Origin: an uncultured Oscillospiraceae bacterium
GTDB lineage: Bacteria; Bacillota; Clostridia; Oscillospirales; Oscillospiraceae
Assembly (NCBI GenBank): GCA_964495355.1
Contig: CAZBVU010000003.1
Location: 8,775-72,774, forward strand
Length of the DNA: 64,000 nt
Direction of reading: 5' to 3'
Shown here: positions 1 through 64,000 of the stretch, piece after piece
Numbering within the stretch: position 1 is the first letter of the stretch
Layout of the letters: each line of letters opens with the position of its first letter
The notes under the pieces: model-generated
Database searches by the model: none
Told to the model about the DNA's origin: nothing
The model's input: only the letters and a program-made list of their open reading frames with translations
Translations under genes and position numbers: made by a program

Positions 1-2505
1 TATCTGGCATCCAAGGTCGGCAAAACCGTGGAGGAAATTCAGCCGCAGTTGGATAATCTGGTATACTACGGTATTTTCCGCCGTACATACAGTGCAGAGC
101 TTGGCGAGGACATCTACTTCATGCAGATATTTGCCCCCGGCATAATGGAGATGATGGTGAACAAGCCAGAGCTATTGGAAAGCCACCCTGAGGTTGCCCG
201 CGCATTTGAGGAGTACACCCGCATCCGTATGCAAGCACTGGGGCCGATACTGCCTGACGGTTACGGTCTTATGCGCGTTATCCCTGTTGAGGACGCGATA
301 AAGGACATCCCCGGTGTAACCGAGGATGAAAAGCTGAGTTATTACCTCAATAAATATGACACGTTCTCCGTGTCCCCCTGCTCATGCCGTGCATCCCGCA
401 CCACCTTGGGCGACGGTTGCGGCCACCTTGCCGAGGATATGTGCGTGCAGATGGGCAAGGGCGCTGAGCATTACATCCGATCCGGCAGGGCGCGTCAGAT
501 AACACGCGAAGAAGCGTACGAGATAATAAAGCGCGCTGAGGAGAACGGCCTCATGCACGATATTCCCAACATTGAGGGCGCGGGTGACAGCTCTGCCGTG
601 TGCAACTGCTGTGCGTGTGCGTGCTTTGGTCTGCGCGCGGGTCTGATGTTCGGCGCGAGAGACGCGATACGCTCAAACTACGTGGCTGAGGTTGACGAGG
701 CCAAGTGTGTGGCGTGTGCGCAGTGTGTTGAGGTCTGCCCCGGCAACGCGCTGAAGCTTGGTCAGAAGCTGTGCAGCACCGGCGACACAAGCGACGCTGA
801 ATACGTAAAGATAACCGATACCTTCAACTTTGCAAAGGCACGCAACGCAGACTACCGCGAGAACCGCGAGGATGTTGTCCCCTCCGGCACTGCGCCCTGC
901 AAGACTGCCTGCCCCGCGCACATTCCCGTGCAGGGCTATCTCAAGCTCGCCGCACAGGGGCGCTACACCGAGGCGCTGGAGCTTATAAAGAAAGAGAATC
1001 CCTTCCCCGCTGTATGCGGCCGCATATGCAACAAGCGCTGTGAGGCAGAATGTACACGCGGCGGCGTGGACGAGGCTGTTGCCATTGATGAGGTCAAGCG
1101 CTTTATCGCTGATCACGACCTCAACGAACAGACGCGCTTCGTGCCCAAGATGGTCAACCAGATAGGCCGTCCGTATGAGGAGAAGATCGCCATCATCGGC
1201 GCAGGCCCTGCCGGTATGAGCTGTGCATACTATCTCGCCAACAAGGGCTACCCCGTCACTGTGTTTGACAAAAACGCTGTTCCCGGCGGTATGCTGACGC
1301 TCGGCATTCCCTCTTTCCGTCTTGAGAAGGACGTGCTGAACGCAGAAATAGACATCCTGCGCGAAATGGGTGTTGAGTTCAAATGCGGCGTTGAGGTAGG
1401 CAAGGACATCACCATTCAGCAGCTTCGCGACGAGGGCTACAAGGGCTTCTATCTCGCAATAGGCGCGCAGAAATCCGCAAAGCTCAACATAGCCGGTGAG
1501 GAGCTTGACGGCGTGTACGGCGGTGTTGACTTCCTGCGCGGGGTGAACCTTGGCAGTGCGCCCGCGATCGGCAAGAGATGTGCCGTTATCGGCGGCGGCA
1601 ACGTGGCAATGGACGTTTGCCGCAGTGCCGTAAGACTGGGCGCGGACGAGACCTATGTGCTCTACCGCCGCACTGAGGCCGAAATGCCCGCAGATCCGGA
1701 CGAGGTGAACGAGGCCAAGGAAGAGGGCGTGCAGTTCAAGTTCCTTGCCGCACCGGTTGAGATAATCGGTGTTGACGGCAAGGTGTCTGCCATAAAGGTC
1801 GAGCTTATGGAGCTGGGCGAGGCTGACGAAAAGGGTCGCCGCAAACCGGTCGGCACAGGCAAATTTGACGTGATAGAGGTTGACAGCGTGATCGGCGCCA
1901 TCGGCCAGACGGTCGATTGGGGTTCACTCGACGTGGGTGAGCTTAAAACCACAAAGCGCGGCACCGCCGAGGCGGACGCCCTCACATATCAGACCGCGCA
2001 GAGCGATATATTCGTCGGCGGTGACTGCTACACCGGTCCGAAGTTTGCAATTGACGCAATAGCCGCCGGTAAGGAGGCCGCAATCAGCCTGCACCGCTAT
2101 GTCCACCCCGGCCAGACACTTACTGCCGGTCGTGACCGCCGTGTATACCGCGCAATGGATAAAGAGCACGCGCTTATTGATATCAGTAGCTTTGACAATG
2201 ACCACCGCCAGACCCCGGGCTACAACGCAGAAAAGGCCAAGACGTTCTCCGATGCCCGCGTCACGTTCACGGAAGAGCAGGTTCGCCGTGAGTGCGCACG
2301 CTGCCTTGGCTGCGGCGCGACAAAGGTGGATGAGTATCTGTGCGTTGGCTGCGGACTTTGCACCACAAAGTGCAAGTTCGATGCGATTCACCTCAAGAAA
2401 GTGCGCGATTGGCACGCCACTACCTTTGAGACCATGCCCATCAAGGTTGCAGAAAACCTTGTCAAACGCACCGGCGGCATCGTCAAAAAGGCGGTCAAGA
2501 AGTAA
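1..2505 (+). CDS. Fe-S flavoprotein oxidoreductase: GltD/NfnB-like NAD(P)H/FAD module flanked by 4Fe-4S ferredoxin domains (5' end probably outside the window)
   Basis: Frame 1 is open from nt 1, with no stop before the GTG at 28, so the gene is likely 5'-truncated. Ferredoxin-type Cys clusters are present (CVACAQCVEVCP; CLGCG...CVGCGLCTTKCK). A GltD-like segment is present (PCKTACPAHIPVQGY...ENPFPAVCGRICNKRCEAEC), as are Rossmann motifs (IAIIGAGPAGMSCAYYL; CAVIGGGNVAMD). Confidence 0.7.
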   Translation, partial: YLASKVGKTVEEIQPQLDNLVYYGIFRRTYSAELGEDIYFMQIFAPGIMEMMVNKPELLESHPEVARAFEEYTRIRMQALGPILPDGYGLMRVIPVEDAIKDIPGVTEDEKLSYYLNKYDTFSVSPCSCRASRTTLGDGCGHLAEDMCVQMGKGAEHYIRSGRARQITREEAYEIIKRAEENGLMHDIPNIEGAGDSSAVCNCCACACFGLRAGLMFGARDAIRSNYVAEVDEAKCVACAQCVEVCPGNALKLGQKLCSTGDTSDAEYVKITDTFNFAKARNADYRENREDVVPSGTAPCKTACPAHIPVQGYLKLAAQGRYTEALELIKKENPFPAVCGRICNKRCEAECTRGGVDEAVAIDEVKRFIADHDLNEQTRFVPKMVNQIGRPYEEKIAIIGAGPAGMSCAYYLANKGYPVTVFDKNAVPGGMLTLGIPSFRLEKDVLNAEIDILREMGVEFKCGVEVGKDITIQQLRDEGYKGFYLAIGAQKSAKLNIAGEELDGVYGGVDFLRGVNLGSAPAIGKRCAVIGGGNVAMDVCRSAVRLGADETYVLYRRTEAEMPADPDEVNEAKEEGVQFKFLAAPVEIIGVDGKVSAIKVELMELGEADEKGRRKPVGTGKFDVIEVDSVIGAIGQTVDWGSLDVGELKTTKRGTAEADALTYQTAQSDIFVGGDCYTGPKFAIDAIAAGKEAAISLHRYVHPGQTLTAGRDRRVYRAMDKEHALIDISSFDNDHRQTPGYNAEKAKTFSDARVTFTEEQVRRECARCLGCGATKVDEYLCVGCGLCTTKCKFDAIHLKKVRDWHATTFETMPIKVAENLVKRTGGIVKKAVKK

Positions 2506-2846
2506 TGCACGAGCTGGGTATCTGCGATGCTCTGCTGAAAATGGTGGAGAATATCGCCAAAGAGGAGCAGCTTGACACTGTTAAGCGCATTACCGTTGAA
2601 GTGGGGACGCTGTCCGGCGTTGTTCCGGCATTTCTAAGTGACTGCTGGGCGGCTGTCAGTGACGGCACAGCCTTTGCCGATACGGAGTTTGTGGTGGAAA
2701 GCATACAGGGCGAGGCCAAATGCCTTGACTGCGGCGCGGTTTTCACCGCTGATCTTGAAAACCTTGTATGCCCCTCATGCGGCGGCAAAAAGCTTACGCC
2801 CATTTCCGGCCGCGACCTCACGCTAAAGGAAATTGAAGTGCCATAG
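2505..2846 (+). CDS. hypA: nickel-insertion metallochaperone HypA
   Basis: 113 aa with the canonical MHELGI N-terminus. C-terminal zinc-ribbon motif CLDCG...CPSCGG. The ATG overlaps the upstream stop (TAATG at 2503-2507). Confidence 0.85.
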   Translation: MHELGICDALLKMVENIAKEEQLDTVKRITVEVGTLSGVVPAFLSDCWAAVSDGTAFADTEFVVESIQGEAKCLDCGAVFTADLENLVCPSCGGKKLTPISGRDLTLKEIEVP

Positions 2847-2862
2847 CCGGGATATAGACAGT

Positions 2863-2890
2863 AAGAGAGAGCCAAGATCGGCTCTCTCTT
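2863..2890. terminator. bidirectional rho-independent terminator between hypA (+) and the GNAT gene (-)
   Basis: 11-bp perfect stem AAGAGAGAGCC / GGCTCTCTCTT with a 6-nt loop, followed by a T-rich tract (ATTCTTATTCGTTCTTTT). Confidence 0.7.
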
Positions 2891-2912
2891 ATTCTTATTC
2901 GTTCTTTTCTTC

Positions 2913-3554
2913 TTACCAAAGCTGCTCCGACAGGATCGATTTCTCTTTCGGTGGGAAGAGCTTATCAAATTCCTCCGCTTCATTTTCGTCCACGAAGTAG
3001 CCCTGCGGCGTGGCATATTCACCGGTCACACCCGCGAGATACCCCTCCTCCAGCTCTTTGCACAGGAAGAAGGACGCATCCTCCCCCTCCGGCAGGCCGT
3101 GATAGCGTATGCCGAAATTGGACGCGTAGTCAAATCCGCTCTCGCCGTAAAAGGCAATATCGCCCTCAAAGCACAGCGCGCCCGCGCCAAGCGCCTTTGC
3201 TTTTTCCAGCGAATAATCCAGCAGGAATTTACCGTACCCCTGCCGCTTATACTCCGGCGCTATAGAGATAGGCCCCATTGTCATTATAGGCAGCTTGCTG
3301 CCGTCATCACAGCTTATCTCTGCACGGACAAATATGTTCTGCCCGATAAGCCGGCCATTCTTCTCCATAACGAAATTGAGATCAGGCACAAACGCGGGAT
3401 CATCGCGCAGTTTATGCAGTACATACGGCTCTAAGCACCCGGGGCGATACACATTCCAGAACGCCTCACGCACCAGATTTTCCACCTCATGCCTTTCATC
3501 AGGGCGTTCCAGCCTGATAATGCAGTCACTTGTGTTCATATTTTCTATATCCAT
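2913..3554 (-). CDS. GNAT family N-acetyltransferase
   Basis: 213 aa. Acetyl-CoA-binding-type motif RQGYGKFLLDYSLEKAKALGAGAL. Overall GNAT-like length and layout. Confidence 0.7.
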   Translation of the reverse strand: MDIENMNTSDCIIRLERPDERHEVENLVREAFWNVYRPGCLEPYVLHKLRDDPAFVPDLNFVMEKNGRLIGQNIFVRAEISCDDGSKLPIMTMGPISIAPEYKRQGYGKFLLDYSLEKAKALGAGALCFEGDIAFYGESGFDYASNFGIRYHGLPEGEDASFFLCKELEEGYLAGVTGEYATPQGYFVDENEAEEFDKLFPPKEKSILSEQLW

Positions 3555-3565
3555 AATATAACTCC

Positions 3566-4162
3566 TTATTGTTTATTCAACCTTTTTGCAGCGCTGTCAA
3601 GACAGCTATCGAGAATTTGCAGCACGGCGGCTTTATCATCTGCCGTGTCATATACGCTGTACATCAGAAACATCGGCGCATAGAACTCCACCGCGGCTCT
3701 CTCCGCGTCCGCGATGCCGTTGGCCGTAAACAGCTCCACCATATAATCTACCGGCCCCGAGGCGAGATACTGTTGATAAAGCACAGACTGTTCTGCACTG
3801 ACAAACTGCTCCAGCGTGAGCATCCGCCGAAAATCCGCTGCAAAATCGTCCTGCGTCCAATAGCGAAACTGCGCCTTTGCATAGGCCAGCATATCATCAA
3901 GCTCTGACGCGGCATATTTTTCCTCCATCTCCTCCGGCACCCCCTCCGGCAGAGAATACGCCTGCGCTCTCTCCGCGTCCCGCTGCTCCATGCGGTGCAG
4001 TATGCTGTCAAAAATATCGCGCTTGTTCGCATAATGCTTGTATAGCGCACCCTTTGTCATGCCCAGCGCACCAGCGATTTCGCTGACTGACACAGCCTCA
4101 TACCCCTTTTGTGCAAACAGCGACAGTGCCGTTCGCAGTATGCGCTCTTTTGTATCGCTCAT
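3566..4162 (-). CDS. TetR/AcrR family transcriptional regulator
   Basis: N-terminal HTH RILRTALSLFAQKGYEAVSVSEIAGALGMTKGALYKHYANKRDIF. 198 aa. Confidence 0.85.
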   Translation of the reverse strand: MSDTKERILRTALSLFAQKGYEAVSVSEIAGALGMTKGALYKHYANKRDIFDSILHRMEQRDAERAQAYSLPEGVPEEMEEKYAASELDDMLAYAKAQFRYWTQDDFAADFRRMLTLEQFVSAEQSVLYQQYLASGPVDYMVELFTANGIADAERAAVEFYAPMFLMYSVYDTADDKAAVLQILDSCLDSAAKRLNKQ

Positions 4163-4180
4163 GCTCTGCCCTCCCTTTTA

Positions 4181-4229
4181 GTGAACGTCCGTTCACCTGC
4201 ATTATAGTAAACGTTCGCTTACTTGTCAA
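4181..4229 (-). promoter_or_regulatory. consensus sigma-A promoter of the TetR gene, overlapped by two 16-bp operator-like palindromes
   Basis: On the minus strand, TTGACA (4229-4224) is followed by a 17-nt spacer and TATAAT (4206-4201). GTAAACGTTCGCTTAC (4207-4222) fills the spacer. GTGAACGTCCGTTCAC (4181-4196, perfect inverted repeat) sits just downstream of the -10. Confidence 0.55.
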
Positions 4230-4466
4230 GCATTTTTTGTGTTAGCAAGAACAAAAGGACGTTTTATGCGTCTTAATATAGAAATTCCGGTTTTGTGAGC
4301 AGCAAATATAACGGAAATGTGAATTTAATGAAATATTTCTTGTCATACACCCTCTTGTGTGATAAAATGTTTCGGTATATAAATTGAGATATTATGCTCT
4401 CGGATTGATCGCGGCGTTTTGCGTTGACAGAAAAATTACTGTACGTTGGCCGCATGGAGGATGTTT

Positions 4467-5579
4467 ATGAAGAACAAACAAAACAGCAAGATTGAATATA
4501 TCGAGCGCGATAAGCAGCCGGTTCAGGAAAACCCCGTGGCTGAGCGCGAGGCACGGCTTCGCCGCGCAAAGAACCGCCGCGTTATGTCGGTGCTGGACAG
4601 AATATTCGGCTTTATGCTGGTGACTGTGCTGGTTATCGGCGTGGCGGGTTTGGGGCTTGTCTACGTGCTTGAGCGCGGCCCCTCGGAGGCGCTTACCAAT
4701 ATGTTCGTGCGCACCATGCAGGAGACGCGCCGTTTTGACTTTATGGCCAATCTCTTCCTCACAGAGGATGAGGTATCCGCACTGAGGACGCAGAACAGCG
4801 CCGGTAACGAGATAAAGGACTTTGACGCCTCCCTCGTCACCATTGGCAGTGCCGCCGGTCAGGACGATGGCGCACAAGCCATCTACCCGGAGGACGAGGA
4901 CGGTGACGGTATCATCTTTGAAGAGATATCCAGCAGCGGCTACACCGGCTATCTTATCACGGTTCTTGACCCCAAGCGTATCATTCTCGGCGCGCCCGAC
5001 AACTACGGCAGTGTCGGTCTGACGCTTGAAGAAATGGTAGATAAGTATGACGCTATAGGCGGCATAAACGCGGGCGGCTTCCAGGATGATGGAGGCTCTG
5101 GTCTCGGCGGTGTGCCGGAGGGACTTACCCTCGTCAACGGTGAAAGCGTCGGCAAGACGAGCGACACGAGTATATTTGTCGGCTTTGATGATGACGGGCT
5201 TATGTACGTCGGCTACTACGATGAGTGGAGCGCAAATTACCACGGCATCCACAACGGCGTTTCCTTTGGCCCGATACTCATCATGAACGGTGAGGCTGTC
5301 AATGCGGACAATCTGCCCAGCGGCGTTAACCCGCGCACCTCTATCGGTCAGCGCGCCGACGGCGCGGTTATGATGCTGGTCATTGATGGCCGCCAGGTGC
5401 ACAGTATGGGCGCGACCTATGCCGACTGCCTGAACATCATGCTGGATCACGGCGCTGTCAATGCCATCAATATGGACGGCGGTTCCTCCACGAGTATGTA
5501 TTATAACGGCGAGTACGTCAACCGTAACTCCAGCAAGTACGGTGCACGTCCCCTGCCCTCTGCATGGCTTTTCAAATGA
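4467..5579 (+). CDS. membrane-anchored phosphodiester glycosidase family protein (DUF2233/NAGPA-like)
   Basis: One N-terminal TM helix (FGFMLVTVLVIGVAGLGLVYVL). Motifs GINAGGF, PRTSIGQRADGAVMMLVIDGRQ and AINMDGGSS. Start chosen at the ATG at 4467, 6 nt after GGAGG; the ORF is open from 4446. Confidence 0.7.
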   Translation: MKNKQNSKIEYIERDKQPVQENPVAEREARLRRAKNRRVMSVLDRIFGFMLVTVLVIGVAGLGLVYVLERGPSEALTNMFVRTMQETRRFDFMANLFLTEDEVSALRTQNSAGNEIKDFDASLVTIGSAAGQDDGAQAIYPEDEDGDGIIFEEISSSGYTGYLITVLDPKRIILGAPDNYGSVGLTLEEMVDKYDAIGGINAGGFQDDGGSGLGGVPEGLTLVNGESVGKTSDTSIFVGFDDDGLMYVGYYDEWSANYHGIHNGVSFGPILIMNGEAVNADNLPSGVNPRTSIGQRADGAVMMLVIDGRQVHSMGATYADCLNIMLDHGAVNAINMDGGSSTSMYYNGEYVNRNSSKYGARPLPSAWLFK

Positions 5580-5594
5580 TTGCGAGGTAGCGAG

Positions 5595-6734
5595 ATGTCA
5601 AATAAGAAGAAACTTGGAAAGAAAATATACTGGTTCAGTCTGCTGATATACACTATCGTTCTGGTGGTTATCGCCCTGCTTGCGCTGAAAGCGGTGTGGA
5701 GCTATGCCGAGCAGTACGAGGCATCCATGCCCGAGCCGGTGGTTGAACAATACATCGCCGGTCTCAACTCCAACCTTTTTGACGCGGGTGCGGCAGACAC
5801 TATCTCCGCAATGCCGCATGAGGTGCAGACTGACGAAGAAGTTCAGCAGGCTGTAAGTGAGCTGCTGAACGGTGAGATAACCTATTCCCGCACCACCAGC
5901 ACAGAGCCGGATGCGAACGCCTACGCAATTCTCTGTAACGGCAGCAGCTTCGGCAAGGTGTATCTCAAGCGTGATGAAACCAAGAGTGCTGACTTCATCT
6001 ACAACGGCAAGGAAGTAAAGCTTCCGTTTCTCACCTACGACCTGCGGCCTTGGGTGATTTCCAAGGAGGAGTTTGATTTCACCGGTTTGTACACCTCCGT
6101 TCAGGTTACCATCCCCGAATCCTACTCCGTCCAGCTTAACGGGCACACGCTTGACGAAAAGTATATTATTGAGCGCGACATTAAATACGATTCACTCAAA
6201 AACTACTACAGTCTCAACCCTGACCTGCCCACGAAGGTCACATACCGCTTCGACAACATCGTGGGCTATCTTGACCCTGTGATATTCGACGAAAACGGCA
6301 ATGAGTACACCATCGACACGGAAAGGGACGATTCCCAGTACATCAAGGACTGTGACGCGACCCAGCTTGCGCGGCTTGACGCGTTCTGCATCAAGTTTAT
6401 CGAGGCATACTGTCAGTACACCTCCGGCATATTGGGTGAGTATTCCAGCGGCGGCTATGCCACGCTTCAAAAGTATGTGATGGCAGGCAGTGATCTTGAC
6501 AAGCGCCTGTACGACGCGCTTGATGGCTACTACTGGGCGCATACAAACAGCTATACACTCGACAGCTATGTTCTCAACGGTGCAATCGACCTTGGTGAGG
6601 GCTATTATGTATGCGATGTCACCACAGAAACCACCTCTGTCACCTCCGGTAACGGTGTACAGAATGACGTAAACAACCTAAAAATCCTCATTGTTGATGA
6701 TGGTACGCAGATGTACGTTTTGTCTCTGGTCTGA
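5595..6734 (+). CDS. hypothetical membrane-anchored protein
   Basis: N-terminal TM helix (YWFSLLIYTIVLVVIALLALKAV), then about 340 aa with no motif I recognise. Lies between the phosphodiester glycosidase and GT2 genes with short gaps on the same strand. Confidence 0.5.
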   Translation: MSNKKKLGKKIYWFSLLIYTIVLVVIALLALKAVWSYAEQYEASMPEPVVEQYIAGLNSNLFDAGAADTISAMPHEVQTDEEVQQAVSELLNGEITYSRTTSTEPDANAYAILCNGSSFGKVYLKRDETKSADFIYNGKEVKLPFLTYDLRPWVISKEEFDFTGLYTSVQVTIPESYSVQLNGHTLDEKYIIERDIKYDSLKNYYSLNPDLPTKVTYRFDNIVGYLDPVIFDENGNEYTIDTERDDSQYIKDCDATQLARLDAFCIKFIEAYCQYTSGILGEYSSGGYATLQKYVMAGSDLDKRLYDALDGYYWAHTNSYTLDSYVLNGAIDLGEGYYVCDVTTETTSVTSGNGVQNDVNNLKILIVDDGTQMYVLSLV

Positions 6735-6757
6735 TCGGTTATGGAGGATAAACAGAT

Positions 6758-7849
6758 ATGGATGAAGAAGTAAAGCTTTGTCTCAGCTCCCTTGCAGTCA
6801 TACTCCCCTCTCTGAATCCGGATAACAAGTTTCTGGACGTTATAGACGGTCTGGACGAGCACGGATTTGAGCATATTGTTGTTGTAGATGATGGCAGTGA
6901 TGAGGAGCATCAGAAATATTTTGAGACGGCCAAGAATGACCATCCCAAGGTTGTTGTATTGCACCACGGTGAAAACAGGGGCAAAGGGCGCGGCCTGAAA
7001 ACCGCGTTTGCCTATGTGGAAGAGAATCTGCCGGAGGTTAAAGGCGTTATCACCATTGATGGCGACGGTCAGCACCTTGTGGAGGATATAATCGCGTGCG
7101 GCGTGCGTATGCTGCAAGAGGGCAACAAAGTTGTTCTTGGGTGCAGAGATTTCAACGCCCCGGGTGTCCCTCCGAGAAGCATTGCCGGCAACAAGGCAAC
7201 TGCGCGTCTTTTCCGTCTGTGCTACGGCATCAAGCTTTCCGACACACAGACGGGTCTGCGCGCCATCCCCAGTGAATACCTCGCTCCGTTCTGCGGCATT
7301 GAAGGCGAACGCTTCGAGTATGAGACGAATATGCTGCTGAATATGAAGCGGATGGGCATTGACTTTTATGAGCAGCCAATCACAACGGTATATGATCCGG
7401 AGGATTATAGCTCACACTATGATGCGGTAAAAGACTCATGGCGTATATTCAAAGTGATGTTCAAGTTCCTTGTCAGCTCACTCGGTTCGACCGTAATTGA
7501 CCTGACGGTATTTTATCTGGTTATGCGCTTTTTCGGCGCAGCCGCCGGAAAGTACGCTGAGCTGCTGGCCACTGTCGTTGCGCGTGTGCTGTCCTCATTT
7601 GCAAACTTCAACGCGAACAACAGCGTTGTTTTTGACAACAAGAAGGGCTATAAGCGGGCGCTTGTGCGTTACTACTGCCTGTGCATCCCACAGATGCTCG
7701 TCTCCGCCGGACTTGTCACGCTGATAAATGGTCTGCTTTCAAATTCCGCCCCCATTATCGCAACTGTAATAAAATTTGTTGTTGATATCTGCCTGTTCTT
7801 TATCAGCTATCAGATTCAGCGCGAATGGGTGTTCTCACAGAAGAAATAA
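6758..7849 (+). CDS. bifunctional glycosyltransferase family 2 / GtrA-like membrane protein
   Basis: The N-terminal GT-A part has VVVDDGSDEE and ITIDGDGQH (DXD-type). The C-terminal ~130 aa form four hydrophobic helices, as in GtrA. RBS GGAGGA upstream. Confidence 0.75.
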   Translation: MDEEVKLCLSSLAVILPSLNPDNKFLDVIDGLDEHGFEHIVVVDDGSDEEHQKYFETAKNDHPKVVVLHHGENRGKGRGLKTAFAYVEENLPEVKGVITIDGDGQHLVEDIIACGVRMLQEGNKVVLGCRDFNAPGVPPRSIAGNKATARLFRLCYGIKLSDTQTGLRAIPSEYLAPFCGIEGERFEYETNMLLNMKRMGIDFYEQPITTVYDPEDYSSHYDAVKDSWRIFKVMFKFLVSSLGSTVIDLTVFYLVMRFFGAAAGKYAELLATVVARVLSSFANFNANNSVVFDNKKGYKRALVRYYCLCIPQMLVSAGLVTLINGLLSNSAPIIATVIKFVVDICLFFISYQIQREWVFSQKK

Positions 7850-8322
7850 AGGTTATACATAAATGTTGGGGTACGCTACGCGTAGTGCGATGACGTACCC
7901 CAATATTTTACAATTCACATAAAAGCCGATGCAACCAGCCGTTCAGCTCGTCAGCAGTGCTGGGGCTTTTATGCAGTTGAAGCTCTGTTGAGCGTTACAC
8001 TGCCTAGGACAGCCTCACACAGACAAACAGTGCTTCGAGCGGATGTGCACGTTCCGCGCAGGAGCGTCCTCCATATAAATAGTATATTTCAGATAACAAA
8101 GATTGTCAACAAAAACTCCCTCGTCATCAATACTGTGGTTACCACAATGTTCATGCAGATTTACCGATGGCGAGGGAGCTTATTTGCAGCGCGTGTATCC
8201 ACACCAGACGGCACTTCTGCCCTTTCGGGTGATCTCGAAACCGTAGCAGCCACACGCGCAAATATATGAAAGATATATCTTCCATAATCAGTATAACCAT
8301 GTTAGCGTGTGATGTTAACAGC

Positions 8323-8357
8323 AAAAAAGCCGTGAGGTATAACTTCCTCACGGCTTT
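8323..8357 (-). terminator. rho-independent terminator downstream of tRNA-Ser
   Basis: The minus strand reads AAGCCGTGAGG-AAGTTATA-CCTCACGGCTT followed by TTTTTGCTG. Confidence 0.7.
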
Positions 8358-8362
8358 ACTTA

Positions 8363-8454
8363 TGGCGCAGAAGGAGGGATTTGAACCCTCGCGCGCTTTT
8401 TAGACGCCTACTCCCTTAGCAGGGGAGCCCCTTCGGCCTCTTGGGTACTTCTGC
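8363..8454 (-). tRNA. tRNA-Ser (anticodon GCU), class II with long variable arm, CCA encoded
   Basis: The reverse complement gives GCAGAAG-TA-CCC...GGG-G-CTCCC-CTGCTAA-GGGAG-(long variable arm)-GAGGG-TTCAAAT-CCCTC-CTTCTGC-G-CCA. Acceptor, anticodon and T arms all pair. 92 nt. Confidence 0.9.
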
Positions 8455-8650
8455 ATTAAGCTTAGATATGTTACCACACCCAGCGGATATTGTCAAGCCC
8501 TTTTGCCCTCTTTTTACGATTTACTTTTTTATACTATTTGCTCACAATGTCTAGTAAAAATTTTTCTTACGTCCTTGATAAGGCAGGCGAAATACGCTAT
8601 AATACATCTATCGTTTATATTTATAAATATATAACATAAGGAGAACAAAA

Positions 8651-9886
8651 ATGATACTGGATTGCACAAAGTACACCGGCCCATGCGAATGTGGGCGTGA
8701 CCATGAGCTTCGCACCAAGCTTGTCGTATGCGAATACGGCGCGCTGAAAAACTTTGATAAGTACATGGCCGACTGTGGTCTCACCGGCTTCCGCACGGTG
8801 ATTTACGACACCAACACCTACAGTCTCCCCTCCATGACGCACATCGCCGCGGATCAGGAGCTTATACTTGAGGCACAGGGTCTGCACAGCGAAAAGGGCA
8901 TGATCGAGGACATGATGACCAAGCTTGAGCGCAAGCCCGACTACATCGTAACTGTCGGTGGAGGCACGCTGATGGACTTCGCCCGCTACAGCGCATACAA
9001 GCTCGGCATCCCCTTTGTTGCTGTTCCCACCATCGTCTCCTCTGACGGTTTCACGGCCGATATATGCTCCATCATCATTGACGGACAGAAGAAGTCCATC
9101 CCCATGCAGGCGGCTGACGCTGTTATCTGCGATATGGACATCGTATCCGGCGCACCTATGTTCCTGACCATCGCAGGCGTGCAGGACATCATGGCGAAGT
9201 ACGTTTCCATCGCCGACTGGAAGATCGCGCACCTTGTTTCCGGTGAATACTTCTGCGAGAAGGTGTGCGCAATGGCACAGGAGGCGCTGGACATTATGGT
9301 TCGCTGCGCACATGAGCTTGCCGAGGGCAAGGCGCCCGACTACGAGGCGATGGCATACACGCAAATGCTCTCCGGCCTGACCATGCAGATTCTCTCCAAC
9401 AGCCGCGCGGCCTCCGGTGCTGAGCATCTGGTTGCCCACCTTGTTGAAATGAAGCCCAAGGGATTTGAGCACGCCCACGGTATGCACGGTGAGTGCGTTG
9501 GTGTCGGCACGATAATGTGCGCGCGCGCATATCACGAGTATGCAAAGCGTGACAGCATCGAAGTGAAGCCGTATGAGCCGCTGGATGAGGCTTGGGTGCG
9601 TGACGAGTTCGGCGCACTGGCCGACGGTATATTCAAAGAGAACGAAAATGACGTTCTCAAGGGCTTTGCCCCCGAGAAGATCAAAGAGCATTGGCAGGAG
9701 ATCCGCGACATTATCGCGACCATCCCCACCGCCGAGGAGCTGATCGACCTCTACACCACCATCGGCGCAAAGCACTCCCTTGCAGAGCTTGAAATTGACG
9801 AGAGCGTGCGTGATGACTTCCTTGACATCTCCTCTGCTATCCGCAACCGTCTCACCTTTGCAAGAATGACACGTCTTATCAAGTAA
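8651..9886 (+). CDS. sn-glycerol-1-phosphate dehydrogenase-like protein (AraM/EgsA-type, iron-containing alcohol dehydrogenase superfamily)
   Basis: N-terminal CECGRDH element as I recall for AraM-type enzymes. Glycine-rich NAD site VTVGGGTLMDFARYSAYKLGIPFVAVPTIVSSDGF. Metal-ligand His residues (SGAEHLVAHLVE...HGMHGECVG). 411 aa. Confidence 0.65.
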   Translation: MILDCTKYTGPCECGRDHELRTKLVVCEYGALKNFDKYMADCGLTGFRTVIYDTNTYSLPSMTHIAADQELILEAQGLHSEKGMIEDMMTKLERKPDYIVTVGGGTLMDFARYSAYKLGIPFVAVPTIVSSDGFTADICSIIIDGQKKSIPMQAADAVICDMDIVSGAPMFLTIAGVQDIMAKYVSIADWKIAHLVSGEYFCEKVCAMAQEALDIMVRCAHELAEGKAPDYEAMAYTQMLSGLTMQILSNSRAASGAEHLVAHLVEMKPKGFEHAHGMHGECVGVGTIMCARAYHEYAKRDSIEVKPYEPLDEAWVRDEFGALADGIFKENENDVLKGFAPEKIKEHWQEIRDIIATIPTAEELIDLYTTIGAKHSLAELEIDESVRDDFLDISSAIRNRLTFARMTRLIK

Positions 9887-9982
9887 AAACAATCCACAAG
9901 CCACGGGCGGGGCGCGGGCTGCTCCGTCCGTGGCTTTACACATAATTGTTAAGCTTCTAGTGTTAAGGGGATAGATACATAG

Positions 9983-11479
<1,497 letters not shown>

Positions 11480-11493
11480 AGGAAATAATAAAT

Positions 11494-12312
11494 ATGGATT
11501 ACAACAAACTAAAAAATTGCGAGCTGTTCCTTTTCGACATGGACGGCACACTTTACCTCGGTGACAACGTATATGCCGGTGCAATAGAGCTTATGAATGA
11601 CCTGCCCGCTCTCGGCAAAAAATACATATATCTCACCAACAACTCCTCCCGCGCCGGTGCAGACTATATCACGCGCCTGCGCCGCCTTGGTTTCCCGTGT
11701 GAGAGTGAGAACGTGTTCACCTCCGGCATGGCTACCGGAATGTACCTGCGCCAGCGCTACCCCGGCGCGCGCGTATATCTTGCCGGCACAAAGGCGTTCC
11801 ATCGCGAGCTTGTGAGCTATGGCATTGACCTTGTAAACGACGACCTCGGCCACACTGAGGCGGACGAGGTTGACGTTGTGGTGCAGGGCTTCGACACGGA
11901 GCTGCACTATGAAAAGCTTGAGCGTGCGTGCCACTTCCTGCGCCGCGGCGCGGCATTCATCGCGGCAAACCCCGACTGGGTATGCCCAATGCCCGCAGAC
12001 GAGGTTCTGCCCGACTGCGGCAGTATCTGCGCACTGCTGACCGCATCCAGCGGCAAAGAGCCGACCTACATCGGCAAGCCCAACCGCAACATGGTGGATG
12101 TCATATCCGAAATGACAGGCATCCCCAACGAGAAGATCTGCGCCGTCGGTGACAGACTGTACACTGACATTGCGGTTGCGCAGAACGCCGGTGCTGTTTC
12201 CGTGCTGGTTCTCTCCGGCGAGACTACACGCGAGATGGTTGACGCGGCTGAGCGCCAGCCTGACTACATTCTCGCTGATGTCCATGAGCTGCACAATGTT
12301 CTGAGAGGATAA
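11494..12312 (+). CDS. HAD-IIA family phosphatase (NagD/AraL-like)
   Basis: DMDGTLYLG nucleophile motif, LTNNSS motif II, GKP...GDRLYTDI motifs III/IV. 272 aa. Confidence 0.8.
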   Translation: MDYNKLKNCELFLFDMDGTLYLGDNVYAGAIELMNDLPALGKKYIYLTNNSSRAGADYITRLRRLGFPCESENVFTSGMATGMYLRQRYPGARVYLAGTKAFHRELVSYGIDLVNDDLGHTEADEVDVVVQGFDTELHYEKLERACHFLRRGAAFIAANPDWVCPMPADEVLPDCGSICALLTASSGKEPTYIGKPNRNMVDVISEMTGIPNEKICAVGDRLYTDIAVAQNAGAVSVLVLSGETTREMVDAAERQPDYILADVHELHNVLRG

Positions 12313-12349
12313 TTGCATCAGGGAGAACACTCCCAAAGGATCTTATTCT

Positions 12350-14137
12350 ATGAAAATCACCTATTTGCTGCCTATAACCCTGTTCGCGCTTATATTCGTG
12401 TTCTTTCTCGGTCTGCCCGACCTTAGGCGGTGCACACTGCCGGGGCAGTACGAGAAATGCACGCGCAAGCTTGACCGCATTGACGCGCTGATAATGGTTG
12501 TGATATCGCTTATCTATGCCGCCGTTTCCTACACAGGTCTCGGCAACACCGAATCGCCCGAAAGCTTTATCCGGCTGGACGGTGAAAGCGCCGTTATCGA
12601 GTTTGACGATGCCGTATACCCCAGTGAGATCACCATGTTTTTGGGTGTCGGCGACGGAAACTACACTATCGACTTTTCAACCGACGGCATGGAGTGGGAA
12701 TGTATCGCAGATTTCGACGTGGACTATGTGAATGTTCTGAAATGGAATTCGCTTACCCCCACGACTGATATCGTGCCGCGCTATGTGCGCATCACCGGCA
12801 CAGGTGCGTCGTACATTGCCGAAATTGCATTCTATGATGGCGTTGGTCTGCTTATTCCCGCGCACGGTCAGGGTTTGGGCGCAATGCTCACGGATGAACA
12901 GGACATAGCATATAGCCGCCAGACCTTCCTCAACTCTGCATATTTTGATGAGATATATCACGCGCGCACTGCGTGGGAGCATCTCAACAATGTATCACCG
13001 TATGAGATATCACATCCGCCGCTCGGCAAGCTGATTATCAGCATAGGCATTGCCCTTTTCGGTATGACGCCGTTCGGATGGCGCTTCATGGGTGTGCTGT
13101 TCGGTGTGTTGATGCTGCCGATAATGTATGTGATGGTTAAGAAGATGTTCGGCGGGCGCACAGTGCCTACGCTGTGCATGGGCGTGTTTGCGGTGGATTT
13201 CATGCACTTTGTGCAGACGCGCATCGCGACCATAGATACCTACGGCGTGATATTCATCATGCTGATGTATCTATTCATGTTTCTCTTTGTCTCAGAGCAG
13301 GCAGAGGCGCGGATATCCCGCCGTGCGCTGGTATTTCTGGCGCTGTCCGGCGTGTTCTTCGGCATGGGCGCGGCATCAAAGTGGACGGCGATATACGCCG
13401 GTGCGGGTCTCGCGGTCATCTGGGGCGCATACTGGGTGATAAACCACAAGCTGGGCTTCAAAGCCTTTTTGAAAAATGCACTCTTCTGCGTTGGGTTTTT
13501 CATCATCGTCCCCGCGCTGATATATTATCTCAGCTACACGCCCTACGGAACTGCCGCCGGTATGCGCGGCCTTGGGATGTATTTCAGCCGCGATTACGCC
13601 GATATCGTGATAAACAACCAGAAATTCATGTTCGGCTACCACTCCGGCCTTGTTGCGGAGCATCCGTATTCCTCCGTTTGGTATCAGTGGGTACTGGATG
13701 TGCGCCCCATACTCTACTATCTCGACTACTTCGATGATGGGACGCGTTCCAGCTTCGGTGCATTTGTCAATCCTGCGCTGTGCTGGGGCGGGCTGTTGAG
13801 TCTGTTTGTTCTGATATACACGGCGCTCTTCCGCGCTGACAAAACCGCCGGTTTCATCCTTGTCGGGTATCTGGCACAGCTTTTGCCGTGGGTGTTCGTC
13901 AAGCGGCTCACCTTTGAATATCACTACTTCCCCTGCACTGTTTTTCTCGTGCTCTCGCTTGGATATACGTTCAAGCTGATCCGGCAGGGCAACAGGCATT
14001 GGCGCTGGTATCTCGGCGGTTTTGCGGCCGTGTCGGCGGGGCTGTTCGTGCTGTTTTATCCCGCGCTTTCCGGTCTGGTCGTGAATAACGCCGCAGCGAC
14101 AAAACTGCTGGGCTGGCTTCCCACATGGCCGTTCTAA
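12350..14137 (+). CDS. PMT-family (GT39-like) lipid-carrier-dependent glycosyltransferase with a discoidin-like insertion in the first outside loop
   Basis: Loop motif DEIYHARTAWEHL...YEISHPPLGK followed by more than 9 TM helices. Residues ~70-175 (PRYVRITGTGASYIAEIAFYDG) look like an F5/8-type-C beta-sandwich. Confidence 0.7.
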   Translation: MKITYLLPITLFALIFVFFLGLPDLRRCTLPGQYEKCTRKLDRIDALIMVVISLIYAAVSYTGLGNTESPESFIRLDGESAVIEFDDAVYPSEITMFLGVGDGNYTIDFSTDGMEWECIADFDVDYVNVLKWNSLTPTTDIVPRYVRITGTGASYIAEIAFYDGVGLLIPAHGQGLGAMLTDEQDIAYSRQTFLNSAYFDEIYHARTAWEHLNNVSPYEISHPPLGKLIISIGIALFGMTPFGWRFMGVLFGVLMLPIMYVMVKKMFGGRTVPTLCMGVFAVDFMHFVQTRIATIDTYGVIFIMLMYLFMFLFVSEQAEARISRRALVFLALSGVFFGMGAASKWTAIYAGAGLAVIWGAYWVINHKLGFKAFLKNALFCVGFFIIVPALIYYLSYTPYGTAAGMRGLGMYFSRDYADIVINNQKFMFGYHSGLVAEHPYSSVWYQWVLDVRPILYYLDYFDDGTRSSFGAFVNPALCWGGLLSLFVLIYTALFRADKTAGFILVGYLAQLLPWVFVKRLTFEYHYFPCTVFLVLSLGYTFKLIRQGNRHWRWYLGGFAAVSAGLFVLFYPALSGLVVNNAAATKLLGWLPTWPF

Positions 14138-14148
14138 TGTAGTTTAAT

Positions 14149-14180
14149 CGGGCTGAGACGCTCTGTCTCAGCCCGATTTT
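14149..14180 (+). terminator. rho-independent terminator of the GT39 gene
   Basis: TCGGGCTGAGAC-GCTC-TGTCTCAGCCCGA followed by TTTTTA. Confidence 0.8.
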
Positions 14181-14280
14181 TATCTAAACAGCTTGACAAA
14201 CCACGGCAAAATACTTATAATCTGATTATCAGTTGTAACATTGGTTATGTAACACGCTTAAAGTATGGAGGATATGAGAT

Positions 14281-14892
14281 ATGCCGCCCAAACCGAAATA
14301 TACAAAGGACGAGATAGTAAACGCCGCGTATGAACTGTGCCGTGCGCGTGGGTCTGACGCGATAACCGCGCGAGAGGTGGGAAAGCAGCTTGGTGTGTCC
14401 AGCTCACCGATATTCACGGTGTTCCATGATATGGACGAGCTTAAAGCCGCTGTTATTGCGCAGGCAAAGGGCACATTTGATGAATATATGGCCGTTGCGG
14501 AGAGCTACAGCCCCGCTTTCAAAAAGCGCGGGATGCAGTGGGTAAAGTTTGCGCAGGATGAGCCGATGCTTTTCCGCCTGCTGTTCATGTGCGACAACGG
14601 TTCAGACGCGGACTTTGACGCGGCACTCAGCACTATCCCCTTCGGCCGCGAGAATGACGTAAGCATAATCATGCGCGACTATAACGCCACGCCTGAACAG
14701 GCCGCGCATCTTTTCCGCCAGATTTGGATATACACCTACGGTATGTGCACGATGTGCGCGGCAAAGGTGTGCCGCTTCACCGATGAGGAGATTTCCGACA
14801 GGCTGAGCGAGATATTCACAGGGCTTGTGCTGGTTATGCGCTCTGAGGGGGACAAAACCGCGTTCATGCCCCCCTTCAACGAGGAAAAGTAA
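14281..14892 (+). CDS. TetR/AcrR family transcriptional regulator
   Basis: HTH EIVNAAYELCRARGSDAITAREVGKQLGVSSSPIFTVFHDMDELK. Preceded by TTGACA-17-TATAAT (14193-14221). Confidence 0.8.
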   Translation: MPPKPKYTKDEIVNAAYELCRARGSDAITAREVGKQLGVSSSPIFTVFHDMDELKAAVIAQAKGTFDEYMAVAESYSPAFKKRGMQWVKFAQDEPMLFRLLFMCDNGSDADFDAALSTIPFGRENDVSIIMRDYNATPEQAAHLFRQIWIYTYGMCTMCAAKVCRFTDEEISDRLSEIFTGLVLVMRSEGDKTAFMPPFNEEK

Positions 14893-14954
14893 CAGCCACC
14901 GGTGCTTAAATAAACGCAGAACTATACCCTACATAAAGAACGGGGTGAATACAT

Positions 14955-15539
14955 TTGGCAAAAGGAATACGAAACGCACAGAACAAGCTGACAGAGGACG
15001 CCATATGCAACAGCTTTTTGGAGCTTCTGTTGGAAAAAGATATCCGCAAGATAAGCATCAAGGATATATGCGAGCGCGCAGGGATTAACAGAGGCACATT
15101 CTACCTGCATTATATAGATATTGTAGATCTCATTGACAAGCTTACCTCATGGTATATTGACAAGGCCCTGATATTTTACCGCATGGAGTTTGACAGCTTC
15201 GGTGAAGTGATTGACATTGAGACACTTGAGGCCGGTGTGCGCGGACATTTGGAGCTTCTGGCATCGTGGCCATTGTACGCGGAAACTGTGATTGGACGAG
15301 GACTGTGCCCGCAGTTTTTCGACAAACTGAACCAAGCGTGCGCTTATGAGATGCACGAGCATATCAAAAAGGCGGGCACGCGAATAAACGTGCGCAAGGC
15401 GGAGTACGACTATGCTTTCGGTTCAGCCGGAGTGACAGGTATAATGCAAAAATGGTGCAAGGACGGTTTGGTTGAATCTGTAGACACCATAACAGATTAC
15501 ATTGTGAAGCTTTTACGCAACAACAACTTCTTCTCATAA
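14955..15539 (+). CDS. TetR-family transcriptional regulator (DhaS-like C-terminal domain)
   Basis: HTH ICNSFLELLLEKDIRKISIKDICERAGINRGTFYLHYIDIVDL. TTG start as in the ORF track. Confidence 0.65.
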   Translation: MAKGIRNAQNKLTEDAICNSFLELLLEKDIRKISIKDICERAGINRGTFYLHYIDIVDLIDKLTSWYIDKALIFYRMEFDSFGEVIDIETLEAGVRGHLELLASWPLYAETVIGRGLCPQFFDKLNQACAYEMHEHIKKAGTRINVRKAEYDYAFGSAGVTGIMQKWCKDGLVESVDTITDYIVKLLRNNNFFS

Positions 15540-15711
15540 AAGGCCAATATAACAGGCGGAATCAGCTCAGATTGTCTGCGCTTTCCGCCTGTTATCAACA
15601 TTTTGCGCGAAATTGTTGAGTGGATGAACACAACTTGGCAAGCTGCGCATTGAACGCGCTTTAATGAGCTGATAGAATTGAAGTACCGATATTAACCTGA
15701 GGGGGAAAAAC

Positions 15712-16779
15712 ATGAAAAAATACAGAGTAATCATTCTCGGAACGGGCAATGTCAGTTCTTACGCAGTAAAAGCGCTCAACAAACGCGAAGACATGGAGAT
15801 AGTGGGCGTGTGGACAACTGACTTTGCCAAGGACGACATTGGAAAGGATGCCGGTTTCCTGCGCTATTGTGAGGGGCAGCCCATCGGTGTGACCGTCACC
15901 GGCGATCTGGACGCATTGGTTGACCTGAATCCGGATGCAGCGGTAATGGGTCTGGGCGGACCTGACGCGGAGAAAACCGCCGTTCCCATTGCCTGCAAGC
16001 TTTTGCGAGCGGGCATCAACGTTGTCGGCACCACGCTTCTGCGCTATCTCTGGCCGGAGACGTGCATATTCAAAGAGGATGTTGCCGAGATAGAAGCTGC
16101 CTGCCAAGCAGGAAACGCAACATTTTATGTATCCGGCAATCACCCGGGCTTTGCCTGTGACTTCCTGCCGACTGCAATGCTGACCTCCGCAAACAAGATT
16201 GAAAGCATAAATGCAGTGGAGATAATGAATTACAGCATCGCCCCGAACGAATTTGAAATGAAAGAGGGCCGCGGCTTCGGTATGCCTGTCGAATTCAAGG
16301 CGCTCAGTGAAAATTCGGAGTTTATAAAGATGACATGGGGGCCTTGCGTGGATTATATTGCGAACGCACTCGGCTACAAATGCGAGGGTTACACCACAAG
16401 CTATGAAAAGGCCGTGACAGACCACGATGTTCCTGTTGCATACGGCACTATCCCCGCCGGAACTGTTGCGGCGGTACGCCTTACCGTGACCGGCATTATA
16501 AACGGCAAGCCCGCTATCACAGTCGGCGCTGTTAACCGCATGAGTGAGGACTGCGCCCCCGATTGGCAGCATGGCTCACAGCCCGGTGTATACTACATCA
16601 CTGTCAAAGGCGAACCCAGCATGAATCTGGAATACTCTTATGATATGTCAGTGGCATATGGATACAGCATTGTCGCCTGCCGTGCGATTAACGCTATACC
16701 CGCTGTGTGTGCAGCCAGGTCCGGTATGGTCTCCTCGCACGAGCTTCCCTTTACTCTTCCCACACACGCATTTGATTGA
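15712..16779 (+). CDS. NAD(P)-binding oxidoreductase of the DapB-like / amine-dehydrogenase (2,4-diaminopentanoate dehydrogenase-like) family
   Basis: N-terminal Rossmann motif MKKYRVIILGTGNVSSYAVKAL...EIVGVW. 355 aa. Assignment is by overall resemblance only. Confidence 0.45.
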   Translation: MKKYRVIILGTGNVSSYAVKALNKREDMEIVGVWTTDFAKDDIGKDAGFLRYCEGQPIGVTVTGDLDALVDLNPDAAVMGLGGPDAEKTAVPIACKLLRAGINVVGTTLLRYLWPETCIFKEDVAEIEAACQAGNATFYVSGNHPGFACDFLPTAMLTSANKIESINAVEIMNYSIAPNEFEMKEGRGFGMPVEFKALSENSEFIKMTWGPCVDYIANALGYKCEGYTTSYEKAVTDHDVPVAYGTIPAGTVAAVRLTVTGIINGKPAITVGAVNRMSEDCAPDWQHGSQPGVYYITVKGEPSMNLEYSYDMSVAYGYSIVACRAINAIPAVCAARSGMVSSHELPFTLPTHAFD

Positions 16780-16893
16780 AGGCCATTATATTAATGAACA
16801 TCCACCTGCCATTGCGGGTGGATGTTTTTGTGCAGTATGTTATCTTGACAAAAGCCGGCGTCCTACTTATAATTTCGTAGGAAGCTACGAAAT

Positions 16894-17337
16894 TTGGAGG
16901 CTGTAATGAACATAAGCAGAATCTCGGTTCTGATAAAAAAAGCATCGCTTGAATTTGATAAAATGTCCAACCCCATTTTGGCGCAATATGATCTGACAGC
17001 ATCCCAGTGCAGGGTGCTTAAATTTTTATATTCGCAGCAATCATGCGGTTCGCGGGTGGTGGATATTGAAAAAGAGTGTGCAATAACGCATCCGACAGTT
17101 CTGGGGCTGATAGACAGTCTTGAAAAAAAGGGGTTCGTCCTAAAGGTCGTAAATCCGGAGGATGCACGAAGCAAGCTGATTTCCCTTACCGGCAAGGCCA
17201 AGAAAATGCAAGCGGAGTTGGAAGCAGTCGTTGTAGAAATTGATGAGCTGATGACAGAAAGCCTCTCCGATGACGAAAAAGAACAGCTTATTAAGCTTCT
17301 GCAAAAGCTGTTGAGCAAAAAAGTGAGGTTAAAATAG
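16894..17337 (+). CDS. MarR family transcriptional regulator
   Basis: 147 aa winged-helix protein (LTASQCRVLKFLY...ITHPTVLGLIDSLEKKGFV...NPEDARSKLISLT). The stop abuts the MATE gene start (TAGATG). Confidence 0.85.
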   Translation: MEAVMNISRISVLIKKASLEFDKMSNPILAQYDLTASQCRVLKFLYSQQSCGSRVVDIEKECAITHPTVLGLIDSLEKKGFVLKVVNPEDARSKLISLTGKAKKMQAELEAVVVEIDELMTESLSDDEKEQLIKLLQKLLSKKVRLK

Positions 17338-18738
17338 ATGGTTAAAGAAAAGATAACTGAAAATCCGCTGGGAACACAGCCGCTGGGCAAGCTTTTATTC
17401 TCATTGGCGATTCCCGCGATCATAGCCAATGTTTTCAACGCACTTTACAACATTGTCGATCAGATATTCATCGGGCAGGGTGTCGGCTTGTTGGGAAATG
17501 CGGCGACCTCTGTCTCTTTCCCGCTGACAACTATTTGTATGTCGATCGGGCTGATGACCGGTCTCGGTTCTGCCGCCGGCTTTAATCTGGAGCTGGGTTA
17601 TAAAAACGAAGAAAAAGCAAGGAGAATAGCCGGAACCGCCGCAGGTGTGCTGGTAATTTGCGGCGTGATAATATGCATTGTTGTGCGAATGTTTTTAAAA
17701 CCGATGCTGGTGGCCTTTGGTGCAACGGAAAATATTCTGCCGCTTGCAATGGAGTATACCGGTATTACGTCCCTCGGCATACCCTTTCTGTTGTTTTCAA
17801 CCGGTACTAACCCTCTGGTCAGGGCAGATAGAAGCCCCAAATATTCAATGGCCGCGATCATTACCGGCGCGGTGCTCAACACGATTCTTGACCCTATCTT
17901 CATTTTTGTGTTTGGTTGGGGCATTGCCGGTGCTGCTTGGGCAACAGTTATCAGCCAGGCCATATCTGCACTCATACTTGTGGCGTACTTTTTCCGCTTC
18001 AAATCCGTGCATTTCACACTTTCGGATTTCATTCCACGTGTCAGCATCATCTTTGACATCTGCAAGCTGGGCTTCAGTTCGTTTATTTTCCAGTTCTCCA
18101 ACCTGCTTGTGCAGGTTACAGTTAACAACGTGCTGAAAATCTACGGTGAGCAGTCGATTTACGGTGCGGATAACGCAATTGCTGCCTCCGGCATTGTAAT
18201 CAAGATAAACGTAATTTTCGTGGCGCTTATCATCGGCCTTATCAACGGTGCACAGCCGATTTGCAGCTATAACTATGGCGCGAAAAAATACGGCCGCGTT
18301 CGCCAGACCGTACGGCTTTTTGTGACAACCGCTGTCATCATATCGGCGGTAATGTGGGCGTGCTTCCAGTTGTTCCCCAGACCGATCATCTCGATCTTCG
18401 GAAGCGGTGAAGAAGATGCACTCTACTACGAATATGCGATACGCTATATGAGGACATTTTTGTTTTTTGTATTTCTGAACGGCGTGCAAATATGTTCTTC
18501 AACCTTCTTCCCTGCAATCGGCAAAGCAGGCAAGGGTGCAATTCTGTCATTTTCCAAGCAAATTGTGTTTTTAATTCCGCTTTTGCTGATATTGCCAAAG
18601 TTTCTCGGCTTGGACGGCGTAATGTACGCCCAGCCCCTCACCGACTTGCTATCGTTTATTATTGCAGCCTCTTTTCTTATAGATGAGATGCGAAAAATGC
18701 CAAAGCACGACGTTGTTGAAGAAGCAACCCCCTGCTGA
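17338..18738 (+). CDS. MATE family efflux transporter
   Basis: 466 aa with about 12 TM helices. The N-terminal PAIIANVFNALYNIVDQIFIGQGVG is typical of MATE. Confidence 0.85.
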   Translation: MVKEKITENPLGTQPLGKLLFSLAIPAIIANVFNALYNIVDQIFIGQGVGLLGNAATSVSFPLTTICMSIGLMTGLGSAAGFNLELGYKNEEKARRIAGTAAGVLVICGVIICIVVRMFLKPMLVAFGATENILPLAMEYTGITSLGIPFLLFSTGTNPLVRADRSPKYSMAAIITGAVLNTILDPIFIFVFGWGIAGAAWATVISQAISALILVAYFFRFKSVHFTLSDFIPRVSIIFDICKLGFSSFIFQFSNLLVQVTVNNVLKIYGEQSIYGADNAIAASGIVIKINVIFVALIIGLINGAQPICSYNYGAKKYGRVRQTVRLFVTTAVIISAVMWACFQLFPRPIISIFGSGEEDALYYEYAIRYMRTFLFFVFLNGVQICSSTFFPAIGKAGKGAILSFSKQIVFLIPLLLILPKFLGLDGVMYAQPLTDLLSFIIAASFLIDEMRKMPKHDVVEEATPC

Positions 18739-18771
18739 TCTCTGTGCAATCATTTTTGAAAGGTCGTAATT

Positions 18772-19035
18772 ATGCAGCAGCATAAAAATAAAGTTTCTGC
18801 TTCGCTTCTACAGCGCATCATTTTATATATCGCGGGCGCTTTTTTACTGGGCTCGGTGAAAATCGTATATGACTGCTCATGCGTTGTCATCTCTCTGCTG
18901 CTTGGTATTATCGGCCTGCACCGTATAGTCGGCTTTGGTGTCGCCACGATTATTTCCGCTGTGTGTGTCGGGCGTATACTATCACTCTTGCAAAACACAA
19001 TCGGGAAACGCTTTTATTGCTCAGCGTCATCCTGA
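18772..19035 (+). pseudogene. possible internally deleted remnant of a YczE/DUF6198-like membrane protein
   Basis: 87 aa. The N-terminal stretch (SLLQRIILYIAGAFLLGS) and the C-terminal stretch (VKIVYDCSCVVISLLLGIIGLHRIVGFGVATIISAVCVGRIL) resemble the two ends of ~200-aa YczE-type proteins, and the middle is missing. Recollection-based. Confidence 0.3.
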
Positions 19036-19120
19036 ATAATAAACGAAACACAGAAAAACCTTGCCCACATTATGTCAGCAAGGTTTTTTCTATACTATTA
19101 TAATATACTCGATATACTCG

Positions 19121-20260
19121 CTATTGCGCCGCGGCTGTGTCGTAATAATAATTCACCAAAAGGTCAACACACGCGCCGTAGCTTTTCATCCCCAAGGTCT
19201 GCTCATAGCTTTGCAGGAATCCCTCATATACGGTGTTGGACACGCTCTGCACCGGCGTGTCAAATTGCCGCCAGTATGCGTTGTTCAGTGCAAAGTCACG
19301 CCGGACGTTTTCATCAAGGCTTGAATACACGCGCTCCCACGCGTCATAATCCGCGCTGTGCAGCGCGTTGCCGAGATGCGTATACGCAAGAAGCGCAGCG
19401 GAGTAGCGGTAATCGGCATCATCCGTGCGCATACTGGCAAGCACGGCGACAAAGTTCGCCTCCTGCTCCTTGGCAACGCCGCGCTGGTGGCTCAGCTCAT
19501 GCGCAACAGTGGACGCGAACAGCGCCGGTGGGAAATCGGTGTTCACATTGGCCTCAGCCGTGAACGGGAAGAGAAAGCCTGTAAAATCCATGTAGCTGAG
19601 TACACGGGACAGCTTTATCCCCTTTGCGGCCACGCGCGGCCCGTCAAGGCACGGGAATTCATCCACCGTATCGTCAAAGAGTGACACGGAGCGGCGCAGT
19701 ATTGCTTCCCTGTCGCCGCGATAAAAGCCGTTTTCATCCCGCACTACCTCACGCCCGCACTCATTCACAAGCGCGGCGAAATACTCCGTAACAGTTTCAA
19801 GCTGCTCGGTTGATATGGGCTGTGATTCCAGGCCGCTTTTGGAAATGAAGTCATCACCATAATAATATACGCCCCACAGCAGACTATACCCCGCATATAC
19901 CAGGCATACGGCGGCCACAAGCCACATCAGAAGTCTGTACGCGCATATCACGCTTGATTTTCGCCGCAGGAGGCGCACAAGGCCGTATATCAGCCGCCCC
20001 AGAATCAGCGCGACAAACGCCACAATAATCACTTCTGCCACGGAAATATCCGTGTGTGCGCACAGCCGCGCGAGAAAGGAATGAATAGGCCGCACCACGT
20101 TTTCCGACAGGTGCACCATCAGCGCATGGTTATGCCGCGTGGCAAGATGCAGCACTATCAGCACAAGCGCGACAAGCGCCGTACAGTGCGCCGCCGGACA
20201 TATGCCGAACCACGCACGCACGCCGCGGAGGTATTTATTTTTCCTCTTAACACTGTTCAT
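19121..20260 (-). CDS. DUF3810-like membrane zinc-metalloprotease-like protein
   Basis: 379 aa. N-terminal TM helices plus an HExxH-like motif (VAHELSHQRG). Confidence 0.6.
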   Translation of the reverse strand: MNSVKRKNKYLRGVRAWFGICPAAHCTALVALVLIVLHLATRHNHALMVHLSENVVRPIHSFLARLCAHTDISVAEVIIVAFVALILGRLIYGLVRLLRRKSSVICAYRLLMWLVAAVCLVYAGYSLLWGVYYYGDDFISKSGLESQPISTEQLETVTEYFAALVNECGREVVRDENGFYRGDREAILRRSVSLFDDTVDEFPCLDGPRVAAKGIKLSRVLSYMDFTGFLFPFTAEANVNTDFPPALFASTVAHELSHQRGVAKEQEANFVAVLASMRTDDADYRYSAALLAYTHLGNALHSADYDAWERVYSSLDENVRRDFALNNAYWRQFDTPVQSVSNTVYEGFLQSYEQTLGMKSYGACVDLLVNYYYDTAAAQ

Positions 20261-20414
20261 GCTTCTATGATACTACAAAGCACACGCTTATGCAAGCGCG
20301 ACCCTGTTGGCAAAACGTGCCGCGCCGCGGTAATAATACTGTCCAACTGTCAATTGACGAAACGGCGCAAATATAGTATAGTATTATGACTGAACAACGT
20401 ATGAAGGTGATTAT

Positions 20415-21770
20415 TTGAGTAAGACTGCTACTGTCTTAAATAAAATTGAGCATAACAAGGTGCTGCTGTACTCCGTCACGGCAGTGCTTTGCGTGTGCTT
20501 TGGAATTTTTGTGATACTGACGGCGGACAAGGTTAACGTATACTATCCTCTGCCCACGGCCATTATTTTCGGGGCGCTGCTGTTTTTGTCCATTGCGCTG
20601 GTTATCGCGCAAAACAGGTTTGACACACCCGCGCTCCTTATCGCGGCGGCGTGTCTTGCGTGTGTGGTGTTCTGCCGCGTGTGCCTTTTGTACTATGAAT
20701 CGCGCGACTATACGGCGTTTCTCGCCGACTGGGTGAAGAAGTTCTCTGCCATGTCGATAAAAGAGGCGCTTACAGAGCCTATCGCGAACTACAATATGCC
20801 CTACCTCTATTTTCTGCTCATCTTCTCCCGTCTTGAGCTGTCGCCCATTATCACGATTAAGGCGCTGTCCTGCTTTTTTGACGTTATCCTCGCCTACTAT
20901 GTGATGAAAACCGTCTCCCTCGTCATAGAGGACAGGCGGCTTCAGTTGGCAAGCTATATTGTCGCGCTCGGCATACCCAGCGTGCTTATGAACTCGGCAC
21001 AGTGGGCGCAGTGTGACTCCATCTATGTCGCGTTTTGCGTGATATCTCTGTACGCGGCGATAAAGGGTGATGGGCGGCTGTGCGCAATCAGTTGGACGCT
21101 GTCGTTCTGCTTCAAGCTTCAGGCGATATTCGCACTGCCTGCGCTGTGCGTGGCGCTGTTCATGGGGCGCGTCAAGCCCAAGCACCTTTTGTGGATTCCT
21201 GTCGTGTTCTTCGCAACGCTTATCCCCGCAATGGTCGCGGGGCGCAGTCTTGGCAACTGCCTGAGCATATACGCAAACCAGACCCAGCAGTACCCCTCGC
21301 TTTACTCCAACGCGCCGACGATATGGCAGTTTTTCACCGGTGTTGACTTTGAGGGCTACAGCAATGTTACGGTGTTCCTCGCAGGTACGGCGGTGATACT
21401 GTTCATGTTCTTCACCCTGACCGGCGTTAAAAGCTTCAAGCCGGAGGATCTTATTCGGCTGTTCTTCATCTCCTCGCTGCTTGTGCCGTTTGTCCTGCCG
21501 AGAATGCATGAGCGCTACTTCTACATGGCGGATGTTATGAGCTTTATATACTTCATGACCAACCGCAAGAAGTGGTATATACCGGTGACGGTTATCATCT
21601 CCTCCGTTGTGGGGTATATCTGGTACTTCACCAGTGAGCCGAACCCGGGCATACTGATATTTGACCAGCGTTACCTCGCGCTGGCGCTGCTCGCCATCCT
21701 CGCGACAGAGCTGTATGAGCTTTTCCAGTCGTTCTGGCATAACTCCCCGGATCACATCGTCATCGAGTGA
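20415..21770 (+). CDS. polytopic membrane protein, GT-C-fold glycosyltransferase-like (DUF2029/PMT_2-like)
   Basis: 451 aa with more than 10 predicted TM helices. TTG start 8 nt after GAAGGTGA. Family assignment is tentative. Confidence 0.4.
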   Translation: MSKTATVLNKIEHNKVLLYSVTAVLCVCFGIFVILTADKVNVYYPLPTAIIFGALLFLSIALVIAQNRFDTPALLIAAACLACVVFCRVCLLYYESRDYTAFLADWVKKFSAMSIKEALTEPIANYNMPYLYFLLIFSRLELSPIITIKALSCFFDVILAYYVMKTVSLVIEDRRLQLASYIVALGIPSVLMNSAQWAQCDSIYVAFCVISLYAAIKGDGRLCAISWTLSFCFKLQAIFALPALCVALFMGRVKPKHLLWIPVVFFATLIPAMVAGRSLGNCLSIYANQTQQYPSLYSNAPTIWQFFTGVDFEGYSNVTVFLAGTAVILFMFFTLTGVKSFKPEDLIRLFFISSLLVPFVLPRMHERYFYMADVMSFIYFMTNRKKWYIPVTVIISSVVGYIWYFTSEPNPGILIFDQRYLALALLAILATELYELFQSFWHNSPDHIVIE

Positions 21771-21788
21771 TATAGGTAATATAGAAAA

Positions 21789-21821
21789 CCCCCAGTGCAA
21801 AGGTTAACCTTGCACCGGGGG
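21789..21821. repeat. palindromic hairpin, copy 1 (also the terminator of the GT-C-like gene)
   Basis: CCCCCAGTGCAAAGGTTAACCTTGCACCGGGGG followed by TTTTATTTTT. The same core recurs at 30978-31015. Confidence 0.85.
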
Positions 21822-21864
21822 TTTTATTTTTGAATTCAGCGCAGATATAGATATATAAAATCGA

Positions 21865-21906
21865 GGTATGGACACAATAGTAATGTCCATAAGTAATGTC
21901 CATACC
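21865..21906 (-). terminator. hairpin downstream of the ene-reductase gene
   Basis: Perfect 10-bp inverted repeat GGTATGGACA (21865-21874) / TGTCCATACC (21897-21906), with a T-rich run after it on the minus strand. Confidence 0.5.
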
Positions 21907-21940
21907 CCGAAATGAAAGGAATATTGTGAAAAGATATAGA

Positions 21941-23968
21941 TTAAAGATTCTTGCAGCGCAGATATGCAGCTCCTGTTGCATCACCTATACGACCAGGGTT
22001 AACACAGTCACCCAGAGCAATCACGTTGTCAAAATGCTCTTTGAGTGTGCTTACAAGCTTGCTTTCAGGTGCAATGCCGAGGGCGAGAACTGCTGCATCA
22101 ACAGCGATCTCATATGCGCTGGTGTGCTCATCTTCAACAACAGCGTCTGCAACCCCTGCGATATTTCTGATGCCGACAAGCGCAGTACCGATGAGATTGG
22201 TCTTGCAGGGTTCAACCACAACAGAACCATCTTTGATTTCCTTGAGCGCTGTGTTGGTCTTTATCTCAGCTCCCTTGCCCTCGAGAACACGTCTGGTTTT
22301 GCGGACATTATAGAAGTAAATTCCGTTTCCGATGACGGGTGACATTTCAATAACAGTGACCTTGTTTCCATCCTCTGCAAGGCGCTCAGCAGTTTCTAAA
22401 CCTGTCATGCCACCGCCGATAACAGCTACATGCTTACCGCTGAACTTTGTCACACCGTTGAGCACGTCAAAGCAGGGAACCCCCTTCTCAATTCCTGGGA
22501 TTGACGCAGGTGCGATAGGCCTACCGCCGCCAGCGTATATTACCGCATACGGATTAAGAAGCTTGAGCTGCTCCATACGTCCGGGAGTAATCTCATAGTT
22601 CAGACGCAACTCGATATTCGCACGCTTAGAAACCTGTACCTTATAGTAGGCAATAAGATTGTCCATGCGGAACTTGTTAGGCGCCTTGTTTGCAAGGTTA
22701 AGGCTACCGCAAAGTTCTTTTCTCTTATCGCATAGAACAACCTTGTAGCCTCTGTCAGCAAGCGTTAGCGCGGACTGAATTCCCGCAGGGCCTGCGCCAA
22801 TGATAACAACAGTGCCTTCACCCTTCTTGAGAGGGAGGAGATTGTCTATCTCGCGGCCAAGAGTGGGGTTGACAGCGCAGCGAATCTGTGATTCATCGGC
22901 AGTAACATGATGCACGCAAAAGTTGCAGTTTATGCACGGACGGATATCTTCAACGTGACCGGACTTAGCCTTGTTGCACCACTCGGGATCAGCGCTATGC
23001 TGGCGTCCCATAATGATGAAGTCCTGATATCCCTGTTCCAGTATCTTCTCTGCCTCATCAGGGTGCTTGACCTCGTTCGGTCCGTAGATGGGGATTTTCA
23101 GCGCTTCCTTGAATCGCTTGAAGTACTCATCGCGCCAACCTGCCTTCATGTCGGGAGCGCCGGTTCTATCCTCAGTTCCGATGGAGAAGTGAATAGCGTC
23201 CACGCCATTCTTTTCAAAGTACTGTGCGATCTCGATATAATCGTCAATTGTCAGATCCCCCTCAAAGCCCTCATCATCAAGGATGTGCAGGCGTATGGTT
23301 ACGGGGAAGTTCTTCGGCGTTTTCTGACGAATCTTCTGAATAGTCTCAACGACTATGCGGCAGCGGTTTTCCATTGAACCACCGTATTCATCAGTTCTCT
23401 CGTTACGCACAGGGCTTATAAACTGATGCATCAAAAACCAGTGTGCACAATGGATCTCAACGCCATCCACGCCCGCGATATATGCATGCTCTGCCGCAGA
23501 AGCAAAGCAATCCTCAAGCTCGTGAATCTGCTCTACGGTCAGCTCACGGCAGGTATCAAAGCCGCGCTTTGCAAGCTGAGACGGGAGGGCTGTTGCGGAG
23601 AAGGGAATATGTCCATCATTAAAAACAGGACGTGATTTACGCCCGGGGTGATTGAGCTGGACAAAGCACTTTCCTCCGTACTCATGCACTCTGTCGGCTA
23701 ATACGCTGAAAGCACGTCTGTCGTGCAGATTGCGCAGGAAGCATTGACCCGGCTTTGCCACGCCGCCAAGCTCAGGGCCACACACGCCTACATAGCCAAC
23801 TATGACCAGACCCGTGCCGCCTTTGGCCTTGGCCGCATAATACTCTATAGCGCGGTCAGATATTTCACCTGTCGCACCGCTCAGATCATCGTCCATAGGA
23901 GAAAGTATAACTCTGTTGCTCAGGGTCAAACCGCCTATTTTTCCTTCTTCAAAGATTTTCTCGTACAT
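21941..23968 (-). CDS. 2-enoate reductase / 2,4-dienoyl-CoA reductase-family flavoenzyme (OYE-like FMN barrel + 4Fe-4S + FAD/NAD(P) domain)
   Basis: 675 aa. N-terminal OYE-type barrel (LSNRVILSPM..., FVQLNHPGR, HCAHWFLMHQFISP). Cys cluster RPCINCNFCVHH...RCAVNP. Rossmann motifs VVIIGAGPAGIQSAL and VAVIGGGMTGLE. Confidence 0.8.
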   Translation of the reverse strand: MYEKIFEEGKIGGLTLSNRVILSPMDDDLSGATGEISDRAIEYYAAKAKGGTGLVIVGYVGVCGPELGGVAKPGQCFLRNLHDRRAFSVLADRVHEYGGKCFVQLNHPGRKSRPVFNDGHIPFSATALPSQLAKRGFDTCRELTVEQIHELEDCFASAAEHAYIAGVDGVEIHCAHWFLMHQFISPVRNERTDEYGGSMENRCRIVVETIQKIRQKTPKNFPVTIRLHILDDEGFEGDLTIDDYIEIAQYFEKNGVDAIHFSIGTEDRTGAPDMKAGWRDEYFKRFKEALKIPIYGPNEVKHPDEAEKILEQGYQDFIIMGRQHSADPEWCNKAKSGHVEDIRPCINCNFCVHHVTADESQIRCAVNPTLGREIDNLLPLKKGEGTVVIIGAGPAGIQSALTLADRGYKVVLCDKRKELCGSLNLANKAPNKFRMDNLIAYYKVQVSKRANIELRLNYEITPGRMEQLKLLNPYAVIYAGGGRPIAPASIPGIEKGVPCFDVLNGVTKFSGKHVAVIGGGMTGLETAERLAEDGNKVTVIEMSPVIGNGIYFYNVRKTRRVLEGKGAEIKTNTALKEIKDGSVVVEPCKTNLIGTALVGIRNIAGVADAVVEDEHTSAYEIAVDAAVLALGIAPESKLVSTLKEHFDNVIALGDCVNPGRIGDATGAAYLRCKNL

Positions 23969-24001
23969 AGCTTGTTCCTTTCAGTGGTATTGTATCGGGT
24001 T

Positions 24002-24916
24002 TTATTTTTTTCCGCCTGTCTGATCATAAGATGATTTTGCGGGTCTAGTCTTAAAGTACCATCCGAATACCTCGGGCACCTGCTGCATAAGCTCATCAAG
24101 TGTCCACTTCTCATAGTTGCCCTTGTGCATGCTACCGAGAACCTTTCTGTCTCTGGGATAAATGCCGATGTCAGTGCCGCCAATATAGAAGAGTTCACCT
24201 GTGCACTCGCACTCTTCGCTGCAAAGATATGCCGTCATAGGTGCAGGCATATCCGCAGTGGAGGGCCAAGGGCTGGGTACACCGCCGTAAGCCGGCTTGT
24301 GTGCGTTCGGAAAGAGGCGTGACTGCGCTGCTGGGAGAACACAGTTAACTCTGAAATCGCCGCAGTCAAGAAGCTCAAGCGCAAGTTCAGAGCAGAAACC
24401 GATGACGCCGGCCTTGCCTGCACTGTAGCAGCAGGAATTCGTCGGGGAATCGGGGTTGCCGAATGCGCCGCGAGATGCGTAGGCCACGATTCTGCCGTAC
24501 TTCTGCTGCTTCATGTACTTAACAGCAAAGTGGCATATGTTATAGCACTGCTTGAGGTTAATGTTAACGCATTTATCGAAGTCGGATTCAGGCATTTCAT
24601 CTATTTTGCCGCGGATAGTTGTGCCGGCAATAAGACAGACAATGTCTATCTTACCGTAAGCATTGATTGCGGTGTTTACAACATGCTCGCCACCGGAAAG
24701 CACCGAAATATCGGAGCAATCGGGGGTTGCTTCGCCGCCCGCAGCTATAATGTCGTTTGCAACGCGAACCGCGTCAGGAATACCGTTCTCGCTCCAAACG
24801 CCGATGTCGTTCACGACAACCCTTGCCCCCTCCGCAGCCAGAAGTCTGGCAACTCCTTCACCCATACCGTTGCCGCCGCCGGTTACGAGGGCAACTTTAC
24901 CATCAAATTTTCCCAT
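24002..24916 (-). CDS. short-chain dehydrogenase/reductase (SDR) family oxidoreductase
   Basis: GKVALVTGGGNGMGEG cofactor motif and YSAGKAG catalytic YxxxK. 304 aa. Sits 33 nt upstream of the ene-reductase on the same strand. Confidence 0.85.
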   Translation of the reverse strand: MGKFDGKVALVTGGGNGMGEGVARLLAAEGARVVVNDIGVWSENGIPDAVRVANDIIAAGGEATPDCSDISVLSGGEHVVNTAINAYGKIDIVCLIAGTTIRGKIDEMPESDFDKCVNINLKQCYNICHFAVKYMKQQKYGRIVAYASRGAFGNPDSPTNSCCYSAGKAGVIGFCSELALELLDCGDFRVNCVLPAAQSRLFPNAHKPAYGGVPSPWPSTADMPAPMTAYLCSEECECTGELFYIGGTDIGIYPRDRKVLGSMHKGNYEKWTLDELMQQVPEVFGWYFKTRPAKSSYDQTGGKK

Positions 24917-25148
24917 GAGTAATACTCCTTTGTTTTGCTGTTGATTTAGTCTTTTTTCTTGAATCTACTCACATTTTGCCAAAATCATATTATCATAAGC
25001 AAAGGTCTTATTGAATTACAAATATGTGATATTACTATCAATAATTTTACTAATCTGCACGTTCGAGGAGGATAGTTCACTAATTGACAATCTTCTCTTG
25101 ATGCTGTATCATAATATAAATAACATGTAATTCTAATGAGGTGATTGA

Positions 25149-26030
25149 GTGGAGACCGATAAGCTACGTTTGCTGATTGAAACCGTCAATATGAAAAGCA
25201 TAAACCGTGCTGCGGAAAAGCTTGGGCATACGCAGTCAGGCCTTACTTATAATCTCAACACGCTTGAGGATGAGCTCGGGATAAAAATTCTCGAACGCGC
25301 CCATAGCGGGATAACCCTATCTGAAGAAGGGCAGAAGCTCATGCCGCTTATAAAAGGCATTGTTGAGCAGGAGGATATGCTGAAGGGCACAATCCGCTCA
25401 CTCAATCAGGCAAAGAAAGAAAGTGAGCATATCCGCATCGGCTCATATTCAAGTATCGCTGACAACATTTTGCCGGATATACTCAAGAAATTCCGCACCA
25501 AGTACCCCAACACGTATTTTGAAATCCGCGTTGGCGGGCCACGAATACTCCAGTGGCTGGATAATGACGAGATTGACCTTGCTCTTATTGACGGTACTAT
25601 TGCCGCAGGATACAAATGGGTGTTTTTGTGCGAAGATGAAATAAAGTGCGCATACCCATCCAGTGTAGAGTTCACAAAAGACAAACCTGCTTTGTCACAG
25701 TTGATTGACAAATACCCCATCATATTTCCCTCGCTCAACATGAAAAGCGACGTTATGGAACGGCTCAGAGCTGCCGGTTACGAAGAAAGTGACATGAAAC
25801 TTTCTGTTTCCTCTGAGCATGGTTTGAGTTTGCTTTCTATGGTGAGCAGTGAACTCGGGATAACCTTCGTTTCACAGTTGTACGGGCGCGACTGTCCTGC
25901 AAATGTAGGCTTATGCTCATTAGAGCCTAAGCTTAACCGCTCACTAGGCTATATAATCAATGCAAAGTGTCAAAACTCAAAGTCAATAAAGCGTCTTTGC
26001 AAAATGATCGAAAAAGAGATGAGTGTGTAA
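25149..26030 (+). CDS. LysR family transcriptional regulator
   Basis: HTH LRLLIETVNMKSINRAAEKLGHTQSGLTYNLNTLEDELGIKILER. 293 aa. GTG start. Divergent from the SDR/ene-reductase operon. Confidence 0.85.
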   Translation: METDKLRLLIETVNMKSINRAAEKLGHTQSGLTYNLNTLEDELGIKILERAHSGITLSEEGQKLMPLIKGIVEQEDMLKGTIRSLNQAKKESEHIRIGSYSSIADNILPDILKKFRTKYPNTYFEIRVGGPRILQWLDNDEIDLALIDGTIAAGYKWVFLCEDEIKCAYPSSVEFTKDKPALSQLIDKYPIIFPSLNMKSDVMERLRAAGYEESDMKLSVSSEHGLSLLSMVSSELGITFVSQLYGRDCPANVGLCSLEPKLNRSLGYIINAKCQNSKSIKRLCKMIEKEMSV

Positions 26031-26060
26031 GATATTCTGATACATCTACAAATTTATAAT

Positions 26061-26103
26061 AGCAAAAAGTCATAGAGGCGATTTGCTTCTATGACTTTTT
26101 GCT
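26061..26103. terminator. bidirectional terminator between the LysR (+) and MFS (-) genes
   Basis: Perfect 16-bp stem AGCAAAAAGTCATAGA / TCTATGACTTTTTGCT with an 11-nt loop. Confidence 0.8.
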
Positions 26104-26135
26104 ATTATTATGCTATATTTATTCCATTGTGAGCA

Positions 26136-27368
26136 TTAAAGTTTGTCAACAGGCTTAACCTTGGGCATTGCGAGAAGCAGTGCAAGACCAATAACTGCAG
26201 CCGCAATTGCAACATAGAACGCACCATTGAAGGAGCCGGTGGCCGCTCTTATAGAGGCAGTTATAACGCCGGAGAGCAGACACGTGATCGTAGACACGAC
26301 AGCAGACAGACCAACAAAAATTGAACCGCTCTTTGCACCGAAATTGTTCACGCACAGTGTGCCATAAACCGGAGTACGTCCGCCGTAACCGAATGCAAGC
26401 AGGAAGAACATGATGAGTACTGCCGCACTGCTTTGTGCGAAAAGAAGAACAATGCATCCAACTATTGACGCGCCGCAGGCAATTGCAAATGTGGGCTTAT
26501 CGCCAAGCTTATCAGCAAGTACGCCGCAGATAAGACGACCGGAGAACTGGCCTATACCAAGTGAAGCAACAACCGTAACAGCAAACTCCGGTGTAAGCGC
26601 CTTAACATCTGTGACGAAAACAGTGACATAAGAGCTGATGAAGTTATACGGGATGCAGAGAAGGAGCTGTGCAATGCAGAACATCCAGAAAGACGATGTT
26701 TTCAGGCCCTCAGCTCTGGAAACAGCCTTGGTCTCTGCGCTGATTTCCTTGGGCACATAGCCTTCAGGCTTCCAACCAGCAGGAGGATCACGCATGATGA
26801 AAATAACAATCAGCATGAGGACGACGAAGTAAACACCGCCCAGAAGCATAACTGTGCATTTAACGCCAATTGCAGCGAGGAGAGAGGAAACCGGCTTGGA
26901 CATTATCGTGGTGGATAGCCCGAAAGTGCCGAGGAATATGCCCATGATTATACCGCGCTTATCGGGGAACCAGCTAGCTATAACGAACATCATGGAGTTA
27001 TAAAGTATACCAGAGCCTACGCCTGCGATTATACCCCAGGTGATGTACATAAGCACAGGAGAAGTGACGAACGATGAAATAAACATAAATCCGCCATACA
27101 TAATCGTACCGATGAGGCCGCACTTCTTTGCGCCGAGAACCGGCAAAAGCTGACCACCGGTAAACGAACCAACGCATAGAGCCGCAACCATCACATTACC
27201 CATAACTGCCACGGAGTCTACAGACCAGCCGTAGTATTCGCACATAGGCTTAACGAAAAGACTCCATGTGTAGAGCAAACCTATGAACAGCGCTATTATA
27301 ATTCCACTTACCAAAACCAGATAACGATATCCGGAAGAGGGCTGGAATTCAATTTTATTTTCAGACAT
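26136..27368 (-). CDS. MFS transporter (oxalate/formate antiporter-like subfamily)
   Basis: 410 aa with 12 TM helices. FPDKRGIIMGIF loop motif typical of OFA-type MFS proteins. Confidence 0.75.
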   Translation of the reverse strand: MSENKIEFQPSSGYRYLVLVSGIIIALFIGLLYTWSLFVKPMCEYYGWSVDSVAVMGNVMVAALCVGSFTGGQLLPVLGAKKCGLIGTIMYGGFMFISSFVTSPVLMYITWGIIAGVGSGILYNSMMFVIASWFPDKRGIIMGIFLGTFGLSTTIMSKPVSSLLAAIGVKCTVMLLGGVYFVVLMLIVIFIMRDPPAGWKPEGYVPKEISAETKAVSRAEGLKTSSFWMFCIAQLLLCIPYNFISSYVTVFVTDVKALTPEFAVTVVASLGIGQFSGRLICGVLADKLGDKPTFAIACGASIVGCIVLLFAQSSAAVLIMFFLLAFGYGGRTPVYGTLCVNNFGAKSGSIFVGLSAVVSTITCLLSGVITASIRAATGSFNGAFYVAIAAAVIGLALLLAMPKVKPVDKL

Positions 27369-27411
27369 TATATAGTCCTCCAGTTATATTTTTGTCGTTT
27401 AATTATGTCGT

Positions 27412-28215
27412 TTAATTATAAAAATCAGGTGCTTTTTTCAAAGTGTCAAACTGTGCTTGATCATGGCCGAAGAAGACAGTTGCATTTGTCGCGTTTTGAA
27501 GCTTGCGTATACGCTCAATAGAGGCGTAGTAATTCTGCGGGTCGGCAAGAATACCGGTCGGTCGTGCGGGAGGGCCATAGTTTATACTCGTGTTGCATGC
27601 ATCACCTGCAATGATGACAGTACCGTTGTTCTCCAACTCAACCTGAAGTCCTTGGAAGCCGTCACTGTGGCCGGGCAGAGCAAGACATTTCACGCCATTT
27701 ACAACCTCGTAATCACCATCCAGCAGTACCCAGGTAGCATCAACATCCACATCTGCACGCAGATATACGCCCATTGGGTCTACCGTGTGCGTGAACATGA
27801 GAGCCTGCTGCATTTCCGCACGCTGGACGAGAACCTTTGCATTTTTGAATATGCCGATTTTCCCTGCATGGTCATGGTGCAGGTGGCTCATTATAACATA
27901 GTCGATCTCCTCAGGTTTTACGCCGCACAGAGAAAGCTGATATTCCAGATTCTGACCCTCTGCAAAGGAAATAGGTGTGTTCAACGCAACTCTGGGGCCT
28001 TCACCGCCGCTGAGACAGTCCTCTCTCAATCCGGTGTCAAATACGATCTTGGCCTCAGGAGTCTCAATGTAGTATGCAACAACCGGAAACGGTTTGAATT
28101 GCAGCTTAGGTTCAGGATCCTCTGAGGTAGCCCGCACATAGAGCGCGATAAGCGAATTCATGTCACAGGTGATTGAGCCGAGGCTTAATACATGCAGCTT
28201 AATTGACTTGTCCAT
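27412..28215 (-). CDS. MBL-fold metallo-hydrolase, lactonase-like (paralog 1)
   Basis: HxHxDH motif (MSHLHHDHAG), LPGHSDG, GHD. Start moved to the ATG at 28215 (MDKSIKLHV...), preceded by GAAGGAGAG; the ORF is open to 28284. Confidence 0.8.
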   Translation of the reverse strand: MDKSIKLHVLSLGSITCDMNSLIALYVRATSEDPEPKLQFKPFPVVAYYIETPEAKIVFDTGLREDCLSGGEGPRVALNTPISFAEGQNLEYQLSLCGVKPEEIDYVIMSHLHHDHAGKIGIFKNAKVLVQRAEMQQALMFTHTVDPMGVYLRADVDVDATWVLLDGDYEVVNGVKCLALPGHSDGFQGLQVELENNGTVIIAGDACNTSINYGPPARPTGILADPQNYYASIERIRKLQNATNATVFFGHDQAQFDTLKKAPDFYN

Positions 28216-28471
28216 AATTCTCTCTCCTTCTTCTTTTTGTTTTCTATAAGGCAGCCAAGGCTTGATATATCCCGCTTTTGGCAAAATGTGAGATGTGGCC
28301 GCCTTGATTGTCTAAAATCTATCATTATTCGAGCTTAATGTAAACCAGCAAAAATTTGATATCACTATAAAATATTTTCTATTCCATCGCGAGCCGCAAT
28401 TTGTTAACATTCAGTCAATCGAATGTGCTATAAGTGTACAGCGGTAAATAAAAAGAGAGGAGCGTGTAGCT

Positions 28472-28624
28472 TTGGTAGTCTCATTCTGGTCATGGTTCTG
28501 GCTAGTAGGTGCTAGATTGATTATTGTGATTGCTTCAATAATCTGTACCGTTTTTTGCATTTATGAGGGGAAGTCTGTAGAGCGTCGTTATCCGAATAAC
28601 GATGACTGGTACTGGACCTTTTGA
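28472..28624 (+). CDS. small (50 aa) single-TM protein, putative symporter accessory subunit; not in the ORF track
   Basis: TTG start 9 nt after GAGAGGAG. Hand translation: (M)VVSFWSWFWLVGARLIIVIASIICTVFCIYEGKSVERRYPNNDDWYWTF*. The TGA stop overlaps the ATG of the symporter gene (TGATG at 28622-28626). Confidence 0.5.
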   Translation: MVVSFWSWFWLVGARLIIVIASIICTVFCIYEGKSVERRYPNNDDWYWTF

Positions 28625-30141
28625 TGGAGGTGCACATGATGAATAATGCCAGCATAGCATGGCTGATAATCGGGGCATATCTAATAATCAATATTATTGT
28701 TGGCAACATCGTTAACCAACGAGAGAAAAAGCGCGCCTCAAACGGAAACTATTATCATTCCAACCTCCCCGCAATAGTAGTCGCCCTTGCGAGTACCGGT
28801 ACGGCAATAAGCGGCGTTGCCTTTATAGGGACGCCTGCAACTACCTTCACTGACGGCATAAGCGTTTGGTCATTGAACGCTATTGGCGGTATGATAGGTA
28901 TACTCATGGGTACACTCCTTATCGGAAAGCCTATGAAAGCCATGAATAACCGTCTGCACACGACCACACTTGCCGATTTGCTGATGGTATTATATGATGA
29001 TACGCGTGTACGCTTTATTTGTATTTTGACCATGCTGGTTGCAGGTACAGTGTATACTGCGGTTCAATGGCAGTCGCTCGGGACTATACTAAACTCACTC
29101 CTCGGTTTTGAGTATATCCCCGCTGTGCTGATCGGAGTTGTTGTAGTTTCGCTATACAGCGTGCTGGGCGGAAATAAGAGCACCGCCATTGTGGGCGCAG
29201 TGCAGATAGGCATAGCCATGATTGCATGCATCTACATTTTCAGCAAGGCCCTTCAGGTCAACGGCGGTGGGTTTGGCAAGCTTATAACCGATGTTCAAAC
29301 CGTCAAGCCAGAAATGCTGGAAATGAAAACTTCCAGTTTAAGTTTTCTTATAATGTATGGTATCGGGTACATGGGGCAGCCTGCCATTGCCGTGCGTTAT
29401 TTTCAGCTTGAGGATGCGAAAAAGCTACCTAAGACGACCTTGTATTGTGTTCTTTCCACGCTCATAACCACTCTTGTGCCAGTTGTTGCGCTAACACTGA
29501 CAGTGCAGATTGCAAAGGGAAATGTCCCCGCTCTTGCGAATCCTGAAAACTGCACAATGGCATTTATAACTCACTTCTGCGGGCAGGGTGCAAGTGGACT
29601 AATTATTTCAGCGTGTCTCGCTGCAATCATGTCAACCGGTGCATCTCTAACGATAAGCGTCAGCAGTACATTGGTCAAAGACCTGCTCTCTGATGCTTTG
29701 AAAGTCGATATGTCCGGCAAAAAAGAGGCTATATACAGCCGCGCAGGAACTGTTTTGATAATTGTTGTGAGCACACTTGTGGCCTGCTTCCCCGTGGGTG
29801 GCATATTGCAGGTCGGCTTCTCTGCTTATGGTGCTTTCGGCGCTGTATTTGCCCCTGTGCTGATTATGGGATTACGTTGGCGCAGGCACACAAAACAAGG
29901 TGCATTCTGGGGCATGCTTTCTGCAGCAATGACTGTTGTTGTGTTCACAACTCTCGATAGCACTGGTATTTATCCATGGCCACTTGAAATCCATGTGTCT
30001 GTAATTGCAATGGCAGTTCACTTTGCCATAGGTATAGCCATCAGTCTTTTGACACCCGCACAGGAAAAGCCATTCCTCCCTCCAACAATGAGAGATCTGA
30101 AAGATAGCGCTGTGATATCCTGTTCAAACAAAGAAAGGTAA
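28624..30141 (+). CDS. sodium:solute symporter (SSS) family transporter
   Basis: About 505 aa with about 13 TM helices, typical SSS layout. Alternative starts at 28636/28639 follow GGAGG. Confidence 0.8.
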   Translation: MEVHMMNNASIAWLIIGAYLIINIIVGNIVNQREKKRASNGNYYHSNLPAIVVALASTGTAISGVAFIGTPATTFTDGISVWSLNAIGGMIGILMGTLLIGKPMKAMNNRLHTTTLADLLMVLYDDTRVRFICILTMLVAGTVYTAVQWQSLGTILNSLLGFEYIPAVLIGVVVVSLYSVLGGNKSTAIVGAVQIGIAMIACIYIFSKALQVNGGGFGKLITDVQTVKPEMLEMKTSSLSFLIMYGIGYMGQPAIAVRYFQLEDAKKLPKTTLYCVLSTLITTLVPVVALTLTVQIAKGNVPALANPENCTMAFITHFCGQGASGLIISACLAAIMSTGASLTISVSSTLVKDLLSDALKVDMSGKKEAIYSRAGTVLIIVVSTLVACFPVGGILQVGFSAYGAFGAVFAPVLIMGLRWRRHTKQGAFWGMLSAAMTVVVFTTLDSTGIYPWPLEIHVSVIAMAVHFAIGIAISLLTPAQEKPFLPPTMRDLKDSAVISCSNKER

Positions 30142-30144
30142 AAA

Positions 30145-30918
30145 ATGAAAATGAAAGTATATTTACTTGACCTAGGCTGGATGGAAGCTGACCGAAACTA
30201 TATGTTTGCAGGTGCATCCCGTGGCTCCGTTGATGATAAAAATGCAGCAAATATATGGGGACGCGTTCCAATCGAGCGGGCATATATAGACCACCCTATG
30301 GGTAAAATAATGATAGACGCAGGTGTTAACAAATGCCTCTGCTCTTCAAAGCTTAATCCTTACGTTCACACGAAGGAACAGACCCTTGATTATCAGCTTT
30401 CTCTATGCGGTGTTACGCCAGAGGAAATAGATTACCTCATTGTCACTCATATGCATGTTGATCATATTGGGCAGATAGACAGATTCAAAAATGCCAAGGT
30501 AATCGTCCAGCGCAGTGAGCTACATCAAGCTCTGTTTGCAACCCACACTAATTCAGATCATTCCTTTATACGCGAGGACGTAGATGTTGCAGCAGATTTC
30601 ATGATTTTGGATGGCGATTATCAACTTGCCGAGGATATCCGTCTCATACATCTTCCTGGGCACACCGACGGCCAGATGGGTGTCATTCTGACCTTGAGTG
30701 ATGGAAACTATATATTCACCTCTGACGCAGTCAACACTGCGGAGTCTTATGGTCCACCTGCTGTGGCACCTGCAAAAGCGCCATGGGATTCTCGCGCTTG
30801 GCGTGCCTCGGTTGAAAAGGTTCGCCGCCTTGCAGCTGAATATAACGCAAAAATAGTTTTCGGTCATGATCAAAACCAGTATTTCAAACTTAAAAAAGCA
30901 CCTGCGTATTACGAATAA
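30145..30918 (+). CDS. MBL-fold metallo-hydrolase, lactonase-like (paralog 2)
   Basis: VTHMHVDHIG, LPGHTDG, GHD. Clearly paralogous to 27412-28215 (DYQLSLCGVTPEEIDYLIV... versus EYQLSLCGVKPEEIDYVIM...). Confidence 0.8.
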   Translation: MKMKVYLLDLGWMEADRNYMFAGASRGSVDDKNAANIWGRVPIERAYIDHPMGKIMIDAGVNKCLCSSKLNPYVHTKEQTLDYQLSLCGVTPEEIDYLIVTHMHVDHIGQIDRFKNAKVIVQRSELHQALFATHTNSDHSFIREDVDVAADFMILDGDYQLAEDIRLIHLPGHTDGQMGVILTLSDGNYIFTSDAVNTAESYGPPAVAPAKAPWDSRAWRASVEKVRRLAAEYNAKIVFGHDQNQYFKLKKAPAYYE

Positions 30919-30977
30919 CAGTTCTCTAATATTCTTATATAATACCTGCGGACGTTGATTTATTCATAAACGAACAA

Positions 30978-31015
30978 CCCCCCCAGTGCAAAGGTTAACC
31001 TTGCACTGGGGGGGG
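30978..31015. repeat. palindromic hairpin, copy 2 (terminator shared by MBL paralog 2 and rpsR)
   Basis: CCCCCCCAGTGCAAAGGTTAACCTTGCACTGGGGGGGG followed by TTATTTTA. The core is identical to 21789-21821 apart from one stem base and the C/G-run lengths. Confidence 0.85.
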
Positions 31016-31034
31016 TTATTTTATCTCAATTAGA

Positions 31035-31274
31035 TCAGTCGGTCACGTAGGGCAGAAGAGCGATCTGACGGGATCTCTTTATTGCCTCGGTGAGCTCACG
31101 CTGATGCATTGCGCAAACACCGGTCGTGCGGCGGGGCAGGATCTTGCTGCGCTCGGAGAGATAGCGCTTAAGCTTTACAGTGTCCTTATAGTCGATGGAC
31201 GTAGCCTTGTCGACACAGAACTGGCAAACTTTTCTGCGCTTGCGGTTTTTGGGGTTGTTCTTATCGAAAGCCAT
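31035..31274 (-). CDS. rpsR: 30S ribosomal protein S18
   Basis: 79 aa. KVCQFCVDK...DYKD...[42 protein letters not shown]. Confidence 0.95.
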
Positions 31275-31332
31275 TAGCTGATTCCTCCTGTTAGATTTTT
31301 TTGCGGGCGGCGGTCACACCGCCATTGCCCAA

Positions 31333-31779
31333 TTAGAACGGCAGATCGTCATCGCCATCATCAAGCTCTTCAAACGTGCTTGATGCGGGAGCGCTGCTCC
31401 TCGCGGCATCGTAGCTGTAGCTTGCGTGGCCGGTACTGCCGGAGTCACCATCGCGGCGGCGACTCTCGCCAAAATAGATATTGTCAGCAACTATTTCCCA
31501 ATTGACGCGATTATTACCCTCGCGATCCTGCCATTTGCGGGATTGCAGTCTGCCGGAAACGACCGCCATACTGCCCTTGGCGAAATACTTATTGACAAAT
31601 TCGGCTGTCTGGCGCCATGCAACGCAGTCGATAAAATCGGTCTGCCTCTCGCCGCCGTCACGCGAAGCAAAGTCGCGGTCAACAGCAACAGTGAACGACG
31701 CCACGGGGGTCTGGGACTGGGTATACCGCATTTCGGGATCCCTTGTCAGACGACCCATAATAACAATGTGATTAAGCAT
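31333..31779 (-). CDS. ssb: single-stranded DNA-binding protein
   Basis: OB-fold N-terminus MLNHIVIMGRLTRDPEMRYT and an acidic tail ending DDDLPF. Confidence 0.95.
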   Translation of the reverse strand: MLNHIVIMGRLTRDPEMRYTQSQTPVASFTVAVDRDFASRDGGERQTDFIDCVAWRQTAEFVNKYFAKGSMAVVSGRLQSRKWQDREGNNRVNWEIVADNIYFGESRRRDGDSGSTGHASYSYDAARSSAPASSTFEELDDGDDDLPF

Positions 31780-31791
31780 GATCCGCTCTCC

Positions 31792-32088
31792 TTACTCTGC
31801 GCGCAGGGTTATCAGACGACGCAGAATGCCATCGGTGATACCGAGAACACGGTCAAGCTCAGCAGGGAAATCAGCACCGCTGGTGAACTTCATCAGCACA
31901 TAGTAACCCTCAGAAATGTAGTTGATCTCATAAGCGAGCTTGCGCTTGCCCATTTCCTCCAACTCTTCCAGAGTACCATTTGCCTCAACAAGTGCCTTGA
32001 ACTTCTCAACAACAGCTGCGGTCTCTTCCTCAGTGAAGTTGGGGTTGATAATGTACATTACTTCGTACTTCTCACTTGCTTTTGCCAT
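31792..32088 (-). CDS. rpsF: 30S ribosomal protein S6
   Basis: 98 aa. YEVMYIINPNFTEEE...GKRKLAYEI. First gene of the canonical rpsF-ssb-rpsR operon. Confidence 0.95.
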   Translation of the reverse strand: MAKASEKYEVMYIINPNFTEEETAAVVEKFKALVEANGTLEELEEMGKRKLAYEINYISEGYYVLMKFTSGADFPAELDRVLGITDGILRRLITLRAE

Positions 32089-32195
32089 GATTGCACCTCC
32101 TTTTGGTCTAGTGGCCCCTCCTCACAGGGAGGAGCAAGGATGCCCGTATCTTCTGACAGGCCAACTAATTATAACGTTTTTTTCGGCTTTGTCAA
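32089..32195 (-). promoter_or_regulatory. consensus promoter and structured 5' leader of the rpsF-ssb-rpsR operon
   Basis: On the minus strand, TTGACA (32195-32190) is followed by a 16-nt spacer and TATAAT (32173-32168). The leader contains a hairpin, CTCCTC/GAGGAG on the plus-strand reading (32118-32134), and the RBS AAGGAGG. Confidence 0.55.
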
Positions 32196-32203
32196 GAGCT
32201 TTT

Positions 32204-32719
32204 TCAGCTTTTTTCTGTAAATCCCTCAACATTTTTTCCTATGCGACTGGCTATGTACGCCTCAACCTCGCAAATCTCCATCTCAAGGGCGACTGACAGC
32301 TCACCATGGAGGATATCCTTGGCGCGCTTCATGGTGGATTCTGCGCGGCTGGACTTGGTTTTGCGCTCGTTCATGCGCTCATGCAGACCCTTTACCACCG
32401 ACACCAGCGCCTCACAGGTATGCTGCTTAAAAAGCTCTCTATAAAAGGCATCGACATGGTTAAAGCGGTTATCATTGCAGACAGCCGGCTCAATACCGGG
32501 TATTGCATCAATCAGCGCCTCGGCCTCATCGCGCGTCATGACAGGGCGCATAAACGCCCCCGAATCCACCGGTGCGAAATATGTTCCGCTGCCGGTCAGC
32601 GGTGTGAGGTAATAATAAAGCTTGTCCGCAGGCGCGCCCTGCATCTCCAGCGGTGCGATCTTTTCCACCGTGCAGACACCGTTCTCCCCGTAAATAATTT
32701 TCTCTCCTACTGTATACAT
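32204..32719 (-). CDS. CarD/CdnL/TRCF-RID family transcriptional regulator
   Basis: The N-terminal Tudor-like MYTVGEKIIYGENGVCTVEKIAPLEM...YYYLTP matches the CarD_CdnL_TRCF domain pattern. 171 aa. Confidence 0.7.
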   Translation of the reverse strand: MYTVGEKIIYGENGVCTVEKIAPLEMQGAPADKLYYYLTPLTGSGTYFAPVDSGAFMRPVMTRDEAEALIDAIPGIEPAVCNDNRFNHVDAFYRELFKQHTCEALVSVVKGLHERMNERKTKSSRAESTMKRAKDILHGELSVALEMEICEVEAYIASRIGKNVEGFTEKS

Positions 32720-33147
32720 CCCAATACTCCTCCATTATGGCGCTCCGCCCTGCCGATAACAGCGCAAAAAACGCGCCATACCGTGCTTTTTCACCGCCGC
32801 TTACCCAGTTGCCATGCAGTGAAAGGCACACACAGATGCAAATGGCCAAAAATTCCCCTACTATATTATCTATATTTCTATTTTACAATAAGTTCGAGAA
32901 AATTTCCAATAGTTTTTTTAATTTTTTAAGAAATTTTGTCCCTTTGGCGCGATTGAACATAGATTAGATGCACCACAGCATATAATTTCTGGCCGCCAGT
33001 ATGCCGTGGTGCAAGTAAAGCTTGCGTTCAGGCGAATAAATTGGTATATTATAAGATAATGCGTGCATCATTACGCGGCAATGTTTTGTGTTTTTACTCT
33101 CGCTGCCCTTGTGCGCACAACGATTATTACTTGCCGGAGATTTCACT

Positions 33148-34632
33148 GTGAAGCTTTATTTTTTCGGACATGATTATAAATACGCGGCAGAGCAAATACT
33201 TCTGACGATGTTCCCCACCGAACGGCCTGAATACCCCGACGGCAAGCCTGAAGGGGACCGGATGGAGCTTCGGCTCAGTCAGGGTAAAAAGTTCGTTACC
33301 GCGACATGTGCGCTGCATATCGGCGGCGCTGTTTACCGCGGCCGCGCGGCGATGAAGCGGGATATGCTTGACAGCGAACTGATGACTGACCGTTATTGCC
33401 AGCGCCTGATCAAAAATGCCGCATACCGCGCGGCGATCGCCTCCGGCGTCAGCCGCCCCGCGTGGGGGGCACTGACCGGTGTACGCCCGGGCAAGCTCAT
33501 GACGCCGCTGCTTTTATCCGGCATGACGGACGACGAAGCCGTGCATGAGTTTATTGAGAAATATGATGTCACGCCGGAGCGTGCGCAGCTATGTCTGGAA
33601 ACCAGCCGCGTCACGCTAAAGGCGATAGAAAGTCTGGGTGCGAACGACATATGCCTGTACGTTGGCATCCCGTTCTGCCCCACGCGCTGTGCGTATTGCA
33701 GCTTTGTCAGTCAGTCGGTTGAAAAGAGCATGAAGCTGGTTGAGCCGTTTCTGGAAGCACTTCACAAAGAGCTGACCGCTACAGCGCAGGAGGTTCGTGC
33801 GCTGGGGCTGTCGGTAGTGTCGATATACATGGGCGGCGGCACGCCCACAACGCTGTCTGCGGCACAGCTTGACACGCTCTGCACACGCATTGAAAGTGAA
33901 TTTGACCTCACCCATCTGCGCGAATACACGGTAGAGGCCGGGAGGCCTGACACGATAAGCGCGGATAAGCTGGCCGTACTGCATCGCCACGGTGTTGACA
34001 GGATAAGCGTAAATCCGCAGACCATGTCCGACACAGTGCTGGAGGCGATAGGCCGCCGCCACACGGCAGACGATATTGTAAAGGCACTGTCGATGGTGAG
34101 GGCTGAGGGTGGCTTTGATGTGAACATGGATCTCATCGCAGGTCTCCCAGCCGACAGTGTGGATGGCTTCCGCGACACGGTGCAGCGCGTGCTCGCCCTC
34201 GCGCCGGAAAATATCACCGTTCACACCCTGTCGCTTAAAAAGGGGTCACGCATCACGCTGGAGGGTGCAGTTCTGCCCGATGCCGCAGAGGTCGGTGCAA
34301 TGCTGGACTATGCCCATGATGCGCTCACGGCAGCAGGCTACAGCCCATATTATCTCTATCGGCAGAAATTCATGTCCGGCGGGTTTGAAAATGTCGGCTG
34401 GGCTAAGAACGGCAGAATAAATCTATACAACATATGCATAATGGAGGAGCTGTGCAGCATCCTCGCCCTTGGCGGCGGTGGCTCAACAAAGCTGGTGCAT
34501 CCTGCCGCCGGGCGCAACATCCGCCTTGTCGCGCCGAAATACCCGCTGGAATACATAAACGGCATTGACAAGGTGTGTCAGGACAAGGAAGAGATCAGCC
34601 GCTTTTACAACAACAGCAAACAGGAGGAATGA
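33148..34632 (+). CDS. hemZ: coproporphyrinogen dehydrogenase HemZ-type radical SAM protein
   Basis: GTG start (VKLYFFGHDYKYAAEQILL...) 8 nt after GGAG. Radical-SAM cluster motif GIPFCPTRCAYCSF. HemN-like C-terminal part. Confidence 0.75.
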   Translation: MKLYFFGHDYKYAAEQILLTMFPTERPEYPDGKPEGDRMELRLSQGKKFVTATCALHIGGAVYRGRAAMKRDMLDSELMTDRYCQRLIKNAAYRAAIASGVSRPAWGALTGVRPGKLMTPLLLSGMTDDEAVHEFIEKYDVTPERAQLCLETSRVTLKAIESLGANDICLYVGIPFCPTRCAYCSFVSQSVEKSMKLVEPFLEALHKELTATAQEVRALGLSVVSIYMGGGTPTTLSAAQLDTLCTRIESEFDLTHLREYTVEAGRPDTISADKLAVLHRHGVDRISVNPQTMSDTVLEAIGRRHTADDIVKALSMVRAEGGFDVNMDLIAGLPADSVDGFRDTVQRVLALAPENITVHTLSLKKGSRITLEGAVLPDAAEVGAMLDYAHDALTAAGYSPYYLYRQKFMSGGFENVGWAKNGRINLYNICIMEELCSILALGGGGSTKLVHPAAGRNIRLVAPKYPLEYINGIDKVCQDKEEISRFYNNSKQEE

Positions 34633-34635
34633 ACA

Positions 34636-35571
34636 ATGGCCTATGATCTTGAAAACATAAATTTCCGAACAGTCAGCGACCCGAAAGCCTTTGTGCAGGA
34701 AAGTGACGCGCAGTATCAGGCCAAGGTGGAAACTGCCGCCGAGAAGATAATAGAAAACCGCGCAAGAAGCCCCATCGTGCTTCTGTCAGGCCCGTCCGGT
34801 TCAGGCAAAACCACCACTGCGATGAAGGTTGCCGCAGAGTTGGAGCGGCGCGGCGTGGGCACGCACTACGTCAGCATGGATAACTACTTCAACACTATTG
34901 ACCCTGCCACTGTGCCGCGCACACCTGAAGGTGAGATGGATCTGGAATCCCCGCTGTGTCTGGATATGGAGCTTCTCAACAGGCATTTTTCCATGCTTGC
35001 CGCGGGTGAGCGTATTTTCGTGCCGAAGTACGAGTTTTCGCGCAAAATGCGCATACAGGAGCCGTTTTCGTCCATCAAGCTGAAAAAGGATGAAGTCGTG
35101 ATATTCGAGGGCATCCATGCGTTAAGCGATATGATAACGGATAAGCACCCTGAGGCGTTCAAGCTGTACATTTCCGCGCGGAGCAATGTGGAATTCAACG
35201 GTCAGGTTGTGTTCAAAGGGACATGGTTCCGCCTTGTGCGCCGCACCGTGCGCGACCATCTGTTCCGCGGCTCTGACCCGGCTGAGACCATGGCGATGTG
35301 GGCAAATGTCCGTCGCGGCGAGAAGCTGTATATTTCTCCGTTCAAGAACAAGGCCGACTATCAGTTCGACTCTTCCCTCCCCTACGAGCCGGCAGTGTTC
35401 AACACCATCGCAACCGAGCTTTTCTCTGCCGTGCCGGAGGGTATAGAGCGCTTTGAGGAGCTGCGCTCCGTTCTGCCTGCGATTCAGCTTTTCGGCCACA
35501 TTGATGAGGCGCTTGTCGCCCCTGACGGTCTGCTGAGAGAGTTTATCGGCGGCGGTGTGTACGAATACTAA
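34636..35571 (+). CDS. uridine-kinase-family nucleoside kinase-like P-loop protein
   Basis: Walker A motif LLSGPSGSGKTTTA. 311 aa. Starts 4 nt after hemZ. Confidence 0.6.
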   Translation: MAYDLENINFRTVSDPKAFVQESDAQYQAKVETAAEKIIENRARSPIVLLSGPSGSGKTTTAMKVAAELERRGVGTHYVSMDNYFNTIDPATVPRTPEGEMDLESPLCLDMELLNRHFSMLAAGERIFVPKYEFSRKMRIQEPFSSIKLKKDEVVIFEGIHALSDMITDKHPEAFKLYISARSNVEFNGQVVFKGTWFRLVRRTVRDHLFRGSDPAETMAMWANVRRGEKLYISPFKNKADYQFDSSLPYEPAVFNTIATELFSAVPEGIERFEELRSVLPAIQLFGHIDEALVAPDGLLREFIGGGVYEY

Positions 35572-35591
35572 AAATCAGATAATATACGCGT

Positions 35592-35626
35592 AAAAGCGCA
35601 GACGTTAAACCACGTCTGCGCTTTTT
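35592..35626. terminator. bidirectional terminator
   Basis: AAAAGCGCAGACG-TTAAACCA-CGTCTGCGCTTTTT. Confidence 0.8.
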
Positions 35627-35644
35627 GATTTCAATGTGAATAAA

Positions 35645-36427
35645 TCAGTCGATATGTATAAGCTTTGCGCTAAGCTCTGATGCCTTTACGTTGGGGTTAT
35701 GGTATCTCTCACGCTTTACGCTGAGACCGCCGAGGTCTATGGCCTTCTGCGGGCAGTATTGCAGACAGCTCAGGCACTGTATGCAGTTGCCGCCGATGAC
35801 GGCCTTGCCGTTTTCAAGGCGGATATTCCCCTTCGGGCAGAGTGTGACGCACTGGCCGCAGCCGATGCAGCTTGCGTTCGCGCGCATTTTCGCACCCTTT
35901 TTGGCAGAAAGCGTCGGCCACATATTAGACTCCACCACGTTCAGCGGGTTGTTCGGCGGACGTCTATCGCGGCGGCGTGCGGAGAGAATCTCACCCGCGA
36001 CAGCCTTTGCAAGCTTCTCTGCGCGGCTTTGCGCCTTGTCAGCGGGCAGCATGGGCATCATCAGCCCGTGCGGGAACAGCCATATGCACGAGCACTGGTG
36101 CGTGATCTTCGCCCAGTAGTCAAGGTGGATGATCTCATCCAGCTTATAAAGACCTGTGCCGAGATACGCCGCGCAGGAGCACACGCCGAAGGTGTAGGCG
36201 TTGGGGCTGATCTGAAGCTGGGAAACGTATTTTTCAACATCACCCGGCAGACCGCCGCCGTAGCACGGGAACACAAAGCCAACGCGCCTTGCATCGCGCA
36301 CGTCCTTTACAGCCGGTTCAGAGCGCATCATGACAATATCCGTATCGCCAAGCTCACCGGCAATGGTTTTTGCTATGTCCAGGCAGTTGCCGCTGCCTGA
36401 AAAACAGAATATAACGTTTTTGCTCAT
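35645..36427 (-). CDS. flavodoxin-like / 2x[4Fe-4S] ferredoxin fusion (EFR1 family)
   Basis: N-terminal IFCFSGSGNC flavodoxin-like start. C-terminal CIGCGQCVTLCP...CIQCLSCLQYCP. Confidence 0.7.
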   Translation of the reverse strand: MSKNVIFCFSGSGNCLDIAKTIAGELGDTDIVMMRSEPAVKDVRDARRVGFVFPCYGGGLPGDVEKYVSQLQISPNAYTFGVCSCAAYLGTGLYKLDEIIHLDYWAKITHQCSCIWLFPHGLMMPMLPADKAQSRAEKLAKAVAGEILSARRRDRRPPNNPLNVVESNMWPTLSAKKGAKMRANASCIGCGQCVTLCPKGNIRLENGKAVIGGNCIQCLSCLQYCPQKAIDLGGLSVKRERYHNPNVKASELSAKLIHID

Positions 36428-36554
36428 AATTGCCTCCTTAATTTATTTATAATGATTGCATTGTACCATCTTTTAAATTATTTTACCCCTTTCTTTCACG
36501 CTGCGCAATAATCAATCGCTTAAAATCTGTATAGACAATTTTTCTCCCCCCTGA

Positions 36555-36583
36555 TTGTACTTAGAATAATGTTGTGGTATAAT
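36555..36583 (+). promoter_or_regulatory. sigma-A-type promoter with extended -10
   Basis: TTGTAC (36555-36560), 17-nt spacer, TGgTATAAT (36575-36583). Confidence 0.55.
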
Positions 36584-36584
36584 A

Positions 36585-36800
36585 GGTGCAAATTGAATAG
36601 CCGCTGCGGTGCGAAGCGCTTACGCGCAGAGCCTAACAAGGAATCCGGTGTGAATCCGGAGCAGTCCCGCTGCTGTATATGGTGACGATGGCATATTAAA
36701 CCACTGAGATATTATTCTTGGGAAGGTTTGCCGGAGGATGAGCCATGAGTCAGAAGACTTGCCGCAATGGCTGAAAGTCAACCGTCCCGAGGAGGATGAG
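36585..36800 (+). promoter_or_regulatory. cobalamin (B12) riboswitch aptamer
   Basis: Conserved core GGAATCCGGTGTGAATCCGGAGCAGTCCCGCTGCTGTA (36640-36677). CCACTG...TGGGAAGG (36701-36726). B12-box-like AGTCAGAAGACTTGCC (36748-36763). Confidence 0.85.
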
Positions 36801-36813
36801 GCTGGCCTGAAAA

Positions 36814-36890
36814 AAGCACAGAGAAATCTGTGCTTGGGTTTGTGTTGCGTCATAGTCTCCATCTCTCACGGGAATGGAGATTTTTCATTT
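36814..36890 (+). terminator. riboswitch expression platform with two candidate attenuator hairpins
   Basis: AAGCACAG-AGAAAT-CTGTGCTT followed by GGGTTTGTGTT (36814-36846). TCTCCAT-(11 nt)-ATGGAGA followed by TTTTTCATTT (36856-36890), immediately before RBS GGAGGA and the ATG at 36902. Confidence 0.55.
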
Positions 36891-36901
36891 GGAGGAACAC
36901 C

Positions 36902-39900
36902 ATGAAAAAACGCATTACCTCTCTTGCACTGGCGCTGATAATGCTGTGCGGCATGATGCCCATGGGCGCATTTGCCGACGATGCTGTGCCGGTGGAAACC
37001 GTCGTTATCGAAACACCGCCCCTCTCTGTCGAGCCGGAGCTCACCCCCGCACCCGCTCCCACGCCTGCATCCGAGTCGGAATCCACCCCCGCGCCCGCTA
37101 CAAGTGCAGAACCTGCACCGGACGCAGAATCTACCGTTGAACCTGTGCCAAGTGCAGAGCCGACAGTTGAGCCTACACCTAGCGCCGAACCCACGCCTAG
37201 TGCAGAAGAAGATGACGCAGATGATGAAATCGCGCTGCTTGGCGGTATTTCCACCTACGCACTGAGCGCATTTGATGAGTCCCTGCTCAACGGCATCCCC
37301 GCCGCGGCAAGCAACTCCGGCTGGAAAAGCGACGGCAGCATGATAGTGTCTGGCAATAAGGGGCAATTTTACAGCTCTGCCACGCTGACGCTGACATTCA
37401 CAACGGATGCGCATATATCTTTTCAGTACAAAGTCTCCTCCGGAAGAAGTGATTATTTTTCCGTCAAGCACAACTCAACGGCTATAGTCAACAATGTATC
37501 CGGTGTTACCGACTGGGTCGGCGTTGCCGTTGATGTGAAGGCAGATGATACCCTCACGTTTGTCTACAGAAAGGGCGGCAACTACAGCACCGGCGTTGAT
37601 GACCGCGCATATCTCACCGGCTTTTCTGCGGGTGAGCCCACTGTAGTCACATTCTACGCCAACAACGGGACTGACGACAGCACCACGCAGAACTTCTACG
37701 GCACAGCCGCGTTGAATGCAAACACATTCACCAAGGATCACGCCGTGTTTGATGGCTGGGCACTCACCGCTGATGGTGAGAAGAAGTATGACGACAAAGA
37801 GACCATAGATAAGCCCACCGAAGCACTTAGCCTGTACGCACTGTGGGCAGATGCAAAGGTCGTCAGCTTTTATAACGGGACAGGCGGGCTTATCGCGTCC
37901 GTAAACATCCGCACCGGCAGTGCCATCCCCGTTGACGCTATTCCCTCGCCTGCAAGCAACGGATATATATTCTCCGGCTGGCGCGTTGACGGCGCGGAAT
38001 TCAACACTGCCGCGCCGATAACAGCAGATATCACCCTCACCGCCGCGTGGACGCCCATCGAATACACTGTGCGCTTCTCGGCCAACAACGGCGCGGGCAG
38101 TATGGCCGATATGGCCGGTCTGAAGTACGGCGAAAGCTATTATCTGCCCAAGTGCAGCTTTGCCAGAGAGGGTTATACTTTTGCCGGCTGGGGCAGCTCA
38201 TCTTACACCAGCACCGCTTCATACGCTGATGAAGCGGCCGTTTCAAACCTCAGTTCCACAAACGGCGCAGTCGTTACGCTGTACGCTGTGTGGTACGGCA
38301 AGCAGGTGCCGGTCACGGTCGATCTGAACTATGACATTGAAAACCGCGTAAGCACACGCACCTGCGTTGTAGGTCAAAACTACAACTACATCTACAACGA
38401 GGCAACCGGCAGCGCAAAGTATTCATCGCTTTCCGACCCGAAGCGTGACGGATACAGATTCCTCGGCTGGTACACCGCCGCAGAGGGCGGGGATAAAATC
38501 ACCACCTCGGATAAATTCACCTCTACTGACGCTGTGACCATGTATGCCCACTGGGTAAAGACCGTCACCATAACATTTGATGCAAACGGCGGCAGCTGCT
38601 ACACCAAAACAAAGGTCATAGATGAGGGCAGTACCTGCTCCGGCTTGCCCTCGGCAAGTCTCAGCGGCAAGACCTTTATCGGCTGGTTCACCGAGATAGA
38701 CGGCGGCCAGCAGGTAACTACCGACACGACCTTTACCACCGACACTATCCTTTATGCGCACTATAAGAACAAGCAGTACATATTAGTGTTCAACGCGAAC
38801 GGCGCTGACGGTGAGATGGAGAGCATCACCGCAGATTCCGGCGTTGAATATACCCTCCCGCCCTGCTCTTTCACGCGTGACGGGTATAATTTCAAGCACT
38901 GGTCAACCTCCTCTTACGATTCAAGCTACTCCACGCGCTATTCCGACGGCGGCACGATAGAATACACCGCAAGCTATGATAACGCGAGATATAACCTATA
39001 CGCCATATGGGAGCAGACGGTTTTCGGCAAGGCGTTTGACGCGATAAAAGCCGCCCTGCCTGATAATAACACCGTTTACACCACCGGTGCACTGAAGCTC
39101 CCCTCCGGCGGTGATGGTTGGAGCGTGGAGTACAGCAGCGATAACAGCAGCTATATAAGCTCCACCGCCGAGGTTCTCACTCTCCCCACCAGCGGCACAA
39201 AAGCCGTCACCATAACCGCGACAGTGACTGACACCGCAAACGGCACAAGCCAGACGCGCGATTACACCCTCACGCTGTACTCTGCCGAGGCAAAACAGGC
39301 CGAGGACACGCTGAAAGAGGCGCTGGGCAAGCTGACAGGGAATTTCACGCCGGTATATGGCACAGATAAAAACGCCTGCCGCGCGCTGGAAGCCCTTCTT
39401 GAAAGCAAGGGCTATGAGGGTATACGCGTGTCCGTGAAAACTCCCGCCGCCGATGATTGCGCGTCTATCGCCGCCGATGGTACTATAAGCTATCATTTTG
39501 ATGACAAAATGACCGGCAGTGACTCCTATCTGCGGCCGGTATACTCTTTCACGCTGTCCGGCGTGACACTGGATAAGGAGCTTCAAACCCGCCTGACATG
39601 GGATCTGGGCAAGGCGCAGGCGCGCATTGATGCACTCGCCGCGTCAATCACCGTCCCCAAGGAGCTTTCAGCCGATGATACGCTGACGCTGCCGAAATAT
39701 CAGCTAAAATCCGGTATTGACCCTGACACTGCCGATTACAGCGATTACACGCAGTTTGACTCATGGGCAACCATCACCTGGGCAGCCGCAGACGCAAGCG
39801 GTGAGGACAGCGAAATACTGAAAATCGGCGCATCCGGCGGCAGCTCCGGCTATTACGCGCCGCACACCGTCACCATCGCGCAGCCGAAAGACGATACCAA

Positions 39901-42271
39901 CGTCACCCTCACGGCCAAGGCCACATGGAATAAGGACAACAGCGTATATGCAAACATGGTCTACACCGTCAAGGTAAAGGGCAGTGACACGGATATTAAA
40001 GAGCAGATGCGCAAGCAGCTTGAGGCAAAGCTTGATGCCGCGCTGAAATCCCCCGGGCTTACGGATATCGTAACCGGCGGCGCACTGGACACAGGCAACG
40101 TTGTAAATGACATACGCTTCCCCTCAACCCGCGACTTTGACGTTAATGGCCAGAAGCAGCCCATTACCATAACCAGCAGCAATGAAAGCGTCATCCCCTC
40201 CCCCGATGTGAATAACGCCGTGCGTGCAAATGTCTACCGCCCCGCCCCCGGTGAGGAGGCTGTGGATGTCACACTGACCATCACCATAACCGACACGGAG
40301 ACCGGCGCTGTCGCGTCGCGTGATGTCACCGTAACCGTGCAGCCGCTGACAGATGCTGAACTGGACGCGGAAATCGCGCTGATGGAGCAGGTAAAAGCGC
40401 ATTATTTTGACGGCATTAAGGGCAAAAACACCAATCCCGATGAGATAACCACCGACCTCACGCCGTTTTCCGAGGTGTATCTGGACGAAGGCGGGAATCT
40501 TGTGTGGGTGTATAAGTATGCCCAACAGGTCGGTCACGGCATTGTGCCTGTCGCGCTGGACGGATGGTACGCCTCCGAACAGTGGCGTCTGTTCAAATCC
40601 TCCAACGCGCAGGTGATAAGCCACGAAAGTCTGGCCGTCACGCGCGATAAGGAGCACAAATCCGTTACCGTGGAGAGCTGTCTCTCCAGCGAGGCTTATG
40701 GCAAGTATGCCGCGCGTTATCCCGGCAATGCAAAGCTGCAAAAGCTTTATAATCAGCCGGTTTCCGCAAAGCTGACTGTCCTCGGCACTGACCCAACAAG
40801 TGATGATGCCGACGAAAAGAAACTGAGCGTGCTATTCACCCTCTCCGACAACGGCGCTCCGTGGATAAGCTGTGCATACAGTGACCTTGGAGAGGGCGTG
40901 ACAGTGTATGATGTGTTCTACCGCGCGCTGTCTGAAAAGGGCTATGCAGCGCTGGGCGGCGCATTTGTAACCGGCATAGTAAAGCCTGACGGCACAGTGC
41001 TCAGCCAGAAGGATCGCGGCGAATATTCCGGCTGGATGTATGCCGTTAACGGCAGCATCCCCGCCGTTGTAATGAGCCAGTACTTCCTCTCTGACGGTGA
41101 CAGTATCCACTTCTTCTACACGGATGATTACACCGCGCTATACGGCAAGCAATCCGAATACACCGTGGATGAGGTGATAAAGCTTATCGACGCCATAGGC
41201 GAGGTCACCATTGCCAGTGGTGACGCGATATCCGCCGCAAGACGCGCGTATGAAACGCTGACGCAGGCGGAGAAGGCACAGGTCAGCAACTACAACATCC
41301 TCAAAGAGGCTGAAAAAGCCTATGCCGCGCTGATAAAGAAAAACGGCGAAATTCTGGATATATACACCACAACCGGCGACTATATCCAGCGTGATGAGGA
41401 GAACACCCTCTGCAAATTCGGCAGTGAGTGGTTCATCCTCGGCCTTGCCCGCAGTGGGCGCGACGTGCCTGAGGAATATATAGAGGTGCTGGAGGCGTAT
41501 GTGTCGGTGCGTGCGGACGATAATGGCCGCCTGAGCGCCACAAAGCCGACAGAAAATGCGCGTGTGATACTCACGCTAACGGCGCTGAGTCTCGACCCGG
41601 CTGACTTTGGCGGGGCTGATCTGCTCGCCCCGCTGGGCGATATGGCGTATATCGCGATGCAGCCCCTCTCCGGCGCGATATACACGCTTCTGGCGCTAAA
41701 CAGCGGCGATTATGACGTTCCCGCCGCGCCTGACGGCAAAAAGCAGACCACGCGCGAGGCGCTTATTGAGTATCTTCTCGACAAGCAGCTTGATGACGGC
41801 GGCTGGGCGTTCTCCGGTGACACCGCTGAGGTTGACGCGACTGCAATGGTGCTGCAAGCACTCAGCGCATATTATGACCCCGACAGCAAGGACGCGCTGA
41901 CAAAGCGCGTGAACGCGGCGGCAGAGGCGGCAATCGCGCTGCTGTCTGATATGCAGAGCAGCACCGGCGGCTATGAAAGCTACGGCACACTCAACAGTGA
42001 GTCGTGCGCACAGGTCATAACGGCAATAACCGCATACAGCATCGACCCGCACACTGACAAGCGCTTTATCAAAAACGGTATAAGCGTTGTGGACGCGCTT
42101 TGCTCATTCTATGTGGAGGGCGGCGGATTCAGCCACACACTCACTGCTGAGCTCGATACACTCGCCACCGCGCAGGGCTATTACGCACTGACCGCGTACT
42201 ACCGCCTGATAAACGGTGAAGCCGCGCTATTTGATATGCGCGACACCGAGGAATATACCCTCGCCGCGTAA
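36902..42271 (+). CDS. secreted 1789-aa multidomain protein; putative extracellular corrinoid-binding protein
   Basis: Start at MKKRITSLALALIMLCGMMPMGAFA|DD (Sec signal peptide); the 24 codons upstream in the ORF track lie inside the attenuator. Domain order: P/T/E/S-rich linker, beta-sandwich-like region, six Listeria-Bacteroides-type repeats, Ig-like repeats, DUF4430-like domain, prenyltransferase-like alpha/alpha toroid. No LPXTG, SLH or choline-binding anchor seen. Confidence 0.85.
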   Translation: MKKRITSLALALIMLCGMMPMGAFADDAVPVETVVIETPPLSVEPELTPAPAPTPASESESTPAPATSAEPAPDAESTVEPVPSAEPTVEPTPSAEPTPSAEEDDADDEIALLGGISTYALSAFDESLLNGIPAAASNSGWKSDGSMIVSGNKGQFYSSATLTLTFTTDAHISFQYKVSSGRSDYFSVKHNSTAIVNNVSGVTDWVGVAVDVKADDTLTFVYRKGGNYSTGVDDRAYLTGFSAGEPTVVTFYANNGTDDSTTQNFYGTAALNANTFTKDHAVFDGWALTADGEKKYDDKETIDKPTEALSLYALWADAKVVSFYNGTGGLIASVNIRTGSAIPVDAIPSPASNGYIFSGWRVDGAEFNTAAPITADITLTAAWTPIEYTVRFSANNGAGSMADMAGLKYGESYYLPKCSFAREGYTFAGWGSSSYTSTASYADEAAVSNLSSTNGAVVTLYAVWYGKQVPVTVDLNYDIENRVSTRTCVVGQNYNYIYNEATGSAKYSSLSDPKRDGYRFLGWYTAAEGGDKITTSDKFTSTDAVTMYAHWVKTVTITFDANGGSCYTKTKVIDEGSTCSGLPSASLSGKTFIGWFTEIDGGQQVTTDTTFTTDTILYAHYKNKQYILVFNANGADGEMESITADSGVEYTLPPCSFTRDGYNFKHWSTSSYDSSYSTRYSDGGTIEYTASYDNARYNLYAIWEQTVFGKAFDAIKAALPDNNTVYTTGALKLPSGGDGWSVEYSSDNSSYISSTAEVLTLPTSGTKAVTITATVTDTANGTSQTRDYTLTLYSAEAKQAEDTLKEALGKLTGNFTPVYGTDKNACRALEALLESKGYEGIRVSVKTPAADDCASIAADGTISYHFDDKMTGSDSYLRPVYSFTLSGVTLDKELQTRLTWDLGKAQARIDALAASITVPKELSADDTLTLPKYQLKSGIDPDTADYSDYTQFDSWATITWAAADASGEDSEILKIGASGGSSGYYAPHTVTIAQPKDDTNVTLTAKATWNKDNSVYANMVYTVKVKGSDTDIKEQMRKQLEAKLDAALKSPGLTDIVTGGALDTGNVVNDIRFPSTRDFDVNGQKQPITITSSNESVIPSPDVNNAVRANVYRPAPGEEAVDVTLTITITDTETGAVASRDVTVTVQPLTDAELDAEIALMEQVKAHYFDGIKGKNTNPDEITTDLTPFSEVYLDEGGNLVWVYKYAQQVGHGIVPVALDGWYASEQWRLFKSSNAQVISHESLAVTRDKEHKSVTVESCLSSEAYGKYAARYPGNAKLQKLYNQPVSAKLTVLGTDPTSDDADEKKLSVLFTLSDNGAPWISCAYSDLGEGVTVYDVFYRALSEKGYAALGGAFVTGIVKPDGTVLSQKDRGEYSGWMYAVNGSIPAVVMSQYFLSDGDSIHFFYTDDYTALYGKQSEYTVDEVIKLIDAIGEVTIASGDAISAARRAYETLTQAEKAQVSNYNILKEAEKAYAALIKKNGEILDIYTTTGDYIQRDEENTLCKFGSEWFILGLARSGRDVPEEYIEVLEAYVSVRADDNGRLSATKPTENARVILTLTALSLDPADFGGADLLAPLGDMAYIAMQPLSGAIYTLLALNSGDYDVPAAPDGKKQTTREALIEYLLDKQLDDGGWAFSGDTAEVDATAMVLQALSAYYDPDSKDALTKRVNAAAEAAIALLSDMQSSTGGYESYGTLNSESCAQVITAITAYSIDPHTDKRFIKNGISVVDALCSFYVEGGGFSHTLTAELDTLATAQGYYALTAYYRLINGEAALFDMRDTEEYTLAA
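37640..39013 (+). other. six tandem Listeria-Bacteroides (Flg_new-type) repeats within the giant protein
   Basis: Each ~70-aa unit ends with an aromatic-G-W...(L/M)YA(x)W signature: FDGWAL...LYALWA, FSGWRV...LTAAWT, FAGWGS...LYAVWY, FLGWYT...MYAHWV, FIGWFT...LYAHY, FKHWST...LYAIWE. Confidence 0.75.
40817..41136 (+). other. DUF4430-like (transcobalamin beta-domain-like) module of the giant protein
   Basis: GVTVYDVFYRALSEKGYAALGGAFVTGIVKPDGTVLSQKDRGEYSGWMYAVNGSIPAVVMSQYFLSDGDSIHFFYTDDY fits the pattern as I recall it (SGWMYxVNG...YxLxDGDxIxxxYT). Confidence 0.7.
41350..42220 (+). other. prenyltransferase/squalene-cyclase-like alpha/alpha-toroid module of the giant protein
   Basis: SEWFILGLARSG, QLDDGGWAFSGD, ATAMVLQALSAY, STGGYESYG, CAQVITAITAY and VEGGGFSH recur at roughly helical-hairpin spacing. 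Confidence 0.6.
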
Positions 42272-42281
42272 AAAAGTATAG

Positions 42282-42316
42282 AAAAACGAGGGAATGCGTT
42301 GGCATCCCTCGTTTTT
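42282..42316. terminator. bidirectional terminator after the giant gene
   Basis: AAAAACGAGGGAATGC-GTTG-GCATCCCTCGTTTTT, with one bulged base. Confidence 0.8.
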
Positions 42317-42344
42317 ATTGCGTTAAACAGGTACTCTCCCTCTC

Positions 42345-43235
42345 TTATTCCATCTCTGCGGCGATGATGCGCATTGTGCTCTCGGCGATATTCAGCACGG
42401 TGTCCAGCTCCATATCACCATAGACATAGGGCAGGACGCTGTCTATAAACACCTGCTCAATCTTGTTGTAATTGTGCGTGTGCAGTGTGGCGCTGTCGAT
42501 CAAACTATGCACGTTCTCGGTCATCTGGGTGGAATTATAAGATTTAAGAACGGCTTCAAGTGCATGGATATTGCCGGGGTAGCATATACGCCGTTGGTCG
42601 AAGTCCTTTATCTGCCATTCCTCTGTGAGTATAAGGCGAAGAAAGCCCCATGCGTTTTCCTTGTCCGTGCACGTTTTGGGTATGAGATGCATGCTGTGAT
42701 CACCGCAGAAAAGACTTGTGAAGTTATCTCCACCGTCGCTGCCGTCATCAAGCGGAAGAATGGTTTTAGGTGCATCATGGGCATCAACTTCCAATGGCGT
42801 TACCGCAATCTCAGCACCGTCGGGGCGATATATGCGAACGGCATACGTCTCGCTGTCCGCCGATTCATCTGAAGTTCCGACAAGAAAATAGAATTTACCC
42901 GCACCGTAGCTCACATTTATTGCGCGGTCTTTCCCGCCTAGTGTAGTGATTATATCTGCGTCAGATAGTGAATGGCTCTCCGTGCCCTTTGTGTAACCCA
43001 TGACGGTGAGAGCGGGTACATCGTTTTTCGTGCCGCAGACAAATATGTGCTCACTGTCCGCTGCAACACCGGTTATGCTTCCGTCAATGCCGAGTGGGTA
43101 GACGCTTTTCGCGTCTGCGCGGTAATAGTATTCCACGTCTTTATTTGCTTGATTGACGGTGTTTGGCTCGGCACTGCAGGCGCATAACAGCATTGCAACA
43201 ACCAAAAACAGCGATATAAAGGTACGTTTTTTCAT
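42345..43235 (-). CDS. hypothetical lipoprotein with a solute-binding-protein-like C-terminal part
   Basis: Signal peptide plus lipobox-like MLLCAC|S. The C-terminal ~110 aa (ENAWGFLRLILTEEWQIKDF...) resemble the tail of ABC substrate-binding proteins. Confidence 0.4.
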   Translation of the reverse strand: MKKRTFISLFLVVAMLLCACSAEPNTVNQANKDVEYYYRADAKSVYPLGIDGSITGVAADSEHIFVCGTKNDVPALTVMGYTKGTESHSLSDADIITTLGGKDRAINVSYGAGKFYFLVGTSDESADSETYAVRIYRPDGAEIAVTPLEVDAHDAPKTILPLDDGSDGGDNFTSLFCGDHSMHLIPKTCTDKENAWGFLRLILTEEWQIKDFDQRRICYPGNIHALEAVLKSYNSTQMTENVHSLIDSATLHTHNYNKIEQVFIDSVLPYVYGDMELDTVLNIAESTMRIIAAEME

Positions 43236-43402
43236 ATAATCCCTCCAAGCTTTGCGCGTCTACTATGTGCTTGGTATATAGACTGTTATTTACGCCAAAA
43301 TGTTCCTCTGTGGTGGAGGGACAGGTAAAATGGTGGCTACAGCGATTTTTCTTTTCGCTGTAGCCATCTATTTGTATTTATCTATTCAGGTTTTCCCGTT
43401 CA

Positions 43403-44362
43403 TCACCCTACAACATCTTTGAACACCCGCAGGGCGTTTTGGGTGCATATACGGTCAATTTCATCATCGGTAAAGCACTTTGACATGGCATCGGCAAGCC
43501 GCGGCAGACCGGCGCAGTCTTTAAATTCCAGCGCACAGTCTATCCCATCGAAATCTGAACCGAGCGCGACTGCCTCTATTCCGGCCTTGTTGCGGATATA
43601 GTCCATGTGTGCCACTATGTCAGCAATTGCAGTGTAATCCTCGCGTCCGTTGAGAAACGCCGAATAGAAATTGACGCCCACAACGCCGCCGCAGTCGGCC
43701 AGCGCGTGAAGCTGCTTATCCGTGAGGTTGCGGCTGTGGTCACACAGTGCGCGGGCACAGGAGTGCGAGGCGGCAAACGGCTTTTTCGTGCGCCGCGCCA
43801 CATCCCAGAAGCCGCCCTCGGATAGATGCGACACGTCAACAATTATCCCCAGCTCATTCATCCGCTGCACCGCCTCAATGCCAAAGGGCTTCAGCCCCCT
43901 TGCGTGGTCAGCGGCGTCTGCGGCGTTGGGATAACCCAGCGAGTTTTCATAGTTCCATGTCAGCGCCGCCATCCTCACGCCGCGTGAATACATCTCATCC
44001 ACCCGCTCGATTTTCCCGTCAAGAAACACCGCGTCCTCCACTGTCAGCAGGGCGGATATCTTGCCCTCGCGCTGATTCTTTTCAACATCGGCATAGCAGC
44101 GCACAGGCGCTATCGCGTTGGCATATTGCGCCATCTGCGCGTCGAATATATCCGCGAGGGCGTGGAACAGTTCGTAGGCATCCAGCTTCACACCGTTTCT
44201 CTTCGCGCAATCGTGCGTGGCAATAAAGGCCGCAAAGCTTTGCATAAGCACCTCACCGGCGGCAAGCTTTGCAAGATTTATGTGTCCGTTCAGCGCGGCA
44301 AGATCCTTTTTCTGAAGATACATTTCAAAAAGGCTGTCGCAATGTAAATCTACAAATCGCAT
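43403..44362 (-). CDS. membrane-dipeptidase family (peptidase M19) dipeptidase
   Basis: MRFVDLHCDSL start, LTWNYENSLG and DVSHLSE motifs. 319 aa. Confidence 0.8.
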   Translation of the reverse strand: MRFVDLHCDSLFEMYLQKKDLAALNGHINLAKLAAGEVLMQSFAAFIATHDCAKRNGVKLDAYELFHALADIFDAQMAQYANAIAPVRCYADVEKNQREGKISALLTVEDAVFLDGKIERVDEMYSRGVRMAALTWNYENSLGYPNAADAADHARGLKPFGIEAVQRMNELGIIVDVSHLSEGGFWDVARRTKKPFAASHSCARALCDHSRNLTDKQLHALADCGGVVGVNFYSAFLNGREDYTAIADIVAHMDYIRNKAGIEAVALGSDFDGIDCALEFKDCAGLPRLADAMSKCFTDDEIDRICTQNALRVFKDVVG

Positions 44363-44387
44363 TATTATCGTCTCTTTTCTTTATTAT

Positions 44388-45779
44388 TTAGGCCAGTTTC
44401 TTTCTCTTTTTCGCGCACATGGTATAGTATACCGCACAGACGACCAGCAGGAATGCCGAAGCCGCCGTCTCCGCGAGGCCGATATGGAACACCACCGGTA
44501 CAGGGCGCGTGGTCATAAGCCACGCCAGCGGCACACGCACTGCAAGCCCCGCGATTATCCCCTGCGTCATCACAAAGGCGGTCTTGCCGATGCCGTTAAA
44601 ATATCCGGTGAAGCAATACGCAAGCGACAGCACAAAGCACTCAATACTCGTGGCTTTCAAAAACTCTGCCGAGACCGCGATAACCGCCGCCTCCTCAATG
44701 AACAAAGAGGACAGCACATCACCGAAGAAGAACGTCAGCAGCGCGATACCCCCGCCAATTACGGCGGCGGTGGCCATGCCGTCCCACATCGCCTGCCGTG
44801 CGCGCGCGTGCTGTTGTGCGCCGGTATTCTGCGCGACAAAGGCCGACACCGACTGCATATAGCTGAGCGGCACAAGGAAGATGAACATGGCAATCTTCTC
44901 CGCAATGCCAACGCCTGCCGCGATGGTCAGGCCAAGGCTGTTGACAAGGCCGATGATGATAAGATATGACAGCTCATTGCACATATCCTGCAACGCGACC
45001 GGAAAACCCAGCTTTATCACGCCCAGCGCCGTCTCTCTCTCTGGCCGCATAGCCTCCCGCGCGAGCTTGAAGGGCAGACCGTGCTTTTTGATAAGCAGCA
45101 GCGACAGCGCCACGCTTATCGCCTGCGCCGCAGTGGTGGCGATCGCCACGCCCGCTGCGCCGAGGTTAAATACCCTCGTCAACAGTATATCCCCCGCAAT
45201 GTTGAACACGCTTGCAATCGTGACGAAAATCAGCGGCGCTCGGGAGTTGCCCATGCCGCGGAAAATGGCACTGGTGAGATTATACGCCGCAATGAAGATG
45301 CAGCCCGCGCCGCATATGCGGATGTAATCCACCGTGTGTTCCAGCGCCTCCACCGGTGCATTCATCAGCAGTGCGATTGGCCGCGCCAGCACTATCACCA
45401 GCACCGTCAGCACCGCGCCAAGGCCGCCGAAGATATAAATACTCGTCCCAATAACGCGCGAGGCGCCCGCGCTGTTCCCCTCGCCGATGCGCATACCCAA
45501 CAGCACCGTTGTGCCGAGGGCAAGGCCGGTTATAAGGCCGTTTATTATCAGCATGGTCTGGCTGCCTGTCGCAACAGCAGACACCTCCGCCGCGCCGCAA
45601 AACCGGCCCACAGCCCACAGGTCAACCGCGCCGTAGAACGCCTGTAAAAAAAGCGCCAGCAGCACCGGCAGTGAAAACTTCAGCATTGCGGGGATGATAG
45701 GCCCGCTCAGAAACGCCCCCTCTATTTTAACCTCGTTATTGTTTGCTGTGTTATTGTTTATGTTCGATATTTCCGCCAT
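44388..45779 (-). CDS. MATE family efflux transporter
   Basis: 463 aa with 12 TM helices. PVLLALFLQAFYGAVDLWAVGRF N-terminal motif. Confidence 0.85.
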   Translation of the reverse strand: MAEISNINNNTANNNEVKIEGAFLSGPIIPAMLKFSLPVLLALFLQAFYGAVDLWAVGRFCGAAEVSAVATGSQTMLIINGLITGLALGTTVLLGMRIGEGNSAGASRVIGTSIYIFGGLGAVLTVLVIVLARPIALLMNAPVEALEHTVDYIRICGAGCIFIAAYNLTSAIFRGMGNSRAPLIFVTIASVFNIAGDILLTRVFNLGAAGVAIATTAAQAISVALSLLLIKKHGLPFKLAREAMRPERETALGVIKLGFPVALQDMCNELSYLIIIGLVNSLGLTIAAGVGIAEKIAMFIFLVPLSYMQSVSAFVAQNTGAQQHARARQAMWDGMATAAVIGGGIALLTFFFGDVLSSLFIEEAAVIAVSAEFLKATSIECFVLSLAYCFTGYFNGIGKTAFVMTQGIIAGLAVRVPLAWLMTTRPVPVVFHIGLAETAASAFLLVVCAVYYTMCAKKRKKLA

Positions 45780-45782
45780 GTT

Positions 45783-46232
45783 TTAAGCTCCGTTAATCTC
45801 CTTTAAATTGATCTCTGTCACCACGTTGAGGATCTTGCAGAATTTCTCTATATCCTCTTTCGTGTATTCGCGGCCAAGACGCTCCTGCAATTCGGCATCC
45901 TGACGCCGATATACCTTATACGCCGGAACCCTGCTCTCATCCACGGAGAGATAGTTCTTTCTCCGGTCGTTGGGGTCAACCGTCTTTTTCACAAGTCCCT
46001 GCCGGATAAGCTCGTTTATCTTCTGCGTAACCCCCGGCTTTGACACGTGCAGCAGTTCCGCCAGTTTAGAGACGGTGCACTGCCCTTTCATGAAAAATAT
46101 GATGTCCATATACAGTGAGCTGTTAAAGCTGATGGTTTCATCCACAATGCGCTTGTTCATCAGGTTCAAATCGCACAGCGCCGTGCTGTAGTAAAAGGCA
46201 TCCAGCGCCTCTAATATTTCCACCCTGCGCAC
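45783..46232 (-). CDS. MarR family transcriptional regulator
   Basis: 149 aa winged-helix protein (VSKLAELLHVSKPGVTQKINELIRQGLVKKTVDPNDRRKNYLSV). Lies 3 nt upstream of the MATE gene. Confidence 0.8.
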   Translation of the reverse strand: MRRVEILEALDAFYYSTALCDLNLMNKRIVDETISFNSSLYMDIIFFMKGQCTVSKLAELLHVSKPGVTQKINELIRQGLVKKTVDPNDRRKNYLSVDESRVPAYKVYRRQDAELQERLGREYTKEDIEKFCKILNVVTEINLKEINGA

Positions 46233-46357
46233 CTCCGTTTTTGTTAAGTGAATATAATTATAATAGCTTAACTAATTCTATTTGTCAATAGGCGCATATA
46301 TGAAAAGAGATCGGCACACTACGGCCAATCTCTCTTTTCATCATTCTATTTGCAGTC

Positions 46358-47314
46358 TTAAAGCTGCTTTTTCCGCTTGTACTCATCAAAGAAGGTCACG
46401 AAGCTGTCGAACAGCTCACGCGTTTTACCGTGCAGTCCGGTCTCCTTATGATAATAGGCGCAGACGTTTTCAATGTCCGGCAGGTACGGCAGAGGGAAGA
46501 TGTCTATATTCCGCAGATAATCCTCCTGCACCTCGTGGGCAAGCATATCCCAGAAAAGCTGAGGATAGATGAACACGCCCAAACCGCTGTTTGCAAGCTG
46601 AAACGCATTTTCCACATTGGTAAGCTCACACACAAAATGCGGGTTTATATCGTAATACTTCAAGTAGCTGTTGAGCGTCCTGCCGCCGGATGACTGACGC
46701 GGGATCTTTATAAAAGGCACGCTTTCAAAATAGGCGAGATCCGCCCCCTTTGAAAACTCCGCACGTCTGGCCTCATACTCACTGCCGGCGAGATGGTGCA
46801 GCATCGGCTTTGGCACAACAAGAAGCTGCTCCTTGCGGCAAAGCGGCACGGCCTTATAAGTGTCAGGCGTATTGTTTATCGTGCCTATAACGAGATCCAC
46901 CCCGTCATAGCTCAGCGTCTTTTGCAGCACCTCAGGCGATTCCTCGCTAAGCTTCACATAGGTGTCGGGATTACGGTGAATGTAATCCGGCAGAACGTGC
47001 GGGAGGATGGCGCGCGCAATGGTATGCTCAACGCCAAGATGCACAAAATGCGCCCCGCTTATGCTCTTGGAGCTTGATTCCTCATACTGCTGTTTTAAAA
47101 GCAGTATGCCCTTGGCGGTTTTCAAAAACTGCTTGCCGTCCTGCGTCAGCACCAATGGGCGGCTGCGCACAAACAGCGGCGTACCCAGCTCCTCCTCCAG
47201 CTTTGCAATCTGCTTGCTGAGAGACTGCTGTGATATAAATAGATGCTTTGCGGCGGTTGAGAAGCTTTTCTCATCTGCCACAGCTATAAAGCTTTTCAAT
47301 AGCGAGAAATCCAT
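46358..47314 (-). CDS. LysR family transcriptional regulator
   Basis: Start moved to MDFSLLKSFIAVADEKSFSTAAKHLFISQQSLSKQIAKLEEELG (ATG at 47314). Divergent from the TAXI-TRAP genes. Confidence 0.85.
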   Translation of the reverse strand: MDFSLLKSFIAVADEKSFSTAAKHLFISQQSLSKQIAKLEEELGTPLFVRSRPLVLTQDGKQFLKTAKGILLLKQQYEESSSKSISGAHFVHLGVEHTIARAILPHVLPDYIHRNPDTYVKLSEESPEVLQKTLSYDGVDLVIGTINNTPDTYKAVPLCRKEQLLVVPKPMLHHLAGSEYEARRAEFSKGADLAYFESVPFIKIPRQSSGGRTLNSYLKYYDINPHFVCELTNVENAFQLANSGLGVFIYPQLFWDMLAHEVQEDYLRNIDIFPLPYLPDIENVCAYYHKETGLHGKTRELFDSFVTFFDEYKRKKQL

Positions 47315-47637
47315 AATTACGCTCCGTTTCCTATTATCAACCGGCGACCGAAAGTATAGCACCACCGGTTTAAATAGTCAAATAAAAAACGATATTTGTA
47401 CTAAAAAGTGGCCTTTTTGCGGCAATTGATAACAGCTTCACATTCTTTTTATTGCTTTTGCATAAAACGCCATACCCGCCAAAGCAATTTTATGTGTTAA
47501 TTGGTGAAATTGTAAATACACTATTGCCAAAATCAACTTTTGGTTGTATTATAACAGCGAAAAGAGCGTAATTCAAGTGTTACGTTAGCGTAATGAAAAA
47601 TATTTTTCAGCGCATAAAATTCAGGAGGTCAATGATC

Positions 47638-48585
47638 ATGAAAAAACTGTTTGCACTTCTTCTTGCTCTGTGTATGGTATTTGCTCTGTGCGCCTGCGGC
47701 TCTGGTGACAGCAAGGAAGCCCTCACCTTCACCACCGGCGGTGAAACCGGTACATATTACGCGTTCGGCAGTGTCCTCGCCCAGTATGTCACCACCAACT
47801 CCGACCTCAGTGTCACTGCTGTCACCGGCAACGGCTCTCAGGCCAACATTGAGGATATGGACGCCGGTTCTTACCAGCTCGGCTTCTGCCAGTCCGACGT
47901 TATGAGCTACGCTTACAGCGGCACCAACCTCTTCGACACCGCTGTTGACAGCTTCTCCGTTGCCGCTGCACTTTATATGGAGCAGGTGCAGATCGTCACC
48001 ATGAACCCTGACATCAAGTCCGTTGCTGACCTGGCCGGCAAGAACGTTTCCGTCGGTGCTCTCGGTTCCGGTGTTTACTTCAATGCTGTTGACGTTCTCT
48101 CCGCTTACGATATGACCCTTGATGACATCAACCCCGTATACCAGAGCTTCGGCGACAGCGCTGAAAGCCTGAAGGACAACAAGATCGACGCAGCCTTCAT
48201 CGTTGCAGGCGCACCCACCACTGCAATAACCGACCTCTCCACCAGCGGCCAGGTTTACCTCGTTGCAATTGATGATGAGCACGTTGAAAAGCTGCTTGCG
48301 GCTTCCCCCTACTACTCCGCTTACACCGTCCCTGCTGACACCTACAGCATGCCCGAGGATGTCCAGACCGTGGCAGTTGCCGCAGTTGTCCTCGTGCGTG
48401 ACGATGTTTCCGATGACGCGGTTTACACCTTCGTTTCCACCGTGTTTGCCAACCCCGATGCAATCCAGCACGGCAAGGCAGCTGAGCTTGACACTGCATT
48501 CGCAGCCAGCATGACCAGCGTTCCTTATCACCCCGGTGCAGCAAAGTACTTTGCAGAGCAGGGCTTTGAGGTTGCAACCAAGTAA
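47638..48585 (+). CDS. TAXI-family TRAP transporter solute-binding lipoprotein
   Basis: Start at the ATG at 47638, 9 nt after AGGAGG. Lipobox LALCACGS. TGGETGTYYAFG motif typical of TAXI receptors. Confidence 0.8.
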   Translation: MKKLFALLLALCMVFALCACGSGDSKEALTFTTGGETGTYYAFGSVLAQYVTTNSDLSVTAVTGNGSQANIEDMDAGSYQLGFCQSDVMSYAYSGTNLFDTAVDSFSVAAALYMEQVQIVTMNPDIKSVADLAGKNVSVGALGSGVYFNAVDVLSAYDMTLDDINPVYQSFGDSAESLKDNKIDAAFIVAGAPTTAITDLSTSGQVYLVAIDDEHVEKLLAASPYYSAYTVPADTYSMPEDVQTVAVAAVVLVRDDVSDDAVYTFVSTVFANPDAIQHGKAAELDTAFAASMTSVPYHPGAAKYFAEQGFEVATK

Positions 48586-48751
48586 AGCTTACCTTTAATG
48601 TGTGACTAAACCGGCGGTGCACACCCGCGCCGCCGGTTTCCTTATGCAAAGTGACACTAAATCCTTAACGGTATATTAACGCCATCCGCTGCATTTTGCA
48701 GCGGAAGTGTTGTTTATAAAGTCAATTATTCAAAGTAAGGAGCGTTCCGGA

Positions 48752-50764
48752 ATGTCCGAAAAAAACAAGCACGACAGTATTCTTGACCACATCGTGGACA
48801 CTGAGCACGTTGTGGACAACACCACCGACATTGAGTATGTCGATGTTGGCACGGCGGAAGACGTGGAAAAGCTGATGCGCAAGTACGACAGAGAGTCTAA
48901 CACGCGTATATGGGAGGGCAAGATCGCGCTTGTCGTCCGCGCGATAATGGTTGTTTTCTCTCTCTACTGCATCTATTCCACCCTGTTCAGCGTAGCCGCG
49001 CTGGAAAAGCGCCTTACCGCGTTCCTCGCGTTCGTGGTCGTTATGGGTTATCTCACCTACCCCGCAAGCAAGCATCATGTCCGCCACAACTATATTCCCT
49101 GGTACGATTTCGTTCTCATGGTAATAGGCGCATCATGTTTCCTGTACTTCTATTTCAGCTATGATTCTCTCGTCAAGGTTCTCACCAGCGCCTCTAAGAT
49201 AACCTCCATGCAGGTCGTTATCGGCGTTATCGGCATACTGGTGCTTATGGAGCTTTGCCGCCGTTGTGTCGGTATCCCCATTCTGTGCGTTGCCGGTGTG
49301 CTGCTGATATACACCTTCACCACCGGTATCGGCATAAAGAGAGTTATCTACACCCTTTTCTACACCACCAGCGGTATCATGAGCACCCCTGTTCAGGTAT
49401 GCGCAAAGTACATCGTTGTGTTCATCATCTTTGGTGCATTCCTTGAGCGTACAGGCATTGCCGCATTCTTTATTGAGATTGCAAACTCCCTCGTCGGCGG
49501 CTTTGCCGGCGGTCCTGCCAAGGTCGCAGTCATCTCCTCCGCACTGTGCGGTATGGTCTCCGGTTCTTCTGTCGGCAACACTGTCACTACCGGTTCTGTC
49601 ACCATCCCTATGATGAAGAAGGCCGGATATAAGCCCGAATTTGCCGGTGCTGTTGAGGCTGCCGCCTCCACCGGCGGCCAGATAATGCCCCCCATCATGG
49701 GCGCGGCCGCTTTCCTCATGGCAGAGTATATGAACGTCACCTACGCTGAGGTTGCCCTCCGTGCTATTCTGCCCGCAGTGCTGTACTTCACCGGTATATT
49801 CATTGCTGTCCATCTTGAGGCAAAGAAGCTTGGTCTGAAAGGTCTCAGCCGCGCTGAGCTGCCCAAGCTTGGCAGATTGATGCGCAAGGTTTACCTCCTT
49901 GCTCCGCTGGTCGTTCTGGTCTGGCTCGTAACCACCAACACCCGCACCATGCAGTTCTCTGCAACTATCGCCATCCTCTGCGCCATCTTTGTCAGCCTCT
50001 TTGACAAGGATGATCGCATCACCATCACCAAGATACTTGAGGCTCTTGAAGCCGGCGGCAAGAGCACCATTACCGTTGCTGTCGCCTGCTCCATGGCCGG
50101 TGTCATCTCCGGCTGCATCACCGCAACCGGCCTTGCATCCAAGCTCATCTCCGCTGTTGTTGCAGCATCCAACGCAATCAGCTTTATCGACCCGACCTTT
50201 GTTGCGCTGTTCCTCACCATGATCTGCTGCATCATCCTCGGCATGGGCGTTCCCACCACCGCGAACTACTGCATCATGGCCTCCACCTGCGCCCCTATCC
50301 TTATCACGATGGGTGTTCCCAAGATGTGCGCACACTTCTTCGTGTTCTACTTCGGCATCGTTGCTGATATCACACCTCCTGTCGCACTCGCCGCCTACGC
50401 AGGCTCTGCCATTGCAAAGTCCAACCCGATGAAGACCGGCTTCAACGCCACAAAGCTTGCTATCGCAGCATTCGTTGTACCGTACATATTCTGCATGAAC
50501 CCCGCAATGCTGTTTATTGACGTCACCACTTGGAGCATGATTCAGATTATCATTACCTCCCTTGTTGGTCTCTTCGGCATTTCTGCCGCTCTTGAAGGCT
50601 ACATCATATGCGATCTTCACTTCATCTCGCGTATTACGATAGCTGTCGGTGGTCTGCTGATGATGATCCCCGGCACTGTGACTGACCTTATCGGCGTTGT
50701 CCTCTTCGCCGCAGTTATTCTGGTTCAGTTTCTCAAGAAAAAGAACACCCCCGCCGTTGCATAA
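48752..50764 (+). CDS. TRAP transporter fused permease (TAXI-type)
   Basis: About 670 aa with more than 16 TM helices. Start at the ATG at 48752 after AAGGAG. Directly follows the TAXI receptor gene. Confidence 0.8.
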   Translation: MSEKNKHDSILDHIVDTEHVVDNTTDIEYVDVGTAEDVEKLMRKYDRESNTRIWEGKIALVVRAIMVVFSLYCIYSTLFSVAALEKRLTAFLAFVVVMGYLTYPASKHHVRHNYIPWYDFVLMVIGASCFLYFYFSYDSLVKVLTSASKITSMQVVIGVIGILVLMELCRRCVGIPILCVAGVLLIYTFTTGIGIKRVIYTLFYTTSGIMSTPVQVCAKYIVVFIIFGAFLERTGIAAFFIEIANSLVGGFAGGPAKVAVISSALCGMVSGSSVGNTVTTGSVTIPMMKKAGYKPEFAGAVEAAASTGGQIMPPIMGAAAFLMAEYMNVTYAEVALRAILPAVLYFTGIFIAVHLEAKKLGLKGLSRAELPKLGRLMRKVYLLAPLVVLVWLVTTNTRTMQFSATIAILCAIFVSLFDKDDRITITKILEALEAGGKSTITVAVACSMAGVISGCITATGLASKLISAVVAASNAISFIDPTFVALFLTMICCIILGMGVPTTANYCIMASTCAPILITMGVPKMCAHFFVFYFGIVADITPPVALAAYAGSAIAKSNPMKTGFNATKLAIAAFVVPYIFCMNPAMLFIDVTTWSMIQIIITSLVGLFGISAALEGYIICDLHFISRITIAVGGLLMMIPGTVTDLIGVVLFAAVILVQFLKKKNTPAVA

Positions 50765-50782
50765 TCAAACGGCATAACAAAA

Positions 50783-50824
50783 GCAATCCCCCTCCGTGTG
50801 ACACGTCACCCGGAGGGGGATTGC
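50783..50824. terminator. bidirectional terminator between the TRAP permease and tspO
   Basis: 14-bp stem GCAATCCCCCTCCG / CGGAGGGGGATTGC. Confidence 0.75.
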
Positions 50825-50850
50825 TATATGAATGTTAGACACATCACCTG

Positions 50851-51330
50851 TCAATTCAGCAGGAACACGCCCATGTTGAGGTAGCCGGCGAAGGCTGTCC
50901 ATACGAGGTAAGGCAGCATCAGGCGGCCGGCGCGCTTGTCGATATGATAGAAAAGCACTGTGCATATCGCAATCAACAGCCACATACCTACCAGCCACAC
51001 AAAGGCGGTCAGGTGCAGCTCCAGCGCGAAAAAGATAATAGACCAGAAAAAGTTCATCCCCAACTGCACCGCATAAAAGCTCAGCGCACGATTGCGCCGC
51101 ACCTGCGTGGCCGATGACGTGTAGACGAGATACGCCGCAATGCCCATCAGCACATAAAGCACCGTCCACGCCACGGGGAACAGCCAGTCCGGTGGCGACA
51201 GCGGCGGCTTTCGCATTAGCTTAAACAGGCGCATCCCGTCCATCGTCAGCATTGCCGATGCCCCGCCCACGGCCAGCGGTATGATAAGCGATATTATAAG
51301 CGGCCAAGTGCCTCTATTCTTTTTTCCCAT
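50851..51330 (-). CDS. tspO: TspO/MBR family tryptophan-rich sensory protein
   Basis: 159 aa with 5 TM helices. KPPLSPPDWLFPVAWTVLYVLMG...WSIIFF...LPYLVWTAFAGYLN. Confidence 0.85.
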   Translation of the reverse strand: MGKKNRGTWPLIISLIIPLAVGGASAMLTMDGMRLFKLMRKPPLSPPDWLFPVAWTVLYVLMGIAAYLVYTSSATQVRRNRALSFYAVQLGMNFFWSIIFFALELHLTAFVWLVGMWLLIAICTVLFYHIDKRAGRLMLPYLVWTAFAGYLNMGVFLLN

Positions 51331-51412
51331 TCATTCATCACCTGTGATATTGTATGCCCGTCCGCGCGGTATTATTCTGTCGGGCGTTCATCAATCAGGT
51401 GTATGTGAGGAT

Positions 51413-52063
51413 TTACGCGCCGGTTATTGCGGCATACAGCGCGTCCATATCATCCACCATGCAAGAGGCATCAGGCGCAAGCTGCTCTGCATCGCGAAAG
51501 CCCCATGTGACGGATATGCAGTCCATGCCCGCGTTTTTCGCGGTTTCAATATCCACCTCGGAGTCACCGACATACACGCACTCAGCATTGCTGACACCCA
51601 TTGCGGCCGCGGCGGTATTCACACTGTCCGGACAGGGCTTGCGCCGGACAGTCTCACTCTCCCCTACAGAAAGCTCCAGATACTCCGCAAAGAACGCGTT
51701 TGCCAGCTCACGCACAGCCTTGTCCGGCTTATTGGAGACTATCGCCTGCTTGACCCCCTCTTCTTTCAGGCGCTGCATCAGCGCCAGCATACCCGGGTAG
51801 GGCGCGGTTTTTATGCGGCAATGCGCATCATAATACGGCTTGTAGAATGAAAGCACCTCCTGCATGAGCGCACTGTCCGCGCCGCTTGGCATACAATATT
51901 CAATAAGCTGCTGTGCGCCGTTGCCAAGACCGGCGCGCACGTGTGCCGCGCTTCTTTCCGGCAGACCAAAGCGGCGCAGGGATGTGTTCACCGCCTCCGT
52001 CAAGTCTTGAAGCGTGTCCAGCACCGTACCGTCCATATCATACAAAACAGCTTTATATTTCAT
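51413..52063 (-). CDS. HAD family hydrolase (phosphoglycolate-phosphatase-like)
   Basis: YDMDGTVLDT nucleophile motif, SNK motif, GDSEVDIETAKNAG. Confidence 0.75.
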   Translation of the reverse strand: MKYKAVLYDMDGTVLDTLQDLTEAVNTSLRRFGLPERSAAHVRAGLGNGAQQLIEYCMPSGADSALMQEVLSFYKPYYDAHCRIKTAPYPGMLALMQRLKEEGVKQAIVSNKPDKAVRELANAFFAEYLELSVGESETVRRKPCPDSVNTAAAAMGVSNAECVYVGDSEVDIETAKNAGMDCISVTWGFRDAEQLAPDASCMVDDMDALYAAITGA

Positions 52064-52178
52064 TTTCCACCTCAGAATTATTATTTTTCTTAATTTTATA
52101 TTATAACATATGTGTCAATCTTGAATAATGCGGCAAAATGTGATTAAATTAGCTTGATACATTCGTTGGAGTCAAATC

Positions 52179-53303
52179 ATGAAAACACGAAATCTCATTA
52201 TCGTTTTGCTTGCGCTGTTTATCGTCGGCGGGATATTTATATACGCCCGCACACGTCCGGATGATGCGCGCGGCGTGGTGTCCGTCTGGTGCGTTGATGG
52301 CGGCACAGCGTCCGGTGTGCTCGATGAGCTTGCAAAGGAATATAATCACAGTTTGTCCCGCGCACAGCTTCCGGTTGAGATAAAGCGCTTTGCCGATGAA
52401 GCAGAGTTGGCCGTTACGCTCGATTCCGCCACGCCGGACATTATCCTGTGCACGCACTATCGCGCGTTTGAAATGCACGCACGCGGCAAGCTTGCGGACA
52501 TTTCGTCAGCCCTGAACGATTCTGCCCTTGATTACCCCATGGCGCTGTCCAGCCGCAGTGCAAGTATTGGGTCAAGCTTCTTCCCCCTCGGTATGCAGGC
52601 GCAGGTGCTTCTCGTGAACACCGCGCTGTGCGGTGAAGCGGAGCTGATCACCATGGACGCGCTGTCCGGCAGTGCGCAGAATTATTACAGCGAAAACGGC
52701 GCGGCGTTTTATGCTGTGGATTCTTATTCCGCACTCTTTTTCACTGAGCTTTTGCGCGAGGGTGATGAGTTTACCGCCCAGCTTTCCGACAAGCCCACAG
52801 GGGCATACAAGGCACTGTATAACCTGCTTGCAGATGATGTATACAGCGGCGCGATGCTGCCTACTTGTGATGATGCCGTCGCGCGTGTCCTATCGGGTGA
52901 GCTGGCCTGCGCTATAGTTTCCTCGTCCGCACTGCCAAACAAAATTGGACGCGGATTTGAAATACGCCCTGTACCGCCGCTCTATCAGGAGAACGACAGC
53001 GGATATCTGGCCGAGGCGTGGGGACTTGCCGTAACTGCCGGCGGCAGTCGGAGCGCGGACGATATAGCGTCGTTCATCTCGTGGCTGCTCTCGGGCAATC
53101 GCGGCGTTAAGCTGGCGTTAGAGTGCGGTTTGATACCCGCACAGGAGAGCACGCTCACAACGCATGATGTACTGTGGGGTGCGCTTATCGAGGTGTATAA
53201 GGGCAAAATCGCCGCCCTGCCCACAGCTGACAGTGCGTATGCACAGGGCTGTGAGGCGTTCGAGAGCGAATTTTGCGAAAGATTGCGTTTTTTATATCAA
53301 TAG
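52179..53303 (+). CDS. membrane-anchored extracellular solute-binding-protein-like protein (orphan)
   Basis: N-terminal TM helix, then a periplasmic-binding-protein-like sequence (VSVWCVDGG...ELAKEYN...PDIILCTHY). No permease or ATPase gene is adjacent. Confidence 0.4.
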   Translation: MKTRNLIIVLLALFIVGGIFIYARTRPDDARGVVSVWCVDGGTASGVLDELAKEYNHSLSRAQLPVEIKRFADEAELAVTLDSATPDIILCTHYRAFEMHARGKLADISSALNDSALDYPMALSSRSASIGSSFFPLGMQAQVLLVNTALCGEAELITMDALSGSAQNYYSENGAAFYAVDSYSALFFTELLREGDEFTAQLSDKPTGAYKALYNLLADDVYSGAMLPTCDDAVARVLSGELACAIVSSSALPNKIGRGFEIRPVPPLYQENDSGYLAEAWGLAVTAGGSRSADDIASFISWLLSGNRGVKLALECGLIPAQESTLTTHDVLWGALIEVYKGKIAALPTADSAYAQGCEAFESEFCERLRFLYQ

Positions 53304-53380
53304 TATAGCAGATTTTATTGCATTAACGTGCAAGCGGTGGTATAATCACAGTATATTCTTTTATAAAACGAGGTAATAAA

Positions 53381-54052
53381 ATGGAAGGCTTCAAAGTTCT
53401 TGAAATAAAAAAGAGCGTTTTTGAAAACAACGACCGTGAGGCTGAGCTTCTGCGCAAGGAACTCAAGACCAACAAAACATTCCTGCTCAACCTGATGAGC
53501 TCCCCCGGTTCGGGCAAGACCACCACGCTGAAGGCTACTATCGCCGCGCTGAAGGATGAGTTCCGCATCGGCGTTATGGAGGCTGACATTGATTCTGACG
53601 TTGACGCGGCCACCATCGAAAAGACCGGCGCAAAGGTCATTCAGCTTCACACCGGCGGTATGTGCCATCTGGACGCGGGCATGACCAAGCAGGGGCTTGA
53701 GGGTCTCGGCGTGAACGATGTTGACTTTGCAATACTCGAAAACGTTGGCAACCTTGTGTGCCCGGCTGAGTTTGACACCGGCAGCAGCAAAAACGCAATG
53801 ATCCTCTCTGTTCCGGAGGGTGATGACAAGCCGCTCAAGTACCCGCTTATGTTCTCCAAGTGCAATGTGCTGCTGATAAACAAGATTGACGTTATGCCGT
53901 ACTTTGACTTTGATCTGGAAGCCTGCAAGAAGTACGTTTACCGCCTCAACCCCGACATCAAGATAATCCCCATCTCCGCCCGTACCGGCGAGGGCATTGA
54001 TGAGTGGGCAGATTGGCTGCGCAATGAGATCCGCGCATGGAACGCCGACTAA
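53381..54052 (+). CDS. hypB: nickel-insertion GTPase HypB
   Basis: P-loop LMSSPGSGKTTTL, CHLDA metal-binding motif, ENVGNLVCP, NKID. 223 aa. Confidence 0.9.
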   Translation: MEGFKVLEIKKSVFENNDREAELLRKELKTNKTFLLNLMSSPGSGKTTTLKATIAALKDEFRIGVMEADIDSDVDAATIEKTGAKVIQLHTGGMCHLDAGMTKQGLEGLGVNDVDFAILENVGNLVCPAEFDTGSSKNAMILSVPEGDDKPLKYPLMFSKCNVLLINKIDVMPYFDFDLEACKKYVYRLNPDIKIIPISARTGEGIDEWADWLRNEIRAWNAD

Positions 54053-54075
54053 TTTAATTTTAATAACGTAGAAAA

Positions 54076-54112
54076 ATCCCCCACGCTGTATTTCAAATTG
54101 CAGCGTGGGGGA
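54076..54112. terminator. bidirectional terminator
   Basis: ATCCCCCACGCTG-(11 nt)-CAGCGTGGGGGAT followed by ATATTTTTT. Confidence 0.8.
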
Positions 54113-54131
54113 TATATTTTTTCAATTATTA

Positions 54132-54833
54132 TCAGCAGCAGAAGAAGCGATAGCCGCAGGTGGGGCCAAGGCACGCATTCAGCGCGCACGCAGTAAGGCA
54201 CAGCCTGTCAACACTGAGGCCGGTCGTATAATGTGTGGCGTAATTATCGTAAAAATCGCCGCCGCTTTGAAGCTGCTCCAGCAAGCGCCGATACTCTTCA
54301 TTACCCGGGTCAATCTCAACAGCGCGCCTTGCAGCATCCAGCGCGGCAATTTTATTGCCCATATACATATTTGCACCCGCCGTGAGATAGTACCACTTGC
54401 CATCCCGCTCAGCCATGGGCACACCGGACAGCGCGTTTAACGCCTCGCGGTACATTCCATTGCGGATGTACACCTTGGCCGCCGCATATTCACTGCGCTC
54501 ACTCTGCCGCGCAGAGCCGCCGGTAAAGTCGCCCCAGTCACCGCCTGTCCACGAGCCCCACGGGTTATACCCGGCGCCGTAGTGACCGTATCCACCGTAG
54601 CTTTGCCCGCCGTATCCATATCCGGCACCCTGGCCGCCGTAGCTTTGCTGTGCGGTGCCGTTCTTTATCTGATCGTATGCGGCGTTCACATCGCGCATCT
54701 TCTGTGCTGCCGTTGGGTCATCGGGGTTGAGATCGGGGTGATACTTCTTGGACAACTCCCTGTATGCTTTTTTGATCTCTTCATCCGTGGCATCACGCGA
54801 CACGCCCAGCACCTTATACGGATCCTGATACAT
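54132..54833 (-). CDS. J-domain protein with a Gly/Tyr-rich linker, TPR-like region and Cys-rich hydrophobic tail
   Basis: Start at MYQDPYKVLGV. J-domain HPD motif (KKYHPDLNPDD). GGQGAGYGYGGQSYGGYGHYGAGY linker. The C-terminus ends CLTACALNACLGPTCGYRFFCC. Confidence 0.75.
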   Translation of the reverse strand: MYQDPYKVLGVSRDATDEEIKKAYRELSKKYHPDLNPDDPTAAQKMRDVNAAYDQIKNGTAQQSYGGQGAGYGYGGQSYGGYGHYGAGYNPWGSWTGGDWGDFTGGSARQSERSEYAAAKVYIRNGMYREALNALSGVPMAERDGKWYYLTAGANMYMGNKIAALDAARRAVEIDPGNEEYRRLLEQLQSGGDFYDNYATHYTTGLSVDRLCLTACALNACLGPTCGYRFFCC

Positions 54834-55674
54834 CTTTCTTTCCCTTCTCATCCGCATTTTTATCTGCAGAGAATTTACTGTTAAACTGTTGCCATAGGCC
54901 AAGGCAGAGGATATTTTTCAGTATATCCACGTCCTGCACCAGAGGCAGCTTATCAAAATAAAACACGGCTTCGCTTATAAGCATTTTCAAAATACTGCGG
55001 AAGCGCTGCTCATTATCAAGGCCGTAATAGCGTCGAAATGGGTTATAGCTATTATGCCGCGTGTCCGCGTCGAGATCCATTGCCGCGTCCATAATATAAA
55101 TAAACTCACCCAACGCCCTGCCCATTGCGCGCATAAGCCCGCTCCATCTGTCCTCACGCCAGACCAGTATTTCCGCCATGAGTGTACCAAAGGTCGCTGC
55201 GGCGGCATCCGGTGATTCATCATGCGCCTTTTCCAGCTCGCGCAAAGCGGCGATGGAGTCAACCATTGCGCTGTGCTGGCGCGGATACTGCTTGCTGAGC
55301 AACTGATACGCCCGCTCCAGAACCTTTGCCTCTGCAAGGGAGGTCAGCTTTGCCTCATCATCCCAATCGTCCATACATTTGAGGTAGGCAAGCATCACAT
55401 TCATATCCGCGGCGTAGTCCGTAACCTCGCTTGAAATATACGCGTGCGGCGTTTTGGGATGCGCTATGCACCGCAGTTCCCCCGCGCCCTCCTCCGGCTC
55501 ATACAGCGAACCGAGAAGCAACACCAGAAAGGTCAGGTCATAATTCAGCGTAAGCCGGGCAAGCTCGCCGTGGCGCAGCTTCAGTGCACGGCAAAGCCCG
55601 CAATAGCAGGCCCTGTAGCGTGTCTGCTGCTCCTCCGTCAAAGCCCCCGGCTGTGCGGCAAGATATCCGAACAT
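54814..55674 (-). CDS. DUF5685-like protein
   Basis: The N-terminal MFGYL...YRACYCGLCRALKLRHG...LTLNYDLTFLVLLL matches my recollection of DUF5685. Overlaps the J-domain gene by 20 nt. Confidence 0.55.
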   Translation of the reverse strand: MFGYLAAQPGALTEEQQTRYRACYCGLCRALKLRHGELARLTLNYDLTFLVLLLGSLYEPEEGAGELRCIAHPKTPHAYISSEVTDYAADMNVMLAYLKCMDDWDDEAKLTSLAEAKVLERAYQLLSKQYPRQHSAMVDSIAALRELEKAHDESPDAAAATFGTLMAEILVWREDRWSGLMRAMGRALGEFIYIMDAAMDLDADTRHNSYNPFRRYYGLDNEQRFRSILKMLISEAVFYFDKLPLVQDVDILKNILCLGLWQQFNSKFSADKNADEKGKKDVSGSV

Positions 55675-55676
55675 GG

Positions 55677-56078
55677 TCAGGTCTTACCAAAGAAGGAGTT
55701 ACCGCATTTGCGGCAGACTATTTTCACCTTACCTCTGTGGCGTGGAACGCGCAGATTTGTGCGGCAGCTCGGGCAGGTAAAGAACTTGTAATCCTTGCGC
55801 TGCACCCATATCTCGCGGCGCATACGAAGCCACGCGTCAACTTTATATTTCATGCGGATATACTTTCCGTTTTCCTCGCGGCGCTTATACACGTTGCGTG
55901 AAAACATACGGAAATATACATATACGGCCAGCGCCACACACAGAGGAAACAGTATACCGCTTATGCTCTTTACAAAGCTGGCTATCAGCAGCAGAATCAT
56001 ATCCACCACTAGAAGAAATAAATTCAGCTGGTCATTGCCGTACCTTCCGGCCATAAACCTTGCCAAACGTTCTCGCAT
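55677..56078 (-). CDS. small membrane protein with a C-terminal zinc ribbon
   Basis: Two TM helices, then CPSC...(15 aa)...CRKC. 133 aa. Its stop is 2 nt from the start of the DUF5685 gene. Confidence 0.5.
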   Translation of the reverse strand: MRERLARFMAGRYGNDQLNLFLLVVDMILLLIASFVKSISGILFPLCVALAVYVYFRMFSRNVYKRREENGKYIRMKYKVDAWLRMRREIWVQRKDYKFFTCPSCRTNLRVPRHRGKVKIVCRKCGNSFFGKT

Positions 56079-56261
56079 TTACTCACCCTGATAAAAAAGT
56101 TTATTATAGCTGACGGGAATGGACATAATCATCCCCACCGGCACTTCAGTAATTTTATCACAATGGCGTCCTAAAACATCACAGAATTGTGAATTTACAT
56201 GAAATTTGCATCAAATACTTCAGCACCATTATTTGATGGTCTGCAAGATGAGCGTTCGCCC

Positions 56262-56440
56262 TCGCCTCCCTCTGATAGAGGGAGGTGGCAAAAAACTGTG
56301 TTTTTTGCCGGAGGGAGAGACTTTTTTTACCGAAAAGTTGCGATATGGTTGGTGCCAGTTCCTTCCTCCCTAAAGGACTAGGCCGCAAGCGGCCGTCACA
56401 GGCACGGACGAGCCGTGCCAGCTCCCTCATCAGAGGGAAC
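56262..56440. repeat. array of stem-loops built on GAGGGAG/CTCCCTC heptamers (REP/MITE-like element or structured RNA)
   Basis: CTCCCTC at 56266-72 and 56422-28. CCTCCCT at 56365-71. GAGGGAG at 56278-84 and 56311-17. GAGGGA at 56433-38. Additional hairpins: GGCAAAAAA/TTTTTTGCC (56287-56309), GGCCG/CGGCC (56381-94), GGCACGG/CCGTGCC (56401-19). Confidence 0.6.
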
Positions 56441-56466
56441 CACAGGAACACGTTTTACCCGTAGGT

Positions 56467-56503
56467 AAAAATCGTTCTGCGAGTTAACCGCAGAACGATT
56501 TTT
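56467..56503. terminator. bidirectional terminator downstream of ddl
   Basis: 15-bp stem AAAAATCGTTCTGCG / CGCAGAACGATTTTT with a 7-nt loop. Confidence 0.85.
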
Positions 56504-56524
56504 AGGTTTACATAACTTTGTATC

Positions 56525-57589
56525 TTACTTGCCTTTTTTTCTTGCTTCCAGAGAGAGCATAATTATCTTCTCACACAGTTCGGCATAGCTCAGCCCCTCG
56601 ACAGCGGCAGCGCGTGGAATAAGGCTGTTCGGCGTCATGCCCGGGAGGGTATTGACCTCAAGGCACCATGCACGTCCCTCAGCGTCAAGGATGAAATCAG
56701 TGCGCGAATACACCGAAAGTCCCAGCGCCTTGTGGAATTTCAGCGCCGCCTCGCCCATCATCTTCTGCTCCTCGGGTGTGATACGCGCAGGACAAATCTC
56801 ACGTGCGCCCTCATCGCCGCCCTGATACTTGGCAACATAGTCGAACCTGCCCTCAGGCGGGACAATCTCGATGGCGCTCAAATAGTGGTCATCCAGCACC
56901 GGCATTGTCATCTCACGGCCGACTATCTTCTCCTCGACAACTGCGCGGTCAGAATATTTCAACACCTCTTTCAGGCCGCTTTCCAACTCATCGCGCGTTT
57001 CCGCAATGACAACACCGATAGACGAACCGCCGTTCACTGCCTTTATAACACAGGGGACAAACAGCTCATCGCACAGCGCGGGAATATCCGCCGCGGTATA
57101 TGTTATCTCGCGCCATCTGGGTGTGAGGACACCGGCGCTCTCCATAATGCGCTTTGCCACGGCCTTATCCATGGCCATCGCACTGCCAAGCGGCCCTGAA
57201 CCCGTGTACGGTACTCCCAAGAGGTCGAGCGCGGCCTGTATTTTACCGTCCTCACCGTCAGCCCCGTGCAGGCCGAGGAACACACAGTCGGCAAGGCGGC
57301 ACACCTCCAGCACGTTCTTACCAAGGCGGCTTGGGCTTTTGTCCATGCGCGCGGCTTTCACCGCGTCAAGATCAGGTGCTGTCTTTTCTATGGCGACATC
57401 GCCGCAGAAACCGTCCGGCACATCGAACACATCTTCAAGTGCGCCGCGATAGTTCTCCAGCCCCATGAACATATCCACAAATATCGCCTTATGGCCAAGT
57501 GAGCGCAGCGCCTTGCACACGCTTGTGCTGGTAACGAGCGCGACATGGCGCTCTGTGCTGATGCCGCCGCCCAATACTACTATTTTCAT
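56525..57589 (-). CDS. ddl: D-alanine--D-alanine ligase
   Basis: Start at MKIVVLGGGISTERHVAL, after AGAGGAG. ATP-grasp body. C-terminal LEVNTLPGMTPNSL. Confidence 0.9.
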   Translation of the reverse strand: MKIVVLGGGISTERHVALVTSTSVCKALRSLGHKAIFVDMFMGLENYRGALEDVFDVPDGFCGDVAIEKTAPDLDAVKAARMDKSPSRLGKNVLEVCRLADCVFLGLHGADGEDGKIQAALDLLGVPYTGSGPLGSAMAMDKAVAKRIMESAGVLTPRWREITYTAADIPALCDELFVPCVIKAVNGGSSIGVVIAETRDELESGLKEVLKYSDRAVVEEKIVGREMTMPVLDDHYLSAIEIVPPEGRFDYVAKYQGGDEGAREICPARITPEEQKMMGEAALKFHKALGLSVYSRTDFILDAEGRAWCLEVNTLPGMTPNSLIPRAAAVEGLSYAELCEKIIMLSLEARKKGK

Positions 57590-57668
57590 AATTTTGCTCC
57601 TCTGTTTTACCCCGACCTCCATAATGGAGATCGGGGTATTTTGCCGATTATATTATTTTGATTTCAGG

Positions 57669-59102
57669 TCAGCACTGCTTCATAACCCTGATGAAGAACT
57701 CAACCGCGCGGCCAATGACCTCAAGGCGGATGTGCTCATCGTTGCCATGGATGGTGTGCCGCTCCTCCGCGGTGAGATCCATTGCGGAGAAACGATATAC
57801 ACGGTCGCTGATCTCGCCGTAGTGGCGGCTGTCAGAGCACTGCACCATCAGGTACGGCGCAACAAGGCATCCCTGCCAGGTGCCGGCGACAGCGTTTGCA
57901 ACGCGCTCCCATCCGGCGCAATCCGTGCTGGAAATGGGGCTGGGCTCCATATTCTGTCCGGCAGTCAGCTTGACATTGGGATCATTGACGACAGAACGGA
58001 CATACTCCATTGCGCTCTCCACGCTGTCCTCAGGATTGAGGCGCAGGTTGGAGACCATGGACACGGAAGGCGGAATGACGTTGGGCGCCTTACTGCCGCT
58101 CATCTGCGTAAAAGCGACCGTGGTGCGCATGAGTGCATTCAGCTCACCGCCGGACTTTTTGCAGATGGCATCCAGCACACCGCCAAAGCACCAGAGGTTT
58201 GCAAATATCATGCGGTAAACAAAGGTGGAGTGACGGCCAAGTGTATCAAACATCTCCTGCACGGGCTTGGTGAGGTGTGCCTTAAAAGGATGCGCCTCAA
58301 CCTTGGTGCAGGCTATAGCAAGCTGACCCACGGGGGTGTGCGGTGCGGGGGCGGAGGCGTGACCGCCGCCGGAGGAAATGGAATACTCGATATTCAGCAT
58401 ACCCTTTTCCGCAATGCCGATAAGTCCGCAAGGCTGCTTCACGCCCGGGAACATATTCTCAACAACGCCGCCGCCCTCGTCAACGACCAGCTCAAGCTCA
58501 ATCCCCTGCTCCTTGAAGTAGTTGACGATGTTGCGTGCGCCCTTGCCGTTTATCTCCTCACCGCCGGAGAATGCAAAGTAAATATCATTTTCCGGTGTGA
58601 AGCCCTGCTTGATGAGGTTTTCCGCAGCAGAGAGAATACCGTTGAAGGTCACCTTGGTGTCAAGCGTGCCGCGCCCCCACATAATACCGTCGCTTATCTC
58701 GGCCTCAAATGCGGGATGCGTCCAGTTCTCCTCCTCCACAGGCACAACGTCATAGTGCGCCATCAGCACAGCGGGCTTACCATCGCCGCGGCCTTTCCAG
58801 TGGAACAGCAGACCTCTGTCCTCAAAGCGCATGAGAGGGCAGGTCTTTACGACGTTGGGGAACAGCTCCGGCAGCTTGCCGATGAGCTTTTCAAACTCGG
58901 CATCATCTTCAAGCGTGTGGTCATAGTAGGAGACCGTGCGGCACTTTATAAGCTCCGCAAGAGAGTTTATCGCCGCATCGCGGTCAAACTCAACCGGTTC
59001 AAATTCCTTTTTTTCATCGCCCTTGGGCTTGAACATCGCTGTGCGGATAAGCACCACAGCGAGGAACGCCACAACAACCGCCAGAATAATCCAGCCAATC
59101 AT
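57669..59102 (-). CDS. membrane-anchored M20/M25/M40 family metallopeptidase
   Basis: N-terminal TM helix. AHYDVVP, WGRGTLDTK, FSGGEE and HGNDEH motifs. 477 aa. Confidence 0.8.
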   Translation of the reverse strand: MIGWIILAVVVAFLAVVLIRTAMFKPKGDEKKEFEPVEFDRDAAINSLAELIKCRTVSYYDHTLEDDAEFEKLIGKLPELFPNVVKTCPLMRFEDRGLLFHWKGRGDGKPAVLMAHYDVVPVEEENWTHPAFEAEISDGIMWGRGTLDTKVTFNGILSAAENLIKQGFTPENDIYFAFSGGEEINGKGARNIVNYFKEQGIELELVVDEGGGVVENMFPGVKQPCGLIGIAEKGMLNIEYSISSGGGHASAPAPHTPVGQLAIACTKVEAHPFKAHLTKPVQEMFDTLGRHSTFVYRMIFANLWCFGGVLDAICKKSGGELNALMRTTVAFTQMSGSKAPNVIPPSVSMVSNLRLNPEDSVESAMEYVRSVVNDPNVKLTAGQNMEPSPISSTDCAGWERVANAVAGTWQGCLVAPYLMVQCSDSRHYGEISDRVYRFSAMDLTAEERHTIHGNDEHIRLEVIGRAVEFFIRVMKQC

Positions 59103-59120
59103 TTTTGTTTACCTCCTTGG

Positions 59121-59789
59121 TTAATCGAGAATGTGCTTTTTATAGAGTATACGTGAAACGCCGATAGTGAACAGCACGCCGACAGGCACCATTATGCCGA
59201 CCGTGGACGCGTTAAGCGCTGGAACAAAGATGAACAGCGCCAGCATAAGGATGATCGGTGCAACCGCGATCTTCCAGTTCTTCGACACGAACACAACACC
59301 CAGACCGCCGAACAGTGCAGGCAGGATCTGCGCAAATGCAGGAGCAAGCACAGGTGCATCAAGTATCGGGGTGAGCGGCGTAATGAGAATAACGCCGAGG
59401 ATGATGATAAGCGTGGTGACAATGCTGGACACCGCAATAGCGATGGTGGAAACTATCTCGCCCTCTTCTGTGCGGATGCTGACGTCCGCCTGATCAAGTG
59501 CGTTCAGCGCGACAGGCAGCTTCAGGTTGGAGATATTGCCGGTGACAAAGCTGAGGTAAGAGCCGCCCGCGCCCAGCATTGGGACGTAGGTGAACGTCTC
59601 CACAATGCCGACCGCCCAGTACATGGGGGCAGTGGCGATAAGGCCCATCCAAAAGCCGTGCCAGTCAGGTGTGGCGTTGAAGATGATGCTGACAATCAGC
59701 GGGAACATCATCAGCACGACCACCATGCTCAAGTTCCAGATACGACCGGCCTTATGTACAGAATGGATATAGGAAGATTCCTGTTTCAT
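59121..59789 (-). CDS. hypothetical polytopic membrane protein
   Basis: 222 aa with about 6 TM helices and a GGAGG RBS. Lies between the DUF5058-like gene and the M20 gene with gaps of 16 and 18 nt. Confidence 0.45.
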   Translation of the reverse strand: MKQESSYIHSVHKAGRIWNLSMVVVLMMFPLIVSIIFNATPDWHGFWMGLIATAPMYWAVGIVETFTYVPMLGAGGSYLSFVTGNISNLKLPVALNALDQADVSIRTEEGEIVSTIAIAVSSIVTTLIIILGVILITPLTPILDAPVLAPAFAQILPALFGGLGVVFVSKNWKIAVAPIILMLALFIFVPALNASTVGIMVPVGVLFTIGVSRILYKKHILD

Positions 59790-59805
59790 TATGTATTACC
59801 TCCTC

Positions 59806-60543
59806 TCAGGAAAGCCACGCGGTTATGGGTATCGCACATGCCATACCGACAATAAGGCTTATCGGCAGGGCATAGTCGCTGACCCAGCGCCACTTTGTTT
59901 TCTTAACCAACACACCCGCAAGGCACATGACCAGTGCCGACACCAGCATGACCAGCGGTGGGATAAGTCCCTTGAGATTGCCTGAAAACACAGAGCCGAA
60001 ATCGCAGAAAACATAGCCGAGGAATGCAGAGATCATACCGGTGAACATAGCGGCGGAGAAAATCTCACTCCACTTATTGTCGCGGTTTTCCATGTTGATC
60101 ATGCCCTTTTGCAGCTTCTCAGCGACAACAGGCACCAGCCAGATGCCTATCATAATGCTGAGCGTCATAACCCATGCGATGGTGACATACTGCTGCGCGG
60201 TCAGGGATGTGACCTGGCCGAACACCAGACCCATTGCGCTTTCCGCGTTGGAGGCGGCGATAGTCTCATACGAAAGAGAGCCTACCACGCTCAGTCTAAG
60301 CCACGGCAGAGGTACGCCGAGATCCTTTGCGAGGGTGATAACGCTGATAACGATTGCAACAGCCGGTGCTATCGTGAAGATAGCGGCAGTGCGCGCTATG
60401 CGCTTCATCTTCGCCTTTTCCATACCGATTGCCAAGCCTCTTCTCCATGCCTTGACGAGGAAAAACACAGACTGCGCAACTACAGCCGCGATTATCACGC
60501 CCGTGATGACAAAGAGGATTGGACTGTTTACATTGAATGTCAT
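59806..60543 (-). CDS. DUF5058-like polytopic membrane protein
   Basis: 245 aa with about 6 TM helices. The N-terminal part (SPILFVITGVIIAAVVAQSVFFLVKAWRRGL...LPWLRLSVVGSLSYE) matches my recollection of DUF5058. Confidence 0.5.
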   Translation of the reverse strand: MTFNVNSPILFVITGVIIAAVVAQSVFFLVKAWRRGLAIGMEKAKMKRIARTAAIFTIAPAVAIVISVITLAKDLGVPLPWLRLSVVGSLSYETIAASNAESAMGLVFGQVTSLTAQQYVTIAWVMTLSIMIGIWLVPVVAEKLQKGMINMENRDNKWSEIFSAAMFTGMISAFLGYVFCDFGSVFSGNLKGLIPPLVMLVSALVMCLAGVLVKKTKWRWVSDYALPISLIVGMACAIPITAWLS

Positions 60544-60597
60544 GCTGCTTCTACTCCTTTATATATTAAATTTTTTACGCTCAACCAATATGCCAGG

Positions 60598-61818
60598 TCA
60601 TATAACCTGAAAAATGTAGAACTTCAAATAATCCGTCTCCGGTACGTTCCACAGCACCGGATGATCAGGTGCCTGCTGGCGCGCCTCTATCTGCTTCAGT
60701 TCAACCCCCGCGTCATGCGCGGCGGAAATCAGCATCTCCCTGAATCGGGCGTCCGGCATAAAGTGGCTGCATGACGCGGTCGCGAAATATCCGCCGCGCG
60801 GCAGAAGCCGCAGTGCCCGCAGATTTATCTCTTTATACCCTCTCTCGGCGCTGTTCGCGGTCTTTCTGGATTTTGTGAACGCAGGAGGGTCGAGTATGAT
60901 GAAGTCATACGGCTTGACGCCCTCAGCTTCAAGCTTCGGCAGAAGCTCAAACACATCCGCCTTTATAAAGTCCATGCGTTCCGCCAGACCGTTGCGAGCT
61001 GCATTTTCCCGCGCCATGTTCAGCGCCGTTTCCGACACATCAACCGCCGTGACGTGCGCTGCACCGCCCTGCGCGGCGTTGAGCGCGAACGAGCCTGTGT
61101 GCGTAAAGCAATCCAGCACGCGCCGCCCCTTTGCAAGGCGCGCGACCGCGAGGCGGTTATATTTCTGGTCGAGGAAGAAGCCTGTTTTCTGGCCGTTTTC
61201 CACGTCCACAGTATAATATATGCCGTTTTCGCAGATTTCTGTCAGCGCAGTGTCTGGATGCTCTGTCCCGTACCAGCCCTTATACTGTGAAAGTCCCTCC
61301 AAAGCGCGGATGGGAACATCGTTTCTTTCAAAAATACCGTCTATCTGCTGACCGTCAGCGCGAAGGACATCAAGGATTATCGGGAACAGCCTGTCTTTTA
61401 TCCGCTCAATCCCTACCGAAAGCGTCTGCGCAACGAGGACGTTGGAGAATCTATCCACCGTCAAGCCTGGGAAGCCGTCCGCCTCACCGAATATAACGCG
61501 GCAGCAGCCGATATCATCGCCCATCACGGTTTTTCTGTAGTCCCATGCGTATTTTATGCGCCGCGTCCAGAATGCATTGTCAAAGCTGTCGTTCGCGTTG
61601 CGCGATACCAGCCGCACGCGGATTTTGCTTTCACGGCTGAGAAAGCCTGTGCCGAGGTATTTTCCTTTCTCACTCACCGCATCTACAAGCGCACCGTTTT
61701 CGGCTTCCTCCGCACCGGAGATTATCTCGGCCGCGTATATCCACGGATGCCCCCGCTCAACCCAGCGCGTCCCCTTCGCAGTGACCACAACGCGCGGGTA
61801 TACCCGCTGTACTTTCAT
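60598..61818 (-). CDS. class I SAM-dependent rRNA methyltransferase with PUA domain (RlmI/RlmK-like)
   Basis: N-terminal PUA-like WVERGHPWIYAAEI. SAM motif VLDCFTHTGSFAL. DPPAF motif IV. Confidence 0.75.
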   Translation of the reverse strand: MKVQRVYPRVVVTAKGTRWVERGHPWIYAAEIISGAEEAENGALVDAVSEKGKYLGTGFLSRESKIRVRLVSRNANDSFDNAFWTRRIKYAWDYRKTVMGDDIGCCRVIFGEADGFPGLTVDRFSNVLVAQTLSVGIERIKDRLFPIILDVLRADGQQIDGIFERNDVPIRALEGLSQYKGWYGTEHPDTALTEICENGIYYTVDVENGQKTGFFLDQKYNRLAVARLAKGRRVLDCFTHTGSFALNAAQGGAAHVTAVDVSETALNMARENAARNGLAERMDFIKADVFELLPKLEAEGVKPYDFIILDPPAFTKSRKTANSAERGYKEINLRALRLLPRGGYFATASCSHFMPDARFREMLISAAHDAGVELKQIEARQQAPDHPVLWNVPETDYLKFYIFQVI

Positions 61819-61903
61819 CTCTATCCTCACCACACCATTATTACCTAATAATAATTTATTTTATCACATTTATAAATCCATGAAAAGAGGGAAAAACGCA
61901 TTT

Positions 61904-62737
61904 TTATCCAAATCTTCGCGCATAGCCGCAGCGACGGCAGAGGGGTTCAGCGGCGGTGCGGCGAGAGAAGCCGTCATATATCTTCTGCGCGCGCTCAGTG
62001 GACAGAATTTCATCCAGCGTATTGTCAAAAAGATTGCCCAGCGCGATATCGCCCTCATGGTCAAGGCAGCACGGCACAACAGATCCATCCACCAGCACGC
62101 CCAACTGGTCGCGCAGGCCATAGCAGAATACCCGCTCGCCGCCGTCCTGTGCAGTCAGCTCCGGCCAGTCGAACTTTTCGCCGGATTCCAGCCACACACG
62201 CGGCGCAAGCGCAAGGCTCTGTCGGCTCTCCCGCCACGGTTTGGGGAAGTGCCGTTCAAGCAAGGACAGTATATCCGTATTAAGCTCGTCCATGCCGTTT
62301 TTATTCCACAAGCGCAATACGCACAGCTTCCCATTTTCGGCTGCACACGCGGCAAAAGCGGCGCATTGGTTTACATAACTCTTTAGCGTGCCGCCGTCAT
62401 TTGCCTCAAAGGATTGCAGCGAAATATTCACCTTATGCACCGCCGCCGAATTTATCAGCTTATCCCCCTGCTTTGAGAGGAGTGTGCCGTTGGTGGTGAT
62501 AATCACCTTAAAGCCCAGTTCACCCGCGATATTCAGAAACCGCTCCAGCTCCGGATGCAGAAGCGGCTCACCCATGAGGTGAAAATAGAGATAATCGCTG
62601 TACGGCCTGATACGCGCGGCTAGATGCGAAAACTCCTCTGCGCCCATAAAGCGCTTCGTCCGCCGTGTTCCCGGGCAGAACGCGCAGTTGAGATTGCACA
62701 CATTTGTGATTTCAAGATATACCTTATTGAAACGCAT
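61904..62737 (-). CDS. radical SAM / SPASM-domain protein
   Basis: CNLNCAFCPG cluster motif. C-terminal SPASM-like Cys pattern (CYGL...PCCLDHEG...CRRCGY). Start at the ATG at 62737, 6 nt after GGAG. Confidence 0.7.
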   Translation of the reverse strand: MRFNKVYLEITNVCNLNCAFCPGTRRTKRFMGAEEFSHLAARIRPYSDYLYFHLMGEPLLHPELERFLNIAGELGFKVIITTNGTLLSKQGDKLINSAAVHKVNISLQSFEANDGGTLKSYVNQCAAFAACAAENGKLCVLRLWNKNGMDELNTDILSLLERHFPKPWRESRQSLALAPRVWLESGEKFDWPELTAQDGGERVFCYGLRDQLGVLVDGSVVPCCLDHEGDIALGNLFDNTLDEILSTERAQKIYDGFSRRTAAEPLCRRCGYARRFG

Positions 62738-62808
62738 TGTATACTCCAAATTATAGTTAAAGCTGACGGAGGGCGTGTTGCCTCCGTCAGCTAATCATTA
62801 CAAATCGC

Positions 62809-63147
62809 TTAGAACATTCCGGGTAAGCCACCGTTGAGCTTTGCCATGGACTGGCTGGTTTTATCGTCAGCCAGCTTCAATGCGCCGTTTACAGCCGCAA
62901 GGATCATGTCCTGAAGCATTTCGGCATCATCAGGGTCGATAACTTCGGGGTTGATCTCTATCGACTGGAACTCACGCGTGCCGACGATCGTGGCCTTGAC
63001 AGCGCCGCCGCCTGCCGTAAACTCAAACTTGGTAGACTCCAACTCCTGCTGCATCTTCAGGAAATCCTGCTGCATCTTCTGAGCCTGTCTCATCATGTTC
63101 ATCTGGTTTCCACCGGGGAAACCGCCGCGAAATCCGCCTTTTGCCAT
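62809..63147 (-). CDS. ybaB: YbaB/EbfC family nucleoid-associated protein
   Basis: 112 aa. MMRQAQKMQQDFLKMQQELE...GGGAVKATIVG. Directly downstream of dnaX, as is usual. Confidence 0.9.
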   Translation of the reverse strand: MAKGGFRGGFPGGNQMNMMRQAQKMQQDFLKMQQELESTKFEFTAGGGAVKATIVGTREFQSIEINPEVIDPDDAEMLQDMILAAVNGALKLADDKTSQSMAKLNGGLPGMF

Positions 63148-63199
63148 TTTGTTTATCCTCCAATTAAATATTTTTTATATTTTTCAGGTAAGCTTTACC

Positions 63200-64000
63200 T
63201 TATATATAGTGAACCTCTTTGAAATTTTTCAGGTCATCCACACTGCGCGTTTTATTAGAGTCCTCTTTCATCTCGGCCAGCTTCACGCGCATAGTCCGAC
63301 CGCAGACGCGACTTGCTACCGCCGCAAAAGGCGCAAGCACCTCCTGCCGGTTAATGCGCGGGTAGATGAATCCCGGTGCACACTCAATCAGCAGCACATC
63401 ATCCTCAATATAGCCGCGTATCTTGCTCTCATCATCAAGGATAAAGCGCACATCCATCGGGAGCTTTGCGCTGACAGTTTTGCAAATCTCTATCCAGAGT
63501 GATGAATTATCCTCCGACACCAGCACAGGCGCACTAAAATCATCACCGTGCGCTTCTTCATACTGCGCTGCCGGCTCTTGAATCTCAAGCTCCGGCTCTG
63601 CCAATACCGGGGTGGGTGCAGTCTCCGCCGCGGGAGGCGGCTGAATGTCGGCACTCTCCCAGGGTGGAATATCCACCGCCGGTGTGAGGGCTTGTACAGT
63701 CTTCTTGATGGGTGCAGGGCGCGGCGCTTCGGGTTGCGCACTTTCGGCTTTTGGCGCAACGCCTCCCGCTTCCAAGCGGGATATTCTGGCGCGCAGTGAG
63801 CTTATATCCTCACCCAGCATACTGTCACACAGGGAAATAAGGCACAGTTCAACCACGGTTTTGGGGTTCTTCGCCTCACCTAGCTGCACGGAATAGCGCT
63901 GTATAGTCTCCATAGCACATATAAGCTCCTCACGCGTTATACGCGCGGCGAAGCTGCCAAGCGTGGAGATATCATAGCCACCAGAAATAAGATCCACCGC
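63200..64000 (-). CDS. dnaX: DNA polymerase III gamma/tau subunit, C-terminal part (gene continues beyond the window)
   Basis: The frame is open to the window edge. It has a proline-rich hinge (PEAPRPAPIKK...PPWESADIQPPPAAETAP) and a C-terminal domain, and it lies upstream of ybaB. Confidence 0.7.
   Translation of the reverse strand, partial: AVDLISGGYDISTLGSFAARITREELICAMETIQRYSVQLGEAKNPKTVVELCLISLCDSMLGEDISSLRARISRLEAGGVAPKAESAQPEAPRPAPIKKTVQALTPAVDIPPWESADIQPPPAAETAPTPVLAEPELEIQEPAAQYEEAHGDDFSAPVLVSEDNSSLWIEICKTVSAKLPMDVRFILDDESKIRGYIEDDVLLIECAPGFIYPRINRQEVLAPFAAVASRVCGRTMRVKLAEMKEDSNKTRSVDDLKNFKEVHYI

Follow-up and report, generated by a model that had tools for sequence, protein, structure and literature searches.

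The window analyzed here is a stretch of 64,000 nt from an uncultured Oscillospiraceae bacterium (assembly GCA_964495355.1, contig CAZBVU010000003.1, positions 8,775 to 72,774, forward strand). A 33-nt hairpin, CCCCCAGTGCAAAGGTTAACCTTGCAC(C/T)GGGGG, is present in this window exactly twice, in direct orientation, and the two copies (H1 and H2) bracket a block of seven genes located between a gene for a membrane protein and the rpsF-ssb-rpsR operon. The features of the locus are as follows.

20415-21770, + strand: left flanking gene, a 451-aa polytopic membrane protein without a family match; homologues in Oscillospiraceae MAGs
21789-21821, no strand: H1, CCCCCAGTGCAAAGGTTAACCTTGCACCGGGGG, predicted bidirectional terminator of the 451-aa gene; attL-like left junction
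21822-30977, no strand: inserted block, 9156 nt, not present in conspecific contigs with the empty site (blastn)
21867-21891, - strand: the reductase-SDR operon's own intrinsic terminator within the block, a 9-pair stem with a T-rich tail
21941-23968, - strand: two-domain FMN/FAD reductase, 675 aa (OYE-like Oxidored_FMN and Pyr_redox_2; FadH/BaiCD class)
24002-24916, - strand: short-chain dehydrogenase/reductase (SDR), 304 aa, by domain match
25149-26030, + strand: LysR-family regulator, 293 aa, oriented divergently to the SDR-reductase operon
26056-26108, no strand: internal AT-rich palindrome with 24-nt arms, 96% complementary; terminator-like, between the convergent LysR and MFS genes
26136-27368, - strand: MFS transporter, 410 aa; best NCBIfam match of the L-lactate/oxalate-formate type, under the curated cut-off
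27412-28284, - strand: MBL-fold lactonase-like hydrolase, a 290-aa ORF (267 aa in public gene calls)
28621-30141, + strand: sodium:solute symporter family (SSF) transporter, 506 aa, by domain match
30145-30918, + strand: second MBL-fold lactonase-like hydrolase, 257 aa, reading into H2
30978-31015, no strand: H2, CCCCCCCAGTGCAAAGGTTAACCTTGCACTGGGGGGGG, predicted bidirectional terminator common to the 257-aa gene and rpsR; attR-like right junction
31035-32088, - strand: right flanking operon rpsF-ssb-rpsR (rpsR 31035-31274, ssb 31333-31779, rpsF 31792-32088)

The block is a compact module comprising a regulator, enzymes, and transporters. The best PDB matches of the reductase are 2-naphthoyl-CoA reductase (6qkg) and 2,4-dienoyl-CoA reductase (1ps9), and those of the 257-aa hydrolase are GcL and AiiA-type lactonases; a predicted role in taking up and degrading a lactone or enoate-type compound is plausible. 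All seven ORFs are metabolic, transport, or regulatory, and none encodes a recombinase, a transposase, or a function in transfer. The intergenic gaps of 105-336 nt in the block contain no decayed integrase or transfer-gene remnant, so the block shows no visible descent from an ICE or IME. The GC content of the block is 0.467, compared to 0.529 in the remainder of the window and 0.505-0.552 in all 9.16-kb windows outside the block, and mean GC3 is 0.494 in the seven block genes and 0.617 in the other ORFs (Mann-Whitney p = 6e-5). The lower GC and GC3 suggest a foreign origin. A preliminary description of this DNA had pointed to a compositionally distinct, patchy block without an integrase or transposase; the deviation is present but modest (46.7% versus 52.9%), the left 3 kb (the reductase and SDR genes) have approximately 50% GC, like the flanks, and no integrase or transposase was found in the block or among approximately 50 window ORFs scanned.

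In structure and position, the hairpin fits a bidirectional intrinsic (Rho-independent) terminator. Both copies fold strongly on both strands (-26 to -35.5 kcal/mol, z-scores -5 to -6.8) and have T-rich tails on both strands. H1 lies between the convergent 451-aa ORF (+) and reductase gene (-), and H2 between the convergent 257-aa lactonase-like gene (+) and rpsR (-), in agreement with the earlier proposal that H2 is common to the last block gene and rpsR. A terminator scan found no terminator belonging to the 257-aa gene itself between 30918 and H2. Both copies still stand where the neighboring genes need a predicted terminator. The 451-aa ORF on the + strand is a real gene, as homologues with 58-78% identity are present in Oscillospiraceae MAGs. 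Its product had been named GT-C-like, a name that could not be confirmed by any sequence match in Pfam, NCBIfam, or PDB.

The hairpin consists of 12-bp inverted arms around a 9-bp spacer, 33 bp in total. A repeat search assigned both copies to a single 33-nt direct-repeat family with 97% identity and a spacing of 9191 nt, and a search allowing up to 3 mismatches returned two matches in the 64 kb (21790-21820 and 30981-31011), compared to 0.00 expected from shuffles. The copies differ at one stem base, where CACC in H1 produces an A.C mismatch and CACT in H2 allows full pairing, and in their run lengths, C5/G5 in H1 and C7/G8 in H2; in all of these respects the preliminary description was accurate. 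Palindromic G+C-rich elements of such size are common dispersed repeats in many bacteria, so the two copies could be coincidental members of a REP/MITE-like or "mobile terminator" family, a possibility also raised in that description. This is the least probable of the explanations we considered. The window contains no third copy, half-sites occur in it at chance level, and the hairpin had no hits in 185,579 GTDB species genomes, in JGI metagenome contigs, or in IMG/VR. In addition, the homologous gene in related species is followed by unrelated terminators, and the empty alleles described below contain exactly one copy, at exactly this place. A separate candidate, an integron gene cassette with the hairpin as attC, was rejected: the loop GTTAACC does not fit GTTRRRY, there is no integrase in the window, and the seven genes of the block lie in both orientations and have promoters of their own.

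Other strains of the species lack the block. Five conspecific contigs (L001, L002, L003, L007, and L008), with flanks 96-99% identical to the window, have the order 451-aa gene, one hairpin, rpsR, and their blastn alignments leap from window position ~21821-21830 to ~30976-30980. The single hairpin is likewise placed between the 3' ends of convergent genes. The empty junction in L001 is not a repeat-collapse artefact, given that this contig is from a k=141 assembly. L008 encodes an identical 451-aa protein, and the 1 kb to the left of its hairpin has 2 differences from the window; the left flank of H1 is identical to that of this empty allele, and the right flank of H2 continues as in the empty alleles. 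A contig from a sister lineage (L099), in which the 451-aa protein is 87% identical and third-codon identity is 0.60, also contains one homologous hairpin between the 451-aa gene and rpsR. The one-hairpin state of five conspecific contigs and one sister-lineage contig indicates that this state is ancestral and that the block is an insertion. We therefore conclude with high confidence that the block was inserted at an ancestral single terminator, so that the hairpin is now found on both sides. The block is a strain-variable accessory island inside a terminator that is common to the 451-aa gene and rpsR in other strains. The empty site that the preliminary description expected thus exists, and all of the refuting conditions it named, when checked, gave outcomes in favor of its interpretation. 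Of its proposal of insertion with target duplication, the insertion stands; the second hairpin may be either a duplicated target or an element-borne, attP-like copy. No sampled empty allele has exactly the G-run and T-tract that follow H2 on its right side (G8 TTATTTT); no simple model yields this junction without extra mutations in the hypervariable homopolymer region right of H2. Separately, a third allele at the locus (L004-L006) diverges within ~4 nt of the rpsR-side hairpin base.

A second block lineage (L011-L016 and L025-L027) contains the same seven genes in the same order. The two block lineages have 80-94% DNA identity, uniform along the block (~10% diverged), and a third-codon identity of 0.72-0.79, compared to 0.93-0.99 among conspecific strains. 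The L011 homologue of the reductase-operon terminator has an 11-bp stem. The first 30 nt of the 9149-nt L011 contig are the same as its last 30 nt and correspond to the hairpin, with a different loop base. Because 30 nt equals k-1 for a k=31 assembly, this overlap is equally expected of a repeat-bounded chromosomal segment, and no circular form of the block was observed. Both window copies have the loop allele GGTTAACC, which the nearest empty alleles (L008 and L003) also have; both L011 ends have GGTCAACC. The hairpins of the L011 lineage are flanked on the block side by sequences that are perfect inverted complements of each other (AACAATCAAAA / TTTTGATTGTT), so a circular junction in this lineage would be one long hairpin; the inverted repeat matches at 11/11 positions in the L011 lineage and at about 6/13 in the window. 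A 70%-identical version of the module on two further contigs (L019 and L020) is in a mobile context, adjoining a large serine recombinase and a MobC/NikA-like gene, and the L019 module beside the serine recombinase is without the window's hairpin.

The age of the two lineages bears on whether the block has any dedicated mobility. One interpretation is that it entered once, long ago, by an illegitimate event, after which the allele moved between strains by homologous recombination in the flanks and was lost by deletion between the repeats. The block lineages are far older than the divergence of the strains (0.72-0.79 versus 0.93-0.99) yet have identical gene content and ends, mobility genes are absent from the block and the window, and immediately to the right of H2 the window departs from the closest empty allele despite near-identical flanks, which fits an H2 imported together with the block. 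We nevertheless consider this interpretation unlikely. It leaves the origin of the second hairpin copy unexplained, and empty alleles are found in at least 4 divergent conspecific lineages and the sister lineage, which would require many independent deletions if the filled state were old. Nor is L008 a recent simple deletion of a window-like allele, as different sequences follow the L008 hairpin and H2 on the right.

Our preferred explanation for the whole, to which we assign a probability of roughly 0.45, is an accessory island in a terminator that integrated by hairpin-by-hairpin recombination of a circle, with the enzyme acting in trans, in the manner of a CIME. The island would arrive as a circle containing one hairpin copy, which in the circle would terminate the 257-aa gene. 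Conservative site-specific recombination between this hairpin and the chromosomal hairpin, by a recombinase supplied in trans, would generate attL-like and attR-like copies, as with a cis-mobilizable element or a floxed cassette. The direct copies would also permit precise loss of the block, restoring a one-hairpin site, and the filled allele, once in the species, could spread by ordinary homologous recombination in the flanks. It is plausible that one hairpin copy was carried by the element, given that the reductase operon has a dedicated terminator and the 257-aa gene has none, and that a circular junction in the L011 lineage would form one long hairpin. The mixed pattern of the copies is consistent with this: on its left H1 has native features (C5) and on its right a non-native half (CACC), and H2 has a non-native left half (C7) and the native CACT, a pattern that a crossover at the hairpin center would produce. 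Scans of the block, the 64-kb window, and both block lineages revealed no recombinase that could use the hairpin as its site, and the same loop variant in both copies of each lineage is a pattern that a true target duplication would give too.

Alternatively, the second hairpin could have been generated by a transposition-like insertion with a long target-site duplication, the block being a non-autonomous, MIC-like element whose enzyme is encoded elsewhere. In this scenario, the hairpin or cruciform would be cut in a staggered manner at its two bases, the block (linear or excised, with short inverted repeats at its termini) would be joined to the cut ends, and gap repair would then double the entire 33-37 bp palindrome. 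This is formally the same as a CRISPR repeat at spacer integration, a casposon target, or the target of a long-duplication insertion sequence. The duplicated unit is indeed the hairpin (33 nt, or at most ~37 nt if the shared AA and TT are counted), the loop allele is shared by both copies in each lineage (GGTTAACC in the window, GGTCAACC in L011), the 11-bp perfect inverted repeat of the L011 lineage abuts the copies on the block side in the classic layout of a terminal inverted repeat next to a target-site duplication, and the breakpoint of the L004-L006 allele also lies at the hairpin base. We regard this alternative as improbable, to the same degree as entry without dedicated mobility. Duplications longer than 30 bp are rare among known transposases, and neither the block nor the window contains a transposase or Cas1 homologue. 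The inverted repeat is only partly matched in the window and may be lineage-specific or accidental. Furthermore, a search of 1.28 Mb of related loci yielded no further insertion with a duplicated hairpin; the sole other hit was a CRISPR array.

A further alternative is an IMEX-like Xer/dif module, in which the hairpin would serve as the chromosome's dimer-resolution site or its mimic and the host's XerC/D-type enzymes would insert and remove the block, accounting for the missing integrase. A palindromic site of ~30 bp with two arms and a central spacer, an element without an integrase, and a raw cumulative GC skew that peaks near 18 kb are consistent with this idea. It is very improbable, however, because the hairpin is unlike the conserved XerD-arm motif, dif-like patterns elsewhere in the window are distant hits at chance level, and GC3 skew calculated per gene, which separates coding-strand from replication effects, does not change sign at the site, although 64 kb is a short stretch in which to place a replication terminus. 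In addition, the site has the features of an ordinary G+C-rich terminator stem with T tails.

We speculate further that the terminator hairpin doubles as the insertion site for a class of integrase-less operon cassettes, a broader proposal that we consider doubtful. In one version, a chromosomally encoded recombinase would treat the hairpin as a simple site of the lox or dif type; in the other, an integrase would attack both hairpin bases and duplicate the palindrome in the fashion of a CRISPR repeat. If this proposal is true, terminators would be landing pads for swapping metabolic modules among gut Oscillospiraceae, with every insertion re-establishing termination for the neighboring genes. 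More generally, if the hairpin is a recombination site or preferred target, intrinsic terminators would constitute a type of attachment site that has been overlooked, and terminator-bounded, integrase-less islands would become searchable in metagenomes. If the block is only an att-flanked islet in decay, it represents an ordinary, though well-documented, case of strain-level accessory gene content. In this uncultured lineage of gut Oscillospiraceae, the locus captures gene gain as a fully resolved natural before-and-after pair: filled and empty alleles are near-identical up to the junction, a complete seven-gene module has been added between two housekeeping transcription units with neither disturbed, and the sole structural footprint is a second terminator hairpin.

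The block shares features with several known systems. As in CRISPR spacer integration and casposon insertion, a palindromic unit of ~30 bp is doubled around the insert, as would result from attacks at both borders; the analogy is one of geometry only, as the insert is 9 kb compared to ~30 bp and there is no cas1 or casposase, array, or leader. Like MICs and long-duplication insertion sequences, the block consists of passenger genes without a transposase between direct target repeats, with 11-bp inverted repeats at its ends in the L011 lineage. In contrast to those elements, the duplication measures 33-37 bp, much longer than their usual 2-14 bp, the inverted repeats of the two lineages differ (11/11 versus about 6/13 matching positions), and no related insertion sequence was seen. 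IMEX elements and the pdif modules of Acinetobacter similarly have no recombinase of their own and enclose their cargo between short two-arm palindromes, and a borrowed host recombinase would account for the missing integrase. Pdif modules typically have inversely oriented sites and are found on plasmids, whereas the hairpin copies are direct and chromosomal; moreover, the hairpin is not dif-like in sequence, and skew in the 64-kb window gives no evidence of a replication terminus.

In architecture, the hairpin (12-bp arms and a 9-bp spacer) resembles loxP (13+8+13), FRT, and dif, the simple sites of tyrosine recombinases, and the two direct copies bracket the insert like those of a floxed cassette, in principle excisable as a circle that leaves one copy behind. 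This resemblance is architectural only, as there is no Cre/Flp-like gene nearby and the predicted terminator role fully explains the hairpin sequence. The comparison with CIMEs, which have retained attL and attR and lost the genes for integration and transfer (PMC5704250), has limits as well: no cognate ICE or IME, or integrase using the hairpin site, was found, decayed mobility genes are absent from two lineages that differ at ~25% of third-codon positions, and the repeat is an entire palindromic intergenic terminator rather than the 3' end of a gene. Like a CIME, the block is bounded by directly repeated att-like sites (33 nt, 97% identity) for which one-site empty alleles exist, and it contains adaptive cargo without an integrase, relaxase, or transfer genes. 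It also lies just downstream of a ribosomal-protein gene, and IMEs of Firmicutes are often located at the 3' ends of such genes (PMC5704250).

Our analysis shows that the 9156-nt block at 21822-30977 is an accessory island that is variably present within its species, and that its insertion point is the terminator shared by the flanking genes, which now stands at either end of the insert; both flanking transcription units retain a terminator. The layout is as follows, with the lines for block genes summarizing the seven ORFs, which are separated by short intergenic gaps.

Features of the island and its boundaries
left flank, +, gene for a 451-aa membrane protein
21789-21821, hairpin copy 1, between the 3' ends of the 451-aa ORF (+) and the 675-aa reductase gene (-)
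21867-21891, terminator of the reductase operon, within the block
block gene, -, reductase: two-domain flavoenzyme of the FadH/BaiCD/OYE class (best solved relatives 2-naphthoyl-CoA reductase and 2,4-dienoyl-CoA reductase)
block gene, short-chain dehydrogenase (SDR)
block gene, LysR regulator, divergently transcribed
block gene, MFS transporter
block gene, first MBL-fold lactonase-like hydrolase
block gene, sodium:solute symporter
block gene, +, second MBL-fold lactonase-like hydrolase, 257 aa (best solved relatives GcL and AiiA-type lactonases)
30978-31015, hairpin copy 2, between the 3' ends of the 257-aa hydrolase gene (+) and rpsR (-)

Searches for proteins exactly matching RpsR and the 451-aa protein led to five contigs (L001, L002, L003, L007 and L008) in which the 451-aa gene and rpsR are direct neighbors with one hairpin between them. 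These contigs match the window at 96-99% DNA identity in either flank and so belong to the same species; their alignments skip from window position ~21821-21830 to ~30976-30980. L001 is a k=141 assembly, so its junction was spanned by real reads and repeat collapse is impossible. An independent 18-kb Logan contig also has the filled arrangement, at 100% identity to the window. The same gene pair occurs in the sister-lineage contig L099 (451-aa protein 87% identical, third-codon identity 0.60), with a single homologous hairpin, CCAGTGCAGGGTTTATCCTCTGCACTGG. The one-hairpin state is therefore older than the species, which makes the block an insertion. The preliminary description had proposed that a cassette entered an ancestral single terminator and that the hairpin was duplicated around it; the six one-hairpin contigs bear this out, with one copy in each empty allele and two in the window.

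An ancestral synteny of the 451-aa gene and rpsR in other species was considered and rejected, as only the sister lineage has the junction. In 17 related Oscillospiraceae MAGs (58-78% identity to the 451-aa protein), rpsR and the block genes were absent within 10 kb of the homologue, and the terminators that follow it are unrelated to the hairpin. By this comparison, the host is one of the uncultured Oscillospiraceae-type Clostridia. In several related Oscillospiraceae MAGs (L029, L031-L035), the ~1.3 kb that directly follow the 451-aa homologue hold a tandem paralogue (~49% identity); in the window's species the gene is single copy, followed by the hairpin and rpsR. A functional tie between the 451-aa gene and the block was also rejected, since the unannotated genes of 437 and 438 aa that L017 and L018 carry beside related reductases show no homology to the 451-aa gene.

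At finer scale, L008 encodes a 451-aa protein identical to that of the window, and has in common with it the private variant GGTAAT immediately left of the hairpin; across the neighboring 1 kb, just 2 positions differ. A recent simple deletion or insertion connecting the two was rejected because neither yields the G-run and T-tract right of copy 2; no simple version of any of the models considered below reproduces this G8 TTATTTT from the sampled empty alleles. The homopolymer/T-tract stretch right of the hairpin is evidently hypervariable, with four alleles among the five empty contigs.

A third allele at this junction (window ~31020) was found in three ENA samples (L004 1990-2168, L005 1800-2156 and L006 1050-1934). 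Immediately after '...TTGAGATAAA' downstream of rpsR, at the expected start of the hairpin, the sequence switches to unrelated DNA. This includes IS21-type end repeats and a gene for IstB, the IS21 helper ATPase, along with a possible 54-aa ORF and two further hairpins that resemble terminators. The rpsF-ssb-rpsR genes of L005 are just 86% identical to the window, yet it has the third-allele downstream DNA in common with the other samples. The junction at the rpsR 3' end thus resembles a hot spot where content varies.

Copy 1 reads CCCCCAGTGCAAAGGTTAACCTTGCACCGGGGG and copy 2 reads CCCCCCCAGTGCAAAGGTTAACCTTGCACTGGGGGGGG. A repeat search recovered them as a 33-nt direct repeat with 97% identity and a spacing of 9191 nt, and they were the only sites in 64 kb with ≤3 mismatches (shuffle expectation 0.00); the 10-nt arm alone occurs elsewhere in the window at chance level only. 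The single-base difference lies in the 3' arm, where C in copy 1 leaves an A.C mismatch and T in copy 2 gives full pairing, and the outer runs are C5/G5 in copy 1 versus C7/G8 in copy 2. RNA folding predicted stable hairpins for both strands of both copies (-26 to -35.5 kcal/mol), which 0 of 200 shuffles equaled. Given these strong folds, the T-rich tracts 3' of the hairpin on either strand, and the position of each copy between convergent 3' ends, both appear to be placed as bidirectional intrinsic terminators. Rfam gave no family match to the hairpins at gathering score, and over copy 1 only sub-threshold terminator-like matches. The layout consists of 12-bp inverted arms around a 9-bp spacer, and the arms, CCAGTGCA/TGCACTGG, are retained even in L099, so the stem is under constraint. 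A 454-aa ORF at 20436-21800 (-) runs antisense to nearly the entire 451-aa gene and crosses copy 1; it is most likely a non-coding shadow ORF, as public gene calls and homologues favor the + strand gene.

We also scanned for dispersed copies of the hairpin with exact and loop-degenerate patterns that included all observed loop variants. There were no matches in 185,579 GTDB species genomes, among whose representatives the window's own species is not included, and none in JGI metagenome contigs or IMG/VR. A genome-wide hairpin family is thus rejected as far as public data allow. In 1.28 Mb of related loci, the only other kb-scale segment between duplicated hairpins was a CRISPR-like array with repeat GTCGCCCCCCACACGGGGGGCGTGGATTGAAAT, located where a locus from a related Clostridia MAG begins (L062 42-480). 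The preliminary description's account of the hairpins, namely two copies differing by one stem base and C/G-run lengths, the first ending the 451-aa gene and the second common to the last block gene and rpsR, is upheld, and across the 64-kb window and the collections scanned the search for further copies found only the pair.

The block gene set would suit a role in taking up and degrading a compound of the lactone or unsaturated-acid type; family matches of the block proteins all fall far under curated equivalog cut-offs. No integrase, transposase, relaxase or replication gene was found in the block or among ~50 other scanned window ORFs, in line with the earlier observation that no integrase or transposase remains. 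Also as described earlier, the block is compositionally distinct and patchy. The deviation is modest: GC is 0.467 versus 0.529 outside, where no 9.16-kb window falls below 0.505, mean GC3 is 0.494 in block genes versus 0.617 in other ORFs (p = 6e-5), and the reductase-SDR end is near the host value. A plasmid or phage origin was rejected, as 7.9 kb of the block had no blastn match in PLSDB or INPHARED. The reductase operon has its own terminator within the block, overlapped at its 3' arm by an exact 13-nt tandem duplication (AGTAATGTCCATA x2, 21879-21904). Between the convergent LysR and MFS genes, a near-perfect AT-rich palindrome (26056-26108; 24-nt arms, 96% complementary, 5-nt spacer) is probably a further bidirectional terminator. 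The 257-aa gene has no terminator of its own and runs into copy 2.

We infer the mode of arrival, and three readings fit the observations. In the one we rank first, a hairpin on a circular form of the element would have recombined with the chromosomal hairpin by conservative site-specific recombination. The enzyme would have been supplied from elsewhere, as for a cis-mobilizable element (CIME), which keeps its att sites and no longer has the genes for integration and transfer (PMC5704250). The 12-bp arms and 9-bp spacer are the layout of loxP, FRT and dif, and the site closely follows a ribosomal-protein gene, as do those of many firmicute IMEs. An element-borne hairpin would give the 257-aa gene its missing terminator. 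The two copies also look chimeric, copy 1 having a native left half and a variant right half, and copy 2 a variant left half and a native right half. Against site-specific recombination, the block and the scanned window ORFs hold no recombinase or remnant of one, and no circle was observed. A dif/Xer version found no support in a scan for dif-like motifs or in per-gene GC3 skew.

A second block lineage, L011-L016, comes from another sample set and contains the closest reductase relatives (98% protein identity). Its seven genes are those of the window in unchanged order, and its block DNA is 80-94% identical, uniformly along its length. Third-codon identity is 0.72-0.79 between the block lineages, compared to 0.93-0.99 between conspecific strains and 0.60 to the sister lineage, so the split between block lineages is much deeper than that between strains and shallower than that from the sister lineage. 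This age suits a reading in which one old illegitimate event was followed by spread through homologous recombination in conserved flanks and by loss via deletion between the repeats. Such a history also suits the absence of mobility genes, but it leaves the origin of the second hairpin copy unexplained, and we place it behind site-specific recombination.

The ends of the second lineage bear on another alternative. L011 (9149 nt) has the same 30 nt of hairpin at its start and end, with loop GGTCAACC at both, and the remaining contigs of its lineage all end inside the hairpin; this block either has the hairpin at each end or is circular with a single copy. Circularity was not accepted from the identical 30-nt ends, since the overlap equals the assembler's k-1 and fits a circle and a repeat-bounded segment alike. 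On the block side, the flank that follows the left copy, TTTTGATTGTT, is the perfect inverted complement of the one that precedes the right copy, AACAATCAAAA. These flanks may represent terminal inverted repeats of 11 bp beside a target duplication, or the halves of a circular form's long hairpin; under site-specific recombination, they would make one long hairpin in a circle. A long target-site duplication from staggered cleavage at both hairpin bases would account for a duplicated unit that coincides exactly with the hairpin, for loop alleles identical in both copies in both lineages, and for these inverted repeats. However, such a duplication length is unusual, the enzyme is absent, and the inverted complementarity is not kept in the window's copy. 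We consider this explanation about as probable as the illegitimate event. Between lineages the hairpin differs by one loop base, and the adjoining intergenic DNA is just ~80% identical. The 13-nt tandem duplication is missing from the L011 lineage.

More distant versions of the module have different surroundings and lack the hairpin: L017 (reductase 89% identical at the protein level), L018 (reductase 70%), L097/L098 (lactonase-like protein 78%, reductase 86%) and L019/L020 (lactonase-like protein 70%). The last two are ~159-kb scaffolds whose first 18500 nt hold a version 65-70% identical, comprising MFS, aldo-keto reductase, MBL hydrolase, LysR, reductase, Fe-ADH, TauE, SSF and MBL hydrolase genes. 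Directly adjoining it are the gene for a large serine recombinase of 613 aa and genes for an AAA_14 ATPase, an HTH protein and a MobC/NikA-like protein. This arrangement suggests that in other Clostridia the module moves together with integrative mobilizable elements.

Elsewhere in the window, 46358-50764 holds a cluster of LysR, NMT1_3 and DctM-fusion (TAXI/TRAP-type) transporter genes. A related NMT1_3 and DctM pair (5669-8546) lies next to the reductase homologue in L017, and a 209-nt stretch of it shows 70% identity to window 49517-49725. Upstream of 36830-42271 there is a cobalamin riboswitch (Rfam RF00174, 111.7 bits; 36590-36780, +). The protein encoded at 36830-42271, 1813 aa long, combines Listeria-Bacteroides repeats with an atrophied Ig domain and DUF4430, and may be a B12-regulated surface protein.

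It seems doubtful to us that terminator hairpins are landing pads for integrase-less operon cassettes. From our comparisons, this island appears to work like an att-flanked, integrase-less islet. It resembles a CIME in part, through its direct repeats, empty allele and lack of mobility genes; full membership would also call for an origin in an ICE or IME and for a known integrase acting on the site. Our comparisons do not place it among dif modules, integron cassettes or, as far as public data allow, REP/MITE families, and its hairpin is like lox-type sites, and like the duplication of CRISPR repeats, in geometry alone. Compared to these systems, the island is unusual in that the repeated unit appears to be a complete bidirectional terminator, in that two lineages with ~25% third-codon divergence, both without mobility genes, retain the same ends, and in that a precise ancestral empty site is documented.

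Follow-up and report, generated by a model that had tools for sequence, protein, structure and literature searches.

Burroughs, Balaji, Iyer and Aravind (Biol Direct 2007 2:4; PMC1796856) predicted that bacterial secreted proteins fusing an SLBB domain to an alpha/alpha toroid scavenge B12, and proposed that the animal transcobalamin-like proteins derive from such bacterial proteins. In these fusions the toroid lies on either side of the SLBB domain, and the genes occur in low-GC Gram-positive hosts next to paralogous SLBB genes and in operons with CbiO/CbiQ-type transporter genes; a text search of the paper found no mention of riboswitch control. The transcobalamin-type SLBB domain carries a beta-hairpin insert after the helix, in which a conserved hydrophobic residue stacks against the base of the lower ligand (PMC1796856), and in the vertebrate TCN proteins DUF4430 corresponds to the C-terminal domain (PMC4350170). 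In Lactobacillus sakei, lsa1836-1840 encodes an ECF transporter together with separate secreted transcobalamin alpha-like and beta-like proteins, for which a role in the uptake of heme was put forward (bioRxiv 10.1101/864751). According to a review of 2026, extracellular cobamide capture by Gram-positive gut bacteria "remains entirely uncharacterized" (PMC13616437).

We analysed a 64 kb stretch of DNA (the window) holding a locus that is likely to be a single-gene, corrinoid-repressed unit making an extracellular corrinoid-capture protein of 1789 aa (the giant protein). The features of the locus are as follows.

36555-36583, + strand: putative promoter (weak -35 TTGTAC, 17-nt spacer, extended -10 TGgTATAAT)
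36590-36780, + strand: cobalamin riboswitch aptamer RF00174, full length with peripheral extension (cmscan)
36783-36808, + strand: box CCGTCCCGAGGAGGATGAGGCTGG, predicted 5' strand of an antiterminator (conservation and RNA folding)
36814-36835, + strand: hairpin A, 9-bp stem with GAAA tetraloop (RNA folding)
36853-36892, + strand: hairpin B and U-tract, predicted intrinsic terminator of the expression platform (RNA folding)
36892-36904, + strand: RBS GGAGGA (36892-36897) and ATG start (36902)
36902-36976, + strand: Sec-type signal peptide, aa 1-25, predicted cleavage between AFA and DD (by eye from the translation)
36977-37636, + strand: Pro/Glu/Ala/Thr-rich linker, aa 26-110, and beta-rich domain, aa ~111-245 (composition)
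37640-39001, + strand: six Flg_new / Listeria-Bacteroides repeats, aa ~247-700 (PF09479; approximate boundaries)
39002-40822, + strand: middle region with two aBig_2 (atrophied Ig) matches, aa ~701-1307 (PF20578)
40823-41131, + strand: SLBB/DUF4430 domain, transcobalamin-beta-like, aa ~1308-1410 (PF14478 and AF2 model)
41132-41341, + strand: helical linker with IDAIG...ARxAY motif, aa ~1411-1480 (helices in AF2 model)
41342-42268, + strand: alpha/alpha toroid, aa ~1481-1789 (AF2 model, Foldseek)
about 42283-42317, bidirectional: intrinsic terminator closing the single-gene unit (A-run, 11-12 bp G+C-rich stem, T5)

Like the proteins described in 2007, the giant protein has a signal peptide, an SLBB-toroid fusion and a large multidomain surface architecture; unlike them, it is encoded outside any transporter operon and has no anchor. 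It shares with animal transcobalamin, intrinsic factor and haptocorrin (2bb5, 2bb6, 5np4, 4kki, 2pmv) the combination of a toroid with a beta-grasp SLBB domain in an extracellular protein, and differs from these carriers in its order (beta then alpha, with a helical linker of ~70 residues between), in the placing of the module inside a 1789-aa repeat protein and in showing no detectable match in sequence to their PDB chains. Both folds are likewise extracellular and accompanied by an ECF importer in L. sakei lsa1836-1840, as at five distantly related loci (L011, L020, L022, L042 and L044); L. sakei splits the two domains over two proteins, whereas the giant protein has them in one chain and is encoded without ECF genes as neighbours. 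BtuG, BtuH and BtuJ of Bacteroides, B12-riboswitch-controlled extracellular binders that feed a transporter, offer a functional analogy (PMC8941943, PMC13616437). These proteins are lipoproteins of the outer membrane, act together with the TonB-dependent BtuB and have no homology to the SLBB-toroid module. BtuG is a beta-propeller, and neither this propeller nor the BtuH B12-binding domain nor BtuJ/DUF4465 was found in Pfam and PDB-sequence scans of the giant protein. The initial annotation, which had suggested that the protein would be analogous to the Bacteroides capture proteins but "built from unrelated parts", was right with respect to BtuG/H/J and wrong with respect to animal transcobalamin, intrinsic factor and haptocorrin, whose parts are homologous.

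The region 36590-36780 is a genuine cobalamin riboswitch aptamer. It matched RF00174 (Rfam clan CL00101) over model positions 1-189 of 189 with 111.7 bits (E 3.8e-27; gathering score 31.5 bits) and was the sole riboswitch that cmscan detected in the 64 kb window. The aptamer strings from which the riboswitch had initially been recognised were all in place, at 36640-36677, 36701-36726 and 36748-36763, the last being the B12-box region AGTCAGAAGACTTGCC. The promoter was also located where it had been claimed, with the -35 hexamer at 36555-36560 and a perfect extended -10 ending at 36583. The -35 hexamer agrees with the consensus at just 3/6 positions, and for this reason a consensus scan did not list the promoter; the extended -10 TGTGGTATAAT is kept in orthologous leaders. 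The aptamer core is nearly identical in the orthologous loci L001-L004 and L007.

Two hairpins had been noted ahead of the RBS, and RNA folding recovered both, predicting that the leader can form either a terminator hairpin, followed by a U-tract, or an antiterminator helix. Hairpin B (36853-36882, -13.4 kcal/mol) is followed by a T-rich tail (TTTTTCATTT / UUUUUCAUUU). The CCGTCCCGAGGAGGATGAGGCTGG box is kept in the five closest orthologues (L001-L004 and L007) and pairs with 36853-36873 both in the full-leader MFE structure and in the nascent-RNA fold; it is predicted to act as the 5' strand of the antiterminator. A hairpin and U-tract with differing stem sequences lie 3' of the aptamer in L001-L005, L007 and L027, and the corresponding terminator-like hairpin of L010 is weaker than at the other loci. 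A GAAA-loop hairpin is also present at the position of hairpin A in orthologues, again with different stem sequences, and L003 has two copies of it.

The giant ORF (36902-42271, + strand, TAA at 42269-42271) is, as first described, the only gene ahead of a strong terminator, and the neighbouring gene (42345-43235) is convergent to it. The absence of B12 transport and biosynthesis genes from the window was confirmed by a Pfam scan of 59 ORFs across it, in which no btuFCD, ECF-CbrT, BtuB or cob/cbi domain was found; the one near miss was a generic CobW/HypB/UreG GTPase (53381-54052). Neither the window as a whole nor the syntenic loci contain CbiQ/EcfT, CbiO/EcfA ATPase or S components.

Upstream of its C-terminal module the giant protein has a long repeat region. 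The signal-peptide start (MKKR...) is kept in orthologues, and aa 26-245 gave no Pfam match. The Flg_new repeats matched PF09479 in 6 stretches (E 1.2e-49) and TIGR02543, and the InlB B-repeat 2y5p matched the same region weakly; this region is likely to be a stalk or adhesive part. Two stretches of aBig_2 (PF20578, E 2.5e-10) follow within aa ~701-1307, a region that yielded no other domain assignment. No wall or membrane anchor was recognisable in the protein sequence, whereas relatives carry SLH, dockerin, LPXTG-like (sortase-type) or TM anchors. The C-terminal 480 residues comprise the SLBB/DUF4430 beta-grasp domain, the helical linker, whose IDAIG...ARxAY motif is kept family-wide, and the alpha/alpha toroid.

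The fold of the SLBB domain, as modelled, is nearest to the beta domains of the B12 carriers. DUF4430 (PF14478) matched aa 1332-1407 with 37.4 bits (E 3.7e-9; curated cut-off 23.8 bits). The AF2 model (pLDDT 88.3) found only transcobalamin, haptocorrin and intrinsic-factor beta domains or the DUF4430 structure 3u7z at PDB ranks 1-19 (E 2.8e-5 to 1.4e-3), with rank 20 at E 0.019, and superposed on transcobalamin 5np4 with a TM of 0.73. Extra strands come after the SLBB helix in the model, and the SGWMY-VNG motif is conserved in the family. We predict that this domain forms one half of a corrinoid site.

The toroid is predicted to form the other half. Its AF2 model (pLDDT above 90) matched prenyltransferase beta subunits and terpene cyclases in Foldseek (E 6.5e-5 and weaker), ahead of transcobalamin (E 1e-3, TM 0.47); intrinsic factor and alpha/alpha-toroid glycosidases and lyases were also listed, and TM values against transcobalamin and intrinsic factor were 0.40-0.49. 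At the sequence level the toroid gave a weak PF13243 match, the family profile matched terpene cyclases and neither transcobalamin nor intrinsic factor among PDB sequences, and the giant protein had no Pfam match to Cobalamin_bind and detected no transcobalamin or intrinsic-factor chain in sequence searches of the PDB. Membership of the toroid in the eukaryotic cobalamin-binding family was accordingly rejected, because its likeness to transcobalamin is at the level of fold only. One secreted polypeptide thus holds both domains, and in the models the toroid that follows the SLBB domain supplies the second of the two domains that make up an animal B12 carrier, where one corrinoid sits sandwiched between them.

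A survey of homologous loci, suggested at the outset, bore out the link to the riboswitch. RF00174 lies upstream on the same strand at 19 of 28 evaluable genome loci and at all of the extra metagenome loci (3/3), giving 22/31. L001, L002, L003 and L007 are syntenic with the window locus and likewise single-gene, and aptamer, promoter and terminator are kept across species whose giant proteins share only 48-58% identity. In more distant relatives, toroid and DUF4430 proteins precede an ECF importer (EcfT, EcfAA', S component): at L011, L022, L020 and L042-L044 the riboswitch heads an operon of toroid, DUF4430 and ECF components, with EcfAA' ATPases and an S component wherever annotated and a CbiQ/EcfT match at L011, L022 and L044. 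The family comprises at least 2610 clusters at 50% identity (E <= 1e-30), many of them giant proteins, and is found in Oscillospiraceae, Ruminococcus and other Clostridia. The nearest relatives of the giant protein are from Oscillospiraceae and other Clostridia MAGs, so the Gram-positive host assumed in the initial annotation is likely.

The giant protein is most likely an extracellular B12 catcher because its C-terminal tail resembles transcobalamin. The RF00174 aptamer, the predicted expression platform, the SLBB and toroid domains, the riboswitch link across the family and the ECF-linked relatives all count in favour of capture. Counting against it are a toroid sequence nearer to terpene-cyclase/prenyltransferase repeats than to transcobalamin, the missing transporter in the window and syntenic loci, the lack of a recognisable wall or membrane anchor for delivery to the cell, and the heme, not B12, proposed for the split L. 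sakei homologues. In the literature searched, no measurement of corrinoid binding was found for any member of the bacterial SLBB-toroid family. The initial annotation had suggested capture or competition; the first is supported by the DUF4430 and toroid domains, the 22/31 riboswitch loci and the ECF operons of relatives, and the second has no specific support.

What follows on the switch, on corrinoid binding and on transfer to a transporter is inferred. While the cell contains sufficient cobamide (probably AdoCbl), the aptamer would be folded and leave the 36853-36882 hairpin with its U-tract free to stop transcription; under cobamide shortage, the 36783-36808 box would pair with the 5' arm of the terminator and allow read-through. 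The giant protein would then be exported by Sec, with the long Flg_new and aBig_2 repeat region serving as a stalk or adhesive part, and bound ligand would be handed over to an importer in the membrane whose genes lie in another part of the genome; the most plausible candidate is an ECF system like those associated with the relatives.

The same missing transporter, in the window and in syntenic orthologous loci, and the missing anchor that relatives possess would also fit a protein that sequesters or stores corrinoid outside the cell, as denial to competitors or as a local reservoir, without dedicated hand-off to a transporter. We consider this improbable, since repression by B12 follows the logic of an acquisition gene and a competitor-denial factor would be equally useful in a replete cell; relatives, moreover, share operons with ECF importers. 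A different tetrapyrrole, for instance heme, as the ligand of the SLBB-toroid module is suggested by the L. sakei study, in which the homologous operon was connected with the uptake of heme and heme was docked to the modelled Lsa1839/Lsa1840 pair that accompanies the ECF transporter (bioRxiv 10.1101/864751). A text search of the study turned up no reference to riboswitches, and the cobalamin riboswitch present here and at 22/31 related loci is a signal that makes sense for corrinoids only, which renders heme a very unlikely ligand.

The toroid could instead be an enzyme, terpene-cyclase/prenyltransferase-like or glycan-active, on a large surface protein whose B12 regulation reflects a metabolic link other than capture. 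Its best sequence and fold matches are indeed drimenyl-diphosphate synthase, squalene-hopene cyclase and the farnesyltransferase beta subunit, with alpha/alpha-toroid glycosidases and lyases among the fold matches. However, the DxDD motif of class-II cyclases is present only in degenerate form, as EVDA in the giant protein and as DPDM in the family profile, the isoprenoid diphosphates used as substrates do not occur outside the cell, and the toroid is always paired with a B12-carrier-type SLBB domain, fused or in an adjacent gene, and with ECF genes in relatives; we give an enzymatic role very little credence. Least probable of all, with nothing specific in its favour, is a riboswitch that has decayed and lost its function, leaving expression of the gene independent of the B12 supply, given the full-length, high-scoring RF00174 match and the conservation of aptamer, promoter and terminator between species with strongly diverged giant proteins.

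Within the preferred reading of corrinoid capture, the absence here of an anchor that relatives possess means that the giant protein could be a released, diffusible "corrinophore", an analogue of hemophores on the fold of host B12 carriers that gathers cobamides for a transporter encoded elsewhere. We regard this version as rather doubtful. Such a protein might possibly obtain its cobamides from other microbes or from the intrinsic factor or haptocorrin of the host, and could then represent, in a living organism, the bacterial stock behind the animal transcobalamin-like proteins.

The novelty implied by the initial annotation was overstated, because the family had already been predicted to scavenge B12 (PMC1796856); the kind of system is known by prediction, and the window contributes little of a new kind. 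It is valuable as a clean example in which a strong riboswitch stands before a single gene. Together with its very large family, the locus offers a concrete and easily testable candidate for Gram-positive cobamide capture: a riboswitch-marked, secreted module that is transcobalamin-like in fold and in DUF4430 and is wired to ECF importers in relatives. Binding, if true, would show how Firmicutes compete with Bacteroides over the gut corrinoid pool and would give an experimental footing to the 2007 proposal of a bacterial origin of the animal B12 carriers.

The SLBB fold also occurs by itself in gut Clostridia. RUMGNA_00854 of Ruminococcus gnavus (3u7z) has the same fold (E 1.6e-4, TM 0.61) and, unlike the giant protein, is a stand-alone DUF4430 with no toroid, a single 97-residue chain deposited as a "putative metal binding protein".

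The leader of the giant gene contained a full-length match to the cobalamin riboswitch model RF00174 (36590-36780 (+), model positions 1-189 of 189, 111.7 bits, E 3.8e-27; gathering score 31.5 bits), the only riboswitch found by cmscan of the whole window with Rfam 15. Every sequence element named in the initial annotation was found at its assigned position by direct reading of the window, and we regard the riboswitch as real with near certainty. The extended -10 element of the promoter, TGgTATAAT, ended at 36583, seven bases 5' of the aptamer, and TGTGGTATAAT from this region was kept in the leaders of orthologues. The -35 hexamer, TTGTAC, was weak, matching the consensus at three of six bases, and the promoter was therefore omitted by a consensus scanner. 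The features 3' of the aptamer were as follows.

36814-36835 (+): hairpin A, the first of two hairpins 3' of the aptamer
36853-36882 (+): hairpin B, with UUUUUCAUUU directly 3'
36892-97 (+): ribosome-binding site GGAGGA, from sequence reading
36902 (ATG) to 42269-71 (TAA) (+): giant open reading frame, 1789 aa
~42283-42317: bidirectional terminator, 3' of the giant gene

The gene after the terminator is convergent to the giant gene. The claim that the window carries no B12 transporter or biosynthesis genes held up, as no BtuFCD, ECF, BtuB or cob/cbi domain was detected among 59 ORFs scanned with Pfam across the whole 64 kb. A CobW/HypB/UreG-type GTPase (53381-54052 (+)) was set aside as a B12 candidate, being a generic G3E GTPase that adjoins a solute-binding protein; the two genes, solute-binding protein first (52179-54052 (+)), are probably a metal-chaperone pair.

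We examined how the leader might regulate the gene. Hairpin B had a local minimum free energy of -13.4 kcal/mol with the 3' arm included and was followed by U5. In the predicted fold of the nascent leader to 36875, a conserved box (36783-36808) paired with the 5' arm of hairpin B (36853-36873), and this antiterminator helix was also present in the minimum free energy fold of the whole leader. A hairpin and U-tract with different stem sequences lay 3' of the aptamer at several numbered homologous loci from other genomes (L001-L005, L007 and L027), with a weaker version at L010. Given these folds and the recurrence of the hairpin and U-tract in orthologues, we read the element as a transcriptional OFF switch, in which the cobamide-bound aptamer would favour the terminator. 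The full-length RF00174 match with its peripheral extension suggests a class-I, AdoCbl-responsive switch. A hard-constraint fold 'enforcing' the terminator returned an implausible energy (-27.9 kcal/mol) and was disregarded. When an L5-L13 kissing loop was sought by eye, the conserved box proved to have GUCCCG, the same sequence as the aptamer loop (36664-36669) rather than a complement to it; the terminator loop does contain a complement, CGGGA, but in the same search by eye this was not kept in orthologues. A GAAA-tetraloop hairpin with covarying stems lay between aptamer and terminator in all close orthologues (36814-36835 in the window; L001, L002, L003, L004 and L007), twice in the L003 leader, and may serve in pausing or in a tetraloop-receptor contact.

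The layout of a riboswitch followed by one giant gene was also present at four syntenic loci (L001, L002, L003 and L007), which have flanking genes in common with the window. The upstream ferredoxin-like gene (35645-36427) was 75-80% identical to its counterparts there, and the downstream M19 dipeptidase and MatE genes (43403-45779) were 72-75% and 65-71% identical. The giant protein itself was 48-58% identical to the syntenic orthologues and thus evolves faster than its neighbours, a gap that would fit rapid evolution of a surface-exposed protein. At two of these loci the giant gene was split into two overlapping ORFs (L002:3917-9464, 782 + 1125 aa; L007:5382-9276, 1132 + 287 aa), a split that stems either from a frameshift introduced when the MAG was assembled or from genuine pseudogenisation, in some lineages, of the putative capture gene. 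The ORF convergent to the giant gene (42345-43235 (-), 296 aa) had no match in Pfam and begins like a lipoprotein (LLCAC near its N-terminus); it was absent from L001-L003 and L007, where the M19 dipeptidase comes directly after the giant gene, and looks like a lineage-specific insertion.

The giant protein carries a Sec-type signal peptide, six Flg_new / Listeria-Bacteroides repeats (Pfam, E 1.2e-49), two aBig_2 domains, a DUF4430 domain (PF14478, aa 1332-1407, 37.4 bits against a cut-off of 23.8 bits) and a weak squalene-hopene-cyclase-type repeat match (aa 1628-1706). Pfam and sequence inspection revealed no LPXTG signal, transmembrane segment, SLH domain or dockerin. A lipoprotein signal peptide (IMLC) was rejected on the atypical Leu at -1 and the presence of a good signal peptidase I site (AFA|DD), and an internal LPTSG at aa 761 was rejected as a sorting signal, having no hydrophobic tail after it. 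Searching PDB sequences by phmmer with the whole protein returned an InlB B-repeat as the sole match, uninformative for the C-terminus, and the same search with the beta-grasp (SLBB) region alone gave no significant match.

We then turned to structure prediction for the C-terminal module. In the model of the last 490 residues, built with a 58-member family alignment (mean pLDDT 84.9, pTM 0.75), a small domain rich in beta strands was joined by three linker helices to an alpha/alpha toroid of about 300 residues, for which pLDDT exceeded 90. Foldseek matched this model to alpha/alpha toroids generally. The top of the ranking was taken by terpene cyclases and the beta subunits of prenyltransferases (E 6.5e-5 and weaker), with transcobalamin below the prenyltransferases (E 1e-3, TM 0.47); intrinsic factor was also among the matches. 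For this model the result is consistent with a carrier without discriminating. Because the search was swamped by the generic toroid, the SLBB domain was modelled separately (aa 1300-1428, pLDDT 88.3). Its 19 best PDB matches were solely transcobalamin (human, bovine and rat), haptocorrin, intrinsic factor and the Ruminococcus gnavus DUF4430 protein 3u7z; they included the beta domain of transcobalamin in isolation with cyanocobalamin (5np4, TM 0.73), and the match after these 19 fell to E 0.019. Within the SLBB beta-grasp superfamily, DUF4430 corresponds to the transcobalamin-type clade (PMC1796856); in vertebrate transcobalamins it forms the C-terminal domain (PMC4350170). The two models together thus give the C-terminus the two-domain plan of animal B12 carriers, in which the same domains stand in the opposite order; Burroughs et al. 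(PMC1796856) described bacterial proteins whose toroid lies on one side or the other of SLBB. When a family profile was searched against PDB sequences, its toroid repeats matched terpene cyclases and squalene-hopene cyclase and nothing else, transcobalamin and intrinsic factor not being reached, so a common origin of the toroid and the alpha domain of transcobalamin is argued from fold only. Judged by sequence, the toroid is closer to terpene-cyclase repeats than to transcobalamin.

Close homologues of the module numbered in the hundreds in Clostridia metagenomes, in varied architectures that included SLH, dockerin, Big and C-terminal transmembrane or sortase-type tails. An identical protein was present in Logan assemblies of SRR14160763 and SRR14160765. 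An exhaustive phmmer search against 1.84 billion cluster representatives returned 9091 matches at E <= 1e-3, 5688 at E <= 1e-10 and 2610 at E <= 1e-30, and many of the best were 1000-3600 aa long, indicating that giant versions are common. A subgroup of relatives in protein alignment A3 (P0062, P0065, P0078, P0085, P0086 and P0053) have a signal peptide, toroid, two predicted transmembrane helices and SLBB, so that the halves of the putative binding site would be membrane-tethered between them.

A scan of GTDB genomes yielded 39 homologous loci, mostly from Oscillospiraceae, Faecousia, Acutalibacteraceae, Ruminococcus and other Clostridia. Rfam scans covered 30 of these, two of which (L006 and L013) were cut off too near the gene and left out; RF00174 lay on the same strand upstream of the gene or operon at 19 of the 28 evaluable loci. 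It was also present at all three additional metagenome loci, picked only by contig extent and anchor type (SLH, aBig_2, dockerin). The riboswitch association looked for in orthologues was therefore found at 22 of 31 evaluable loci, and its absence from orthologues, named in the initial annotation as a refuting outcome, was not observed. At a Ruminococcus locus with no riboswitch upstream of the toroid homologue, RF00174 lay 5 kb downstream on the same strand (L024:14551-14757) and presumably controls another unit. At another locus, where a 1380-aa homologue lacked a riboswitch, two tandem copies of Clostridiales-1 sRNA (RF01699, 91 and 90 bits; L025:16355-16649 (-)) lay about 7 kb downstream of that homologue.

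In more distant relatives the riboswitch stood at the head of an operon in which a toroid protein, often with SLH or dockerin, came first, followed by one or two separate DUF4430 proteins and lastly by CbiQ/EcfT, a fused EcfA-A' ATPase and an ECF S component, the latter sometimes fused to the ATPase. The same arrangement is seen in L. sakei lsa1836-1840, and B12 scavenging was predicted from this toroid/DUF4430/ECF neighbourhood in 2007 by Burroughs et al. (PMC1796856). At locus L043 (2875-14046) a cobalamin riboswitch preceded a long series of short ORFs that encode aBig_2 fragments, a toroid, DUF4430, two ABC ATPases and an ECF S component. Frameshifts seem to have broken up a large aBig_2-toroid protein here, one with direct coupling to an ECF importer; a tandem glycine riboswitch lay at 16274-16459 of the same locus.

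Homology of the SLBB domain and toroid, together with the gene context of relatives, supports the initial proposal of extracellular corrinoid capture, and we consider this the probable function of the giant protein. By homology and context, the protein would be exported, its long repeat region serving as a stalk or adhesive part, and one corrinoid would be clamped between the SLBB domain and the toroid, then passed to an importer encoded elsewhere. Sequestration of corrinoid without uptake would account for the missing transporter and missing anchor, yet it fits poorly with B12 repression and the ECF linkage of relatives and seems unlikely. Binding of heme by the module, as proposed for the L. 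sakei homologues (bioRxiv 10.1101/864751), is hard to reconcile with control by a cobalamin riboswitch, and we judge it very unlikely.

An enzymatic role for the toroid is where its best fold and sequence matches point. The DxDD-equivalent motif is degenerate, however, reading EVDA in the giant protein and DPDM in the family profile, and catalysis is also argued against by the location outside the cell and by the SLBB domain that constantly accompanies the toroid, making this highly improbable. That the riboswitch is dead is contradicted by its conservation and is likewise highly improbable.

Corrinoid capture by such a protein would belong to a known, predicted kind, and the novelty of the giant gene is modest: the function of the bacterial family was predicted in 2007 from sequence and gene context (PMC1796856). 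What is particular to this gene is its uncoupling from a transporter operon, kept in at least five species, and its lack of an anchor. The suggestion that it is built from unrelated parts holds with respect to Bacteroides BtuG, BtuH and BtuJ, to which the SLBB-toroid module is unrelated, but not more widely, as the module is homologous to the animal B12 carriers. Literature searches turned up no experimental study of a bacterial DUF4430 protein or transcobalamin-like B12 binder, for any bacterial member; extracellular capture of cobamides by Gram-positive bacteria is described as 'entirely uncharacterized' in a review of September 2026 (PMC13616437), and a review of C. difficile riboswitches gives only classical members of the B12 regulon. 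The locus would not surprise a B12 comparative genomicist, but it offers a clean, directly testable way into an open question.

Elsewhere in the window, two ORFs of about 450 aa without a Pfam match overlapped almost fully on opposite strands (20415-21770 (+) and 20436-21800 (-)). The sole tRNA was a tRNA-Ser(GCT) with a long variable arm (8363-8454 (-)). A TspO/MBR family gene (50851-51330 (-), Pfam E 2.9e-44) lay 9 kb downstream of the riboswitch unit with no evident link to it; members of this family are usually described as tetrapyrrole-binding membrane proteins.

Follow-up and report, generated by a model that had tools for sequence, protein, structure and literature searches.

An uncultured Oscillospiraceae bacterium encodes a secreted multidomain protein of 1789 amino acids, the last ~490 residues of which combine a transcobalamin-like DUF4430 beta domain, a helical linker, and a single alpha/alpha toroid, and whose gene (36902–42271, plus strand) stands behind a cobalamin riboswitch. 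Positions are those of the window, the whole 64,000-nucleotide stretch of contig CAZBVU010000003.1 that was analysed. Because the beta domain matches transcobalamin-type structures, a cobalamin riboswitch accompanies the gene in 47 of 68 informative related loci, and the family is linked to CbrT-like ECF transporters, surface corrinoid capture as the predicted function is well supported by comparison. The whole proposal, namely extracellular corrinoid binding under riboswitch control with hand-off to a membrane importer, is considered probable.

Gene layout and the secreted protein

The gene was delimited from the ORF listing and its translation. ATG 36902 is also the start codon in public gene calls; the frame is open upstream to GTG 36830, but the GGAGG site precedes ATG 36902 instead. 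From the translation a putative N-terminal signal peptide was read (MKKRITSLALALIMLCGMMPMGAFA, followed by DD; 36902–36985, plus strand) and then a Pro/Glu/Ala/Thr-rich spacer extending to approximately residue 110. The accessory extracellular repeats (37640–40100, plus strand) were recognised by Pfam as six stretches of Listeria-Bacteroides (Flg_new) repeats (166.8 bits), whose approximate range of residues ~250–700 was deduced from the matched stretches 321–386 and 556–620, and as two atrophied Ig (aBig_2) domains at residues 723–792 and ~1063–1145 (40.4 bits). The protein stops right after the toroid and has no recognisable C-terminal anchor; after secretion it is probably associated with the cell surface.

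The gene is monocistronic: the flanking genes on both sides lie on the opposite strand, and therefore the riboswitch controls this gene only. No transporter or other B12 gene, and neither a second SLBB gene nor CbiO/CbiQ-like (ECF) genes, were found among the window ORFs scanned (30 of about 58, positions 28–50764, smaller ORFs skipped).

The leader and its riboswitch

A B12 riboswitch had been placed before the gene in the preliminary description, and Rfam identified the aptamer as Cobalamin RF00174 (36590–36780, plus strand) at 111.7 bits (gathering score 31.5; E 3.8e-27, model positions 1–189 of 189). It lies on the strand of the gene and ends 121 nt before the ATG. Upstream, a possible sigma-70-type promoter was tentatively picked by eye at 36555–36583 (plus strand; TTGTAC, 17-nt spacer, TGgTATAAT), which the consensus scan did not report because its −35 hexamer fits at only 3 of 6 positions. 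The expression platform (36781–36901, plus strand), delimited by site scan, folding, and reading of the sequence, contains a terminator-like hairpin with a T-rich tail at 36814–36835, a second hairpin in which 36856–36862 pairs with 36874–36880 and after which TTTTTCATTT stands, and the GGAGG ribosome-binding site at 36891–36895; the fold of 36781–36905 reaches −43.7 kcal/mol (z = −2.35). Control may act either through termination or through masking of the ribosome-binding site. Riboswitches of this class respond to cobalamins, and the genes under their control are typically those for cobamide uptake, cobamide synthesis, or B12-independent isozymes. This one would turn the gene off once intracellular cobalamin suffices, so that the protein would be made under B12 limitation only.

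The transcobalamin-like beta domain

The region of 40817–42220, which had been described as a DUF4430-like domain paired with an alpha/alpha toroid, corresponds to residues 1306–1773 counted from ATG 36902, and the motifs quoted for it (EYSGWMYAVNGSIPAVVMSQYFLSDGDSIHFFYTDDY, SEWFILGLARSG, QLDDGGWAF, STGGYESY, and VEGGGFSH) are all present in the translation. The beta domain (DUF4430/SLBB) was delimited by Pfam, AlphaFold, and Foldseek to residues ~1319–1415 (40856–41146, plus strand). Pfam DUF4430 (PF14478) matched residues 1332–1407 with 37.4 bits in the whole protein (E 3.7e-9) and 39.4 bits in the C-terminal fragment against a cut-off of 23.8, and the DUF4430 signature recognised earlier is thereby confirmed. 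The motifs SGWMY..NG and GD.I.F.YTDDY are conserved in this domain.

The AlphaFold model of the beta domain (pLDDT 93.3, pTM 0.83) was compared with PDB structures by Foldseek. The best match was 7qbe_A (TM 0.62, rmsd 2.2 Å), and the top 14 consisted of transcobalamin, its isolated beta domain (5no0, 5np4), the bacterial DUF4430 structure 3u7z, intrinsic factor, and haptocorrin, with probabilities of 0.85–1.00 at ranks 1–11, 0.35–0.54 at ranks 12–14, and below 0.1 thereafter. DUF4430 stands at the C-terminus of TCN proteins (PMC4350170), which together with these matches bears out the earlier statement that it is the transcobalamin C-terminal domain. The DUF4430-type clade is characterized by a beta-grasp core with a beta-hairpin added after the helix (PMC1796856). 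In the model, helix 17–27 is followed by short strands 31–34 and 38–42 and then by the rest of the core strands, and these two short strands appear to be the signature hairpin insert, as read from secondary structure without superposition. The domain is a member of the DUF4430/transcobalamin-like clade of the SLBB beta-grasp superfamily.

The helical linker and the toroid

The helical linker that had been noticed after the beta domain appears in the AlphaFold fragment model as helices at model residues 147–222. Together with the alignment, the model delimits a unit of ~85 residues (~1416–1500; 41147–41401, plus strand), which has no Pfam family match and is present in 1–9 copies in relatives. 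Many positions of its consensus in the aligned relatives (..VI.LI.AIG.VT..SG.AI..AR.AY..L....K..V.NY..L..AE..Y..L) are nearly invariant.

A single alpha/alpha toroid follows at residues ~1501–1789 (41402–42268, plus strand), defined by AlphaFold, Foldseek, and a family profile. The fragment model has a pLDDT of 86.3, exceeding 90 across most of the toroid, and shows an all-helical domain at fragment residues ~234–495 (protein ~1509–1770), while its pTM of 0.64 makes the relative placement of beta domain and toroid only moderately confident. Foldseek matched the toroid model to alpha/alpha toroids with probability 1.00, among them terpene cyclases, prenyltransferase beta subunits (TM up to 0.59), transcobalamin 2v3n (3rd, E 1.6e-4) and 2bb6 (12th), and intrinsic factor 3kq4 (23rd); transcobalamin fits about as well as the two enzyme groups and is not separated from them by this comparison. 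Transcobalamin structures are among the matches of both halves of the module, a comparison that the preliminary description had proposed, and the modelled toroid shares its fold class with the alpha domain of transcobalamin.

At the sequence level the single toroid remained below Pfam cut-offs (SQHop_cyclase_C 19.1–21.6 against 26.1 bits; Prenyltrans 16.4 against 26.5), while a profile of 45 toroid sequences reached the class II terpene cyclase 7xq4 (E 3.3e-9) and squalene-hopene cyclase 1gsz (5.1e-8) among PDB sequences and did not reach transcobalamin. The suggested search for Cobalamin_bind was negative, PF01122 being absent from the five Pfam families matched by the window protein at E ≤ 0.1. 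Judged by sequence, the toroid is closer kin to squalene-cyclase-type toroids than to eukaryotic Cobalamin_bind/transcobalamin, and its homology to the terpene-cyclase superfamily is supported by the family profile. Of the earlier claim of a prenyltransferase/squalene-cyclase-like toroid, the assignment therefore stands on profile and Foldseek, but not on single-sequence Pfam scores.

These similarities raise the alternative that the toroid is a terpenoid/prenyl-type enzyme, or a lipid/glycan binder (polyprenol, peptidoglycan, or host glycan), within an adhesin or wall-associated enzyme to which DUF4430 is accessory. Class II cyclases require a two-toroid beta-gamma pair, whereas the window protein has one toroid only. 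It shares with terpene cyclases and prenyltransferase beta subunits the fold and QW-like repeat motifs, but at the DxDD position of cyclases it reads E-V-D-A-T and its relatives D-x-D-[A/M] (the fourth position summarises the window sequence and the relatives' consensus); across the aligned relatives the third-position Asp is invariant, and the first position is Asp in at least 90%. The class II cyclase/prenyltransferase enzyme class was thus rejected on sub-threshold Pfam scores, a DxDD that is not intact, and the single toroid, and a prenyl enzyme outside the cell would be remote from isoprenoid diphosphate substrates. The large Flg_new and aBig_2 repeat regions are typical of adhesins, and some relatives on conjugative-element-like DNA lack the riboswitch, which favours such a reading; however, it accounts neither for the riboswitch and the CbrT-like transporter nor for the constant presence of a DUF4430 partner, either in cis or encoded by the next gene, and is regarded as improbable.

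Relatives of the module

The C-terminal module is conserved in hundreds of proteins with 40–63% identity, which is far beyond chance, and the family, found mainly in gut Clostridia, falls into about 9,100 clusters when grouped at 50% identity. Pfam, AlphaFold, Foldseek, and the profile agree that both fold types stand in one polypeptide, beta then toroid. The order emphasised earlier as reversed is correct for this protein; it is not novel, since it was published in 2007 (PMC1796856) and is the majority order in the family.

The comparison covered 84 related loci, of which 68 with an intact 5' gene end were informative for the riboswitch. A cobalamin riboswitch precedes the gene on the same strand in 47 of these, less than 600 nt from the start codon in 35, and was not detected at curated thresholds in the other 21; some relatives without it lie on mobile, conjugative-element-like DNA. 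The genes of full-length orthologues (L007, L008, L020, and L041, the second with 52% identity over 1781 aa) are preceded by riboswitches of 58–125 bits. A second DUF4430 protein is encoded in ~45 of the 84 loci, a duplicated ABC ATPase in 41, EcfT-like proteins in 34, and an ECF S component in 33. For the S component that was checked (locus L003) the sole PDB relative is 6fnp_A, which is CbrT, the S component for B12 and cobinamide; ECF-CbrT carries cobinamide as well (PMC5997447). The frequency of riboswitch-bearing loci (47/68) and the many operons with a CbrT-like ECF transporter strengthen the case for corrinoid binding.

The same data bear on two further ligands. One is another tetrapyrrole, heme or an early corrinoid precursor, with the riboswitch reflecting a broader tetrapyrrole/cobalt economy. 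Homologous split beta (Lsa1839) and alpha (Lsa1840) proteins of Lactobacillus sakei, encoded in an ECF operon, were proposed as heme scavengers on the basis of docking and uptake phenotypes (bioRxiv 10.1101/864751); a precursor would suit the cobinamide transport by ECF-CbrT (PMC5997447), and Burroughs et al. left room for "B12 or its precursors" (PMC1796856). Against this, the riboswitches in 47/68 loci are sensors of cobalamins, the linked S component matches CbrT, and no heme-related genes were found near the gene among the window ORFs scanned, so such a ligand appears rather improbable.

The other is cobalt or another metal ion captured instead of a corrinoid. Cobalt transporters often stand under cobalamin riboswitches, and the one bacterial DUF4430 protein with a solved structure, 3u7z, entered the PDB as a "putative metal binding protein". 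CbiO/CbiQ-like neighbours were also noted by Burroughs et al. (PMC1796856). The S component of the related operons, however, matches CbrT and not a metal-type component, the two-domain architecture mirrors the corrinoid clamp, and the cavity of a ~290-residue toroid is too large for an ion, all of which makes metal capture very improbable.

The tails of most relatives bear a sortase-like signal, a transmembrane anchor, SLH domains, or a dockerin, while the sub-clade of the window gene is monocistronic, without C-terminal anchor and without a nearby transporter. For this sub-clade another suggestion, considered unlikely, is that the window protein and its orthologues are released "corrinophores", soluble or loosely wall-held, which would collect cobamides at a distance from the cell, perhaps taking them from competitors or host carriers, and would feed an ECF-CbrT-type importer encoded elsewhere. 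The observations behind it are the missing C-terminal anchor, the missing adjacent transporter, and the stand-alone riboswitch unit.

Comparison with known systems

Bacterial fusions of SLBB and alpha/alpha toroid domains, with the toroid on either side, were described by Burroughs, Balaji, Iyer, and Aravind (Biol Direct 2:4, 2007; PMC1796856), who predicted cooperative B12 binding and B12 scavenging and found it usual but not obligatory for a second SLBB protein and CbiO/CbiQ-like genes to share the operon. The window protein, with its putative signal peptide, likewise unites SLBB and toroid in one secreted polypeptide; it shares the C-terminal toroid with Bacillus gi 42782379 and, with the fusions in general, secretion or surface location and accessory extracellular domains, and its relatives share the second paralogous SLBB gene and the CbiO/CbiQ-like (ECF) neighbours. 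Fusion architecture and predicted B12 role have therefore been known since 2007. The link to cobalamin riboswitches, the CbrT-like S component, and the repeated helical linker were not reported there, and the window gene differs from those fusions in being monocistronic and anchor-less and in the great length of its N-terminal repeat region. Apart from the anchor-less, monocistronic layout the window gene itself brings no new principle.

Mammalian transcobalamin, intrinsic factor, and haptocorrin have in common with the window protein the beta-domain fold, the DUF4430 family, an alpha/alpha toroid partner, and the extracellular site. However, they are arranged alpha then beta, whereas here the beta domain precedes the toroid across the ~85-residue linker, and the module is one part of a 1789-aa protein whose toroid has no Cobalamin_bind match. 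Membership in the eukaryotic cobalamin-binding family (PF01122) was rejected on the missing match and the domain order.

The L. sakei system is likewise Gram-positive, its secreted proteins Lsa1839 (transcobalamin-like beta domain) and Lsa1840 (toroid) accompanying ECF genes Lsa1836–1838, and its operon logic is that of L003, L004, and many other relatives; it differs in the separation of the two domains into individual proteins and in the proposed heme binding, and the preprint contains no mention of a riboswitch (bioRxiv 10.1101/864751). Bacteroides BtuG, BtuH, and BtuJ have the same proposed role in gut bacteria, extracellular cobamide capture ahead of a membrane transporter, but their folds are unrelated, and as lipoproteins of the outer membrane they supply a TonB-dependent transporter (PMC13616437).

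Proposed function and significance

According to the preferred reading of corrinoid capture, the beta domain, linker, and toroid would bind corrinoids (B12-type cobamides, possibly cobinamide) outside the cell, and the ligand would be sandwiched between beta domain and toroid, on the model of transcobalamin. From there the corrinoid would be handed on to a membrane importer, which in many relatives may be the ECF transporter of the same operon with its CbrT-like S component and second secreted DUF4430 protein, and in the window organism would be encoded elsewhere. No binding data for any bacterial family member were found in the literature searched.

There is competition for cobamides in the gut, and their surface capture is known in detail for Bacteroides only, while extracellular capture in Gram-positive bacteria was called "entirely uncharacterized" in a 2026 review (PMC13616437). 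If corrinoid binding were shown for the ~490-residue fragment, the 2007 prediction would become a mechanism. ECF transporters are normally thought to operate without extracytoplasmic binding proteins, and such a result would bear on whether they can use extracellular receptors, as well as on a Gram-positive origin of animal transcobalamins. Were the unlikely corrinophore suggestion true, ECF transporters of gut Clostridia would depend on a transcobalamin-like receptor, and the bacterial stock of animal B12 carriers would be identified.

The window gene and its product

The module is encoded in the 3'-terminal part of a single, very long gene (36902..42271, forward strand). Its reading frame is already open at an upstream GTG (36830), but a GGAGG site precedes the ATG at 36902, and public gene predictions for two metagenome contigs have the same start. 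As read from the translation, the 1789-aa product starts with a typical signal peptide (MKKRITSLALALIMLCGMMPMGAFA, putative cleavage before DD); a lipoprotein N-terminus was rejected, since IMLC is not a canonical lipobox. The signal peptide is followed by a Pro/Glu/Ala/Thr-rich spacer, and the protein further contains six Listeria-Bacteroides repeats (Pfam Flg_new, 166.8 bits) with two atrophied Ig domains, according to Pfam, on their C-terminal side. Residues 100-250, 850-1000 and 1150-1305 and the linker of the module gave no credible Pfam family, and the module gave nothing useful against NCBIfam. The stretch 40817-42220, where the preliminary description had noticed a beta domain followed by a toroid, corresponds exactly to residues 1306-1773, and all motifs quoted there were found in the translation; the observation is confirmed.

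Directly downstream lies a convergent 296-aa ORF (42345-43235, reverse strand) that public gene predictions for this contig include as well; it has no Pfam family either here or there. Two further window genes (6758-7849 and 12350-14137, forward strand), one for a GT2/GtrA-type glycosyltransferase and one for a membrane protein of protein-O-mannosyltransferase (PMT) type, would supply candidate glycosylation enzymes for secreted or surface proteins.

Structure of the C-terminal module

The DUF4430 signature reported previously is a Pfam match over the curated cut-off (residues 1332-1407; 37.4 versus 23.8 bits). The beta domain modelled alone with AlphaFold from a 21-sequence alignment (pLDDT 93.3, pTM 0.83) was compared with the PDB by Foldseek, and the first 14 matches are all entries for transcobalamin (human and bovine), for its isolated human beta domain in apo form and with cyanocobalamin, for intrinsic factor and haptocorrin, or for the Ruminococcus gnavus DUF4430 protein 3u7z. 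The best match is 7qbe_A (TM 0.62, rmsd 2.2 A, 85 columns); probabilities were 0.85-1.00 for ranks 1-11, 0.35-0.54 for ranks 12-14 and below 0.1 for all lower ranks. Among PDB sequences the beta-domain profile found 3u7z weakly (E 0.29) and no transcobalamin, and the whole-module profile reached terpene cyclases only and not transcobalamin; it is thus Pfam membership and structural comparison that link the module to transcobalamin. Metal capture by the module is hinted at solely by the title under which 3u7z was deposited, and is highly improbable as its function. The conserved beta-domain motifs are GNYI.SI (on the hairpin), SGWMY..NG and GD.I.F.YTDDY, and by a secondary-structure reading, made with no superposition, they appear to fall on the elements of the transcobalamin beta domain named as B12-contacting by Burroughs et al. 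(2007; PMC1796856).

The beta domain is joined to the toroid by a helical unit of about 85 residues with many nearly invariant positions, which occurs in up to nine copies in giant relatives and matched no Pfam family. This unit (window 41147-41401; also in the relatives P0121 and P0124) can be written over about 55-85 residues as ..AIG.VT..S..AI..AR.AY..L....K..V.NY..L..AE..Y.

The AlphaFold model of the 514-residue fragment (pLDDT 86.3) contains an all-helical domain at residues ~1509-1770, which Foldseek matched with probability 1.00 to three groups of structures: drimenyl diphosphate synthase and squalene-hopene cyclase; prenyltransferase beta subunits; and transcobalamin (2v3n at rank 3, 2bb6 at rank 12) together with intrinsic factor (3kq4 at rank 23). 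Since the E-values are similar across these groups, the assignment of the modelled domain to the alpha/alpha toroid fold class is certain, whereas a closer relationship to the alpha domain of transcobalamin in particular is not. Invariant residues of the fragment, in its own numbering, include R242, Q312, R343, D370, Q410, E425, R446 and K449. The prenyltransferase/squalene-cyclase-like character claimed in the preliminary description stood at the level of fold and of the family profile (45 sequences), which found class II terpene cyclases in the PDB with E 3e-9, but not at that of the single sequence, which remained under the Pfam cut-off (SQHop_cyclase_C, 19-22 versus 26.1 bits); Cobalamin_bind had no match in the window protein.

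The sequence kinship with cyclases is real, and a toroid acting as an enzyme, or binding lipids or glycans within an adhesin, would be in keeping with it. However, the window protein is extracellular and possesses one toroid, not two, and the DxDD motif is reduced to E-V-D-A in it and to D-x-D-[A/M] in the family. Such a role is therefore unlikely, and the enzyme reading was set aside owing to the single toroid, the incomplete DxDD and the extracellular location.

Cobalamin riboswitch and leader

The B12 riboswitch noted ahead of the window gene proved to be a full-length Rfam cobalamin riboswitch at 36590-36780 (forward strand; 111.7 bits, gathering score 31.5). The 121-nt gap between the aptamer and the ATG is structured (z = -2.35) and contains a terminator-like hairpin at 36814-36835, and a second hairpin with a T-run, read from the sequence, lies directly upstream of the ribosome-binding site. 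When 36781-36905 (forward strand) is folded in silico, the segment GAGGAGGAUGAGG (about 36789-36801) is paired with the C/U-rich segment CUCCAUCUCUC (about 36856-36867), which could alternatively pair further downstream with AUGGAGA or with the GGAGG of the ribosome-binding site. This choice of partners hints at a leader switch that would both terminate transcription and mask the ribosome-binding site. The genes on either side are on the opposite strand, so the window gene and its riboswitch form a one-gene regulatory unit.

Cobalamin riboswitches are present in only a handful of copies per genome, and it is estimated that roughly one locus would carry one upstream of the module gene by chance. 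In 84 related loci the riboswitches were tallied with a covariance model (R1) built from three of them, together with Rfam checks at the gathering score. R1 under-detects, as Rfam riboswitches are present in 4 of 12 R1-negative loci, and 3 of 14 weak R1 matches (L013, L036, L055) lacked Rfam confirmation; hence a strong R1 match or an Rfam gathering-score match was taken for counting. The sole exception is locus L064, whose upstream match is weak and 5'-cut (21 bits, E 0.0044) and was counted on R1 alone, a strong R1 match lying downstream of its module gene. By this tally, which is based on simple ORF calls and includes a few loci with frameshifted or split genes, a same-strand upstream cobalamin riboswitch was found in 47 of the 68 loci with the 5' gene end present. 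It lies at most 600 nt from the start codon in 35 of these 47, and most of the remaining 12 riboswitches stand ahead of an intervening gene in the same operon. One locus without a cobalamin riboswitch, L014, carries a c-di-GMP-I riboswitch (1786-1867, 41.3 bits).

Association with ECF transporter genes

In two related loci (L003 and L004) a cobalamin riboswitch heads an operon which encodes, in order, the module protein, a second secreted DUF4430 protein, an EcfT-like protein, a duplicated ABC ATPase, an ECF S component and a second EcfT-like protein. Of the 84 loci, searched by phmmer with the L003 operon proteins, about 45 have the partner DUF4430 protein, 41 the ATPase, 34 the T-like proteins and 33 the S component. 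The S component of L003 has a single relative of solved structure, chain A of 6fnp (E 1.3e-6), which is CbrT, the S component of an ECF transporter importing cobalamin and cobinamide (PMC5997447). In the 64-kb window no transporter or B12 genes were found by phmmer with the same operon proteins or by Pfam on 30 ORFs. In three other loci the module gene and the partner DUF4430/ECF genes have separate riboswitches: L045 (3203-3467 and 9551-9776), L050 (2409-2653 and 8730-8926) and L064 (the weak match at 1-77, and 9522-9755). This indicates that binder and transporter can be separate B12-controlled transcription units; a module gene standing alone under its own riboswitch, like the one in the window, thus fits in naturally as one variant of a dispersed regulon.

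Heme has been proposed as the ligand of split homologues in an L. sakei study (bioRxiv 10.1101/864751), but the riboswitch and the CbrT link favour corrinoids, and heme or a precursor is an improbable ligand of the module. Probably, under B12 limitation the riboswitch would permit expression of the window gene, the protein would be secreted, its C-terminal module would bind a corrinoid between the beta domain and the toroid as in transcobalamin, and the corrinoid would then reach an ECF-CbrT-type importer. The corrinoid-binding role suggested in the preliminary description is, as a hypothesis, supported and strengthened by comparative genomics.

Distribution, architecture and novelty of the family

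The 514-residue module has at least 525 relatives in a 90%-identity protein collection and at least 569 loci among species-representative genomes, and exhaustive search of 50%-identity representatives returned 9,097 clusters (E <= 1e-3), of which 2,607 reach E <= 1e-30. Among the matches listed from species-representative genomes the named records are almost all gut Clostridia, and the taxa include Oscillospiraceae, Acutalibacteraceae, Lachnospiraceae, Anaerovoracaceae, Christensenellaceae and Terrisporobacter. Named carriers of related loci include Terrisporobacter mayombei (L070) and Lentihominibacter faecis (L023).

Many relatives are giant (1,000-3,600 aa). In the 259 fetched ones the commonest architecture is beta domain, linker and toroid; the linker is present in one to nine copies per protein, some proteins have two toroids, and in about 80 no beta domain is detectable in cis. 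Most relatives end with a sortase-like xPxTGD signal, a hydrophobic stretch and KRK, and others with a plain membrane anchor, SLH domains or dockerins, which marks the family as one of the cell surface; in the window protein and its closest relatives the chain ends directly after the toroid. Full-length orthologues of the window gene in L008 (52% identity, 1781 aa), L041, L007 and L020 are single genes, each behind an Rfam cobalamin riboswitch of 58-125 bits.

Close module homologues at L005:7001-10269 and L006:7001-10578 (proteins P0052 and P0013), each accompanied by a small gene for a DUF4430 partner, have surroundings resembling an integrative or conjugative element, with ArdA, DUF3849/DUF3852, Toprim, an SNF2 helicase, serine recombinases and pemK RNA as markers. 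No cobalamin riboswitch was found at these two module loci, and with such element-like DNA the module seems to undergo horizontal transfer among gut Clostridia. A module locus with riboswitch and DUF4430 partner in L054, titled Alloprevotella sp. (a Bacteroidota bin), could reflect either erroneous binning or transfer between phyla.

Burroughs, Balaji, Iyer and Aravind (2007; PMC1796856) had described, from Gram-positive bacteria, an SLBB clade resembling transcobalamin, with an alpha/alpha toroid fused "either N-terminal or C-terminal" to the SLBB domain, with signal peptides and anchors, and with paralogous SLBB and CbiO/CbiQ-like transporter genes as neighbours; the animal transcobalamin was proposed to be acquired from such bacteria. 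Thus the "reversed" order of the preliminary description is correct as beta-then-toroid but is not a novelty, being already published and the norm in the present sample, where the beta domain comes first in 139 relatives and the toroid in 38. The window protein is a further member of a very large, computationally defined family and its novelty is low; only the missing anchor, the monocistronic organization and the very long N-terminal repeat region distinguish it. In the searchable literature, which lacks most subscription journals, neither measured corrinoid (B12) binding by a bacterial member nor the riboswitch/CbrT association of the module family was found, and a 2026 review of Bacteroides B12 capture (PMC13616437) calls Gram-positive extracellular capture uncharacterized. 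The result is unsurprising to a specialist, but it offers a clean and cheap test of a long-standing prediction in a field where Gram-positive mechanisms are missing.
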